A DNA stretch of 63,193 nucleotides, counting the filler, from Hausera hauseri (taxonomy: Eukaryota): the NCBI GenBank assembly GCA_046269625.1. It is 11 parts of 11 records of this genome, joined end to end, with 100 filler letters (N's around TTAATTAATTAA, not from the genome) between each part and the next. Parts side by side here need not be neighbours in the genome. Positions count along the whole stretch, not along the records: positions 23,616 to 27,847 come from JBJURY010621664.1; 10 more parts are not named here. One strand, written 5' to 3'. Below the pieces are notes generated by a model. The model saw nothing but the letters and a program-made list of their open reading frames with translations, ran no database searches and was not told the DNA's origin. Shown here piece after piece: positions 1 through 63,193 of the stretch. The position numbers and the translations under genes are program-made. Positions within the stretch are counted from its first letter, which is position 1; each line of letters starts with the position of its first letter.

Positions 1-84
1 TAGAAGATTCCATATCAATATATATTTGTTTATATAATTGACATTATTCAAACAAATTATCCCATATTTTCTAACTTAGTCAAA

Positions 85-165
85 TTAACTTTCGCTTTAA
101 CGTATCAATTTAATTAATGGGATGGGTAGGGGATTTGCTCCAGAACTCTCATTTTTCCACTACTA
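85..165. repeat. Dispersed repeat end (probable MITE terminus ...CCACTACT), copy 1
   Basis: Similar to 4985-5066 (atcaatt..aa..gg.tgggtagg...ctcatttt.ccactact). Confidence 0.55.
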
Positions 166-1439
166 TTAATAATAAGAAATATTTTTGCCGAGGATGACAA
201 AATAACATATTTGGCGACTTAAAATGTAACAGCATTTCGCATTTGCTCGAATCCCACCACTGTCTTTAGGAATTTTGAACTTTAATAAAATTTCATTACT
301 TTTCTCGAGCCAATTTTCTTTTATTTGATTTTTAGTGTTTCCTTTATGTTCTGACGAAATAAAAAATCCGAGTCTGTGGTCAGTCATGTAATATCCTAAA
401 TTTATACACGATAGAATACGCTATTATTAATTAAAGCAATACATTTTAGATTGACAGAACATCAATAAAACACTAAATAGAATAATAAAAACGTTACCTC
501 GAGAAAAGGAACGAAAACGCTGTCAAATTTCAAAATTCGTAAACAGTTGGGATTTGAACAATTGCGAAATGTTGTTACATTTAAAGTCCCCAATTGCGTT
601 ATTTTGGGTTTGTCTGCAAATTTTTCTTTTATATTGTTAATCATCAATATATCTTGCACATCTTGCCTATTTGTTAAAAATATCCCAGATTTAAAGTAAA
701 ATTCATTTCGTTTTAAGATATTTTCTAACAACACAAACAACGTTTAGAACTGATTAAAAAATTATATTGTCCATTAATATAATCTTAAAATAACGTGTAA
801 ATTTATGCGATTATATATTTAAAAATTGTGAAGTGATACTGTTGACGTACAGGATTAATCAAATCGTTAAATAATTCCTGAAAATTTTAAACATACGAAA
901 AAGAAACATAAGTAAATAATTCAACTCAATCTACATAAGAAACCAGAATATATTCAAACACATAGTATGACAAATAATCAAATGATTCAGGAAACGTCTT
1001 TTTTCAGATCATACCACTTGACCGTACAAGATATTTTGTTTGACTCTTACAAACATCGCACTGCTGAACGCTATGACAAGGAACTACAAACAAATCCAAC
1101 TTTATTAAATAGTAATATATATATATATATTTCAGTTTCAACACAAAATGTGAAAGCCATCTGGACCGTGTTTAGATTCATTGCAAAAACTAAATTTAGA
1201 GTTCATACTGATATTTATCTAACTATATCAGTTACACTACCTTCTGAGACACATGCTATCAAATTTACGGTAACCCGTCAAATGCGCGCTGACAAAAAAG
1301 TTCCGATAAAACGTGTAATAATTACTTCAAATCTATTAATGGTTTTTAATAAACATACATAAGTTTACGGAGTAATAATGAAATTTAAATTTATTTTATC
1401 ATGGGATAATTAAAAAAATAATTTTATTGCAAAATAATT

Positions 1440-2328
1440 TTAACTTTCGTCAAGTGGAGTGTGTAAACATTTCTGGTTGTTCAAATTAAAATTTATGGCT
1501 CCAATCCTTCGGAAGCAAGTTCCGCGTGGAGTATTTCCACAAAGAAAGTCAGTGGTCAGTTCCTAAAGTTCGCAGTAGTCGTCTCTTGGCTGCAGTGTAT
1601 GAAGGTGATTTACTCCAAACTCGATTGCATTGTTTCTCCATGGAGCTGAAATTAGCCTTGATAATTTGGGCCAGTAATTCTGGAAATGACCAAATAATTC
1701 GATGTTGTCAGATTTGCTAATATCAGATAGACTTAAGATATGTTGCAGAACAATTTCAGACATGTGATGAAGGCACGGCAAGTGGAGAAGATCATGATCA
1801 AACTCTGCTTCCAGCAGTACGCATGCGCCATCTTTTGATCCAGTGTTTAAAGCGGTAATGTTAAAACACAGATCTTTGATCCAATTACGCAATTTCCAGT
1901 CATCAACCGTGATGAGTATTTCCTGTGACATTGCTGCTGCTGTTCCATTGACAAATTTTGGTACTACAAGCAACTTTACAACATCAAAATCGGACACTAG
2001 TATCGACAGACGTTCCACTTTTTATAGGAAGATAACACAATCTTCTATGATCTTACCACCTCTATGTAACATTTGAAGAAAATACGTCTATGATCTCTTT
2101 GGCTAGTAATTGAAGACTTTTAATCCTTGCTCGACGGACAGAACTGTAACTTGTGGCCAGATTACCAACGACACCGTCACCCTTGTAAGTAGAAGCCACT
2201 GCAGTCAGAATGTGGGCAGCTCTACGATCACTGATGTTCGTTCGAGTAATGCAGCAGCATGCATACTAACCATTGACAGTTTGCCAGACACGGACTTGCT
2301 GAAATTTGATGACACTGTACCTCTAGAA
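1440..2328 (-). pseudogene. Degenerate hAT-superfamily (hATm-like) transposase fragment
   Basis: ORF 1563-2018 has LLVVP..NGT, W.L...I..LCF..TA.NTG...GAC.LLE...LL.L.C.HH..E.VL motifs; interrupted by the element starting at 2329. Confidence 0.7.
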
Positions 2329-4235
2329 CAGTGCTTTCCAACCGTGGTCCACAGAGAATCTCAGGGGATCCACGAAAGATTTTTTTAAATGTTTAAAAAT
2401 ATTAGGGTTTTGAGAACGTAAATTTGATGGGAAGTTAAACTGAGCAATCCCTAAATTTCAAATTTCGCGATCGCTTTGCTCGTGTATATATCAAATTTTG
2501 AACTCGATTCCTGGTGATTAAAAAAGTGGTGTTTATTTTTGGTAAATATGTCGGTTTATCTGATATTGGCTATTTAATCAATAAATTTTGCATACATCAG
2601 ATGAATACCTCAGCATTTTCAAAGTCAGCTTCAACTTCCTCGGCAGTAGCAAAGAAACGTAAGTATCAGGCTGATTACTTGAGATTTGGTTTCATTGAAT
2701 TTGAGAAAGATAATTCGCTTCCTCTCTGCTTGGTTTGTTTCGTTGTTTTGACTAATGATTCAATAAAGCTAGCGAAACTGAAGCTGCATTTGGAAAAGAA
2801 ACATCCCGGCCTTAAAGACAAGTCGAAAGAATATTTTGAAGCTTTGTTATCAGCTCATCAGAAACAATCCAGTAAAATGAAGAAATTTACGTCAACATCT
2901 CAGCAAGCTCAGATCGCAAGTTTCAAGATTGCTCAACTGTTGGCGAAGAAGAAGAAATCTCATGCAACAGCCGAGGAGATTGTCTTGCCGGCGTTAAAGA
3001 TTGCTGCTGAGTGCATGCTATCAAACGAAGCTGTTGAGAAATTCAAGACAATCCCTTTGTCAAGCCAAACGATCACAAGAAGAATCCAGGAAATGTCCAA
3101 TGATATCAAGACTCAATTAGTAGAAAACTTTGTCGATGGTGGAGCGATCAAACTTTGGGCTATCCAGGTCGACGAGAGTACTGACATCAGTGGAAAGGCG
3201 CAGCTTTTGTCATTCATTCGATTTGTCAAAGACGGAAGAATCATCAGCGAGTTTTTCTTCTGCTGTGAGCTGAAACAGACGACTACAGGCAAAGATATTT
3301 TCAGTCTCGTAAATGATAACGTCAAGGATTTTGGATTAAAGTGGGAAAATTGTGTCGGCGTATGCACTGATGGAGCTCCTTCGATGCAAGGTCGAAACAA
3401 AGGTTTCATCTCGTATGTCTGCCAACAAAATAAGAACGTCAAGATTGTCCACTGTATGATCCACCGAGAAGTTCTTGCCGCCAAATCCCTTCCTCCAGAA
3501 CTTCTGACGATTCTCGATGAAGTTGTAAAAGTTGTCAACAAAATAAAAGCGAATCCGCTGAGATCAAGACTTTTCGCTGCACTCTGCGACGCAATGGATT
3601 CGGGTTACCGAGGCCTATTATACCACACAGAAGTCCGCTGGCTTTCAAAAGGAAAGGTTCTCAACCGCTTTGTTCACATGAAGGTTGAAGTAATTTCCTT
3701 CACCAACTCAGAAGACATAAAATTTGATTTCTTGGAAGACGACATTTGGTGGCTGAAAGTCTCTTTTTTGAGCGATCACTTTGATAATCTCAACGCAGTC
3801 AACTTGGGTTTGCAAGCAGCTAACGAAAATTTCATGTGTCTTATGGGAAAATTGCAATCATTTCAAGAACAGATTGTGCTGTGGAAACGAAAAGTGATGA
3901 ACAAAAACTTCAAATCTTTTCTTACAGTTGATGAGAATCCTTTGAAAGCAGAGATCAAGAATGTGATTGAAGATACACTGAAACGCATTTTTGATTCATT
4001 CAAAAAATATTTTCCTGATCAGGATGTGTCTGGAACGGAATGGGTTTTAAACCCATTTATTGTATGTGACACCAATCTGAAACCAGAAGTCAAGGAAAAT
4101 TTGATAGACCTACGAAACGACGTCGTCTTTAAAAATTTGTTTTCTGAAAAAGAGCTCTCTGAATTTTGGATCTTGTTGCATGAACAATATCCCCTGCTTG
4201 CAAAAGAAGCATTTAGCTTCTTGTTACCGTTCTGC
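2329..4235 (+). mobile_element. hAT Buster/Charlie-like DNA transposon, 3' truncated
   Basis: Left TIR CAGTGCTTTCCAACC at 2329 preceded by CTCTAGAA (NTCTAGAN-type target); no right TIR seen. Confidence 0.85.
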
Positions 4236-4271
4236 TACTTTGAACTTATAGCTAATCTTGTAAGATTCTAA
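2601..4271 (+). CDS. Buster/ZBED5-like transposase lacking the end of the dimerization domain
   Basis: RKY..DYLRFGF, P.C.VC, LKLHL..KHP (BED-like), DESTD, CTDGA, HCMIHRE, HTEVRWLS.G; breaks off after LLPF where STYLCE is expected. Confidence 0.9.
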   Translation: MNTSAFSKSASTSSAVAKKRKYQADYLRFGFIEFEKDNSLPLCLVCFVVLTNDSIKLAKLKLHLEKKHPGLKDKSKEYFEALLSAHQKQSSKMKKFTSTSQQAQIASFKIAQLLAKKKKSHATAEEIVLPALKIAAECMLSNEAVEKFKTIPLSSQTITRRIQEMSNDIKTQLVENFVDGGAIKLWAIQVDESTDISGKAQLLSFIRFVKDGRIISEFFFCCELKQTTTGKDIFSLVNDNVKDFGLKWENCVGVCTDGAPSMQGRNKGFISYVCQQNKNVKIVHCMIHREVLAAKSLPPELLTILDEVVKVVNKIKANPLRSRLFAALCDAMDSGYRGLLYHTEVRWLSKGKVLNRFVHMKVEVISFTNSEDIKFDFLEDDIWWLKVSFLSDHFDNLNAVNLGLQAANENFMCLMGKLQSFQEQIVLWKRKVMNKNFKSFLTVDENPLKAEIKNVIEDTLKRIFDSFKKYFPDQDVSGTEWVLNPFIVCDTNLKPEVKENLIDLRNDVVFKNLFSEKELSEFWILLHEQYPLLAKEAFSFLLPFCYFELIANLVRF

Positions 4272-4337
4272 CTAGCTACTTTTAGCTATCATGACAGTAT
4301 GTTTGGGGGGCTTTAGTCGGTGCCCTGTTTCTTTTAG

Positions 4338-4474
4338 CTTTAGCTTCATCTTCTCCAACTGGCTGATGATGTACCTGAGCGATGAAGAACTCAAGTCCTG
4401 TTTAGAGAAAATGCTGAGCTGGCTGAAGCCCGGTGGTTTTCTCTTCTTCAGAGAGTCCTGCAACCACCGCTCAG
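4338..4474 (+). CDS. PMT: Isolated exon of phosphoethanolamine N-methyltransferase (vertebrate/fish-like composition)
   Basis: [16 protein letters not shown]...[22 protein letters not shown], bounded by ttttag| and |gtactg; GC3-rich codons. Confidence 0.85.
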
Positions 4475-4815
4475 GTACTGAGTAAACAGGAAACTTTTCT
4501 GAACATTAATCGGTCACTTGAACGGAATAGTCATACGGTAAATTATTACTGTAATTCTTTATATGGCAGCTGCGTCGAAAATCGCGTCACTAATGTCGGA
4601 AGCTTACTGAACTGGACTTGGAGTTTTATATCACGGGGTAGTCGTTTCACGTGGAATTGTATTGCGGTATTAACATTGATATAGTACGGCAATGATGGCT
4701 GTATTAACAAGCAAGATTACTTTGAAAGGTAGCATAATTTTCTTTATCAATAAATTGTAGTAAAAAATGTATGTCCCGTAGTCTAATATAAGAAAATGAT
4801 ATAGTGCTTTTCTGT

Positions 4816-4915
4816 NNNNNNNNNNNNNNNNNNNNNNNNNNNNNNNNNNNNNNNNNNNNTTAATTAATTAANNNNNNNNNNNNNNNNNNNNNNNNNNNNN
4901 NNNNNNNNNNNNNNN
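4816..4915. other. Artificial contig linker (44N-TTAATTAATTAA-44N); same linker at 13656, 19174, 23516, 27848, 33985, 41642, 47141, 52369, 58991
   Basis: Identical 100-bp structure ten times; the core puts stop codons in all six frames. Confidence 0.97.
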
Positions 4916-4984
4916 TGAATTTCCTGACTTTATATTGGCTCTTTATTGATTTAACTTTGAATTAAATTTAAACATTAATATTCG

Positions 4985-5066
4985 TTTAAATTTCTCCTCA
5001 CAGCATCAATTCAAATAAATCGAGGGTGGGGTAGGTTTTTTGCCAAGACTCATTTTACCACTACTG
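4985..5066. repeat. Dispersed repeat end, copy 2 (ends CCACTACTG)
   Basis: Similar to 85-165. Confidence 0.55.
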
Positions 5067-5819
5067 TAGTGATTATGATATGCCGGGGATTTGGGTTATT
5101 AAGGGCCGGATTTGCCAGATTTTGGCTAACATTCATCTTTGGATGTATAATCATAGATTTACGCAATAGAAAAGAAAAACTGACAGACATATTTAAAAAA
5201 TTGATTTATAATCACAATTGTCAAATTTGTATTCTTGTATAAATCTCAGCAATTAAAGGATTCTTTTTCCTGAAGTCTTTTTATTCCGAAAAATGTGTGG
5301 GACAAAAATTCCTTTTGGGGATATATATGCAGTGATGCCATTCAACTCGACTTATTTTGGTCGAGAATGGCACCTTGAAGTCAGTATAATTTATTTGAAA
5401 TCAGATTATATTGTTGAAATCCATTTAAGTTCGATACCAAATCCAGCACTACATTGGTGTCAGAAGCACTGCGGCACATACAGTCCAGGGTCGGCTGTGG
5501 TTCATCTGGAATTCCAACAACAAACGAACTATGTAAGTTCGATTATTGTTACTAAAGCACCCGGCAGCATTTTTATGGCAGTTTTTTTATCTGTCATCAC
5601 TTTTGAGGCTTTATAATAAATTCAATATGTTCTGTTGCGTATATTTTTCCTGTATCAGTCATTTGGAAGTATTTTTGGTATTTTTTATTGTACGTAAGTT
5701 TTAAATCCAACAGTCGTCTGTGTAAAGTTTTTAGAAATATAATGCATCTCGTGTTCAGCAATACTAACGATAGTCTCGAAATTTCTCTTTATCGAACCCC
5801 ATTCGAAATCTCTTAAAAT

Positions 5820-6610
5820 TCAATTGTTTTGCAGCAGACATTAAGTGAAATTGGCAACGTTGGTAATGATACCTATAAAGCGTTGGAAAAGACGTTTGAT
5901 GTCAAATACATAAGGCATTACCGGAATTCTGTTGTACAAGTGAGACAGGAAATGGCTCATAAGAAAACTATGTTATACATGGAAAGAATTATTATTCGTC
6001 ATCAGGCACAGAGATCGTACAAATAATAAAAAACTTAATATTGGAATTAACATTTTCTTTGAAAATAAATCCAATGCCGTAACGTTAATGCAGTTTCTAC
6101 AAAATCATTTGTCATTAAAATATTCAAAGTCGAAATAATTGGAATCACCAATATGTACAATCACAAAAGTACGTACTCTGTCGAAATTCCGGCAGTTCAT
6201 AAAGATGATCTAGTTTGTTTAACGAAGACTTGTACCCAACAAATAGGCATTTTGGATCTATTGTGTCTTACGTTGAGAATTGCCAATCAAAACCATTTGA
6301 TTGATCTGTTAAGGGCAAAAATTCGATACATTGATGCGACCGCCTATATCAACAACCATTTTTCTGCCAGTGCACCAACTCGTAATTTAACTGAATTTCT
6401 CGTCCATAACGTTGCACTCTTCCCACCACAAAAATCCAAACAGGGTGATTGTCGTGTGTCAAAAGATCATTCATTGTCTGATCCACACGTTTTACGATCA
6501 ACTGGTATGCAAAAGGAAATTCAAATTACATTACATTTAAGAAAGCTCTTAAAGCTCGGTAGCTTGTTTATGAGATATGACTTGCGTTGTTTTACTGCAA
6601 CAATGACGTT
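5820..6610 (+). pseudogene. NMD3: NMD3 (60S export adaptor) fragment with stops and frameshifts
   Basis: VVQVRQ...HKKT.LY.E.II, YN.KSTYSVEI..V.KDDLV.L, THL-like ITLHLRKLLK.G. Confidence 0.8.
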
Positions 6611-7410
6611 CTTGACGGCATAAGACTGTCTTGCTGCTATGTCGGTATGATGTTCATTAGTTTCTATTGGCATCTTGAAGACTACAGGAGCTGCTCTACT
6701 AACTTTTTGCACTGGGGAGAGCCAAATACATGGTACGGTGTATCTAGCGAGAATGTCGATCAATTTGAAGTAGCAATGCCAAAGCAGGCACCAAAATTTT
6801 TCGAGAATCACGAAACTTTATGTCATTACATTACGACTATCATGAACACTAATATTCCAATGTTGGAAGGTTTTCCTATCTATCACACTAATCAACAAAC
6901 TGGACAGCTTGTCGCCACATTTCCTCAGGTTTATCATACTAGGTTTCACCAGGCTTTTAATTTTGATAAACCCACAAATTTCAGCCTTACAAATTGGCTA
7001 CCAATGGTGCGGTCCTGTGTTGAACAACTTGTTAGACTTCACCAACACTGTATCATCTCATATGAAGAATGGTTGTGCACCAAAACTGAGTAAGAAACGC
7101 CACCTAACGGTCAAGTACGGCACAAATATTCTCTACCGTCTGACCTCAACATCAATCGTACCTATACATATTTGAACGCTAACATTCGTTGGACAGTGTA
7201 TGCAGAACATGATATCTTCGTGGAGGAAGAGAACGTGAAAAGACCACGCCTAGCTAAATTCAATATGAAGAACCAAAGAAAAGTACTCCTTGAAAATTTG
7301 GCAGACAACGAGCAAGCCTGTGCATCATATCAAACAACATGTTTTCTATCAGCGATTCAATATTGCTGTACCAAGGACAAAACGAAGGTAACAAAGGCTT
7401 GCTATGCATA
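6611..7410 (+). pseudogene. KDM5: KDM5/JARID1 fragment (JmjC to C5HC2 zinc finger)
   Basis: YVGM.F.SF.WH.ED....NFLHWGEP.TWYGV, G..V.TFP..YH..F..FNF, L.D.E..C....TTCFLSA; possible decayed intron starting GTAAGA at about 7090. Confidence 0.85.
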
Positions 7411-7616
7411 AGAAAGACATAGTCTGGTTTATTTGCAATATGTTGATGTAATGTTTTCTACCTTTGTACCCGAAACATGCGTAACGTCTGTGGATAAATC
7501 CAAAAAGACTATCAAAAACACTTGGCCAAAAATTTTAATACAAAATTCGATCATCCGAAAGATATATTAAATAATCAAAATTCGGCGCCGATTTTTACCA
7601 GGCAATCGAATGCCAC

Positions 7617-7975
7617 TGTGACGGTTGGGTTCTGCGACAGAGATGCCTTTACCCCGGTGTTTCGTCGCAGTTGCAGCGTGACCGAGGCACTGACTGTTCA
7701 CCCAACGGCCGTGGAGCAGGCGGCACAACGCTCGGGGTTACCACGCCACGCCTTAGGCACTCACTCGCCCACTGTCTTTTCATTTTTCTTCCAGAACAAA
7801 TATATACACATATATTACATGCACACAAACCGCACTACACCATCTGTATTCTCTTGTCACAAAGAACCTTTCCTTCAAAAACTTCTTGCATCTCAACGGT
7901 TTCATTCTTCAACCCACAGACGACTCACCATATACCACGTGTTTCCAATCTTCTCTTCACATAATAACCGTAACA
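7617..7975 (+). repeat. Probable 5' LTR (or its R/U5 part) of gypsy element 1
   Basis: TGTGACGGTT...AACCGTAACA terminal inverted repeat (9/10); followed by a PBS-like motif and gag. Confidence 0.65.
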
Positions 7976-7986
7976 CCTCGCCTTCT

Positions 7987-8004
7987 TGGTGATTCTGACA
8001 TTAA
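7987..8004 (+). promoter_or_regulatory. Degenerate primer binding site, tRNA-Trp-like
   Basis: TGGTGATTCTGACATTAA resembles the tRNA-Trp PBS TGGTGACCCCGACGTGAT; correct position between LTR and gag. Confidence 0.5.
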
Positions 8005-11000
8005 TCCAGATACTTAGGAGCATAAAAAGCTTCACTCATACACAGTCATAGTAGCAAAATCACCTTCCAACTCCTCGACATTCCAGTGTATCGATTTTTT
8101 TGGACAGCCAAAACTCCCCACGGACTTGGCTGGACTTGCATGCTCGTTGGCTAAAAGCGCACAATCTGACATATTCTTTCTTAAAACACAATAGTCTTAT
8201 TATTTACATTCCTTCTTCTTTAAGATTACGTTTACCAAATCTTGCTGATATCTTTGCTGCAGGGGACCTTTATAACTCCTTTACGCCGCAGTTCTAAAGC
8301 TTACTAAACCAACTATCGATGAAATAATTCAAAATTTCTTTAATGAAAACGCATTAGGTCACACCAAACCGTCCGAATTTCTTCGCACATCCCTTTTACT
8401 CTCGTCACTCTGTGTGTAACTCATGACCACAATGCTGATCGCTTACGTCACTACTTTCTCCAATTCCTGCCGAAAGAGATCAAGACCATGCTTACTGTCG
8501 TTGAGAACATTGCCTCGCTGTAAAAATTAGCCCAATTGGCTGATATAAGCTTTGATATACTACATACCCAAAACTGACCCAGCATTGCGGCAGCACTCAC
8601 AACATCAACAACTTACAATCAACATACAATATGGAATATTGACAATCAGCTGCAATCATTATACGCCGAAAACGTTGCATTAAGGCAAGCTATTACAGCA
8701 ATAACAGAGAAACTGAATCAAGTTACAATGCCGCGCAGATCTTTTTCTGGTAATCGACAACTCCCCACCAGATAAAATGGTTCTTCGCGCAACAGTTCTC
8801 CTGTATACGAACAGATCTGTTTTTTTTATTCCAAATTTAAACAACCCGCCAATAAATGAGGCATAGGATGCAGATTTTATATTCAAAACTTTGCATCAAA
8901 TGAAGTCGTCTGCGTTTCTCACAATAAATTTCGCGACAACGCTCGAAAAAGCCTACTAGGCTGTAAATTTTACAATTCTTCGGCTCAGTTAAACTTACCA
9001 ACGCATTCAAAAAACTAACAATATCATCAGAAGTAACGGCAACTTCTGGTCAAAACGCAAACGCTTCATTAAACATCCGTAACGCATTCTTTGCTGTCTT
9101 TACACTGCAAGCTACCATTACGTCCAAAAGTTCTTCCATCTCCTTTCTCACTGACAGTGGAGCTGTAGTGTCACTTCTTCCTATTTCTTATGAATCGCAA
9201 AATTTTCCTTCAATCAGTAAATCATTATTTATTGCCAATGATGATCCGTTGCGCTCCATTGGCACGGAACATCTCTCTTTTTCTCTGTCCAATTTTTCCA
9301 AACCTTTTTCTTAGAAATTCATTATAGCAAATGTACAAAGTCCAATCCTTGGATCCGATTTTCTTTCACACTACAATTTGTTAGTTGATTGCAGACGGCG
9401 TCGTTTGATGGAGAGCTCATACTTTTGCTCTAAAGTTTTACCGGCTTCGAATATTTTGAACTCAATTTCATCAGAAAGCCATTTTGCGATTGACAACGAT
9501 TTAACTCAATCAATTACTAAACCTGACATAAAATCAATTTTAAAAAGTGTCAATGTTCGGAATAATTCATATAATCGGATTTCGACTGTTGAGAGTGGCT
9601 AGTCTTTCGCTTCCAATAATATAACACCAAACCAAACCACCTCAGCCACTGACAAACATGTGTCAACATCCCATTTATCTTTCGGCCAATTATCAATGGA
9701 TCTGCAAACATTTGTGACTACGCAATGTCCAAGAATTCTCAAAAAAGACCCATGCTTTAAATATCCCTCCAAAACATTTCACCAGTTACCACTCATCAAC
9801 GTCCAATTCGGCAAAAAGTGTGACCTCTTTCACCACGTCGAAGAAAAGCCGTTTCAAACTTTAGAGAACGCTGGTATCATCAGACGTTCTAAGTCACCTT
9901 GGGCTTCACCGTTACACGTCGTGCCCAAAAAGGACGGCACTTTCAGATCTTGTGGTGACAATCGCCAACTAAACACTAACGATCATGGACGCATACCCCC
10001 TGCCACTGATCAATGGCATATTGCACAGACTCCATGGCAAAATAATCTTTTCGTCCATCGATCTCCACAAGGCATATTACCAAATTCCAGTCTCTCCCGC
10101 TGACATACCGAAAACGGCTGTGATAAAACCTTTCGGCATTTTTGAATATGTTTACATGCATTTTGGCCTTCGCAGTGCCTTACAGACATTCCAAAGGCAC
10201 ATTGACACAGTTCTGGCTGGCCTAGACTTTGCTTTCTCATATATAGACGACATTCTAATCGCTTCATCATTATCCAAACAGCATGGAGAACATTTGCGAA
10301 TAATCTTCCAGCGCCTGCACCAGAACAACCTTAAAGTAAACTTCGCCAAATCCTCTTTTTTCCAACATAAGATCAACTTTCTTGGACATATTATCATCCA
10401 ATCTGGCCACTCTCCCCAGCAAGACCGCATCACTCATCTCAGAAATGTCCATTTACCACGCACATCAACAGAAATGCGCTCTTTTCTCGGGACGCTTCAC
10501 CTCGTGCACAAATATGTGCCTCACTGTTCAACACTCACGGCACCATTCGCCTCACTCGGCTCCGGTAAAAAGAAACAGCTGACTTAGTCAATTCTTTTGA
10601 ATACCTCAAAGATAATCTAAAAACTAGAAATCCTTGCATACCTTGGTCCAAACTCGGAACTTTTCTTAACAACGGACGCCTCCACAACAGCAGCAGGTGC
10701 AATATTGAATCAATTTAAAGACGGTTCTCATCAACCTCTTGAATTTTTCTCAAGACAATTCACAAAAGTTAAACAACGTTATTCAACTTTAATAGGAAAC
10801 TTCTTGCAATGGTCCTAGCATTAAAACATTTTAAACATCTGCTAATATCACGCACATTCATCATCCAAACGGACCATAAGTCCCTACTTCATATTCTCAC
10901 AATGAAATCTCCATCTCCACGTCAGGAGAGACAGATATCGTACCTCTCAACATTCGCGTTTGGACTAAAACACATTTCAAGCTTTCATAATTTCGTGGCC

Positions 11001-11982
11001 GATTTTTTGTCGCGTTCCGTCGACTCGATCACATTTGCACCCATTTTTGACAACGAGTTGCTCAGGCGGAACCAGCCAGACGACTGAATCATTGATGGCA
11101 TAGCTTTTGACATTTCTAATCGTGGATCTACCAAAATTATTCAATCAGCTTCTTTGCAAAAAACTGCCTTCACCAATATCCATTCCTGGCATCATCCCGG
11201 ATCCAAAGCTACTTATCGCCTTCTTAAACGCAAATTTATATGGCCATCAATGAAAACAGATGTACAGGATTGGGTTAGGGAGTGTGAGGCATGTCAGAAG
11301 TTTAAAATAGCCAAACATCTTAAGCCTTCACTCTATCATTTTCCCTGCACATCACGTTTCGACACCATCCACATCGACATAGTCGGACCTCTCCCACTTG
11401 ACAACGGCCATGAATTCATTCTTACTATGATGGATCGTGCTTCTAGATGGTCAGAAACCGTTCTACTTTGCTCCACCAACACTGAGACTATTGCAGATGG
11501 CTCAACAGATTCGGCTCACCTAAGCACGGAATCACTGATCAAGGCTCTCAATTTGAGTCGAATCTTTTCAAATCATTAGTAAATCGACTGGGGATCAAGC
11601 ATATTCACACAACACCTTTATCATCCTCAGTCAAATGGACTACTGGAGCGTTTTCATCGCACGATGAAAATCTCCCTTAAAATATTACCAGACTCCAGTC
11701 AACACTGGGTAAATCTTCTTCCTTACGTTCTACTTGGATGGCGTAACACACCATCCACAACCACTGGCTGCTCTCCGTCCGATGCACTCTTTGGTACACG
11801 AGTGCGTGCATTGTTCGAGTTAGTGGAGTGCGATGAAACACCGACTGACGAAACAATCCATGCTGCACAAGAGCACTTTCTGGCCCTAAACAACAATTCA
11901 TTCTGCTGAAACAAGTTTTAATTTTTAAATATTGTTTTTTGTTTCGACTGATATTTATTGAAAATGCGTTTATTGGAGTTAG

Positions 11983-12225
11983 CAGTGGCGGATTGAGGGG
12001 TAGCTGCCCATGGCACAGTAGGCAGTGGTGCCCGGAAAATTAGTTTAACTCACCATTACAGAATGAATAAGAAGCTGAAAATGTTGTTCAAATATGTACC
12101 GATCTATAAACTATAAATATTGATGGTTGCAGTTTGTAGTAATTATGCAGGAATAAACTAGTAATCACCGATGGTACTGGTTGTTATTTCTGTCCAGGAC
12201 AACGATTTCTCTGGATCCGCCTCTG
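11983..12225. mobile_element. hAT-type MITE
   Basis: TIR CAGTGGCGGAT / ATCCGCCTCTG; imperfect 8-bp TSD GGAGTTAG / GGAGTCAT. Confidence 0.75.
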
Positions 12226-12956
12226 GGAGTCATACAGATTTTTGCCTCAGTTTCAGCAGTAGCGTTTTTTTTCAGCAGCATGGGATCTTACCTCCTGTTA
12301 AAAGATGCTCCAAAATGACAATGCTATAAATATCAGTCTAAGCGATTCCAGAGATAGATGGAGATGTAGAGTTAGGGAATGCCACGATGATATTCCTTTG
12401 AGAAAAGATACCACATATTACCGTAAATTTCTGTATCTGAAACTGCGAAATTGATTGTGTAATAAGAATTGGTTAATTACGATATACAGTAAGTTCCCAA
12501 TATGAATCTTCGCCTTTACGGCACTTCTGACATAGGTGGTTCCCAATATAAAATTTTTACAATTTAAAACGGCAGACGATAGATCCGATGAAAAAAAATT
12601 TAAGTCAATTTCCATGGAGGGGGGGGGGTACATTAACTCCATAAACCCCTCTCAGTACAGCACTGGCCAGTATGATGATCAATGTATCACGGCAAGTGCG
12701 TCGTCGCTCTCGTACAACAGAAATATTATTTGCAAAACAAAATATTCCATAATCGTAACAAAAATTCGAAAATTACAATTTCAGAATAAATTGAAAATGT
12801 CCAAGAGGGCATGTTTCATAAAAAAATTAGATCTTATTATTTCACAGACAAGCCAATAAATCTAATACATTCACAGACAACGAAAATAATTGATCAATAT
12901 AGAAAATCATCAAATATTTAAAAAGAACCACCATTAGAATATTCATCAAACAAATT

Positions 12957-26271: not shown

Positions 26272-26371
26272 TGTGGTGCCCACAGCGGCCGGTGCCCTTT
26301 GGCCCATTTGGTCGGGCACGGCCGGGCATCCGTTGCCGCCGTGTCGGACCTATAGTCGGGCCCGTTTCTTC
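26272..26371 (+). mobile_element. TGTGG GC-rich element, copy A
   Basis: TGTGGTGCCCACAGCGGCCGG...CGTTGCCGCC...GTCGGGCCCG; aligns with copies B, C, D. Confidence 0.9.
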
Positions 26372-27947
26372 AGCTCTTCCACTATACACGACCAGTTCGA
26401 CAGCATTATACACTCCAGAAGGATGTGATATAAACAAACCTTTACCGCAAATTCCTGAGGAAGACAAAAGGAATTGGACAAGTTAAAAGCAAAAAGCTCC
26501 AATTAATGTTACTCATAAGCTCCATATCAGTCTTTGCACGCATACGGATGAATTTACGGTACTGCCTCAAGAACTGATCTGAATGATCAAAGACAACATT
26601 AGTAAAATCGACGCAGCCTGTAAATGCGATCGCGACGATTCGGTTATTGATTTGAGTACGTCATCGAACAAATCTCCGCAAGTTTCATCTGGTTATACAA
26701 TAGTAAATGATGAGCATTTTGTTATGACAAACGGCAGCGTTAAAATTAGTGTCCTCACTATGAAGGATGTTAAAAAGATCTGTCGTCAAAGCGAAATTCC
26801 CCATTTTTATCGAAAACATCAAAGCCAATAAACCAATAAAATCTCGCTCGAATTCAAAAACCGAAAATTATTCAATAAGTTCAAATGTTTGTCGGTAATT
26901 TAATGGGAAATGATTATTTTTCAGTTGATTAATGCCCTCTGTCGTGTTTGATATTATCTGTCCATGGTATGCTCTCTCCAGGTCCGAGAATTTCTAAAAA
27001 TGGCATCTGTTGTAGTCAGGTTGACTTCTTTTTGCTAATTTCGTCCTTTACAGGACTAGCACTTATTATAACATCTTTACTTGTTTTAATTGTCAGTAAA
27101 AAGCTACGAAATTCAACAACTGACAAAACAACCGATGTTGAATCTGATTGTCAATCGGATGAATTTCCATTTAAAGAACATTATGCTAATACCAAAGATT
27201 TAAGTTATTCGGCCGATATTCAAGTAAATACTACTGACAAACCGTGTAAAAATGAATCAATTGAAACTCAAAATGTCGTTCGAAAGTTGGAAACCAGAAT
27301 ACAATGATAATCGTACAAATCAAAATTTCAAGGCAGAGTGTAACCGAATCAACGATGATCTTTTCAGTTTAGTATATCCGCAATTAGCTTTAACTAATAT
27401 CCTAAATTTACCGACGCAATCACCAAAAGTAAAGCCAACAATTTCCATTACCGAAAACTATGATTACGTCAGTTTTTCACATTCAGAAAGAGATTTTAGA
27501 CTATCCTTCATGCCAAGACTCCGAAATTCCTCTTATATTCACAAGCATCCTGAAACGACCCGACAAAGGTGCTGTTCTGTTAGACGTAGCAAAACTACTG
27601 TGGAATTCATCATCAACTAATACCCAGCCGGTGATAACTGCATTGATAAATTACTCGTTTCAACTTGAGGACAAACGAGTTTGAATACTTTTAATCAGTT
27701 CAAAACATGTTTGGAAACGCAGAAAAATTTCCAAAATCCTGTAATAAACATGCCAATTGTCTTGTCAAGTATTCGCAGAAAATTCTCCTATACTATATCT
27801 ATCTTTTACAGTGTTTGACATTATCGCCGAATAGTGATTTACATTTANNNNNNNNNNNNNNNNNNNNNNNNNNNNNNNNNNNNNNNNNNNNTTAATTAAT
27901 TAANNNNNNNNNNNNNNNNNNNNNNNNNNNNNNNNNNNNNNNNNNNN

Positions 27948-28396
27948 AAAACAACGGAACAAAAAGCAAATGTTGACCAACCAGAAACAAACAACGGACA
28001 GTGTAACGAACTCTATTTTCAACCCTTTAGCTAATTCGACGTTGTCGTTGACCTTAGCCTGAACGGCAATGACCCGGTCAATACTGAACATGAATATTGT
28101 AAGTGACTGGAAAATATCAACGATATTTATACAAAATGCTTGAGTTTCACAAACAGTCGATGAGAAAACTTGTTGTTGGTTTACTGCACAAATCAGAGTA
28201 AAAAACTGGGTGAAAATATCAGCAAGAAAAAAGTACGATAGATTCATAACCACACACGAAATTGATCATCGATACAGCGTCCGGGATTTGAAGAACGTTA
28301 CGATGTAGAGAAGGTTGAATAGAATTCGGAGAAAAATACCGAGAGCTATGGTACTGATACGAATGTAGTAGCCCGTTAGATTGGATAATTGTAGAT
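27948..28396 (-). pseudogene. Class A GPCR-like fragment (TM1-TM4)
   Basis: TM1 with N, LADI in TM2, C at top of TM3, SIDRVIAV (DRY-like); internal stop. Confidence 0.65.
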
Positions 28397-28546
28397 GGGC
28401 AAATCGGCTCCATGCTGTCTCGCGGCAACGTGAACCGGCGCGAGATCCCGGCACGGTCGGGGGCCTGGGACGCCATTAAGGCGATGACAGGCGCGTGACG
28501 CTGCCCAACCGTCCGGCCGCGGAGCATGCAAGCGGTGGGCGCCATA
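28397..28546 (-). mobile_element. Diverged TATGG GC-rich element, copy E
   Basis: Starts TATGGCGCCCACCGC and shares CGTTGCCGC and GCCGATTT.CCC with copies A-D; replaces gypsy RT right after NFLG. Confidence 0.65.
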
Positions 28547-31297
28547 GCCAAGGAAATTTACCTTTTTCTGGAAGAAAGAACATTTAGAATAGTTCATTTG
28601 CAAATTGTAGTTGTGCAAGCGTTGGAAACCTAGTCTAAGATGTTCGTGTTGTTTGGGCGATGCCGATGTGACTAGTATGTCATCGATGTACGGGTATATA
28701 AATGGCAATTTTGAAAGGACTGAATCAATCTGCCGTTGAAAGGTTTGTGCTGCGTTCTTTAATCTGAACGGCATGAATGCGTATTCGAAAAGACCAAAAG
28801 GTGTTATTATGGCCGTTTTTTGGATGTCTTCAGGTGCTACCGGTATTTGCTGGTAGGCTTTTTCAAGATCTGTAGTCGAATAAATTGTGGTCTTGTGTAA
28901 AGAATGCAATATATCCTTAATTAAAGGTAGAGGATAAGCATCCATGGTAATGACGTTATTAAGTTGGCGATACTGGCCGCATGGACGGAATGTGCCATCT
29001 TTTTTGGTACGACGTGGAGTGGTGATGGCAACGGTGATTTTGACCGTTTTATTATTCCAGCTTGCTCGGGTGCAGAGAATTCCGCTTGGACTTCCTGTCG
29101 TCGGCGTGGTGAAAGTGAGCGGAGTTTTTGCCCAACGGGCCTAGAATTTTCTGTGATATGATGAAGCGTCGTGTTAGGCGGTCAAAATGCTGGGTCTTTT
29201 TTATTGTATGAAAACAAGATTTGGTTAAATTTTGTTGCATTTCTAGGCTAACTGTAGTAAGTGCTGTTGTTGTAATGGCAGTGGCTTGATTGGACTTAGT
29301 GTGAGAAACGGTAGTAATCGGGCCGCTTAAATCGGACTTCAACAGAAATGTAGGACTATTTATATTAGTCTTAGTAAGGCTTTTATTCACATTGGTTGAT
29401 GGATTCTTTAATATTGATTTTATAGTCGAGATATGCTGCATGATTGGTTGGTTATTTGTAGAGGTCGGACTATTTATATTGGTATTAATACGGTTTTTAT
29501 TTACGTTGGCTGATGGTTTTTTTAATATCGATTTTATAGGCGAGTTAAGCTGCGCGATCGGTTGGTTATTTGTAGAGGTAGGCTTTGTTGAACTGCTTTT
29601 AATGATCCGACATTGTCTACAATCTACAGGGAGGTTGTATCAAGATAAGAAATCAGATCCGAGTATTGGAGATTGTGTGTCGGCAACGATGAAAGTCCAA
29701 TTACAAATGTCGGAGAATGGTGGTAAAGTGAATGAAACCTTGGACGTGCCGAATACTTGTAAAGCTTGGCCGTTTGCTATGTACAGTTTAGTTGAAGTCG
29801 GTGAGGTAATAGATATTTTGGTGGATATTGGTAGAAGAGATACTTCTACTCCGGAATATATCAGAAAGGTGATTGGGTGATTAGACTCGGTGGAAATGAA
29901 GGCATTTAATGTGAAGACGGCATTCGTGCGGCTGTTACAATGACGAGGATAGCCTTTGCCAGCATACGCCGGAACATCTGGCGGCTTTGTCAGTTCTTTT
30001 GGGTGGACAGATTTGAGGAGTCGGGAGAATTATTATGGAATTGGTTAAGTCGACTGGAAAACGTGCAACCGTTGATGCAGTTTTGGGCTTTATTGCTGAA
30101 CCTATTATGGTAAATACAAACAATTTCAGATTTTTGAAAAGCGGGTGTAAAGAATTTACACCTCAAGCAACATTTGTTGGATTGGTCCTTGAATTTAGTG
30201 TGATAATAGCACACCACAGGTCGAGTAGTGGAGCTAGCGGATCTTGAATTTTGCGATGAAGCACGGCTATTATTGGGTGTGAATCGACCTTGTCGCGGCA
30301 TGGATAAATTGTCCAGTTTAGAAGTTAAAGCAGAAATGGCTTGGTGTATTGTCGTGTTTTCAGCCCGGAGAGCGTTTATTTGGTTATTAAGCACTAAGAT
30401 TTCAGCATTGGGTGGTGTCAAAGGTGGTTGTAATGTGTCTGCGACAATTAGAGTATGGTGTGTATTTAATATTTCATAGCTTTTATCAGCCAGTTGTGCT
30501 AACTTTTCTAACGTAGCGGTGTCTTTAACGACGGTTAGTAAAGCACGTATTTCTTTCGGCAACGATTTGAGGAAATATCTGCGCAATGAATCGGCATTGT
30601 TTGTCTGGTTCACTCCTAACTTGTTTAATTGTGTTTTTGATTTCCTATTGTGTTGTCGTTAAAATATTTGTGGATAATATTATCCAGAGAAGGTTCCGTG
30701 ATTTTTAGGATCGAGCTAAAGAGTGTCTTGTACAGGTCACCGCTTTGGAAAATTTCCGACAAGTTGGAAAGTTGTGACTTAATGTTGGAAGGCTTTGAGA
30801 AAAGAGTCGACAATATTATTCGACTTCAACCAAGCCGCATGAAAGTCCAACCACGTCCGGTTGGAATGTTTGTCAACGAAGTATTCTACGCAAGGTAGGT
30901 TTACAGTAGACGGTGGAGATAGAGGTGAATTTAGCGGTACACTTATAATAGGAATGTCGGCAAAGTCTTGTTGGTCCTTAGAAGACGCTTTTGGATTGGA
31001 TCCACCTAACAGACTGTAGTGTACAATCAGTATAGGTGTTGAAGACGAGCCGGTGTAATTTGTTATAATGACGGATTGTCGAAGTAAAGTCCGTTAAATC
31101 TGAAACGAAAATTAGAAAGAGTCGTTTGTAGTTGTAACATGCTTAACAATTTTGCAATTGTTGCTAATTTGTCAATGTAATAGGTTTGTGCATGCTTATT
31201 TTCGAATAACAAGACAAGTGGGACGAAATTATCACATAAGTCGGGTGTTCAGTGCGGTGCGTAAGACGGGCGCGCCCAAAATCCCTGCGATGTAACA
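28547..31297 (-). mobile_element. Ty3/gypsy element 2 (5' region, gag, protease, RT), truncated in RT
   Basis: gag with two CHCC motifs, DAYPLP, DLEKAY, TPFGLFEY, YIDDIL; paralogous to element 1. Confidence 0.92.
29353..29580. repeat. About 114-bp in-frame tandem duplication in the protease-RT linker
   Basis: ggactatttatatt at 29353 and 29467; encodes IKSILK.PS.NVNK twice. Confidence 0.8.
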
Positions 31298-31619
31298 GTC
31301 GATTTGCGCGACCTGAGTGGTAAACATTAGAAAAGGCGTCCTGTTTGGTTGATGTTTGACGTCGCTTTCCTGTAAACTTGGTAAATGTCTTTCCATAAAT
31401 TTCTTCTGCATCGATTCAGCCGGAATATCTCCGACCGACGATGTAGTACTGGGATGTTTACCACTGGCATTAAGGTAATTCTGGGGAAATTGTGAACTGT
31501 TGTCAAAATACTAGTCAATCAATTCTTCGGATAAAATTTTATATGTTAATAATTTAGTAGATTCATTAACATATGTATGACAGAAATATGACAAATTCAC
31601 TGACCTTTTTATGTATACT

Positions 31620-32200
31620 TTTTAAATCTTCTGAGACTCCAATGATAGACTCCGACAACGGTTGACATAATAATGCATGGTAATTGATGAAGAAATCAGG
31701 GAAATCGTGCAACAATAAGAACGTTGTACTGACAGCGCTCTTGTAGACTATTTGAATAAGTTTTTGTAGGTGATTATCGAGATACGGATGTAGAAATGAG
31801 AATGGATTGCAAATTGCTTGTAGAATTCCTGTGTGTATTCCATTGTTGTACTATAGAGCACTTTGGAAATGAATGATCGATGGGAAATGAGTTCTAACCA
31901 TAAGAATACTAATGATGGAGCACATTTTGGTCTTCTGACATTAAAGGTATGTGCGAATGCAGTCAAAGCATGATATTGGAACTCGACCATTTGTTCGTCA
32001 TCAACAAGGTGATGTCTATGACATTCGTGAATGAGACTACATACTAACATTGCATAAGCATCAATTTCCATATATCCGGCACTACGGTTTGCTATGAATG
32101 ATGATTTCAATTGTTTATGTGCTCTATCAACAACGTACATTAATGCTAATCGTAGGAATTTCTGAACGACTTCAGCGATGATACTCGTTAAACCATCTGT
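31620..32200 (-). pseudogene. CNOT1: CNOT1 C-terminal domain fragment
   Basis: IDAY..LV, AF...F...RP...P...F.WLELISHR.FI, LLLHDFPDF...YH. Confidence 0.8.
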
Positions 32201-32849
32201 GAAATATTTATTCTTTGCTTTGCCATCTTTGCTTAGGTCGCTTTCAACATTGACACTTATGAACTTTCATCAGATAAAATACGAGCAGTATTATCGTCAC
32301 TAAGTGCTACAGGTGACAGATTCATGATGTCTAGATCACTAAGTGATTTACTCCAACTATCATTCATTGCATATTCATTTCTCTTTACTATTCCAGTGTA
32401 CTTCGCATATTCCTATACTTCAGCCATTTTCAATTCACTGACACTCACATCGCTTGACTTGAATCTGGATCTTTTCGTTGCTCTGCTGTTGATTTTCGTC
32501 GATTCCGTTTGTAGGTAAAATTCCAAGGACCGACGACTTCCATAAATATTCAACGAGGAGGGACTAGCGCGCATGGCAACGAGTTCTTCACAATAAATTG
32601 TCGGGAGTCGTTTGCAATGTTTGGAAATTTTTGAAACAGATTGTTTTATCACTGGACGATGAAATTTGGCGATACGAGAGCTTTCCTTGAGAGATAATTG
32701 TGAACCCTTGTTTCTATTTCTATTAGACTTAATTAACTCGACGGTGTACACCTTATCGTTATTCACGTCATTCATGGCCATGTAGAAGATTTCATGTGGT
32801 GCTATTTTACAACCAATTCGTTCAACTCGACTAATTAAATCAGTTTCGT

Positions 32850-33390
32850 CGTTTCCTATTTCTCGAAATAAGTTTCTCTGACAGACTCTTAATTTTTTTG
32901 TCTGGAACCGTTTATCAATCATCTTTTTTTCAATATCCCCATCGCAGTATGTTTCGTCCTTTACGTGCAATGCCGATCTATTGGAAAGTTTATATTCGGT
33001 GACAAACTGCTTCTCGGATTTCGTATTGAAACTTTCATAAAATGATGGCATCTTACTAATAGAAAATGGATCTAACGTATGAAATGCATTGTCGTCCCTT
33101 TCAATACTTTCAACATTACTCGTTTCCTATTCGTCGAAATAAGTTTCTCTCACAAACTCTTAATTTTTTGTCTGGAACCGTTTATCAATCATCTTTCTTT
33201 CGATATCCCCATCGCAGTATGTTTCGTCCTTTACGTGCAATGCCGCTCTATTGGAAATTTTATATTCGGTGACAAACTGCTTCTCGGAATTCGTATTGAA
33301 ACTTTCATAAAATGATGACGTCTTACTAATAGAAAATGGATCTAACGTATGAAATGCAGTGTCGTCCCTTTCAATACTTTTAACATTACT
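32850..33390. repeat. About 270-bp tandem duplication (2 copies)
   Basis: Units start cgtttcctat at 32850 and 33121; the same peptide SFYESFNT.SEKQFVTEYK appears in two ORFs. Confidence 0.92.
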
Positions 33391-33544
33391 CGAACTATGT
33401 AATACGTAATCTTGGTCACCATCAGATAATTTCTGGTAGTGTATTAAATATTTTGACGGTACAGATTGACGATTTTCTACCTCAACAGACATGATAGTAC
33501 CAGTCACCTGTCTGCCATATCTAACGAAAGTCGGTACACTATAT

Positions 33545-33984
33545 ATATCTTGACCTAACGAAAACTCCTTTGACATCTGAAACCGACAAGACAATTTTGA
33601 ATTAGATGCTGTAAGTTCCTGACTGGTAGAAAATTTGTTTTGTCGTGGAAAGAGACGAAACTTGTTTAGACTTGTTAAAGGAACATCTAGATTTGTGCAC
33701 GATGTTCCTTTATCAAAATCATACACGTCGGTATCAGACAACACAGGCTTAACACGAAATTTCTGTGCGAATTCCTCATACTTTTCCAAATCATTTGAAG
33801 TTTGATTTTTTTTCTGTAAAATGAATTCCGTTAAATTATCAATGTTATCGTTACGTGGTTCGATGATTAATCTTCGAGCAAGGAACCAATAGGTATTTAC
33901 AAATCGGTCATAACCCAACGGAGTTTTCTTGTGTTCCACCAGAGCTTTTTCTCCATCTAAATTACTTTCGTACAATCCGACAAC
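33545..33984 (-). pseudogene. BPTF: BPTF/NURF301-like fragment, fused downstream to a chromo/Tudor-like piece
   Basis: PLGYDR....YWFL.RR.IIE and F.LGQ motifs; then KYLIHY at about 33435-33455. Confidence 0.6.
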
Positions 33985-34929
33985 NNNNNNNNNNNNNNNN
34001 NNNNNNNNNNNNNNNNNNNNNNNNNNNNTTAATTAATTAANNNNNNNNNNNNNNNNNNNNNNNNNNNNNNNNNNNNNNNNNNNNTACTATCGAAAATTAG
34101 TTGGAAACCGTTGAGATGTTTCTTTCCAAATTCTTCTGGAAATTTAAAATTTGGAAGCGCCCCCTCCCCCCTAAAATGAGAGCGTCGCCCTACATTTCTT
34201 CTGAAATCCATCTCGGAGCAGGATTGAGTAAATATTTCAACTTATGTGTACCACCCGCAAGTAAATATAGCCATTCCGCCATATCAATTTTTCTTTTCCG
34301 AAAGACTGACAAACATAGGAATAAAGACTGAATGTGAAATAGTCGTTGATATTGTCAATTCTGTCAGTAGGAGCTTCGGCTTTTGCAGCATTTTAATACC
34401 ATTTTGGAAAATGTTCAAAAACCATTCCAAAGACTGCTGATACATTGGATCTATTTTAGCCAAATCGGAAACAGTCTGACACCAACACGTATCTATTTTA
34501 CCATGCTATACATTTAATAAAAATAATATTTTGCTATCTTCATTTGTCTAGGCACTATAAAAAGCTGCAGATATCCATACATTTAGACATTTACTTACAG
34601 CTAAAAGACTTTTGCGAGTTTCATTTATAGCTCTCACCATTTCCATTTTGTTCCTCTGTAAAGTGAGCATTGCAGTAGTAAAACATTGGTAAAGTTTAAT
34701 CATATGTCAGATCATTTACTCATAGTTAATGATATTACAATCTGACTACCTCTTGAGTGTGTGATTTACTTCATTTTAGTCTCCATTCATCTAGTTTGGT
34801 TTATTTTAGTCAAACGGTCAATGTCATTGCATACTACAGCCAGAAATGAATGCTCCAGTGTCGTTCATTATGAATAATCTCAACTCGGTGCATGAAATCC
34901 ATTGCATCAGCAAGGGCCCCCTTCTGTTG

Positions 34930-35030
34930 GGTAGATTTATTTTTTCTAGAATTTCACCAGGCAGCCTACTCATTTCAATTTCCAACTGACATGGGATTGT
35001 TTACGTGCACGACAATGTACATAAAATAAA
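34930..35030 (-). mobile_element. Partial SINE copy (Meta-like core)
   Basis: Reverse strand TGTACATTGTCGTGCACGTAAACAATCCC matches 16160-16190. Confidence 0.7.
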
Positions 35031-35939
35031 GAACATGCAGAAAAGGCGCATGGAGTAAAGATGTCAGCAAATTTAAAAACAAAATGTTAGAGAAACTTTG
35101 CTGAAATTTTTGTGTTGTTGGTAAACGCACTGAAAGAACGCTGAAAATAAATTTTGATTTCTTTTTATTGGTTTTATAATTGTGCACACGTATATTCGTT
35201 GTTACAATGCATGAATGACAAACCAAAGGCTTTAAATATAGCAATGTGAGTTCAAAACTAAAACCTCCAAAGGACTGAATTATGGATTATAAACATTGCA
35301 AAAACAAAATGTGCCAGTTCTATAGACAATTAGTATATTATAAGGACCAGCATATGCAACAGCTTTGATTTAGCGGTATAACAATGTTCTTTGTTCGATA
35401 TCATCATATTGTATCTCTCGTCATTATTTGTGTATTAGATAAGCGTCACATTTAAAAAGACAACGTCTTGGCTGCCGAGATATACAACAAGGTTCACAGC
35501 TGGGAAAATTGTACGAAGACTGGCTACAGACAGAAACAAGTTACAGCATGGACTATTACAAAACAAAGAGTGAATACTTCGAAACAAAGTGAGACAGGAA
35601 AGTCGTTAGAATACCATGGACCAAAAAAAAAGAAAAAAAAGATACTATAAGAGCTAAACGTAACAGGAAAAATAGTACATGAAGAGTATGATGTCTTGAA
35701 ATCTGGAATAATTTTGATCACCATATACATTCTGAAAGTCAAAAACAGAATAATGATATGGTTCATGGAACACGAGGCACAGGTCAAAGAAGACACTGGA
35801 TATAAGACATCAAAGGTACTCTAAACGTGAAATTAATCGATGCAGGCGAACTAATAAGAGAAAGTTTTCTGGGTGCGTTGTGATGAGTGCGACCTTACAG
35901 AAAGGACATGCCACATGATGATGAAACTACAACAAGCAT

Positions 35940-37427
35940 TTAACTCATCATGCCATCGTCTTGTAAGAAAACCTCCATCTCTCCACTGGAACTCTTCACA
36001 CAGCACAGTTTAATATCATTAAGAGAAATATGAGAATATATAAGGTCATCGTCTCGAAGGGTCAACGTTTCGTCTTTTAACTTAGACACGATTTTATCCT
36101 TAATCTTCTGGGGTAATGGAAGCTTGCTCACTCGTTGATCTCGACCGGGATGTATGCCAATTGCAGATGATACTGTCATAAATGTCAGCTGACAAAGTGA
36201 CACTGGTTGTGAAGAAATGTCATTCATTAATGTTATCAAATCCTCGTTTTGATAACTTTGAACAATGCTTCTTACAATGAGCTTCTTACAGCTCGTCCAG
36301 GACATATCAGATACTGTCTTTAAGTCATTTTCGCTGAGGTAATATGCCAGTTCTACATTCCCAGCTAGTAATGCCATACATAAAGGGGAAATCGAAAAAT
36401 CTGTTTCCACCACATCTCCTGTCAAAACTGTCTTTGCCTGTACATCAACAAGTGGCATTCCAGCTCGAACTAATTTCAGAATAACATTTGTGTAACCTTG
36501 AAGGATTAGTTTATGCAGAATGATTGGTTCAAGGAACGATACATCAGCACCTCGATCCACAAAGCATTCAATGCAGTGGGCAGTATCTCCACCAATGTAT
36601 GGGTTCTCTAGGAGATACGAAAGAGCGGATTCTGTTTTGTTTATTTGGTTAACAGCTTTAACATTACACCCTGCATCAAGTAACATCAGCATTGCTTCTT
36701 TCCTGCATTTTTTAGCTGCCAGCATCAAAGGAGAGTAACCATCAATGTTCTGGCAATCCAGGTCACTTCCTGCACTAATCAGCTCTGTCAGAAGTGATGG
36801 TAATGGAAATGTAAATTCCAAAGCGCGCATTAAAGCGTTGTTACATTTGATATCTTTCACATTAACATCAGCGCCTGCGGTTATCAGTTCTTCTATTAAT
36901 ACGTAATTGTCACTATCCACAGCATACATAAAGGCTGTGACTCCCTCGATGTTTTGCTGATTAATATACTCCTTGCTCTTGGCTCGTTTAATTAAAAACG
37001 AAACGTTACTGTAACAGAAATGCTTCACTGCCAGCATGAGAGCCGTGTCTCCATTGACATCTTTGTCATTCATTTCAGCCCCATGGTCTAGCAGAATCCG
37101 CAACAACTCCACGCTGTCATCCCTAGAAGCTGCTATCATTAAAGGAGTTTCCAGATTTTGACTTCTTTCTCTGACTGACGATCCAAGTTTTAGCAAAGAT
37201 TCAACTCTTCTTCCTGCACAACGGTCGTATCTGTGTATCGTCTTTAGAAACTCAATCATAGACAGGGGACAGACGATGCTATTTCTTGTCACAGGACTGA
37301 TATCTGTTGTGACAGGAAACTCTTCATATTGCATCTTTATCAGAGATAAAGAACAACATTCTGGCGCCAAGTAACCGCTCTGAGCTGAAGGCTTGTGTTG
37401 ACTTTCTTGTGAGATTTCAAATTTCAT
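35940..37427 (-). CDS. Ankyrin-repeat protein with C-terminal SOCS-box-like motif, single coding exon
   Basis: 495-aa open frame; TPLMIAA, G.TALMLA, G.TAFMYA, GYSPLMLAA repeats; SLCQL....V......V.KLPLP..IK. Confidence 0.85.
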   Translation of the reverse strand: MKFEISQESQHKPSAQSGYLAPECCSLSLIKMQYEEFPVTTDISPVTRNSIVCPLSMIEFLKTIHRYDRCAGRRVESLLKLGSSVRERSQNLETPLMIAASRDDSVELLRILLDHGAEMNDKDVNGDTALMLAVKHFCYSNVSFLIKRAKSKEYINQQNIEGVTAFMYAVDSDNYVLIEELITAGADVNVKDIKCNNALMRALEFTFPLPSLLTELISAGSDLDCQNIDGYSPLMLAAKKCRKEAMLMLLDAGCNVKAVNQINKTESALSYLLENPYIGGDTAHCIECFVDRGADVSFLEPIILHKLILQGYTNVILKLVRAGMPLVDVQAKTVLTGDVVETDFSISPLCMALLAGNVELAYYLSENDLKTVSDMSWTSCKKLIVRSIVQSYQNEDLITLMNDISSQPVSLCQLTFMTVSSAIGIHPGRDQRVSKLPLPQKIKDKIVSKLKDETLTLRDDDLIYSHISLNDIKLCCVKSSSGEMEVFLQDDGMMS

Positions 37428-38844
37428 GTCGATAGTTTTTGTAGTTCACCTGGTTCGAAATGAAATAAAAGTAAAGAATTTAAAACAAAAATAAAATGAC
37501 GTGTTGATGTAATTCTAAAATTAACGTAAAAGATTCCTTGTATAAAGTTGCCTTGCTAAAACTGTAGCGAAAATTGACAATGAAATACCAAACTGGGTAG
37601 TAGCAATAGATGTCAAAGAAATTAAGTAATGATCCCATTAATGACTAAAAGCGCAAAGAGGAATGCTGAATTGGTATCCGCTCTTCTTCATAACCCAGCA
37701 TATGACTGTGTTATGTTGTCACCATACCGCCAATATGTTTTTACTTTCTACGAGAATGTCTCCATTAGCCAATATTTGAGGCTGGGTGGACCCCTGGAGT
37801 CGTTTTGGTAGAAACAAAATTCAACCCACCATAGCTGGGACTGAACCACCGACTAACCGATCGAGTGTGCACTGACCACTATCGACTGCGAGTACATGGA
37901 TAAGAAAGGAAACAAATGATACCCAAGCAGCAACACTAAAACAATTTATTAAGATGCTTTGACGGAATATCTCAAAATAGAATCCTTAAACTCAACTTGG
38001 AACAAAAAGTATCTACTAAAAGTGTCGACCAAATCAAGAAAAGAAGTTGGAAATAGCTGAGCTATATATTAAGGATGCAGAAATGAATACACCAACGGGT
38101 TGTTCTAAAACGGAATCCAGCGTGGAACAGAGCTAGTGGGCAATCTAGAGAGATTTTGAACTATAGTGACAGAACAGACAGAGACTGGTAAAACGGGTAA
38201 TGCGCTGAACTGACTTGCCCGTGGAAGATATGATTGGAGAAAATTAATTTATGCCTTACTCTTCAAGTGGATGTATGTGTTGAAGAAGAGGCTGCTACGG
38301 AAAGTCATTGTAGGAAATAGATTGTATTAGTAGAGAAGAGACATAAGGTTGGTGAGTGACATGCAATCTTACTGTTGATGAACATATATGGGAGGACTGC
38401 AATCTCAGATACATCAACTTCCATAATTTTAATTCCAATATAGATACAGTTTTTTTTCTGTATGGAAATGTGTGTGGAGGACCATGTTGATGTTGGAACG
38501 CATAATACAAACATTTGTAAATAATAGACTCGGACAAATACTGAAAATTATAACACATTTCACATTTCAAACATTGAAGACAGGAAAGAAATCTAATTAA
38601 AATTAAGTGAAAGAAACAAAAAGAGAACAATAACACTGGTGCCCAAGGAAAGAACAGAGTCGGGAGACCTTCAAAGAACCCAACACAATAAATATGTGTT
38701 GGAAAGACAAATGCAATGGATCGTCAGAAATGAACATCTACAGTGATTGTCTTATGTTTCGCCATTGGCATGAACAGGAAATACTGGAATAAATAGTAGT
38801 AGTAGCAGCAGTGGTGGCAGTAGTAGTAGTAATAGTAGCAGGCG

Positions 38845-39209
38845 TTTGTTTTAGTTTGGTTTAGTCGATGGATCAATATGTTCGCACACGGATATGTATC
38901 CTTTCTCCTCGATTCTGGAGGATCTCAGCTCATGTGGCTTACTCAGAACCCTGTAGGTTGGGTAGATTTTTCCTAGAATTTTACCCGGACAGCGGCCCTT
39001 ATATCCTACTATTTTCGATTTCCAACTGTCAAGGGATTTTTAACGTGTACGACAATGTACACGGATCTTGGATCTCACTACCCAGAGACCAGGGGAATTT
39101 TTTTGCTAGAAGATCCAGGAGAAGAAATCTCATGTGCTTCCTCTTGGATTTGAACGCCATACATCTAGCACTCGAGGTGGTCGTCTTACCTCGAAACCAC
39201 TGAACCCCC
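38845..39209 (-). mobile_element. Near full-length copy of the same tRNA/Meta-like SINE
   Basis: Collinear with 16030-16400 including the AAACT-type tail. Confidence 0.85.
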
Positions 39210-41741
39210 AACACACAAACATCTCAACTATGCTTCCATTAACTACTATATTTTACCATGAAATTGGAAATGAATCATGTATCCCCTGTATGTCTATACC
39301 AATGACCCACACATCACACTATTCGTGCAGTAAAGTGCCATAGTGGTTAATTCACTAAAAGTACATTGCAGTAAAGACATAAGCACATGCAATGCAACAT
39401 TAGAAAAAAGAGGACTGGTTGACAAAAGAGGGAGTAAATTTACAGTCAGAAAGCAGTACTATTTATAAAGAAACTAAACATAGTAAACCGTAAATAATTT
39501 AGATAAGAATCCAAAGAGTGTTGAAACTTATTGAGTGAACAGTAATGATGAATCTGGAATATTTCGAATAAGGCAACATCTGAAATGAAATCAGGGCACA
39601 TAGATTTGTGACATTGTGAAGCTGAACGGCATACAGTACGCCATGTCTTCCTGAAATGCCAAGTATATGAGGCAAAATATATGGTCAATCCCAAGCTCAC
39701 GAGAAAGAAGAAAACAATTAAATCATGATCTTTGCAACTATAAAGATATCAATGGCTATGGAGGTTTATCAAATGTGCAGTGAAAATTATAATGTCAATC
39801 GTTCATTAAATATATAAAAAAATGAAATCCTTAGAGACAATATGTGCAACAACTCGCACATTTTCATCTAATTTACACTGTATAAAGTATTTATTGCTAC
39901 AACATACCTTATATATACTGTGGTGATGTACTTTTCTAATTTGTTGCAGTTTGACCTCGGAACATTAAACACAGACTCACTTTTAGTCAAGAGTTGCAGA
40001 AGTAATCACTACACGACTGTTGAATTTCTTATGCTTCTTTTTCCACTGGTATTTATTTAGTTTTGTTGCGTGTGCCAATATTGTAACATTGTCTCCAAAT
40101 TTGATTGGTTTGTTATTATGTTCTTCAAATTATTTGTATTCTTAAAATACACTTGCCTTCATCCTTATGGGTTGAAATAAAAGTCAATATTGGTAACTCT
40201 GTGTCGCATTGTTTTGTCCGATTTGTGCCCCATTGTTATTGCCACACCCTACTCAGGTTTGCATTAGTTCACTGGACGACAGAGAGGCCCTAGTGCAAGA
40301 TGTCTTTGTCTTCCTGTATCAGCGTGACGAAGGTTCCCAATATGGGTAAATCTGTCGCGGAAACCAGCTTTTAACAATATTTAATTTTAAAATATGCCTT
40401 TACCCAGGGCCTCTTTTTAATAGGAAAATTATAATAAATTTCTTAGAAAAATGACCAAACCACACAAAAACGTAACAAATTTGTATTTACCTATATTTAC
40501 TGTCCATTTTAACACCCTTATATGCGGTTTGCTGATCGCAAATTTTAATGAAAGGTAAAACTACCTTTGCGATTTCTTCATTATTGCGTTAACTTTTTAT
40601 TTTCATAAAATTACCAAAATCTGGTGGATTCGAATCATTTTTTTAAAGTTCTGAATCAGGAAATCCAGTCTCGCCAATGCATTTATTGTTGTTCTATTCC
40701 AAAAGGTTCGGCATTTTTCCTAACATTGTTAAGGAGAGAGAAAATGCTACAGTTAGAGACGAATGAGTTAATGCCAGAAAGCAGCATACGTTTTGATACC
40801 AACGCCAAGCAATATAAACGCAACATTTTTATGTGATCTTTTAATTTAAGCTTTTTCGCGTATTATTTCAAACATTAGAACATTGACCTTTCAGTGTTAA
40901 TTTCTTATATTCTTTATTAATTTGTCCATAGTGGTTGTCTAAGTTTGTAAGTTTCTTGACTTATTGAATACCTGAGCTTGGCTATTTCTTACTGGATCTT
41001 ACGCCCCAAGAAACTCTAACATTGCAAAGAATTCATTAGAGGGAAAATTGCTGATAAACCCACTTTATCTGACAAACACAAAATTAGAATTGTCACTGTT
41101 TTTTAAAGTTCTGAAACAGGGAATTCAGTCTCGTCAAATTGTCTGCAACAATTATCAGAAATTGATGCAGAATCTTCTAGTAAATGCCTTCGACAAATTT
41201 TCACTAAATGTCTTTGATGCCGAGATATGGTTGTTTCATAAAATCACTCAGAAGAGTCTGTTTAAGATTTGTATTTATGAAATTGCGTAATTTGCAAAGC
41301 CTAATGGGGTCGGTTAATATCAGTTTATCAATGTCAGGCAACTAGTAACTTAAGAAAGCGATATACATTTTGTCATCGCATTTTGAATTAATATTAAAGC
41401 CATGGGTTTCCATCTTCTAAGGTAGTGGGTGTTAAAAAGAACACAGCAGAAGAGCAGGAAATCGCTCCAACATTCTTTTGATGATTTATTCCAGACAAAG
41501 TACTGTTTGTCACTCATTTGGAGAATTTTGTATTTATCCGTTTATTATTTTTTTTTTGGGGGGGGGGGGAGGGGGGAGTGTACGTTAAAGTATTAAACTT
41601 CTTTTCGAGAATAATTCTAATGAAAATCTCCCAAAAACAGGNNNNNNNNNNNNNNNNNNNNNNNNNNNNNNNNNNNNNNNNNNNNTTAATTAATTAANNN
41701 NNNNNNNNNNNNNNNNNNNNNNNNNNNNNNNNNNNNNNNNN

Positions 41742-42014
41742 CGCAGGTTACCCTCAAGGTGGCAACGATTATAAGCAACTACGATTCGATGCATCATCAT
41801 TCATTTATTCATTCATTGAATCATGCCTTTCAAACGTAGTCATCCTTACTTTATTGCTTTGCTTAAAGCATCGTCGAGACATAAACGGAACATGCTGCGA
41901 TTATTTCCACAGTTTGTAGTAGACTATTTGATGGAAATTTTGTACAATATCTTTGTGGGTCACGTTGACATTGATAGTGGAAAGCGGAATTTACTAAAGT
42001 ATCGAAAACGACTC
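41742..42014 (+). mobile_element. Polinton fragment (small conserved genes), cut at TGTGG 42015
   Basis: MPFKRSHPYFIALLKA... homologous to 56045-56308 (-); similarity stops at aaaacgactc|tgtgg. Confidence 0.85.
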
Positions 42015-43408
42015 TGTGGCTTTGTTTGATAAAATATCCACCGATAGAGAATAAACGGTTTGAGGTTTAAGTCAAAAAAAAGTCAGCCATTGATAATAAA
42101 ATTCTATTATAAAAAAGTAAAATCCAATTTTAAATCACAAGTTTAAAAATTTGATCCAAGGAAAATATCGGATAACGTTCTAAGCTTAAATCCAATATGT
42201 AAAAAAATGGATAATAACGAAAATCAAATTTCAAAAGCTGCATTATCCTGTATTTATTAAAACAATTTTTTCGTGATTTAATGGCCGGTACAACAGATTA
42301 TTTTTGCAATAATGTTACACAAATGATAAAGTCCAGAAAAGTCATATATGAAAAAAAATAAAAAAATAAATAAAACAACAAGTATAAAAATGACAACTAT
42401 TATATATATTACCTTCACACAATATGCCAGTACTTAGTTACAAAGATCATATTGACAACAATGATGGTGAACAACAATATCTTCAAACAGATTTTGAACC
42501 ATACAAGAAACACTGCAATTCAGCGACTGACACGTGTTCCAAAACACTAATTGCCGTATGTTATCTTTTATAGCCTACCGCTGGAATAAACCAACACGAT
42601 TAACAGCTGGACTTTACACTTTTAACGACAAGGCCATGGTGCATAACCGACTGATTGCAACGAATTGAATTGAATTTAAAATGCAACTGATTGTCAGAAA
42701 AATCAATAAGAAACCCAATTCCCGACGGTGTTTCATAAACCTTAGAATCAACAGTGAAGTTAAGAATTACACATTGTCAATCTCCATTTATGGAAAATTT
42801 CGAAATGCTGACGCCGCAAACTCATAAGTGCTATTTATAATGTTAAATTGTCAATACTTGAAGAACCATATATCTACGATTATTTGAATGGTTTGCTTTA
42901 TTTGTCAAAGTGCCATGAGCAAAATTTATGGATCACAACTTCCGGAATCGTTTCTTGTGTTTGTAGATTTTGGACACACATTGGTACGAATACTTGATCA
43001 GTCAACGCGAATCCTCGTTTAAATGAATGAAAGAAAAGAGATTTGTTATTCTGACATCGACGGAATGAGTCGCCATTGATGGATGAGGAGCGCGATAAAT
43101 CAGTACAACTGCTGGCTGGTGTGTGGAGAATACTGGACTTGCTTGTCGATGGTGATGATATCAATTTTTGTTTGATTTCCTGTTGTTCCTCGGGTAGACT
43201 TATTTTCAGGAGTATGTTGACGATCGTACAGCAGATCCATTCACGGATAAGGGGGTGGCATTTAAGACTCTGCAATATCTTGTTGATAAGGGGGCTGATC
43301 ATTTTCATGGCACTGGGTGATGTTGAACTGGTGATAAGTAAGGCAATGAGATTTGTCAATTCGTCTGTTGACACAATAGGTTTGTATGTCGATAAATTTG
43401 TTACTGGC

Positions 43409-43501
43409 AAATCTCGAGGCGGGAGATCGGGCCTGACGCGGCGGCAACGGATGCCCGGCCGTGTCCAACCAAACGGGCCAGAGGGCGCCGGCCGCTGTGG
43501 C
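43409..43501 (-). mobile_element. TGTGG GC-rich element, copy C (outermost about 7 nt missing)
   Basis: CCACAGCGGCCGGCGCCC...CGTTGCCGCCGCGTC.GGCCCGAT; directly follows the 3' UTR of gypsy 3 on the same strand. Confidence 0.9.
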
Positions 43502-46500
43502 AAAGTGAAAATTATAAAGGGTAAAAGAGACAGAGAAAAAAGGGCAAAACTGAAAAGTGTGTGTCAATCGGTCTTAGTGTGGATAAGACTTTGGGTGCCT
43601 TCTAGTGATTTTTCCCTGCTATACTTGCTGAATGTGACTCTGCGTGTTTTGTCTTTGGGCGGTGTGTTTGCTTAAAGAGTTTGAAGTTGGGGAAAAATTG
43701 TCGAATTTTGTTGTAAGTGTTGTGTCGTGCAAAGATAAGTCAGCGCAAAGAGAAGGAGAAGGTGAAGGAAGAAAAGAGATTGTTGAAGACGGATGATTAA
43801 AGGTGTTTAAGAAAGTGTTAGAAGATGGAGGAGTGATAGAAGGTGTAGTGGCGGATAAAGGGAGAGAGAAAAGAGTTAGAGTAGAAGTTGGAATTGAATT
43901 GTGTGAAGGAGTGGAAGTGGAAGATGAAACAGAAGTAGTAGTAGAAAGGGGAAAAGGGATAGGGAAAGAGGTAAAGAGAGGAGAAAGTTGTGAAACGGAA
44001 GTGAAAGGAGTAAAAGATGATGTGTTAGGAGAAAGGGGGGAGAAAGCGTCGAAGATGAGGAATGTGGGAAAGAGAGGAACAGAGAGAAAGATAAGACGGG
44101 GAAGAGGTATAAGGCGAAGGACAGCGAGAAGATGGGGAAAGCAAAGGAATGTAGTTGGAGGGTGGTGTGCAAGAGGTTAGAATGATGAAAGGTATAGATA
44201 GAGAAATTGGTGAAGTCGAAATGGTATTTGATGGAGGGAGTGCGGTAAAAGGAGAAAGCAGGTTGTTATAATGGGATGAAGGAGGTTTTGGAAGGCTTGA
44301 AGGTGCAAAATCGGATGGGAAGAGAGAGGCTGAATTGTGAGAAGAAATTGGAGTGGAAGTTTTGGGAGAAAACGCGGGGGAAAGTGGATTAAGACATTGA
44401 GCAGAGATGGAAGGAGAATTGTTGGACTGCTGAGCGTCACATGAAGATGTTGGTGGAGAAGTGGTTTCGATGGGAGACGTTTCGTCAATGAAGAAAGCCG
44501 GATTAGCATTATTGATGTGAACGGTTACTTCTTTGTCGTTTTTGAGAGTGAAGATATTGTGCGAGTGTAAACGAATTACTTTGTAAGGGCCGACATACTG
44601 AGGTTGAAAGCCATACGGCGTCTGATTCTTTAACCAAATGAACTTGGCAGTATATAAATTGTCGGGAATGTAGAGTTTATTTGCGTTTAATAATCTGCAA
44701 AATGAGTCTTTGCTGTTCTCAACGAAGTGCCTCTGTGCCGCTTGTATGGTTTCGTCTGTAGGAATATTGTCCAGCTCAGTCAGCTCGAATAATGATTTGG
44801 TGGAAGTGCCAAATAATGCTTTTGCAGGTGAACTGCCTGCAGAAGTTGATGGTGTGTTCCGCCAGCCAAGCAGAACGTACGGAACGAGTGTGGTCCAACC
44901 GCGATTGGACTTAGCAAGGATTTTGAGAGACGTTTTCATTGTTCGATGAAAGCGTACGAGAAGGCCGTTCGATTAGGGATAATATGGTAATGTGTGAATG
45001 TGGTTAATTCCCAATCGATTGATAAGAGCTTTAAACAGGTTCGATTCGAACTGTGGATTTTGCCCGAAATAATGTGGTGAGGTGATCTAAACCTGCTAAT
45101 CTAAGTGCGGATGAAAACGTCTGCGATGGTTTCTGTGGTGGTGCTCCGAAGCGGGACAGCTTCTGGCCATCGCGAGGAACGGTCCATCATTGTGAGGGTG
45201 AACTGATGGGCGTTGTCTAAGGGTAGTGGGCCTACAAGGTCAATGTGCACAGATTCAAAACGAGACGTGCAGGGAAAATGAAATTGTGGTGGCTTTAGAT
45301 GCTTAGTAACTTTGTATTTTTGGCATGCCACACACTGCCTAACCCATGTCTGAACGTCAGAGTGCATCGACGGCCATACTACTTGGCTTTGTAAAAGTCG
45401 AAAAGTGGCCTTGGCACCAGGATGATGCAACGAATGTACGCTGTGGAACGCTTCCTTTTGAAGAGACTCAGGAGGAATGACTTTAGGAGTATTAGGTTTG
45501 GAGGTGTCAAAGGCCACACCGCCAATGGTTTTGCAGGATTTAAAAGATTTAAGGATGTCAGGAGGTGGTTGGTTTGGCTGAAGTTTGGACTGAGGAAAAT
45601 TTGGTGTAAAATCAATCGAGCAGATTGATCTGGACAAAAAGTCAGCTACTAAATTGTCGACCCCGTTTAAGTGCTTAATTTGAAAACTAAATGTTGACAA
45701 ATACGATATTTGCCTCTCCTGACGTTGAGAAGGCAATTTCATGGTGAGAATTTGGAGCAAGGGCTTGTGGTCCGTTTGTATTGTAAAAGTTCGTGCAGTT
45801 AGCAAATGTTTAAAGTGTATTACGGCAAAAACCATTGCAAGCAGCTCTCTGTCAAAGGTGGAATATCTTTGCTCTTGTGCTGTGAATTTGCAAGCAAAGA
45901 ATTCCAATGGATCATGGGATCCATTTTTAACTTGATGGAGGACAGTACCTGCAGCTGTTGTGGATGCGTCGATGGTTAAGAAGAGTTCTGCATGGGAGTC
46001 TGGATAGGCTAATATTTCGACAGTTTTTAAATTGTCTTTGAGGTGATCAAAATCATTGACTAGATTGGTGGTTTATTGAGTAGGATGTTTTTTCTCGCCA
46101 GAACTTAGTGATGCAAATGGATCGGTTAGAGTGGGGCAATGCGGAACGTACTTGTAAATAAAGTGCAAGGTTCCGAGGAAAGAATGCATCTCTTTTGATG
46201 TACGTGGTAGTTGTATGTTTTTGAGCTGTGTGTTGTGGTCTGTCTGAAGTGAATGTCCGGAGGAGCTAATAATATGTCCTAGGAAATTGACCTTATGTTG
46301 AAAAAAGGAGCATTTAGAAAAATTGATTTGCAAATTGATTTGGTGTATGCGCTGGAAAATTAGATGTAAGTGTTCAGAGTGTTGTTTCAAAGAGGATGAT
46401 GCAATTAAGATATTATTAATATAGGGATAGGCAAAGTCTAAGCCTAATAGGACTGTATTTATATGCCTTTGGAAGGTCTGGGAAGTGCTACGGAGTCCAA

Positions 46501-47140
46501 AAGGCATAAAAAGGTATTCAAAAAGGCCGAAAGGTGTAATGACAGCCGTTTTCTGAATATCTGCTGGTGCCACCGGAATTTGGTGGTATGCTTTATGTAG
46601 ATCAATGCAGGAAAAGATGGTCGAACCATAGAGCCTGTGTAGAATGTCGTTGATTAATGGTAAAGGGTAGGCATCTATTGTTGTTATGGTGTTAAGTTGG
46701 CGGTAATCACCGCATGAGCGAAAGGTGCCATCTTTTTTTTGAACAACATGTAGTGGTGAAGACCAGGTGTTTTTGATCTTCTGATTATGCTTGATTTTTC
46801 AAGGTCGCGAAACTCAGCCTCCACTGCCTGTCTGCAGCGAGGCGATAGCGGGCGGACCTTTTGCCGTACTGGTATTTGATGTGCTGTTACAATGTGATTG
46901 AAGGTGGATTGAAGTGGTACGAATGATTTGTCCTTTTGCAACAGACGCGTGCAGGAGGACGAAATGTATTTCTGTAAATTAAAAGGCAACGATGACAAAT
47001 TATCCGATGGTGTCGATGGATCGTGACTAGATGCAGTTGAGGTATGAGTTGTAGACAAGGTGTTATTTGGTGCAGGATGTTCGTGTTGAAAATGGTGTTG
47101 GCAGCTGTGCTATTAGTAATGGGTGCCACGCAGTTGGCAA
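43502..47140 (-). mobile_element. Ty3/gypsy element 3 (RT, RNase H, integrase, Ser/Pro-rich tail, 3' UTR)
   Basis: TPFGLFEY, RYSTFDRELLA, TDHKPL, HHPG, HIDLVGP, LLGWRNTP, Y.GPY.V, terminal TRRVTF. Confidence 0.95.
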
Positions 47141-47240
47141 NNNNNNNNNNNNNNNNNNNNNNNNNNNNNNNNNNNNNNNNNNNNTTAATTAATTAANNNN
47201 NNNNNNNNNNNNNNNNNNNNNNNNNNNNNNNNNNNNNNNN

Positions 47241-48520
47241 AAACCAGCTAATAGAGAAATACTTTGCATAAAGGCTAGTCGGAAACTCCATTTTGAATCA
47301 TCGGCTAGTTCAATGATTGCAGGAATGAGATTTTGACTGGCCTGTTTGGCCCCAATTACTTAAGAAAGACAATCTAGTTTCGATATTAAATTGAGACGAA
47401 CCTCTGCATTTTCATCCTTTAATTGAGTAAGAAAAATTTGTAAAATATGTTCAGTTGTGCTGTATTTTTCAACAATTGGGGATAAACCTAACAAGACACC
47501 AGTAAGGCTAATTTTCAATTGAATATTAGGATCATTGATTATATCTTTCACGATTGGAATGAATGGCTTCACAGTAACGGATTTCCTAATGTCTTTTGGT
47601 AAACATTCACAAAAATCTTTTAATTTCCCAGCAGCAGCTGATTTCACTTCTGCTTGCGAGCCTTTCAACAGAATTGAATAAACATCGACTAGTGCGTTCT
47701 GGACCAAATCAGCGCCGATCAACTTTTAGATTTCTATTAAATTTTCAGTAGCAGCGTGTTGAACACGCCATGATGTATCTTCTGTGCCTCCACTAAATAA
47801 ATGTATGGCAGAATTTTTTATATCATCTTTGGGAAACACTTTGCAAAAACTAACACAAGAGGATACACCTAATTGTCTGAGAGAATCTTGCTCATCCTGA
47901 GCAATTATTGGTAGCAATAACAACATGTCGGATTTTACATGCTCCAAATCCATAGCGAAAACAAATTCACCAAGACGATAAGCAGCCGATCGCCGAACCA
48001 TAGGAATGTCGTCTTATGCCAACGGTCGAAAAAGTCGTCGTAATTCAGTTTTCAACGAATTCGGCAAACGTGCATAACAAACACTAAGTAAACCACAAGC
48101 CGATGATCGACTAGTAAACCATTCACCAGAACTCAAACATCGTATTAATGGAACAAAATGTTTTCCTAAATCCTGTGGAGTATGATTGGCAGCAATTATT
48201 TGGAGTGAATCCACTGCTTTATCACGTACCACAGTTTGTTCAACAGCAGCTGACGTTTCAAGAGGTGGCAGTAAACAATGCGAATATTCTGGACCACCAA
48301 CCAACGGTACAAATGCACCTAATTGTTCTGCTAATGCCAATAATACTTCATCTTCATCATACACAGTGTCTGTTAAAAACGGAATTAATTCGTTTCGAGT
48401 CCTTTCCATTCCAAGGGCCAACGCAACAGTAGGAAGCTTTTTAATACTTATTAATCGCGTTTGAATATCATCGTTTCTTAACTCATCGATTAAAACAGCA
48501 ATGGGAAAAAGATTATCGTA
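47241..48520 (-). pseudogene. PPP2R1A: PP2A scaffold A subunit pseudogene (HEAT repeats), no introns seen
   Basis: [67 protein letters not shown]; in-frame stops at about 48014, 47726, 47360. Confidence 0.92.
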
Positions 48521-49467
48521 AGAGTGTTAAAAATTCGCAATGGAAAGAAATATGAATGTTACTTTTGTGAAAAAATCCTTGTCCGTGTGGCCCGAAATAA
48601 ACGAGTGAAGTTCCTTCCCATGTTTTATTACTTCGGTTCTCTAACGTAACAAGTCTCGCCTGAATATCATTATTTGAACTGATCAGTTGTTAAATTTGTA
48701 TCTTCAATTTTTTACGAATGAGTGGATTTGGTCAGTTTCAATTTCTCTTTGTTGTTGTTGTTGTTCCTCTGGAATTGTTTCCGAATTGTCTATATTTTCT
48801 TCCTTACTTTTAAAACTTTTATCTCTTGGCGATTGTCCGATAAAATCCGTAGTTCATGATACTATTTTAACTCCATCCGAGGGAAATTTGTTAAAATGAT
48901 TGTCGTTTCCTATCTCAAATGACACTTGATAATTCTCTAACGTGCTGTTAGCAGAATTCGATATGGAATATCTCATCCTTTTTCTAACTGGTGAGTGTCC
49001 AGAAATTTCGGAGTCATTGTGACATTGATGAGCCGAACTATCACCCAATATTGAGTCAAAGCACCTCGGAGAAATTTGGAGTTCATTTCAGTGGAGGTAA
49101 TAATCGCATTTTGACTAACGTATTCAATAGTGACTAGGTGCTGTCGTGATCTTTTGGGTAGCCTTTAAACATATCTTTTAGAATACATTGCCAGGTATTT
49201 GGGAATTAAAAGTTGTCCTGATCTTTGCTCAATGTCCACGGAAAATTTTGTCTTTTGCTGGTCATTCATCAAAATTTCCGACTTTTGCATGGAAAATTCG
49301 TAAGAGTCGCTAGTTAAAATTTTCATCGGTAAGCTTGATGAATTTATTAGGTTTCTGATAACGGATAAGAACAGATTGAGAATTTTGTACAGATGAGCTG
49401 ACTGAATCGATTGATTCAGATTTGGGGATAACGTAAAACATTCTTCCCCGTTCATGTGTAAGTAAGT

Positions 49468-49589
49468 CATCTTGTGAAATTTTCGCGGCGGGAAATCGGG
49501 CCCGACTATGGGCCCGACGCGGCGGCAACGGACGCCCGGCCATGTCCAACCAAATAGGCCAGAGAGCGCCGGCTGCTGTGGGCACCACA
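49468..49589 (-). mobile_element. TGTGG GC-rich element, copy B (122 bp)
   Basis: TGTGGTGCCCACAGC...TCGGGCCCATAGTCGGGCCCGA...ACAAGATG; outer end abuts pPolB. Confidence 0.92.
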
Positions 49590-52368
49590 ACCTTATTTGT
49601 CTGGTAAGTCCTATATTCCAACACCTGAAGCCTTACGAAATGCAATGGCCGTTATTAACATGCAGAATGAAGACAATTTGTGTTTCTTGTACTCCGTTCT
49701 TGCAGTTACCAAATATTCACTTTTTGAAACTCATAAGAATAGAAATAGAGTTAGCAGTTATACTCCTTACTTAGGTGAGTTTCAATATTCCTAGAATGAC
49801 ATGCCTACGACAATATGTAACATTGCTAATTTTGAGAGGCAGAATCCACAGTTTTCAATTAATGTATTTCTGTTTCACGATGAGGATGATGTGGATTTCG
49901 ATGTAGATATTGTAAAAAATTTATTCGTTGATATTTTGTATAGAAGCAAAAATCCGAATGGTTCTGTAGTTATCTTGCTGATTTTGGAGAATGATGATCA
50001 CTTTCACTATGTAGCTGTTCCCAATCTTAAACGAATTTTGAATATGCGCGGTAAGAAACTACGTATTCAATGCAAACATTGGTGTAACAAATGTTTACAT
50101 GGCTTTAGACTATACACTGCTTATGCTAAGCATTTACCAATGTGTATGTCCTCTTCCAAGCTCATGACTTTGTACAAAATGCGCGAAAATAAATTTTGTG
50201 AATTTAAGGACAGGGCCAAATTTATAAGTCCTCCTTTCGTCGTATATGCTGACTTTGAGTCTGCCCTTTGCCCTGATGACAAAGTTAAACATATTCATTT
50301 GCCTGCTTCAGCAGGTCTCTTGTTAGTGTCTCCAACAGGTACTGAATATAGGCAATTTGTAGGTGAAAATTTCATTGTTCAGTTTCTGGCCTGTTTGGAG
50401 GAAATTGTTAAGAAACTTGTTTTCCCATGGTATGAAAATGCGAAAAAGCAAATGATCCCGTTAACACCAGCTGAATGGTTTCAGTTTAAAAACGCCACAT
50501 CATGCTACTTATGCCATGAAAAGGCACTACATTTTTTAGAGATCATTGTCATGTTACAGGTAAATTCTTAGGCCCTGCTTGCAACAAATGTAACTTAGCA
50601 CGACAGATTAGATTCACTTTACCTGTTATGTTTCATAATTTGCGTGGATATCATCTTCGTCATATCTTTAAACACGCATTGAGTAAATTCAGCGGTTGGG
50701 AGTTAAATGTTATTCCACAAACGACTGAAAAATTTTTGACTATGTTTGCCATGATAAGATGTTCGAATAAAAGGTCTGTTACTGTAAGATTTCTAGACAC
50801 TCTTCGGTTTTATAGGCTTCATTAAAGATCTTAGCCTTCAATTTACATAGTTACCCATTTACAGAATCGACTTTTCCTTCGGATATGATTAGGGAAAAAG
50901 GAATTTTTCCATACACTGCTGCCAATACATTCAGCGACTTGCAATCGATTACTGAGTTACCATCAAAATGGGATGGTGTTATTGATAGCGATTATGCGGA
51001 AGCACAACTTACTTGGTCCAGATATACGTGTAACAGCCTTTTAGATTATATGTTGGTATACATGAAACTTGATGCATACTTGCTAGGTGATATTTTTGAA
51101 CGGTTTAGAAAGGAGTTTAAGTTGCAGAATGGTTTAGAGGCGGTTAACTATGTTTCAATTCCTGGTTTATCTTGGGCGACAGCATTAAAATCAAGTCCTT
51201 GTTAGATTGAGCTTATACCGGATCCTCAGATATATCAGTTCTTTCAGTCGGGTATTCGCGGTGGCATGACTTTTGTTAATAAGCATAGGGTTGTCTCTGA
51301 TGAAAGCACAAGTTTCTTGTATATTGATGTAAATAATTTGTACGGTTGGGCTTTATCTCAACCTCTGCCATTTGCGAATTTGGTATGGATATATGATGAG
51401 GACAAATTAAATAGTTTAATTGAACGAGGCTTAGTGTTTGACGTAAATTTAAGCATTCCGGCTGACAAACATGATAAGTTGAACCAACCGCTCTAGCTCC
51501 AATTAATAATTGTCATCCTGGTTCGAAAGTCCAACTATGTTGTTCACTATTGGCTCTTACAAGTGTACATCGAGTTAGGTGCAGTAGTTGAAAAGGTTCA
51601 TCGGGCCGTTGAGTTGACCAGAGATGTTTTCAAGGATTATATCGATCTAAATACTGCAAAGAGGGCTGCAGCAAATTATCTTTTTGAAAAAGACTTTTTA
51701 AGCTTAAGAACAACGGCTTATATTGCAAAACAGTCGAAAATTTGCTAAATATGTCAAACCTGAGGCTGTGAAATAATGCTAAAGGCTAGTTACATATGCT
51801 AGTAAGGCCCAGTTTAAAGAGAGTATTATTATAGATAATAACCTAGTTGCCGTTCTCCTCGATAAAGATATGGTTACATTAGATAGACCCTTATACATCG
51901 GTCAGGCCGTACTTGATCTATCGAAGTTACGGATGTATGAACTGATTTATATAAAGTTGGAGACATAGGCAACAATTTCAGTGTGAACGTAATATTGTTG
52001 CTGGCGACACAGACAATTTTTTCATCGAATGTTGTGATGTTGACTTAAAATCACAACTGTTACTGGCGATGATAACATACGAGCACTTAGATACGTCAAA
52101 CTATGACAAAACTGATCCGCTGTACTCGACTCGTTTTTCAGCTGTAATTGGGAAATTTAAAAACGAGAGCAAGGGCTGCGATCAGTATCAAGAAGAGATT
52201 TTCCTACGGCCGAAATCCTATGCCTTCAAAACTCAAACCAAACCAGCCCTCAAATGCAAGGGCATAAATCTCAATCAGACAGACTTGCGGTTTAGTAACT
52301 ACCTACAGGCTTATGAAACTGGTTGTGGGACCATGGTGGACCAGGAGCAGTAAAATCTACAAAATTAT
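49590..52368 (+). pseudogene. Polinton/Maverick protein-primed DNA polymerase B, decayed
   Basis: YADFES, FHNLRGY, KGIFPY, Y..LD..LL, IRGG, YIDVNNLYG, GDTD, GKFK.E, LRPKSY, KCKG. Confidence 0.95.
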
Positions 52369-53487
52369 NNNNNNNNNNNNNNNNNNNNNNNNNNNNNNNN
52401 NNNNNNNNNNNNTTAATTAATTAANNNNNNNNNNNNNNNNNNNNNNNNNNNNNNNNNNNNNNNNNNNNAAAAAATGCTTCTCAGTTCGAAGGACCGTATC
52501 AAATAATTTGACAAATTTCGCCGCATCAGTGGGAGGTGAAAAACATGGAAGATGGTAGAATGATTCGCAGAAGAGTGGAATGGTTGAAAAGAGTGAACAA
52601 GGATCAAAAAGGAGAGGGGAAAGTAATGGAGCAGCAAAAATAAATAATAAACAAAATTATTACTTATTTTTAATTTGTTTAAATATTGAATAAAAAATAA
52701 ATACTTTTTAAAAACTCTTGAGACTTCAATCTGAATTATGTGCGACGAGAAACCATGTGAGATACAGGATTTCGATCCACCGATTTTGCAGAGCAAAGTC
52801 TTTTTTACTTTTGTTGTTACATATTTTTATTATTAAAGTGTTAGGAGTAATTACATTATTAGGGCTATAAGTCAGTTTTTCTTTTCTTTTACTTTTCACG
52901 AGTGAACAGTGGCGGGGTAAACGAATAAATTTTTTAAAAATTTGAGGGTTCGGCCCATACCAGCCATAATAAAACTACTATCGGAGACCCCCCCTGGGAA
53001 AGAAGAAGGTCTAGCAATGGACTTTGAACCGAGAGCAATCGGTCGAGCCCGACAAGTCGAACAATATTTAACAGCGCCGCGAAACCGGAAAATGTAACCC
53101 GGCGTCACAATAGGCGGTAGAATAAAAATGGGCATTGTGCAACTGGCAACGCAACACATGTTGTTGGTATATGGAAATTTTGTACAGAAGTAAAATTAAT
53201 GTTGGAAAGTCGAATGGACACGGTTTCGTCGTTGTTCGACCAAGGGAACATGGAGAACATCGGTTGGGAAAATTTCCGTCAGGTGAAATTTCCCCATGTT
53301 CAAGTCTGCCAGTGATGGAAATGGATCTCATATATTGCCCATAAGTTGAGGAAAATTTGATATTATAAGCGCCTCACGATCAGACCAACGGATCCGGGTG
53401 ACAAATGCCATCGAAAAACGCATTGTTAAAAAGTTATCGTTGTAAATGTGTTCGTTTTTTAGAAAAATTGTAAATTTTATTTTGAAA

Positions 53488-53887
53488 GACGACGACGAAG
53501 ACGCTTAAAATGATCGCACAAATTACCACGAGCATATTCGGATTCACCGCAAGGAGTTGAGTCGGAAAAAATTTGAATTGAACAAATTCCGGACACTAGC
53601 ACATTTGGATTTACCGCAACTAGTTGAGTCGGAAAAATTTTGGACTGTCCCAGTTTCGGACATCTGCATATTCCGACTCACCGCAATGAGATGAGTCGAA
53701 AAAAAATTTTGAACTGATCCAGTTTCGGGCACCTGCATATTCGGACTCACCGAAACAAGCTGAGTCCAAAAAAATTTTAGACTAACCCAGTTACGGACAC
53801 CTGCATATTCGGACTCACGACAACTACGACGACGACGAACGCACAAATTTCCACGAACTCATAATGAGTACTACTACTACTACTACT
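53488..53887 (+). repeat. Probable Polinton terminus: 4.3 x 67-69-bp tandem repeat ending in (ACT)n
   Basis: Units start at 53532, 53599, 53666, 53735, 53803; (TAC)n run 53869-53887 fits the AGTAGT...ACTACT Polinton end. Confidence 0.7.
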
Positions 53888-54059
53888 CACAAGGTGGTGA
53901 CAATCTGTCTACAAACTAATGAGTACCACCACCAAATATGTAACAGTAATATTGAAATGATACAACAACAGCAACAGTAATATAACAAATTGTATATTTC
54001 AAATCCACAAAACAGTCTGTCTGTCCATTCAAAAAAGCAGAATACGTTCACAATAATTT

Positions 54060-54140
54060 CTGTAAGCCACAATAGGCAGTAATGTCCACACAATACTTTA
54101 AGTGGATGTTGATAATGAAGTCGATTATATTCAACACGAT
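54060..54140 (-). pseudogene. Adenain-like cysteine protease C-terminal remnant
   Basis: YN....Q......CGHYCL. Confidence 0.6.
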
Positions 54141-54459
54141 GATATGACTTTCTTTCAATTTGAGAAACTGACGATGACGTTAATAAAACCCGAACAGATC
54201 GAATACCTTGAAGACGGCCGGATGTAAGTATATCGCAATCCAATGTTCGCCAAGTAATAATGAACTGTGTATTGACAAAGAAATCACCACCATTTTGTAT
54301 GTAAGTCCAGTGAAAAAAAGTGAAATCTCACACCCAAAAGCATTTTTACATAGTGACTGAGTTCAGTTTAGCTAAACGTAAAACGTGATTTAATTATAAT
54401 AGTAATAATGGTAATAAATTACTTCATGTACAAAGAGGAAGAAGAAGAAGGCTTTATTT

Positions 54460-54746
54460 ATACAATGACTGTTCCGTTTTCGTTATTTCAACCTCGGCAT
54501 CAAATACACCGTAAATGTACATCACGGTAGATTGCTCCAACGCTTTAGCAAAGTGAACCGCCTGTCGTAGGTTCCACTGCTAAAGTAGTTGAGTCTGTTC
54601 AACATCATAATCTGGAGCCAGGACAGACTAAAATCGACCGGTTGGTCCAAGTGTATGATAAACTGTTTAGCGGTATTGTCGTCATTGTCGTCGCCATGTT
54701 GTAATAATGATATGTTACTATCAAGTACCAAATAAATGCTCATCAT
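54460..54746 (-). pseudogene. Minor-capsid N-terminus joined by deletion to major-capsid C-terminus
   Basis: MSIYLVLDSN...NT..QF...L..P..F then VHFAKALEQSTVMYIYGVFDAEVEI. Confidence 0.55.
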
Positions 54747-55801
54747 TCAATTTGCGATGCAAAAATCCAGCTCGGTGTAGTGTATCCGTGCCACTTGAGA
54801 TATTACTTATTCGAACCTTTGCCGCGTAAACGTAGAATTTCCTGAATACGATATACATCGGGTTTCTCGGGTAGTACTTACAATTCCTGTTCGTAGAATT
54901 TGCCGCGTATTTCCTCACCATTTTCATCCTCTAAAACGTGCGTGATATGTGTTTGTTTTGTGTTGATTGCCGACATGTGGAAAACCTCGTTGCCCCAGTT
55001 CTGATTGAAATTCTTAATGAATGACGTCGTACTTATTTTCGAAATGCGTACGTAAGCACCGATTTTATATTTTGGGAGTTTAATTGCCTGTCGTCCTAGT
55101 CGGTTTTGATGAAGCCACATGTTCAAATCATCGATTACGTCAACCGGCCGTAATCCATTGATACCAAGATGTGTCGAGTGATTGTATGCATTAATAATAT
55201 CCGGTAGTACATCTAACCAGAGTTTGTTGTCTTGCTTCGTAAAGAATTTGTTTAGGCAACCGCGCAATGTTCGATTAAATCGTTCAACGAGTGCAGCCTT
55301 GTATTGTGAAAACGCCGAGTAGTGGTTTACGCCGAATCGTTTCAAGACCGCTGCAACATGGGCGTTGTAGAATTCCCTATCCAAATCGGTTTTAAATGCT
55401 TCGGCTGTTGTTTTTGTATCAGTGCCTGAACAGCGTAGGCAATCCCTTTACCGGACTTAGATTTCACGGCAACAGCGCGTGAAAAACGACTAAACACATC
55501 AATGCATGTCAGCACGTACCGATACCCATCGTTGATGCAGGCATACGGAATCATTTCCATCAGATCCATTTGCCATATATTATTTACACTGGCAGCACGA
55601 TATGCACTAGGTTGAAACTGCATTCTTATCGCTTTGTTTAGGCTGCATGCTAACTGTTTTCCGAGCCAATGTTGGGTCTGTTGCCGAGTCTGTTTGACAG
55701 TCTGCCAGTTTGTCGACGCCAGTATACGCGACGGAATGACGCGAATTGAACCACACGTCGCCCATCGGTGTTGTCGTCGATGGTGCCGGTTTTGCTTGCA
55801 T
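54745..55801 (-). pseudogene. Polinton retroviral-like integrase with C-terminal chromodomain
   Basis: WQMDL, Y.YVLT.IDVFSRF, EFYN, KA..VERFNRTL, YN...H, G.FYE.EL, YLKW.GY..PSWI. Confidence 0.92.
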
Positions 55802-55909
55802 TACAACAATTAGAACAAAATGTAAATAAAAGATTCGGTAAATTGGAACTAAAAGATGAAAACCATGCACCAATATCGCCAAATCATCATATACTTACCG
55901 TCATTGTTT

Positions 55910-56234
55910 ATATTATGCTGTAGAACCAATAAGTCCACCCAGTAATTACGTGAAAATCGGTAGAATTGCACCAAGGAACCCGCCATCTTGTTGGTACGTG
56001 ACCTCCCGTTTCAGTCGTTTACTACGGGTGTTGGCTAGACCAGAGTCGTTTTCGATATTTCAGTATACTGCGATTTCCACTACCAATGTCAACGTGACCC
56101 ACAACGATATTGTACAAAATTGCCATCAAATCGTCTAGTACAAACTGTGGGAATAATCGCAGCATGTTTTGCTTATGTCTCGTAGGTGCCTTGAGCAAAG
56201 CAATAAAGTACGGTTGATTACGTTTGAATCGCAT
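55910..56234 (-). pseudogene. Small conserved Polinton gene with C-terminal GG-FLG hydrophobic tail
   Basis: EI/AI.YN...G motif and QQDGGFLGAILPI; second copy at 41823. Confidence 0.65.
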
Positions 56235-56509
56235 GTTTTTTTAGACGTATTGATGCTGATGAGACGTAGTTGTTTATAATCGTTGCCACTGTGATGGTAA
56301 TTTGCGTCTAGCTGCTGCTTTTGTTGTTCGAAGCACAGAAGTGATTAATCGCTTGACTGTAACGACACCTCGTTATGATACACGTTTCTTACCGCCGGAC
56401 ACCCGCTTGGTAGTAGGTTTACGTTTAACAATTGTTTTTGCAAAATTCTTCATTTTTTATCATAATCATGTCGTCAATTTTCGAATTTGTTTACAGACAC
56501 ACCACCTTT

Positions 56510-57117
56510 CTAATTGAAAATGTCTGTTCGTACACGCATGTCATCGGGGCACTGTTGTGTAAAGTCAATGAACAAGTATCCGTGTAGCTCGGTCGTAGCA
56601 TCACGATATGCATCTATCAAGTAGGCTCGATTGTAAGGAAATGCTTGTCGTGCAACATAATCAATGATAGTTTGATCACGGGAATTTTTGAATAACTCCA
56701 AATAGTGTACGTTTAGATTTCTTGTTCGATGCTGTCCGCCCTGATGGAACATGTTTTACGTAATGAAAATAACCGTCACACCTCGGTGCCGTGCAATCTT
56801 CGTGAATAGGTTGTTGAAGTCCGATTGCATCTTGGCTTCTTATAATAAATCGTCGATGACAAGAACGTCACCGTTGCGTTATCTCTGACCAGTTCTCATC
56901 AAACTCATCAATTACCGTTATCAATTTCAGTTTACAAAATTCCGGATGTGTCATACCGGACTCACCATGATCACCAATACCCTGATGCCAGTTTATGTGA
57001 TTGTACTGCGGTGAATGGAACATGTCACGGTAGTTCTGCAATAATTTACATAAAGTATGTTTTGCCACTTCCACTGGGGCCTACAATCTGGAAAATGGCA
57101 TCATTCTGCAGCTTCAT
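56510..57117 (-). pseudogene. Polinton A32-like genome-packaging ATPase
   Basis: Walker A GPSGSGKT, Walker B VLVIDDL, RH, N..Y...FKN.RD, AY.DAT...GYLFID, R.RT.IF. Confidence 0.92.
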
Positions 57118-57207
57118 GTAATAATAATAATACAACCTTTCCTCACATGATTTGTTTATAATCGTGTTACACGCACATAAATAGCTATAGTATAAACACT
57201 TTCCAAA

Positions 57208-57663
57208 ATGTTAGCTAATATCAACTATAGCGGACATGTTACTGAGTGTGACATTAACACACTTTTTTATCAATGGAAGCCGAGGCAGTATGTACTCAAG
57301 TGTCCACCTAATTTTACATGCATCGTATTTCAATCGAGAAAGCGTCGTATTATGGGTTGTCGCAAACCAACCACAGCTGACAACAGTAAACTACTACCAT
57401 TAGGAATTGTCATTGACCAAATCCAATCAATAACGGTAACGACTCAGTTAGACTACGGCAAATCAATCTGTACAAATTAGCAATGGCTGCTGCTAAATGT
57501 ACGTATGAACCCGAACTGTTTCCTGCACTGAGACTGACATCGTTTCGACCACTCTGTGTTAATGTTTAGCAGTGGAAAAATTGTTATACTCGGTATTCGG
57601 ACAGTGAACTATGAACCAATTATTAACCAAATTAAAAACCAATGTTTTAGGAAATCAAAATAA
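57208..57663 (+). pseudogene. TATA-binding-protein-like gene inside the Polinton, two frameshifts
   Basis: L.NIN, IVFQS.K..IMGC, IQSITVT, INL..LA, YEPELFPAL, F.SGKIVILG. Confidence 0.75.
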
Positions 57664-57724
57664 TATACGTTGCACAACAACAAACTATAAATACCATTCC
57701 CATGCACATTCAGACATTACTGCC

Positions 57725-58340
57725 ATGGAAGACGATAAAACGATTCTTCTCAATGATGATGATGGTTGTACGAATGATGAAAGTTCAGATTGGCCGTGGT
57801 TGTTTGGGTACAAAAAGGACATTTCTAATGTCAAATTGCTGGAACCTGTCCAACAATTAGAAAAACCGGGTGATTGCCTGAAAGTCGATTGTCTGAAAAC
57901 GAAACAGGAACTTGCTCAGAAAGCAGCAGTAGCAGCTTTCGTCGTCGGCGCGCCAAACAGATATTTTTACCGAAACGAATTTTTCGCCAGTACGAAATGC
58001 ATTTTCTGCAAACGCCCGTACTGATTTCATTGAATGATCCCGTGTCTCCAGGTGCAACCAAGTACAACTATCGTGTAAAACGGCTTTCGGGTAAAAATTT
58101 GGATAAACTTTCTGATCCTCTACATCAATTAAATGTGGATTTAAAGTTAAACGAAACGACTGTGCAACAGCAATCTGTCGATTTACCGGTGCAGAAAACG
58201 AAATTTTGATTTTATCGGCCGGAAAATGTCTTATGCACCCGATGTTGCTGATTGTGGTTTATTAAAGTGACGACTGAATATCGAATTGCAAGGATACAAG
58301 GAAAAGCCGGTATCAAAAGCCCGATTTGGCGTGAAGCTAA
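57725..58340 (+). pseudogene. Unknown Polinton accessory ORF, frameshifted
   Basis: Overlapping ORFs 57611-58024 and 57874-58209, followed by AATAAA. Confidence 0.35.
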
Positions 58341-58539
58341 AGCACATTAATTATCAATAAATTTTGTTGTTTTACCGTTCTTCTTTCATTAACCCAATTA
58401 ATGAGTATAAATATACGTGTAATTTTGATATTGGCATAATAATGATAATGAATGATGTAAAGATTATCTTAACAGACGAAAATGCCTTTGTACCGAAGTA
58501 AGGTAATAATAAGACTTCTGGCCCACCTCACCCGGAGTG

Positions 58540-58990
58540 TGCGCGTCGATAAATCTATAGTGCACGTGCTAATCGATAGTGCATACTGTGCACTATCGAT
58601 CGGTAGTGTGCTAGGCGACGGTGCTAAGGGCGCTTTTGCACTTTTGACAAAGCGACCGCTGCAGTGCAGTATTGATCGAATCGATCGGGACAAAGTGCTA
58701 ATCGATAGTGCACATTAGGGCACATCGATTGGTGCACTGTGCAGGTGTGCAACACGTGCGTGTGCAAAATCAATAATATCGGATTTCCTATATTCTCAAT
58801 ATTGATTGGGGCACGGCACCGAGTGCCATCGAAAGCACACATTATGCATTGTCTGCATGTGCAGTTACACAGTCGAATATTTGCCAACCGGGACAGACGT
58901 GCCATAGGTCATTCCGCTATAAATTGAAAATCAATAATAGCAATATGGCACATATACTGGCAGGTGCAGTACTTGATGTACTATCGATCA
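58540..58990. repeat. Palindrome-rich short-repeat region (ATCGAT / GTGCAC), probable Polinton subterminal region
   Basis: atcgatagtgca-tactg-tgcactatcgat hairpin at about 58572-58600; gtgctaatcgatagtgca repeated. Confidence 0.55.
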
Positions 58991-59517
58991 NNNNNNNNNN
59001 NNNNNNNNNNNNNNNNNNNNNNNNNNNNNNNNNNTTAATTAATTAANNNNNNNNNNNNNNNNNNNNNNNNNNNNNNNNNNNNNNNNNNNNCTAAAGACTT
59101 ATTATCAATTACATTTACGATTATCGATGTTTTTTTCTTTTGTATATGATCTGAAATAAAATTGTTACCAATTTGGATTTGTAGCTATCGTATCATTTGG
59201 ATTTAATTTTCGCTCTTGAATTAAAGTTTCTACAGAGGCCACCTTTAATTTGGCAAATATTATTTCTTCCTGCTAGAAGCGAACAATCGCTAGGAAAGCA
59301 ATACAGCCATGGTACGTCACGACAACTATTACTACGATTATTATATCTACTCGGTGACATTCAGTCAGTTCTCAAGTTCAAATCAAATTATATTTTGGAT
59401 TCAAATTCCTTACAATAGCAATGCGACGATGATCTTGGTTATTTGAACGAAGAAAGTTTTGACATATTCGGCTTATAACAATTACTCTCTTTGGAAAGCA
59501 AAGCTAACGTTCTCCCA

Positions 59518-59639
59518 TGTGGTGCCCATCGCGGCCGGTGCCCCTTGGCCCATTTGGTTGGGCACGGCCGAGCGTCCGTTGCCGTCGCATTGGATCCATA
59601 GTTGGGCCCGATTCTCCGCCTCGAAAATTTTACAAGATG
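59518..59639 (+). mobile_element. TGTGG GC-rich element, copy D (122 bp)
   Basis: Collinear with copy B from TGTGG to ACAAGATG. Confidence 0.92.
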
Positions 59640-60759
59640 GACGTGTTGCCTATCTTAAGAAGTTATGTAAACGGCCCGATTAGACAAGCTTTTAAATAAT
59701 ACTAATCACAAAATTATGGAATAATTCTTAACAAAATCTATTCATTGAAAAGAAACCACCTAAATTGTTAAATGCAAACCGAGACGTCTGCGATTATTCG
59801 TTAAAAAATCAGTTGATATACGGTCGTTTTCAACGCCAACTGACAAGATAATGCTCAAAGGTAACAAAGATAAAAGGCATAATAGTCATTTCGACGATAA
59901 TTCAGTGATCAAACCAACCATCAGTCTGCAATAGATTCTTTCAAACTCTATTCTAAGTTGCCATTCCAAGCGCAGTTAATTTTGAGACAATTTAAATATC
60001 ACTGAAAAGGAATTATTTTATTATAAGTAATTCCGGTATTCCTAGTTCTACAACAAAACGTATGGTAATGATGGTTATATCAACAAATTAATTTACAAAA
60101 TTCTCAAATTTCCCCTCATATATCGAAATTGTCCAGCTTTTGGCACGCGAAAAATCGACAGAAACTTACGCTTACTACCAGGAAAAGTGTTTCTGGCAAT
60201 GTTACACCAATTGGCAGTCCCGTTATACCAAAAAGACGTTATCGAAACTCCAACAAAACTAATTACTGACATTGATGTTACACTTTCACAATGATTTTAC
60301 GTTCGCTCTTACTCATCTGGATTTTCAGTCTTTATTGGGCCAACAGTTTCGACAATACACAGCATTTACATCTGGCAGTCAAAATTCCGTCGTTTAAAAA
60401 CCGATCGCGTATCTATCAAGGCTGTTTAAGAGTTCCAAGATATTTGTGTATCACTCATAAATGTCACAAGTTATTCTGAAAATCGTTTCACCGTATCAAA
60501 ATGAATCTGACATTTATACAGTTTTAAATCCCAAAAGTGAAAGCGAAATTGTTATTCGGAAAATATCTCAGTTATTGATCATAGCAATGGGAAATAATTT
60601 CCAACTTTCCATACTGACCAAATGTCGAAAAAAGACCAATTGACAATTTATTTCACGATATGCCGAATTTGCCCGGTGTTACGGCTGAACATTTTATAAT
60701 GGAGGAATGTTGTTGAAAAAGAATACATTTTTTGAAATTTTTCAAGCCATATTACAAGA

Positions 60760-61150
60760 ATTTGTCTTTTGGAAAGTTCGATTCAAATTTTTTAGACATT
60801 GTAATTGGAAATTTTGAATTTCTACTGTTCTTAAAGAAATTTTATCCTGAAAATTTCGCCAGGCAGATTTAGTACAGCAAAGGAATATATCAAGAGATGA
60901 TAAACATTCATGGATGTGGCGGTGGTCGTATTGCGTCGACAATTGGACAAAAAAAGATATGCCTACAATGCAAATCCTTCCAAATGACAAATAACTTTCC
61001 AATTTTCTCATTATCTTTCCATTCTACACCGTCTGCCTGAGCATCATACAAGAGATTAAAATCATCAAATCTTGCGGGATTGCCAGCATGCCGCTTCAAA
61101 TTCAACCCTGCATATATCTGAGTCTTTTCTTGTTCCGATCAACATCTAAA
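60760..61150 (-). pseudogene. Possible retrotransposon gag relic
   Basis: F..F....A....W.D.EK..KL..L.G.A pattern across a frameshift. Confidence 0.3.
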
Positions 61151-63193
61151 TCCTTCTCCAATTAGTTCTTAAACCACGAATCTGACAAGTTAAGAATCTT
61201 TGAATCCGTTTTAACTTAACCAAGAATTTTTGTCCACTATGCCTTCAAGGTCATAACAAATATTTTTAAACCTAAGTTTTCGATCTTATCAAACTTTTCT
61301 GCGAAATACTAGTACACAATAATAACGTGAAATGATAAGTCTTTTGAAGAACAATAGTATTACAAATTTTGAAGCAAATATTTCGATCTATCAAAATATG
61401 TGTCAGAGTAATCTGTCAATAATTCTACAGCACTGATATAGATCGATCACAAAAAACCTTTTCAATAACTTCGTCGTGCTGGCGTTGTCACCAATCTTAA
61501 GTTATGCATGGGAAACGTTCATAACTAGATATTTGCAAGCATTAGTAATATTAAGTTGTACTAGTGTAAAAATTAGAGATACTCTAATGAATTGACATGA
61601 ATCAATTGAATATTTACGTGAACAAATTATAGCCACGATGAACATCATAGCACAGAAATTCTGTAGGGTCTTGCATATCACAATAATGAATCTTGGCTAA
61701 CGTTGTATAAAGAAGTATCCTAAATGAAGTAAATTGATAATTAATTGAATCGGGTAAACATGTTCCGAAGAAAATAAAATAACAAATTTTTAGCATTAGA
61801 TCTCTAGCACATTAAGGAAGATAAATAGACTTATTGAGTAAAGCCTGAATGAAGCAATATGATTGCTACTGGACTCAGTTTACTTTCAGACGAATTTGTC
61901 GAATATTGATGGATTGTTGGCATGGAGCTGAATCTGGAGATTTTCCAGCATTTGTTTGAGGATGATCAATTTCTGGCATTAGGGCCGGAAGATTCGGTGA
62001 TTAATATTTTCGATGATTTCACTATTTTGTTATTTCTCTGTTCTTGTTCGTCGTCGTTTCCTCGACATTTCCATTACCAACATGGCAGTTCTATTCGAAG
62101 ATAATATGGAATGAAATTTAGTCGATTCTGATGTTTCCTTAGGGCGATTTAAAAATTTCTGAAAATATCTTCGAAAATAATCGATACTGGTATATTTTGC
62201 AAATAATAGAATTATGACTCATATTTGTTTGCTCAAAGGATTTTGTTTGTATTCATAGTTGAAATTGGAAATATGAACAAATTTTTTAAATAGAAAATGC
62301 ATCAAATTTGTTTCTTATTACAGATTTCGTGTGAAAACCCGTCGAATATATTATTACCACTAAAATTCGTTTTTCAAAATACAAATTAGTTAATTATAAA
62401 GGAAATTGTAAACAATTTTTATTTAAAAATATGACAAAATAATCACTTTTAACTATATGATATTGTTTTTATGTCTTATATTGGTACATTGAGAGTGACA
62501 ATGCGACGTAATAGTAAAAGGCATCATTAACCAGATTAGTGTGGGGATACATGAATTTATGAACTTCAAAATCGGATCTGTTGAAGAAATTGTTTCCTTC
62601 TCTAGTTGCTTTTGTAGTGCTACCCTTAACGAAACCTGTGGAAAGTGAAATTCTTGAGCCCTTACGAAATAAACTGAACGAGCTGCGTGATATCCAGTGA
62701 ACTATATCTGAATAAGGGTCTTGATATTGATCGAAACTAGTTTCGTGTTATTGTAATTTGTCCATTAGTTCAAATAACAGTGGTTTTTCTTTGACACAAG
62801 TCTTGATTTTTCTGATAACCGATATGCACAATCGGAACTACTTCCTGTGAGTACAGCTCATATATAGAACCTGATATTCTCCATTATTAAATAGAAACAT
62901 TTAGTGCTAACGACTTGCCCAGGCTACAAAGTCTGCTGTGTCAAAAGCAAGCTGGGTACTACAATGATCTGTCATGAAGGAATCTTGCTTTGTTTGACTG
63001 CCCACAATCATTGCAATTACTCTACAGATTTATTTTACAAATTCCATTTTCCCAGGTACATTAAAATAATCAATCAATTTGCATATCATAATTCCCAAAT
63101 GAGCTCCAAGATAAGGTACTGCGTATTTCATAACTACGCGGGAATACATTAAGAATCTTACAGTATTTACCTATTGCTTATTACCTCTTTACC

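Follow-up and report, generated by a model that had tools for sequence, protein, structure and literature searches.

A multicopy, spacer-free fusion of NMD3 and KDM5 remnants in Hausera hauseri, possibly a chimeric retrocopy made by an LTR element

The window analysed here is a stretch of 63,193 nucleotides from Hausera hauseri, composed of 11 contigs of 4–9 kb that are separated by N44-12 nt-N44 spacers (4816-4915, 13656-13755 and eight more); the order of contigs across these spacers carries no meaning for genomic adjacency. Remnants of NMD3 and KDM5, two unrelated housekeeping genes, are fused end to end on an 8,740-bp contig (4916-13655), which also carries the following features.

4916..5066, no strand assigned: end of a very high-copy, MITE-like dispersed repeat (summed contig depth 79,322 in the bin 4916-5207)
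5065..5453, plus strand: LTR-A, a 389-bp candidate 5′ LTR whose ends form a perfect inverted repeat of 7 nt; multicopy, with 4-14 contigs at variant sites in 5100-5269
5455..5466, plus strand: exact 12-nt match to a tRNA-Leu primer-binding site (PBS), one base past the ACA end of LTR-A
5467..5751, plus strand: leader, possibly a decayed NMD3 N-terminus with a T-rich GT..AG stretch; contig depth here (22) is the minimum for the unit
5752..6610, plus strand: NMD3 remnant (human residues 90 to ~388) that has frameshifts and stops, is short of ~14 codons through a deletion, and has no insertion the size of an intron
6588..6619, plus strand: junction, with the crossover within 6608-6619
6611..7429, plus strand: KDM5 remnant, comprising JmjC without its first residues, the C-terminal helix, a flatworm loop and a decayed C5HC2 finger
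7090..7158, plus strand: insert beginning with GTAAGA, 23 codons beyond KDM5B, containing a stop codon
7430..7616, plus strand: tail between the KDM5 homology and gypsy 1, with no poly(A) run
7617..7975, plus strand: candidate 5′ LTR of gypsy 1 (LTR-B), 359 bp, TG..CA, with a 10-nt terminal inverted repeat that is 90% complementary
7987..7998, plus strand: degenerate Trp-type PBS position (9/12; the window holds 60 such matches, against 64 expected)
8070..11910, plus strand: gypsy 1, a decayed CsRn1-like gag-pol with reverse transcriptase (RT), RNase H and integrase matches, 3′-truncated within the integrase region
12957..13452, minus strand: Sm/LSm-family gene (Pfam LSM), apparently intact, with a 43-nt intron

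A first-pass annotation of this DNA had recognised a JmjC remnant of KDM5, and this is borne out by two kinds of match. The reading frame 6581-7090 corresponds to residues 448-607 of KDM5A (E 3e-49), and 6611-7429 aligns with a profile built from 57 KDM5 proteins. The match begins at residue 360-427 of flatworm KDM5 proteins; no JmjN, ARID or PHD1 domain, nor anything else, was found upstream of it. KDM5 demethylase activity needs JmjN, and the combination of JmjN with a complete JmjC that marks an active enzyme was not found in the remnant. The four best relatives in a search of 1.84 billion proteins come from Dicrocoelium, Schistosoma, Schistocephalus and Taenia (48-51% identity), which makes a parasitic flatworm the most likely host; in a tree the remnant is nearest to flatworms, on a very long branch of unsure placement. 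At the four non-synonymous variant sites among those listed for this remnant, other contigs carry the residue that is present in 34-37 of the 37 references. A second KDM5-like match, at 5280-5400, was rejected with a score of 1.3 bits, under background matches of 6.6.

The identity of the other half also stands, since the frame 6069-6620 corresponds to residues 233-381 of human NMD3 (E 4e-19), and frameshifted pieces upstream of it match residues 90-213 and 152-189. Homology is confirmed over 5752-6587 (836 nt, against 876 expected), so that the remnant begins at about 5752 and not at 5820, as had been annotated. One stop codon, at 6441, is common to all eight other contigs. A metagenome scan with the NMD3 of the window recovered no relative, word-based homolog searches gave no match, and a search of the Atlas yielded nothing usable. 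Whether NMD3 reaches further upstream depends on the reference used: the score of an anchored extension was matched by 16 of 40 nulls with one animal-like reference, and by 1 of 40 and 0 of 20 nulls with a three-sequence profile, while Pfam and PDB searches over the proposed extension returned nothing. A version drawn by eye to about 5430, with an intron of 120 nt, was discarded (score 29.3, against a null maximum of 32). On such an extension hinges the T-rich, 120-nt GT..AG stretch at 5639-5758, a second candidate intron besides the one proposed within KDM5.

NMD3 had been described as running into KDM5 with no spacer at about 6610, and the crossover indeed falls within 6608-6619, within three codons of that point. 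We compared the nine residues of 6596-6622 with a set of 29 distinct NMD3 blocks taken from metagenome loci: the first four fit the NMD3 register and the last four fit KDM5. The fit is obtained only at the offset predicted by a single base missing at 6592/6593, with a score of 9.2 that 2 of 5000 random 9-mers reach. This base is absent from the copy in the window and present in at least seven other contigs (four and three), where it puts the NMD3 and KDM5 parts in one frame; an in-frame join is expected by chance in one case out of three. The overlap zone 6608-6619 is compatible with both proteins and suggests microhomology, which we infer to have existed at the nucleotide level.

Copy status was assessed with contigs of one public run (0.62 of words) at 80% likeness. 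Near the Sm/LSm gene, one of these contigs matches the window without a difference for 556 nt. Summed contig depth, which is no copy number, is 2.6-6.3 over 12800-13655; it reaches 64-98 in NMD3 and 103-125 in KDM5, and is 79-84 from LTR-B into the start of gag. The repeated unit exists in divergent versions, with 18 variant sites in NMD3 and KDM5 among those listed (the best 40 of 1,929), each in 4-13 contigs. End distances at 6683 and 6693 would imply a non-identical contig that extends from 6494 to past 6890, and 1% of contigs run on unlike the window. Among the best 15 of 44 joints, at least three contigs are without 59-73 nt of the tail (joints 7510-7573, 7513-7573 and 7515-7589); joints 7335-7728 and 7784-7355, from one contig, were left out of the linkage evidence. 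The first-pass annotation had named multicopy status as a check, and would have given up its reading for a single-copy fusion with no spanning support. That case does not apply, because the chimera is multicopy and contigs of an independent run cover the junction. The fusion is real, multicopy and no artefact: in contigs of one run, a shared junction is found together with secondary amplification. Amplification went on after the NMD3 half had died, and the chimera is probably dead cargo.

A retained intron at about 7090-7170 had been proposed on account of the initial GTAAGA, with capture of DNA or pre-mRNA as its consequence. This proposal does not hold. No AG was found at the frame-preserving ends (66, 69 and 72 nt), and the insert has 46% GC and 20% T. 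The spacer between the C-terminal helix of JmjC and the C5HC2 finger, measurable in 31 of 37 references after three more had been dropped as too short, is 81 residues long in the remnant and 80-101 in five of five neodermatans; elsewhere it is 58-59 residues in 25 of 26 references and 79 in one unnamed protein. The insert is thus most likely, to judge from sequence comparison, a neodermatan KDM5 coding loop that contains a stop codon, rather than an intron, and it lends no support to DNA or pre-mRNA capture because it fits a coding loop. More generally, a lineage-specific coding loop can pass for a retained intron. No intron was found in the NMD3 and KDM5 spans (836 + 820 nt, ~1.65 kb), both of which are colinear with the proteins, and this favours an mRNA origin, the reverse of the earlier reading. 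For comparison, monogenean exons average 279-312 bp in the part of the published account used here (PMC10308649).

Upstream of the fusion, the geometry resembles that of an LTR element. The PBS at 5455-5466, which was spotted after the fact, is the sole exact match in the whole window, and one of 100 shuffles has one. Its 12 letters agree throughout with the Leu PBS given for Steamer in the consulted part of PMC8905726, the one element with which they were compared; a Leu PBS is also used by the tapeworm elements lennie and ta-TRIM according to the corresponding part of PMC4558846. At 34380-34500 on the minus strand, within a short exon that we take to be dynein heavy chain-like, there is a 10/12 match to the Leu PBS, by chance. 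An inverted partner like that of LTR-A is present at one of 24 ACA+TGG sites, against a base rate of 65/1003. Searches of the contig 4916-13655 revealed no partner LTR, polypurine tract, 3′ LTR or target-site duplication, and the copy of the fusion in the window appears 3′-truncated. A true LTR is expected to be over-represented in depth; that of LTR-A is 50, not above the 64-125 of the cargo. The weak NMD3 N-terminal signal crosses the LTR-A end and the PBS and, if it is real, the PBS is a chance match. The first TG of LTR-A could moreover derive from the dispersed repeat at 4916..5066 that flanks the unit, which has loose contig ends at 5002 and 5042 and resembles a repeat end at 120-165. 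We infer that LTR-A may be a genuine LTR.

Downstream, the annotated relation to gypsy 1 is confirmed on both counts: its RT lies on the plus strand, as does the cargo, and a gypsy said to start some 200 bp past KDM5 has its candidate LTR-B at 7617, 187 bp after the KDM5 homology ends. No 3′ partner of LTR-B was found on the contig 4916-13655. The gag boxes have CHCC spacing, with 2/4 and 3/4 ligands kept in gypsy 1 and two complete boxes in the related gypsy 2. Directly 5′ of the CsRn1-like gypsy 2 and co-oriented with it lie a WSD-domain fragment, a 270-bp tandem duplication and a C-terminal remnant of NOT1 (31460-33984, minus strand), a layout that echoes that of NMD3-KDM5 and gypsy 1; the 5′ regions of the two elements share no significant local similarity. 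A further housekeeping copy is found at 47243-48520 (minus strand), where 426 codons of the PP2A scaffold subunit (PP2A-A) align without gaps to the human protein, with three stops and no intron in 1.28 kb. From its sequence, this copy is likely a processed pseudogene, and it shares its contig with a remnant of a type-B DNA polymerase.

The remaining contents of the window are diverse. The Sm/LSm gene, which we take to be LSm10-like, yields a 150-codon frame when its 43-nt GT..AG intron is removed, gave weak Sm matches in a PDB search and lies outside the repeated unit, at the depth of 2.6-6.3 that serves as single-copy baseline. A MITE-like insert at 11983-12225 shows, by eye, ends that are inverted near-perfectly over 11 nt and a near-duplication of 8 bp; other contigs carry different sequence at this place. 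A 589-codon frame at 2502-4271 (plus strand) combines DUF4371 with a Spin-doc-type zinc finger and is hAT-transposase-like, and four copies of a unit of ~68 bp form a tandem array at 53527-53820. On another contig, a single-exon ankyrin-repeat frame of 501 codons is open at 35943-37445 (minus strand), with a C-terminus that is presumably SOCS box-like. A GC-rich repeat of ~72 nt occurs on three contigs (26250-26330, 43429-43500 and 49510-49581), twice near polymerase remnants; as the copies at 43429 and 49510 recur near 26250 beside a polymerase remnant, their candidacy as an LTR was dropped. At 54697 (minus strand), downstream of an integrase remnant, ACA is directly followed by a PBS-like TGGCG motif, possibly reflecting tandem LTR elements. 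A LINE-type RT is present on another contig, and tRNA and Rfam searches gave no match.

Copying of mRNAs by LTR retrotransposons is known from plants, flies and vertebrates. We favour, with modest confidence, an origin of the chimera as a retrocopy made by template switching in an LTR element and amplified as dead cargo. On this account, NMD3 and KDM5 mRNAs would have been co-packaged with the RNA of a Leu-primed LTR element, and the reverse transcriptase would have switched template at the short similar stretch 6608-6619. A partial NMD3 would thereby have been joined to an internal piece of KDM5 behind an LTR and a Leu-tRNA PBS, in the usual place of gag. The non-autonomous unit would then have multiplied as a passenger, in many rounds of copying, and have decayed. 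Gypsy 1 would be a different, CsRn1-like element that has an LTR of its own, nested or recombined downstream in the amplified stretch. Both the template switching and the mode of amplification are presumed steps.

Several observations count for this retrocopy model: the exact Leu PBS, with an ACA end and a 7-nt inverted repeat 389 bp upstream; the partial, protein-colinear pieces, set against short monogenean exons and an intron in the neighbouring Sm/LSm gene; and the spacer-free join, with an overlap zone that fits both proteins. The multiple divergent copies, with the NMD3 stop shared by 8/8, are as expected of a dead passenger, and the intron-free PP2A-A copy with its three stops and the NOT1 remnant 5′ of gypsy 2 point the same way. 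Counting against it are the missing 3′ LTR, polypurine tract and target-site duplication on the contig, the depth of LTR-A, which is not raised, and the weak NMD3 signal over the PBS. In addition, the MITE-like repeat may be the source of the terminal repeat's first two bases, and the 501-codon single-exon frame indicates that long exons exist.

Some of these same points would suit an origin at the DNA level, in which a segmental duplicate or capture by a DNA transposon (of the Helitron, Pack-TIR or Polinton type) brought together intron-poor genes, a microhomology-mediated deletion joined them, and the block was amplified with the gypsy as a bystander. We regard this as unlikely, albeit the best of the alternatives. 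It would account for the missing LTR pair on the contig, the flat depth of 79-125 across cargo, LTR-B and gag start, and the MITE-like repeats at both ends; the weak NMD3 N-terminal signal with the T-rich GT..AG at 5639-5758 and the remnant of a type-B DNA polymerase that accompanies PP2A-A on its contig are also in keeping with it. It leaves unexplained, however, an exact PBS and a terminal repeat in LTR geometry, and it sits poorly with the lack of any intron in 1.65 kb of fusion or in 1.28 kb of PP2A-A, the sole intron proposed in KDM5 being a coding loop.

The first-pass annotation had instead made the chimera cargo of the same capture system; in this version it would be borne 5′ of gag by the CsRn1-like gypsy 1 family. 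Captured cargo is upheld by its multiple copies, but gypsy 1 is a doubtful carrier because the cargo lies 5′ of LTR-B and of the Trp-type PBS position, behind a PBS of Leu type. The cargo is upstream both of the 359-bp TG..CA unit and of the Trp-PBS position that a CsRn1 element would be expected to have. Gypsy 1 has in its favour the co-orientation, a depth that stays similar as KDM5 gives way to LTR-B and gag, and differently structured contigs that cross the tail to at least 7600-7628; the related gypsy 2 likewise has WSD and NOT1 remnants, in its own orientation, immediately upstream. Yet the 5′ regions of the two elements lack significant local similarity. We consider this version improbable.

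A chimeric processed pseudogene, made by a LINE or Penelope element through a template jump between two mRNAs and multiplied later by another route, is very unlikely. Depth climbs from 22 (5500-5791) to 125 (6960-7251), much as 5′ truncation would produce, and a LINE-type RT exists in the window; but no poly(A) remnant follows KDM5, the KDM5 piece is an internal one and does not represent a 3′ end, and a PBS is present. More speculative still, and at best a long shot, is an LTR system that captures housekeeping mRNAs repeatedly (NMD3, KDM5, NOT1, PP2A-A and the WSD gene), with the in-frame NMD3-KDM5 once or still an expressed accessory ORF whose JmjC would act as a decoy for H3K4 demethylation and aid escape from silencing. 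The in-frame join and the conserved KDM5 residues in other contigs (4/4 non-synonymous sites) allow such a reading; the one-in-three prior for an in-frame join and the NMD3 stop in 8/8 other contigs speak against it. A mis-join in a fragmented assembly, conceivable for a repeat-rich contig of just 8.7 kb, is hardly credible given at least seven contigs with the variant at 6592/6593, an implied contig from 6494 to past 6890, just 1% of contigs running on unlike, and a protein register that is continuous through the junction.

If the retrocopy model is true, a parasitic flatworm joins the organisms known for LTR-driven multi-gene retroposition, here with amplification of a chimera into many divergent versions. 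No new biochemistry is demonstrated by it. In fragmented assemblies of flatworms, dead multicopy fragments of this kind inflate gene counts and blur the orthology of NMD3 and KDM5. In the open-licence literature, at the level of titles and the start of abstracts, no report was found of an NMD3/KDM5 pair, of such capture in flatworms or of a transposon-borne JmjC.

Among known systems, gypsy 1 and gypsy 2 resemble the CsRn1 clade, and PwRn1 in particular (PMC2582038, in part), in gag boxes of the CX2HX9CX3C type, complete in gypsy 2 and kept in part in gypsy 1, in a candidate LTR of 359 bp against 381 bp in PwRn1, and in a Trp-type PBS position before gag. Gypsy 1 differs in being decayed and 3′-truncated, and the part of the PwRn1 report considered here mentions no host cargo. 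The Burro elements, giant gypsy elements of planarians, are likewise flatworm LTR elements with host-like domains, as far as the portion of PMC6431247 used here describes them; their domains lie within long intact polyproteins, whereas the NMD3-KDM5 cargo is broken and has a stop common to its copies.

The upstream end of the unit, where a Leu-tRNA PBS comes after a candidate LTR with TG..CA ends, is similar to that of lennie/Saci2 and the non-autonomous ta-TRIM of tapeworms (PMC4558846, PMC12471100) and of Steamer in bivalves (PMC8905726), going by the consulted parts of these reports; flatworms are known to have non-autonomous derivatives. In contrast to the NMD3-KDM5 cargo, the interior of ta-TRIM has no protein similarity in these accounts, and no gag-pol of the lennie/Steamer clade is found on the contig. 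The closest parallel to the fusion itself is provided by animal LTR-mediated multi-gene retrocopies and maize Bs1 (PMC5131818, in part), with two unrelated partial genes joined directly, beside LTR-element parts and with a shared junction that has been amplified; partial coding sequences of two genes joined in this way are what the locus contains. Flatworms are not among the taxa sampled in the part of PMC5131818 drawn on here. The retrocopies described there have element sequence on both sides and known parents, whereas here a candidate 5′ LTR and PBS stand alone and a second, unrelated gypsy follows. It is with these known LTR-mediated multi-gene retrocopies that we provisionally group the NMD3-KDM5 chimera.

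Follow-up and report, generated by a model that had tools for sequence, protein, structure and literature searches.

Introduction

Does a short GC-rich sequence that heads unrelated host-gene pieces in several contigs of one animal genome mark the end of a gene-capturing mobile element and, if so, of which kind? Here, we analyzed a stretch of 63,193 nucleotides, filler included, from Hausera hauseri (GenBank assembly GCA_046269625.1), referred to as the window, which comprises 11 contigs of 4.1 to 8.7 kb joined by spacers. This animal DNA contains much decayed Polinton and gypsy sequence. Gene capture by animal transposons has mostly been reported as scattered cases, such as 15 fly retrocopies (PMC5131818) and 370 Pack-TIRs over 100 genomes (PMC8277862). 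Five of the nine contigs that are apparently of the host carry the terminus and two more carry mosaics of two genes, a sign of capture on a far greater scale. Decayed copies inflate the numbers of genes and of single-copy markers counted in such a genome.

Gene capture has already been published for all three kinds of element that the earlier note had put forward (gypsy LTR, Pack-type, and Helitron), and the unit described here works like known gene-capturing elements. If its cargo does lie inside an LTR, the arrangement is one not found described in the literature searched, where no account of host mRNA mosaics inside an animal LTR was found (Repbase and most subscription papers fell outside the search).

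A GC-rich terminus family

Copies of a GC-rich sequence had been noted at 26272 (+), 49589 (−), 59518 (+), and about 43500 (−). All four were recovered on separate contigs, 83 to 91% alike by self-BLASTN, and a profile built from them finds each at E values of 1e-26 to 1e-38, with nothing else below E 18. The supposed length of up to 122 bp agrees with the 122 bases (101/122 identical) common to the copies at 49468..49589 (−; BLASTN, profile, and run X1 contigs) and 59518..59639 (+; BLASTN and profile), both of which end in ATG. The copy at 26272..26368 (+; BLASTN and profile) starts with TGTGG and holds 97 bases of family sequence, and that at 43400..43504 (−; profile) has a 12-base internal deletion. 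A sharp TGTGG end, said to mark the family, is present at the same start base in three of the four copies but not in the fourth, 43501, which starts at family position 6 to 9. The copies are indeed GC-rich (61 to 70%, versus 33 to 41% for their contigs), and the five terminus sites, including the diverged one considered below, make up five of the six GC islands of the window.

The terminus varies like noncoding DNA, with 21 variable sites falling 9/6/6 on codon positions and 20 transitions. One of its frames is open in all four copies (26274-26483, 42901-43563, and 49168-49599 among them), with no start codon before it, and is in frame with the PAK-like piece described below and, in two other copies, with the longest frame of the interior. 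The terminus matched no Rfam family and no tRNA, and it folds no better than shuffled sequence (z of −1.7 to +0.2).

A fifth, diverged copy had been claimed at 28546 (−). BLASTN and the four-copy profile both miss this site, at 28410..28546 (−), but a global alignment anchored at the end is equaled by only 2 and 8 of 1,000 shuffles. Local alignment to the family is not significant (38 to 319 of 500 shuffles), and without the first 12 bases the anchored alignment falls to 57 and 125 of 1,000. The site is one of five within two mismatches of the terminal 12-mer among 126,406 positions, and the match falls where reverse transcriptase (RT) homology stops; the TAT of its TATGG start could be part of an RT codon. 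It is also a GC island of the same layout as the family copies and ends in ATG, as do the two full copies (three of five in all). Judged from these sequence features, it is probably a distant relative of the family.

Target DNA outside the terminus

As the earlier note held, the terminus cuts Polinton PolB twice, at 49590 (PolB piece 49590..52368, +; Pfam DNA_pol_B_2, E 1.4e-10) and at 26271 (25400..26271, +; tblastx to the PolB of contig 9, which starts at 49590, E 2e-38), at different codons in contigs 5 and 9. Gypsy RT is likewise cut at 28547, the outer end of the diverged copy (28547..29140, −; Pfam RVT_1, E 5.6e-26), and the 59518 copy in contig 11 cuts a coding-like stretch with no assigned family. 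Outer flanks are transposon-coding at three of the four intact ends and inner flanks at none of five, and on none of the five inner sides does PolB or RT resume. Across six flanks (four window ends and two joints from run X1) there is no common target motif, no CCGG or CCGT, and no full match to RTATAY, with one flank partly alike; the base outside the terminus is T in three of the six, and TTTT is absent. We found no usable target duplication, only a chance-level 4-mer, and no copy has both ends intact. Because the target never resumes inside and there is no usable duplication, the terminus does not qualify as a simple SINE, MITE, or short solo LTR, as had been argued.

In contigs of the public run X1, the same end base meets PolB at two further positions (49589 to 50451 and 49590 to 50897). 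Record 4 of that run covers 49357-49589 with 40 differences in 233 bases and is another copy with the same interior, so that the terminus and the first 111 bases of the contig-9 interior are linked in a second genomic copy at 83% identity. Run X1 may be the source of the window, and its contigs represent other loci rather than an independent sample; run X2 gave no further joint at the terminus. Because of the two further PolB joints, one with the same interior, the terminus end is a true insertion boundary that travels with its interior.

These observations also bear on a reading as a common short repeat with two ends (SINE, MITE, or short solo LTR), in which later deletions or misassembly made the flanks differ. 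The contigs are of short-read style, 4 to 9 kb, in a very repeat-rich genome; the inner ends of two copies look fixed (...ACAAGATG); and no contig among those of run X1 listed bridges the window's own joint at 49589. Yet the longest exact match between copies is 25 bases, the outer and inner flanks differ in kind, PolB and RT do not resume, and end and interior occur together again in the second copy. We consider a short repeat or misassembly highly improbable.

Polinton PolB at 49590-52368 has a summed contig depth of 37,000 to 413,000 in run X1, versus about 7 for single contigs, and on this basis Polintons seem extremely expanded in the host genome.

Interiors derived from host genes

The inner end was said to vary and to lead into unrelated host-gene cargo. 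The common sequence does stop 97 to 122 bases in, and no two of the five interiors are related, but cargo could be identified in only three of the five copies. These three are all sense and start near the protein N terminus. A codon score favors sense in the first interior window of all five copies, with small margins in two.

The interior of the 26272 copy (26370..27847, +) carries a PAK-like CRIB/PBD at about 26496-26609 (Pfam PF00786, 22.6 bits against a cutoff of 21.3), in frame with the open terminus frame, followed by ORF pieces to the contig end; all six PDB matches are PAK1, PAK2, or PAK4 (E 0.09 to 0.66). This cargo is new here, an addition to the earlier identifications. At the diverged copy, the interior (27948..28409, −) resembles a decayed class A GPCR from the N terminus to past TM3. 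A GPCR fragment had been claimed among the interiors, and all four PDB matches are class A receptors (E 0.06 to 0.27), but the likeness is weak, with a Pfam E value of 0.005 that falls below the cutoff.

The third identified cargo belongs to the 49589 copy. There, about 940 bases of frames lead, as described before, to a copy of the PP2A scaffold subunit A (PP2A-A; 47243..48517, −; tblastn), which begins at residue 9 of the reference and runs for 425 gap-free codons, 77% identical to protein P0002. This copy has three stops, all TAA, and no frameshift. The ORF pieces before it (48530..49467, −), whose first 111 bases are those linked to the end in record 4 of run X1, gave no Pfam match and no relatives. 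At the 43500 copy, the interior holds an open frame of 171 codons in frame with the terminus (42901..43413, −); searches with this frame and with a 101-codon frame found no relatives. A likeness of 42459-42866 to the N terminus of BEACH proteins was considered but not supported: there was no Pfam match, and all four large-library matches were repeat-rich proteins. The interior of the 59518 copy (59640..61000, +; right limit approximate) is weakly sense by codon score for its first 600 bases, and the score turns antisense beyond about 61100.

Summed contig depth in run X1, which by the tool's own warning is no copy number, steps down into the contig-9 interior (318, 98, 74, 54, 36) and rises to 221 over the PP2A 5′ end, versus 21 to 76 over the PP2A body. 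The bin at the terminus reaches 91,052, which is not the copy number of the terminus, as 45 of its 171 bases are PolB. Read with that limit, the depth profile suggests nested subfamilies and more copies of the PP2A 5′ end than of its body.

That the terminus is the fixed end of a larger mobile unit with swapped host DNA, as had been proposed, is borne out by the differing host-derived interiors, by a target that does not resume, and by the recurrence of end plus interior at a second site. We regard it as very probable that the terminus is a real mobile end with subfamily-specific host-gene interiors.

A fixed 5′ part, a variable inner joint, and sense, intronless cargo are also what a non-LTR chimera would give, in which template switching or trans-splicing attached a small RNA, a SINE head, or a spliced-leader-like RNA to the 5′ ends of host mRNAs and a LINE enzyme inserted the product. 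LINE-type insertion leaves ragged 5′ ends, however, and the TG ends here are base-exact at five sites. The lack of an Rfam or tRNA match also speaks against such a chimera, as does the missing poly(A) tail at the single candidate far end described below. Three of five copies end in ATG, like flatworm leaders, but those leaders measure 31 to 36 bases, not 120, in the published report (PMC12582326). This origin appears very improbable.

A candidate far end

A single observation provides a candidate for the other end. At 42015..42020 (+), contig 8 reads TGTGGC (GCCACA in the direction of the element), about 1.5 kb from the 43500 copy. The motif directly follows a small ORF piece (41742..42014, +; BLASTN) that is 81% alike to 56041-56306 and that we take, by name, to be of a Polinton family. 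This small ORF is cut exactly at 42015, and its frame continues past the same point in contig 10 (56041-56306). With the terminus, the motif would give TGTGG...CCACA, an inverted repeat of only 6 bases. TATAAA and AATAAA motifs lie between the two, and the right part is AT-rich. No GC-rich inverted repeat, hairpin, or poly(A) tail was found at 42015, and the stretch 42015-42900 has no second copy in the window. Motif counts put the chance occurrence at an estimated 1% per junction, with about 10 junctions examined; the left flank does not restore the target, and the matching end of the 43500 copy is damaged. Elsewhere, no contig contains an inverted partner of the terminus, no primer site follows the 122 bases, and no direct-repeat pair around an internal region occurs within the 0.6 to 3.7 kb available inward, the contigs being too short for large elements.

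These results can be compared with a Pack-type element that moves by cut and paste, like GingerRoot/IS3EU or Ginger2. In such an element, the 100 to 120 GC-rich bases would be one terminal inverted repeat of a pair, between which host fragments, or retrocopies made earlier, would have been captured as DNA. GingerRoot occurs in animals and has 100- to 150-bp inverted repeats with TA..TA or TG..CA ends, lengths of 3.9 to 12.9 kb, and gene fragments (PMC6839031). By that published description, the TGTGG/TATGG pair and the length of 97 to 137 bases fit its left ends, and elements of this size exceed the room in our contigs; the antisense score of contig 11 beyond 61100 is what might occur toward a second end. 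GingerRoot/IS3EU also has a 100- to 150-base terminal block and little target preference, but its gene fragments retain introns and lack a 5′ bias, and it has long inverted repeats at both ends (PMC6839031, PMC10045372), unlike the gap-free, sense, 5′-biased cargo seen here. This comparison is by published description. The candidate far end, moreover, has no GC-rich repeat, no matching transposase was seen in the window, and half of the interiors would be expected to be antisense, whereas three of three identified and five of five scored are sense (P = 0.125 and 0.03). Ginger1 and Ginger2/Tdd resemble the terminus in their TGTNR start and in a terminal repeat length within range, but the published targets, CCGG/CCGT for Ginger1 and RTATAY for Ginger2, are those missing from our flanks (PMC2836005). 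The Pack-type proposal of the earlier note fails for Ginger1 and Ginger2 on target preference; as a GingerRoot/IS3EU-like element it is the main rival to the LTR origin discussed below, and we judge it unlikely.

The remaining proposal, a Helitron2-like 5′ end with one-ended read-through capture of downstream genes, fits poorly. Helitron2 has a 5′ T, a possible 5′ hairpin, and one fixed end (PMC3627910), and Helitrons are described there and in PMC6431247 as carrying same-strand multigene cargo. The terminus does start with T, and TGTGG-3-CCACA could form a terminal hairpin of five pairs in two of the four copies with an end, but this shrinks to three pairs in the other two, and folding is no better than in shuffles. 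The T outside the end in only three of six flanks, the lack of a T-rich target such as TTTT, and the missing hairpin after the candidate far end are further differences, and capture by this route would retain introns. This alternative is quite improbable.

A possible gypsy-type LTR with captured cargo

The start of a gypsy LTR fits best of the candidates put forward, because target DNA lies outside, sense, 5′-biased, and gap-free cargo lies inside, the TG end is exact, and the candidate far end has a short repeat. We estimate the probability at roughly 45% that the terminus is the start of a long gypsy-type LTR into which reverse-transcribed host mRNA was switched after about 120 bases. The terminus would be the left end of a long LTR-type unit (the putative start of U3 and integrase attachment end) belonging to a nonautonomous retroelement. 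During reverse transcription, the enzyme would leave the element RNA, copy a copackaged host mRNA toward its 5′ end, and rejoin the element RNA about 100 to 120 bases from the LTR start. Cargo would thus come to lie inside the terminal repeat, sense and intron-free, and repeated switches could string several genes together. Each version may then give rise to a subfamily through RT and integrase that a presumed helper provides in trans, integrating with TG...CA ends and little target preference.

Several observations favor this LTR origin. The sharp TG end occurs at independent sites and moves jointly with its interior; all three identified cargoes are sense from near the N terminus, and PP2A-A has no gap in 425 codons. 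A TGTNR start is the pattern of gypsy LTRs and Ginger according to Bao et al. (PMC2836005) and is present in three of four family copies and at both run X1 joints. Two-gene mosaics occur elsewhere in the window, and the one candidate far end gives TGTGG...CCACA. Multiparent chimeras, template switching, and secondary spread are described as features of LTR-mediated retroposition in PMC5131818. The depth peak at the PP2A 5′ end, although depth is no copy number, is what captures that stop at mRNA 5′ ends would give.

Against the LTR origin, a purine tract upstream of the terminus is absent in five of five copies, and there is no R-U5-like shared right part, though other copies run 1.6 to 3.7 kb inward. 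With the purine tract missing, none of the copies is seen as the 3′ LTR of a complete element, and all would be 5′ or solo LTRs. The window's three gypsy elements have LTR-like ends of their own that are unrelated to the terminus (141 and 40 of 200 shuffles), and therefore no helper was identified. Gap-free cargo does not by itself prove an RNA step; a P0002-led search found no parental PP2A-A locus. We make no family assignment, which would turn on the far end, the target duplication, and the enzyme, and the gypsy LTR is a candidate only.

Among known systems, LTR-mediated retroposition (Tan et al. 2016, PMC5131818; maize Bs1) is alike in that partial, intronless mRNA pieces of several parents are reamplified by a nonautonomous LTR element. 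It differs in that the retrocopy there stands in place of internal ORFs, flanked by two intact LTRs, whereas here cargo starts 97 to 122 bases from the terminus, no primer site intervenes, and a second LTR is not seen. The giant gypsy elements Burro, found in flatworms, and Ogre have kilobase LTRs and host-like domains, but these domains sit in internal ORFs, and nothing ties the terminus to these elements (PMC6431247). A broader proposal, which we hold to be doubtful, is that a gypsy lineage uses its LTR as a swappable cassette. An unchanging left end of 120 bases, closed by a start codon, would head mosaics of the 5′ parts of host mRNAs, and the many nonautonomous subfamilies of the lineage would litter a giant, Polinton-rich animal genome with intronless multigene chimeras, some of them in frame with the reading frame of the element.

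Other mosaics and gypsy elements in the window

At 5600-7615 (+), a decayed NMD3 piece runs straight into a KDM5 piece (from JmjC onward) on the same strand; no introns are seen, and the LTR-like start of a gypsy element cuts the pair at about 7617. A WSD-motif piece with a 270-base tandem duplication is followed at 31298-33984 (−) by a Not1 piece on the same strand, cut at about 31298 by another such start. These head-to-tail mosaics look like the same kind of cargo; the terminus is absent from both contigs, and a search with Not1 found no relatives.

Candidate gypsy LTRs of 300 to 350 bases lie at 7617-7970 (+) and 31000-31298 (−) and can be aligned with each other (0 of 200 shuffles). That of contig 2 runs TGTGACGG...CCGTAACA and is followed by a decayed primer-site-like motif. 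We assume that these elements belong to clade CsRn1 and that the motif is tRNA-Trp-like. The 43500 copy was considered as the 3′ LTR of the adjoining gypsy and rejected, as the LTR-like ends of the window's gypsies are different and that element's own 3′ repeat is placed upstream by a weak match (8 of 200 shuffles). A tandem array of 114-base units lies at 29350-29582 inside a gypsy pol linker.

Host and a probable second organism

CpG is not depleted in nine contigs (observed/expected, 0.90 to 1.26) and is depleted in contigs 3 and 7 (0.56 and 0.66). Because of this depletion and a repeat common to the two, they probably come from a second animal. These contigs (13756-19173 and 34085-41641) include one with an intact ankyrin-SOCS frame of 501 codons, and one element in them is presumably, by name, L1/Tx1-like.

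The PP2A-A copy is about 70% identical to the proteins of named animals. In a tree built by a quick method, which carries a warning of long-branch joining, P0002 pairs with a trematode on long branches; a flatworm-like host would be a lead only. Pattern and protein-led scans of contig collections found no relatives, and no locus was retrieved when PolB, gypsy pol, and P0002 served as protein queries. The terminus pattern had no matches in viral contigs and none in metagenome contigs; a shorter pattern retrieved three viral loci, which we rejected as chance matches in GC-rich DNA.

Further features of the window include an imperfect, MITE-like palindrome of 464 bases at 169-632 and a tandem array of 67- to 69-base units at 53527-53826 in a Polinton-like contig. 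An open frame of 589 codons at 2502-4271 (+) has a likeness to what we take to be a hAT-type transposase.

Follow-up and report, generated by a model that had tools for sequence, protein, structure and literature searches.

Downstream of the pol gene of a gypsy element in the genome of Hausera hauseri, at the place where a 3′ long terminal repeat (LTR) should lie, there is a 1,487-bp unit of gene-like DNA that stops abruptly at a Polinton gene. What is this unit, and how might it have come by its contents? A previous reading, made from the sequence alone, had proposed a cargo-filled LTR or a complete Pack-type unit, integrated into a Polinton. We examined the unit in the window, the whole stretch of 63,193 nucleotides that was analysed, which consists of 11 short contigs and 10 spacers (44 N, a 12-nt linker with stops in all frames, and 44 N) placed between 4816 and 59090. 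The contig of the unit spans 41742-47140 and is without any N. Linkage is not implied across spacers, and related copies on other contigs serve as evidence of family behaviour rather than of linkage. A draft assembly in short contigs such as this one could contain mis-joins.

The 1,487-bp unit is real as a feature. On the minus strand, positions 42015-43501 open with a GC-rich segment, the head (copy C), and end with CCACA. The minus-strand order described earlier held: gypsy reverse transcriptase (RT), RNase H and integrase, the tail of pol, 62 nt, head copy C, an ORF, and CCACA. The ORF that had been described after the head, running to 42898, was borne out by translation. We give about even odds to the reading that 42015-43501 is one LTR-type terminal unit, with its interior replaced by pieces of spliced host mRNA, that integrated into a Polinton.

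The head family and its cargo

Four copies of the head are present in the window. With a profile made from these same four copies, and with an alignment, we located copy A at 26272-26383 (plus strand), copy B at 49466-49589 (minus), copy C at 43397-43501 (minus; E 1.6e-27) and copy D at 59518-59641 (plus). Copy C matches profile positions 8-124 with a 12-nt internal deletion, confirming that it is short of the first 7 positions, as had been noted. A permissive profile search of the window yielded no fifth copy, and there were no matches to the head in bacterial and archaeal genomes. Identity among the copies is 73-81% when the whole profile is compared, and in their blastn cores it reaches 83-91%. 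Three of the four (A, B and D) share an exact TGTGG start, and the head opens with a hairpin of TGTGG, 3 nt and CCACA. Conservation extends over 95-122 nt and is followed by different cargo; the sequences downstream of A, B, C and D are mutually unrelated by local alignment. Heads B (49468-49472) and D (59635-59639) diverge at the same point, just past an ATG, as if the head contributed the start codon or this point were a hotspot of switching.

Several identities for the head were rejected. Considered as a structured RNA, it had z values of −0.25 to −2.0 and a compensatory change in none of the 27 predicted pairs. Searches for a tRNA, 5S or other RNA family gave no Rfam match at the gathering threshold (the only one, for head B, had E over 1) and none with ARAGORN. 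Despite the ATG that ends B and D, a spliced leader was dismissed: the cargo of C begins mid-gene, and at 122 nt the head is too long, spliced leaders being far shorter. There is also no target site duplication (TSD) and no continuity of the flanks around A, B and D that would make the head a complete short LTR.

Alternatively, the head could be the terminal inverted repeat (TIR) of a Ginger-like or Pack-TIR DNA transposon that captured its cargo at the DNA level, in which case copy C would have landed at the 3′ end of gypsy 3 and the 42015 junction would be due to a later deletion or rearrangement. The TGTNR start and the conserved length fit Ginger TIRs, given as 40-270 bp (PMC2836005), and differing cargo behind a common end is Pack-like as Pack-TIRs are described (PMC8277862). 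The same Ginger report has the TGTNR terminus as common to gypsy LTRs and Ginger (PMC2836005). Such an element requires neither a polypurine tract (PPT) nor a primer binding site (PBS). However, no transposase was found by Pfam near any of the heads, and the flanking 4-mers fit the targets reported for Ginger1 (CCGG/CCGT) or Ginger2 (RTATAY) in none of the four cases.

The cargo bears on this question. Cargo 1 of copy C (42901-43398, minus strand) lies in sense in an open frame. With tblastn it was 83% identical to P0242 over 42 aa and 29% identical over 137 aa to P0243, a Protopolystoma xenopodis protein that is its best named relative. P0243 in turn matched residues 3170-3352 of human HUWE1 (E 2.8e-10), and a profile of cargo 1, P0242 and P0243 matched HUWE1 at 1.1e-9; the ORF alone did not match HUWE1. 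Cargo 1 is thus assigned, transitively via P0243, as an internal fragment of the E3 ligase HUWE1, at about human residues 3180-3330. Both P0242 and P0243 extend upstream in frame, which indicates that the start of cargo 1 lies in the middle of coding sequence and does not coincide with a splice acceptor. Beyond its 83% match, P0242 changes suddenly to a few hydrophobic residues and a stop, as if it were reading into an intron that cargo 1 lacks. An alignment-based search for longer HUWE1 relatives found none, and P0243, the sole query, gave no further match past 42900. Other hits to cargo 1 were set aside: with the fragment alone, Pfam MCM (E 0.03), PDB (E 0.9) and Atlas (at most 0.81) were uninformative, and P0241 (E 6e-33) proved to be an artefact of repeat summation.

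Cargo 2 (42281-42736, minus strand), also in sense, is probably a decayed gene of the Ly6/CD59-like (three-finger) type, judging from motif, hydropathy and translations. It has a signal-peptide-like hydrophobic start at 42736, a domain rich in Cys that takes up about 76 codons and is crossed by two frameshifts, and a CCxxDxCN motif at 42460-42437 that is followed by a hydrophobic segment of 23 residues. The motif occurs once in the window and in 1 of 3000 shuffles. No profile match was significant; Pfam CD59 reached an E of only 0.054 among 149 peptides. The Ly6/uPAR hallmarks listed in PMC8763315 are ten Cys, a C1xxC2 spacing, C10-N, a signal peptide as well as a GPI tail; in cargo 2 we recognised C10-N, both hydrophobic ends and nine Cys (by eye, in three frame pieces), with C2 absent. 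A hepatitis B surface protein, which appeared at E 0.012 and weaker, was read as a matter of Cys-plus-hydrophobic composition.

An intron donor had been proposed near 42410. The site (42418-42407) falls inside the frame that leads from CCxxDxCN into the hydrophobic segment, and it is more likely that the supposed intron is the GPI-anchor segment of the Ly6-like gene. The segment occupies the position of a GPI signal, and a short polar end would result if splicing joined the donor to the next acceptor, near 42247. Since any T-rich DNA tends to encode hydrophobic residues, the segment is not proof of a GPI signal. Ly6-family genes with introns are reported from schistosomes (PMC3812095).

Host-gene fragments were also found behind two of the other heads. 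Head A is followed in sense by a PAK-type CRIB/PBD fragment at 26496-26609 (plus strand), which matched Pfam PBD at E 1.3e-4 (22.6 bits against a cut-off of 21.3, with stops read as X) and in PDB only PAK4 at E 0.41. The PP2A scaffold subunit A lies in sense 940 nt past head B (47243-48526, minus strand), as identified by tblastn with three named references and by a tree. It comprises 428 codons in one frame with three stops, is intronless and runs off the contig; in the tree it groups with the 77%-identical P0122, next to Opisthorchis, a placement that the program flags as a possible long-branch join. Together with the Protopolystoma relative of cargo 1, this makes a fast-evolving, flatworm-like animal the probable host. 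The first 940 nt past head B were not assigned by Pfam, and the first ORF there had no Atlas match. In the 3.6 kb downstream of head D, no Pfam families were found in 12 frames. Coding-like stretches are present there at 60911-61138 (minus strand, antisense) and at 62895-63149 (plus strand, sense, Cys-rich).

The identified cargo is thus in sense in four of four cases (PAK, PP2A-A, HUWE1 and Ly6-like). As in retrocopies, it is partial and intronless, comes from several genes and has no poly(A); the introns of the parental genes would have been absent from the RNA that was copied, and intronlessness is weaker evidence here than it is in a well-annotated genome. Its lack of introns and its constant sense orientation speak against DNA-level capture by a Pack-TIR element, the TIR ends of which should face cargo in either orientation. 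Elsewhere in the window, 35940-37445 holds an intact single-exon ankyrin-repeat gene of 501 aa, which we take to be mollusc-like, unlike the flatworm-like cargo, so that DNA of more than one organism may be present in the window.

The CCACA end and the Polinton junctions

The unit closes with an AT-rich tail (42015-42280, minus strand, 27% GC) that contains AATAAA at 42258 and CCACA at 42019-42015, and which we interpret as the Ly6 3′ UTR and/or R-U5. At its end a Polinton gene is cut (41742-42014, plus strand). This gene is 81% identical over 275 bp to a homolog at 56041-56306 (minus strand), and the homology starts abruptly at 42016. The contig of the homolog, which we read as Polinton, has a P-loop ATPase on one side of it and an rve integrase on the other. 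The cut had been defined by an uninterrupted homolog at 56045; we found this homolog to be continuous across the junction, although stops and frameshifts show that it, too, has decayed. Likewise, CCACA does stand at the sharp cut as the inverted repeat of TGTGG, but its last CA is also present in the homolog and only CCA is informative. By chance, CCACA would be found at the cut with a probability of 0.0011 when four registers are allowed, or of 0.005 once the CA is taken as given.

The cut gene is antisense to the unit, which suggests a target rather than mRNA cargo. Heads A and B lie in comparable surroundings. Head A cuts the frame of a Polinton-type polB at TGTGG: tblastx homology of two polB copies extends as far as approximately 26220, and at the head the frame is interrupted. 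Head B cuts a Polinton-type polB (DNA_pol_B_2, Pfam E 1.1e-4), again at TGTGG, in the orientation opposite to polB. The flank of head D was not recognised as Polinton. The orientation of the Polinton flanks is mixed, with A on the same strand and B and C on the opposite one; set against cargo that is always in sense, the flanks look as targets would. On the Polinton contig, rve was detected at E 2.6e-7, and the ATPase by Walker A only (ABC_tran, E 0.004). Beside polB, rve and the Walker A ATPase, the Polinton label is based on gene order and on motifs that are usual in Polintons. That contig also has short tandem repeats of ~65-70-bp units at 53518-53826 and, at its end, a palindrome-rich stretch balanced in GC and AT (58560-58900) that is possibly a Polinton terminal region. 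In all, three of the four intact family ends (26272, 49589 and 42015) lie in Polinton coding DNA, a bias with p of 0.006-0.05 when a Polinton share of 12-25% is assumed, in a post hoc comparison with small n.

Alternatively, one or both junctions might be chance rearrangements or assembly mis-joins, and the 1.5 kb might never have been mobile as a unit. The end is single-copy, the draft contigs are short, and two of the five terminal nucleotides are common to the target. We regard this explanation as improbable: the contig is without N, chance would rarely put CCACA precisely at the cut, and junctions between a head and a Polinton are seen independently at A and B. Within the 63 kb, no second copy of the tail was found by blastn to E 5, by alignment against shuffles or by a 20-mer search with three mismatches. 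One match to the tail on contig D, with a score of 42 that beat all 100 shuffles, was rejected as gapped and AT-rich with no similar end after it.

The form of the ends also distinguishes the readings. Neither alignment nor profile search detected an inverted head at 42015, where only 5 nt match, and an inverted repeat of just 5 nt fits LTR ends and not a long TIR. Together with cargo that looks spliced, this weakens the proposal of a complete Pack-type unit. A Ginger-like or Pack-TIR origin, under which CCACA would be a coincidence with a probability of 0.001-0.005, appears unlikely to us. The ends instead agree with an LTR-type unit: the family start is TGTGG (in three of four copies), the end is CCACA, and the two form the 5-nt inverted repeat, with copy C itself being without TG.

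The unit is bracketed by a repeat of 7 nt in direct orientation, at 43501-43495 and at 42020-42014; with both strands counted, the window contains this 7-mer only five times. Five of its seven nucleotides are forced by the hairpin of the head, so that the repeat adds a coincidence of just about 1 in 16. The hairpin and the repeat offer a microhomology route by which copy C could have lost its first 7 nt.

Gypsy 3 and the place of its 3′ LTR

Upstream of the unit, gypsy 3 is represented by RT, RNase H and an integrase zinc finger at 45104-46798 (minus strand; Pfam RVT_1 3e-26, RT_RNaseH 3e-25, Integrase_H2C2 1.5e-17), broken by stops and frameshifts. An integrase core with a GPY motif and a Ser/Pro/Thr-rich tail follows at 43564-45062, as defined by translations and by a tblastn search in which P0001 matched at 50% over 220 aa as far as 44406, and the last stop is at 43564. 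The pol region has 304 homologs, the best named ones being gypsy Pol; it is 67-68% identical in nucleotides to gypsy 1 and gypsy 2, and we provisionally call it CsRn1-like. The contig stops at 47140, upstream of RT, which places the 5′ end of the element and its Gag outside the contig; in the window, both ends of one element never share a contig.

Head copy C begins 62 nt past the last pol stop, directly downstream of pol as is expected of a 3′ LTR. The 62-nt spacer (43502-43563, minus strand), at the expected site of a PPT, is pyrimidine-rich (7% G, 51% T). The sequence-only reading was right that no PPT adjoins the head; the nearest purine run of at least 8 nt is at 43617-43609, 107 nt upstream. 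No PBS better than three mismatches in 11 was found after heads A, B and D within 1.5, 2.2 and 3.6 kb, respectively, of the same contigs. Units with these heads may exceed their contigs, or they may be solo LTRs. We hold only tentatively that the gypsy 3 family has this unit as its native LTR, with a duplicate at the other end of the element. Otherwise the unit would come from a non-autonomous family and would have become attached to gypsy 3 later, the PPT and the 7 nt being lost in the process.

Gypsy 1 provides a comparison. It has a conventional 5′ LTR of 359 bp (7617-7997 together with the PBS, plus strand), whose terminal inverted repeat of 9 in 10 nt was equalled in 20 of 500 shuffles. 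The LTR is followed, after 11 nt, by a degenerate PBS of the tRNA-Trp type at 7987, which matches 8 of 11 nt. Alignment showed no similarity of this LTR to the head or the unit. LTRs need not align between elements with 67% pol identity, and the ordinary LTR of gypsy 1 therefore weakens the gypsy 3-LTR reading without refuting it. A 9-nt inverted repeat with TGTGG/CCACA at 7485-7493 and 7914-7922 is probably due to chance (17 such pairs in 701 nt). For gypsy 2, no PBS or LTR ends were recognisable, and a GC-rich patch precedes gag (30900-31700). Its Gag (29990-30658) carries the CX2HX9CX3C (CHCC) motif twice, as is characteristic of CsRn1 Gag. Its pol contains a 114-bp duplication (29350-29582). 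Other transposon-derived sequences in the window are an open 589-aa hAT-like transposase frame at 2502-4271 (DUF4371, zf-C2H2_12) and the RT of a non-LTR retrotransposon at 16425-19170 (Pfam RVT_1), which we assume to be Tx1/L1-like and fish-like.

The head could instead start a long non-autonomous LTR-derived element of the Bs1/LARD type with internal cargo. The contig of copy C would then be a nested mosaic in which gypsy 3 and the Polinton piece were joined to the element by deletions or microhomology, the 7-nt repeat may mark a join, and the unit would not be an LTR. Internal cargo is the arrangement described in published cases (PMC5131818, PMC6431247). Sense cargo arrays also lie upstream of both other gypsy elements, one of which, gypsy 1, owns an LTR: abutting, intronless fragments of NMD3 and KDM5 at 5817-7408 (plus strand; Pfam, PDB KDM5B), in sense to gypsy 1, and of a WSD-motif gene and CNOT1 at 31569-33984 (minus strand; Pfam, PDB CNOT1), in sense to gypsy 2. 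The latter array includes a 274-bp tandem duplication of 95% identity (32849-33392). The rarity of the 7-mer, two of whose five occurrences bracket the unit, and the microhomology offered by the head hairpin also fit. On the other hand, an element with short LTRs should have a PBS after the head and a second, direct head copy at its 3′ end, and neither was found. The 7-nt repeat is largely hairpin-forced, and the flank before head C resembles the tail at 30 nt (p 0.04) but not beyond, p being 0.6-0.99 at 60-130 nt. We consider such a mosaic doubtful, with a chance of roughly one in four expressed loosely. The LTR-type terminal unit is the best single reading; of the cargo-filled unit proposed at the outset, the TG...CA ends, the host-gene cargo and the Polinton location stood, and its identity as an LTR has no firmer standing than that.

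Probable capture of host mRNA and known systems

For the LTR-type terminal unit, the events may have been as follows. Host mRNAs would be co-packaged in a gypsy particle, and reverse transcriptase crossing U3 would switch template to a host mRNA and then back. A gypsy integrase would insert the copy, in this case within a Polinton gene, and would have made the CCACA 3′ end. Lineages would keep the head while the cargo differs: PAK in A, PP2A-A in B, HUWE1 and the Ly6-like gene in C. Capture from RNA, which is common to this reading and to the nested mosaic, is in our judgement probable. A bolder version, to which we lend limited credence, is a Polinton-preferring gypsy family of the CsRn1 type that uses its U3 as a cargo bay, in which arrays of host mRNA are swapped, duplicated in each cycle and left behind as solo LTRs.

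If the cargo does lie in the LTR, each cycle would double it and solo-LTR formation would fix it. Chimeras of several genes could arise quickly in this way, as could templates for small RNAs directed against host genes. Decayed core-gene fragments are present in at least 5 of the 11 contigs and could mislead annotation, and the apparent Polinton preference would make it possible to test whether one kind of mobile element targets another. In the literature covered, mostly titles and abstracts, we found no case of protein-coding fragments inside LTRs, gene capture in flatworms being among the subjects searched, and nothing relevant on insertion into Polintons. Capture of mRNA by LTR elements is already known, but in the papers covered the cargo is located between LTRs, and the host sequence described within LTRs is confined to small-RNA promoters; protein-coding cargo inside an LTR, if that is where the cargo lies, would be new to them.

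Several described systems resemble the unit in part. PwRn1 of the CsRn1 clade (PMC2582038) shares the CHCC Gag of gypsy 2 and the GPY motif of gypsy 3, the degenerate PBS of gypsy 1 may correspond to its tRNA-Trp-type PBS, and its LTR of 381 bp is close to the 359 bp of gypsy 1. As described, it has a PPT and short cargo-free LTRs, both of which are missing from the 3′ end of gypsy 3. Like the unit, the miniature terminal-repeat retrotransposons (TRIMs) Cassandra, Helenus and Ajax (PMC10886601) have host-derived sequence inside the LTR; in that account, however, their LTRs are short and contain a promoter from 5S rRNA or tRNA, while the unit carries kilobase protein-coding fragments and has no Rfam or tRNA match. 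The heads share with Ginger1, Ginger2 and animal Pack-TIRs (PMC2836005, PMC8277862) a TGTNR end, a terminus on the 100-bp scale and variable host DNA, but the unit differs from them in having no inverted second terminus, misfitting target 4-mers and cargo that looks spliced. The planarian Burro, as summarised in PMC6431247, is a gypsy element with host-like domains in intact ORFs, in contrast to the decayed, copy-specific cargo of the unit. Plant Ogre LTRs of 1.9-6.5 kb (PMC6431247) indicate that long LTRs are workable, with gene fragments inside them not described in that source.

The closest likeness is to LTR-mediated retroposition in animals and to maize Bs1. Template-switch capture, multi-gene chimeras and re-mobilisation are documented there (PMC5131818), and gene capture has been described between LTRs or after pol (PMC6431247, PMC7264820). 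Like the unit, these products consist of partial, intronless, sense fragments of several genes, without poly(A) and fused to an LTR (PMC5131818). In the cases described, cargo replaces internal ORFs between normal LTRs, whereas that of the unit lies 95-122 nt inside TG...CA, after pol, and, unlike in those cases, each head in the window has different cargo. Products of LTR-mediated retroposition can move again as non-autonomous elements (PMC5131818).
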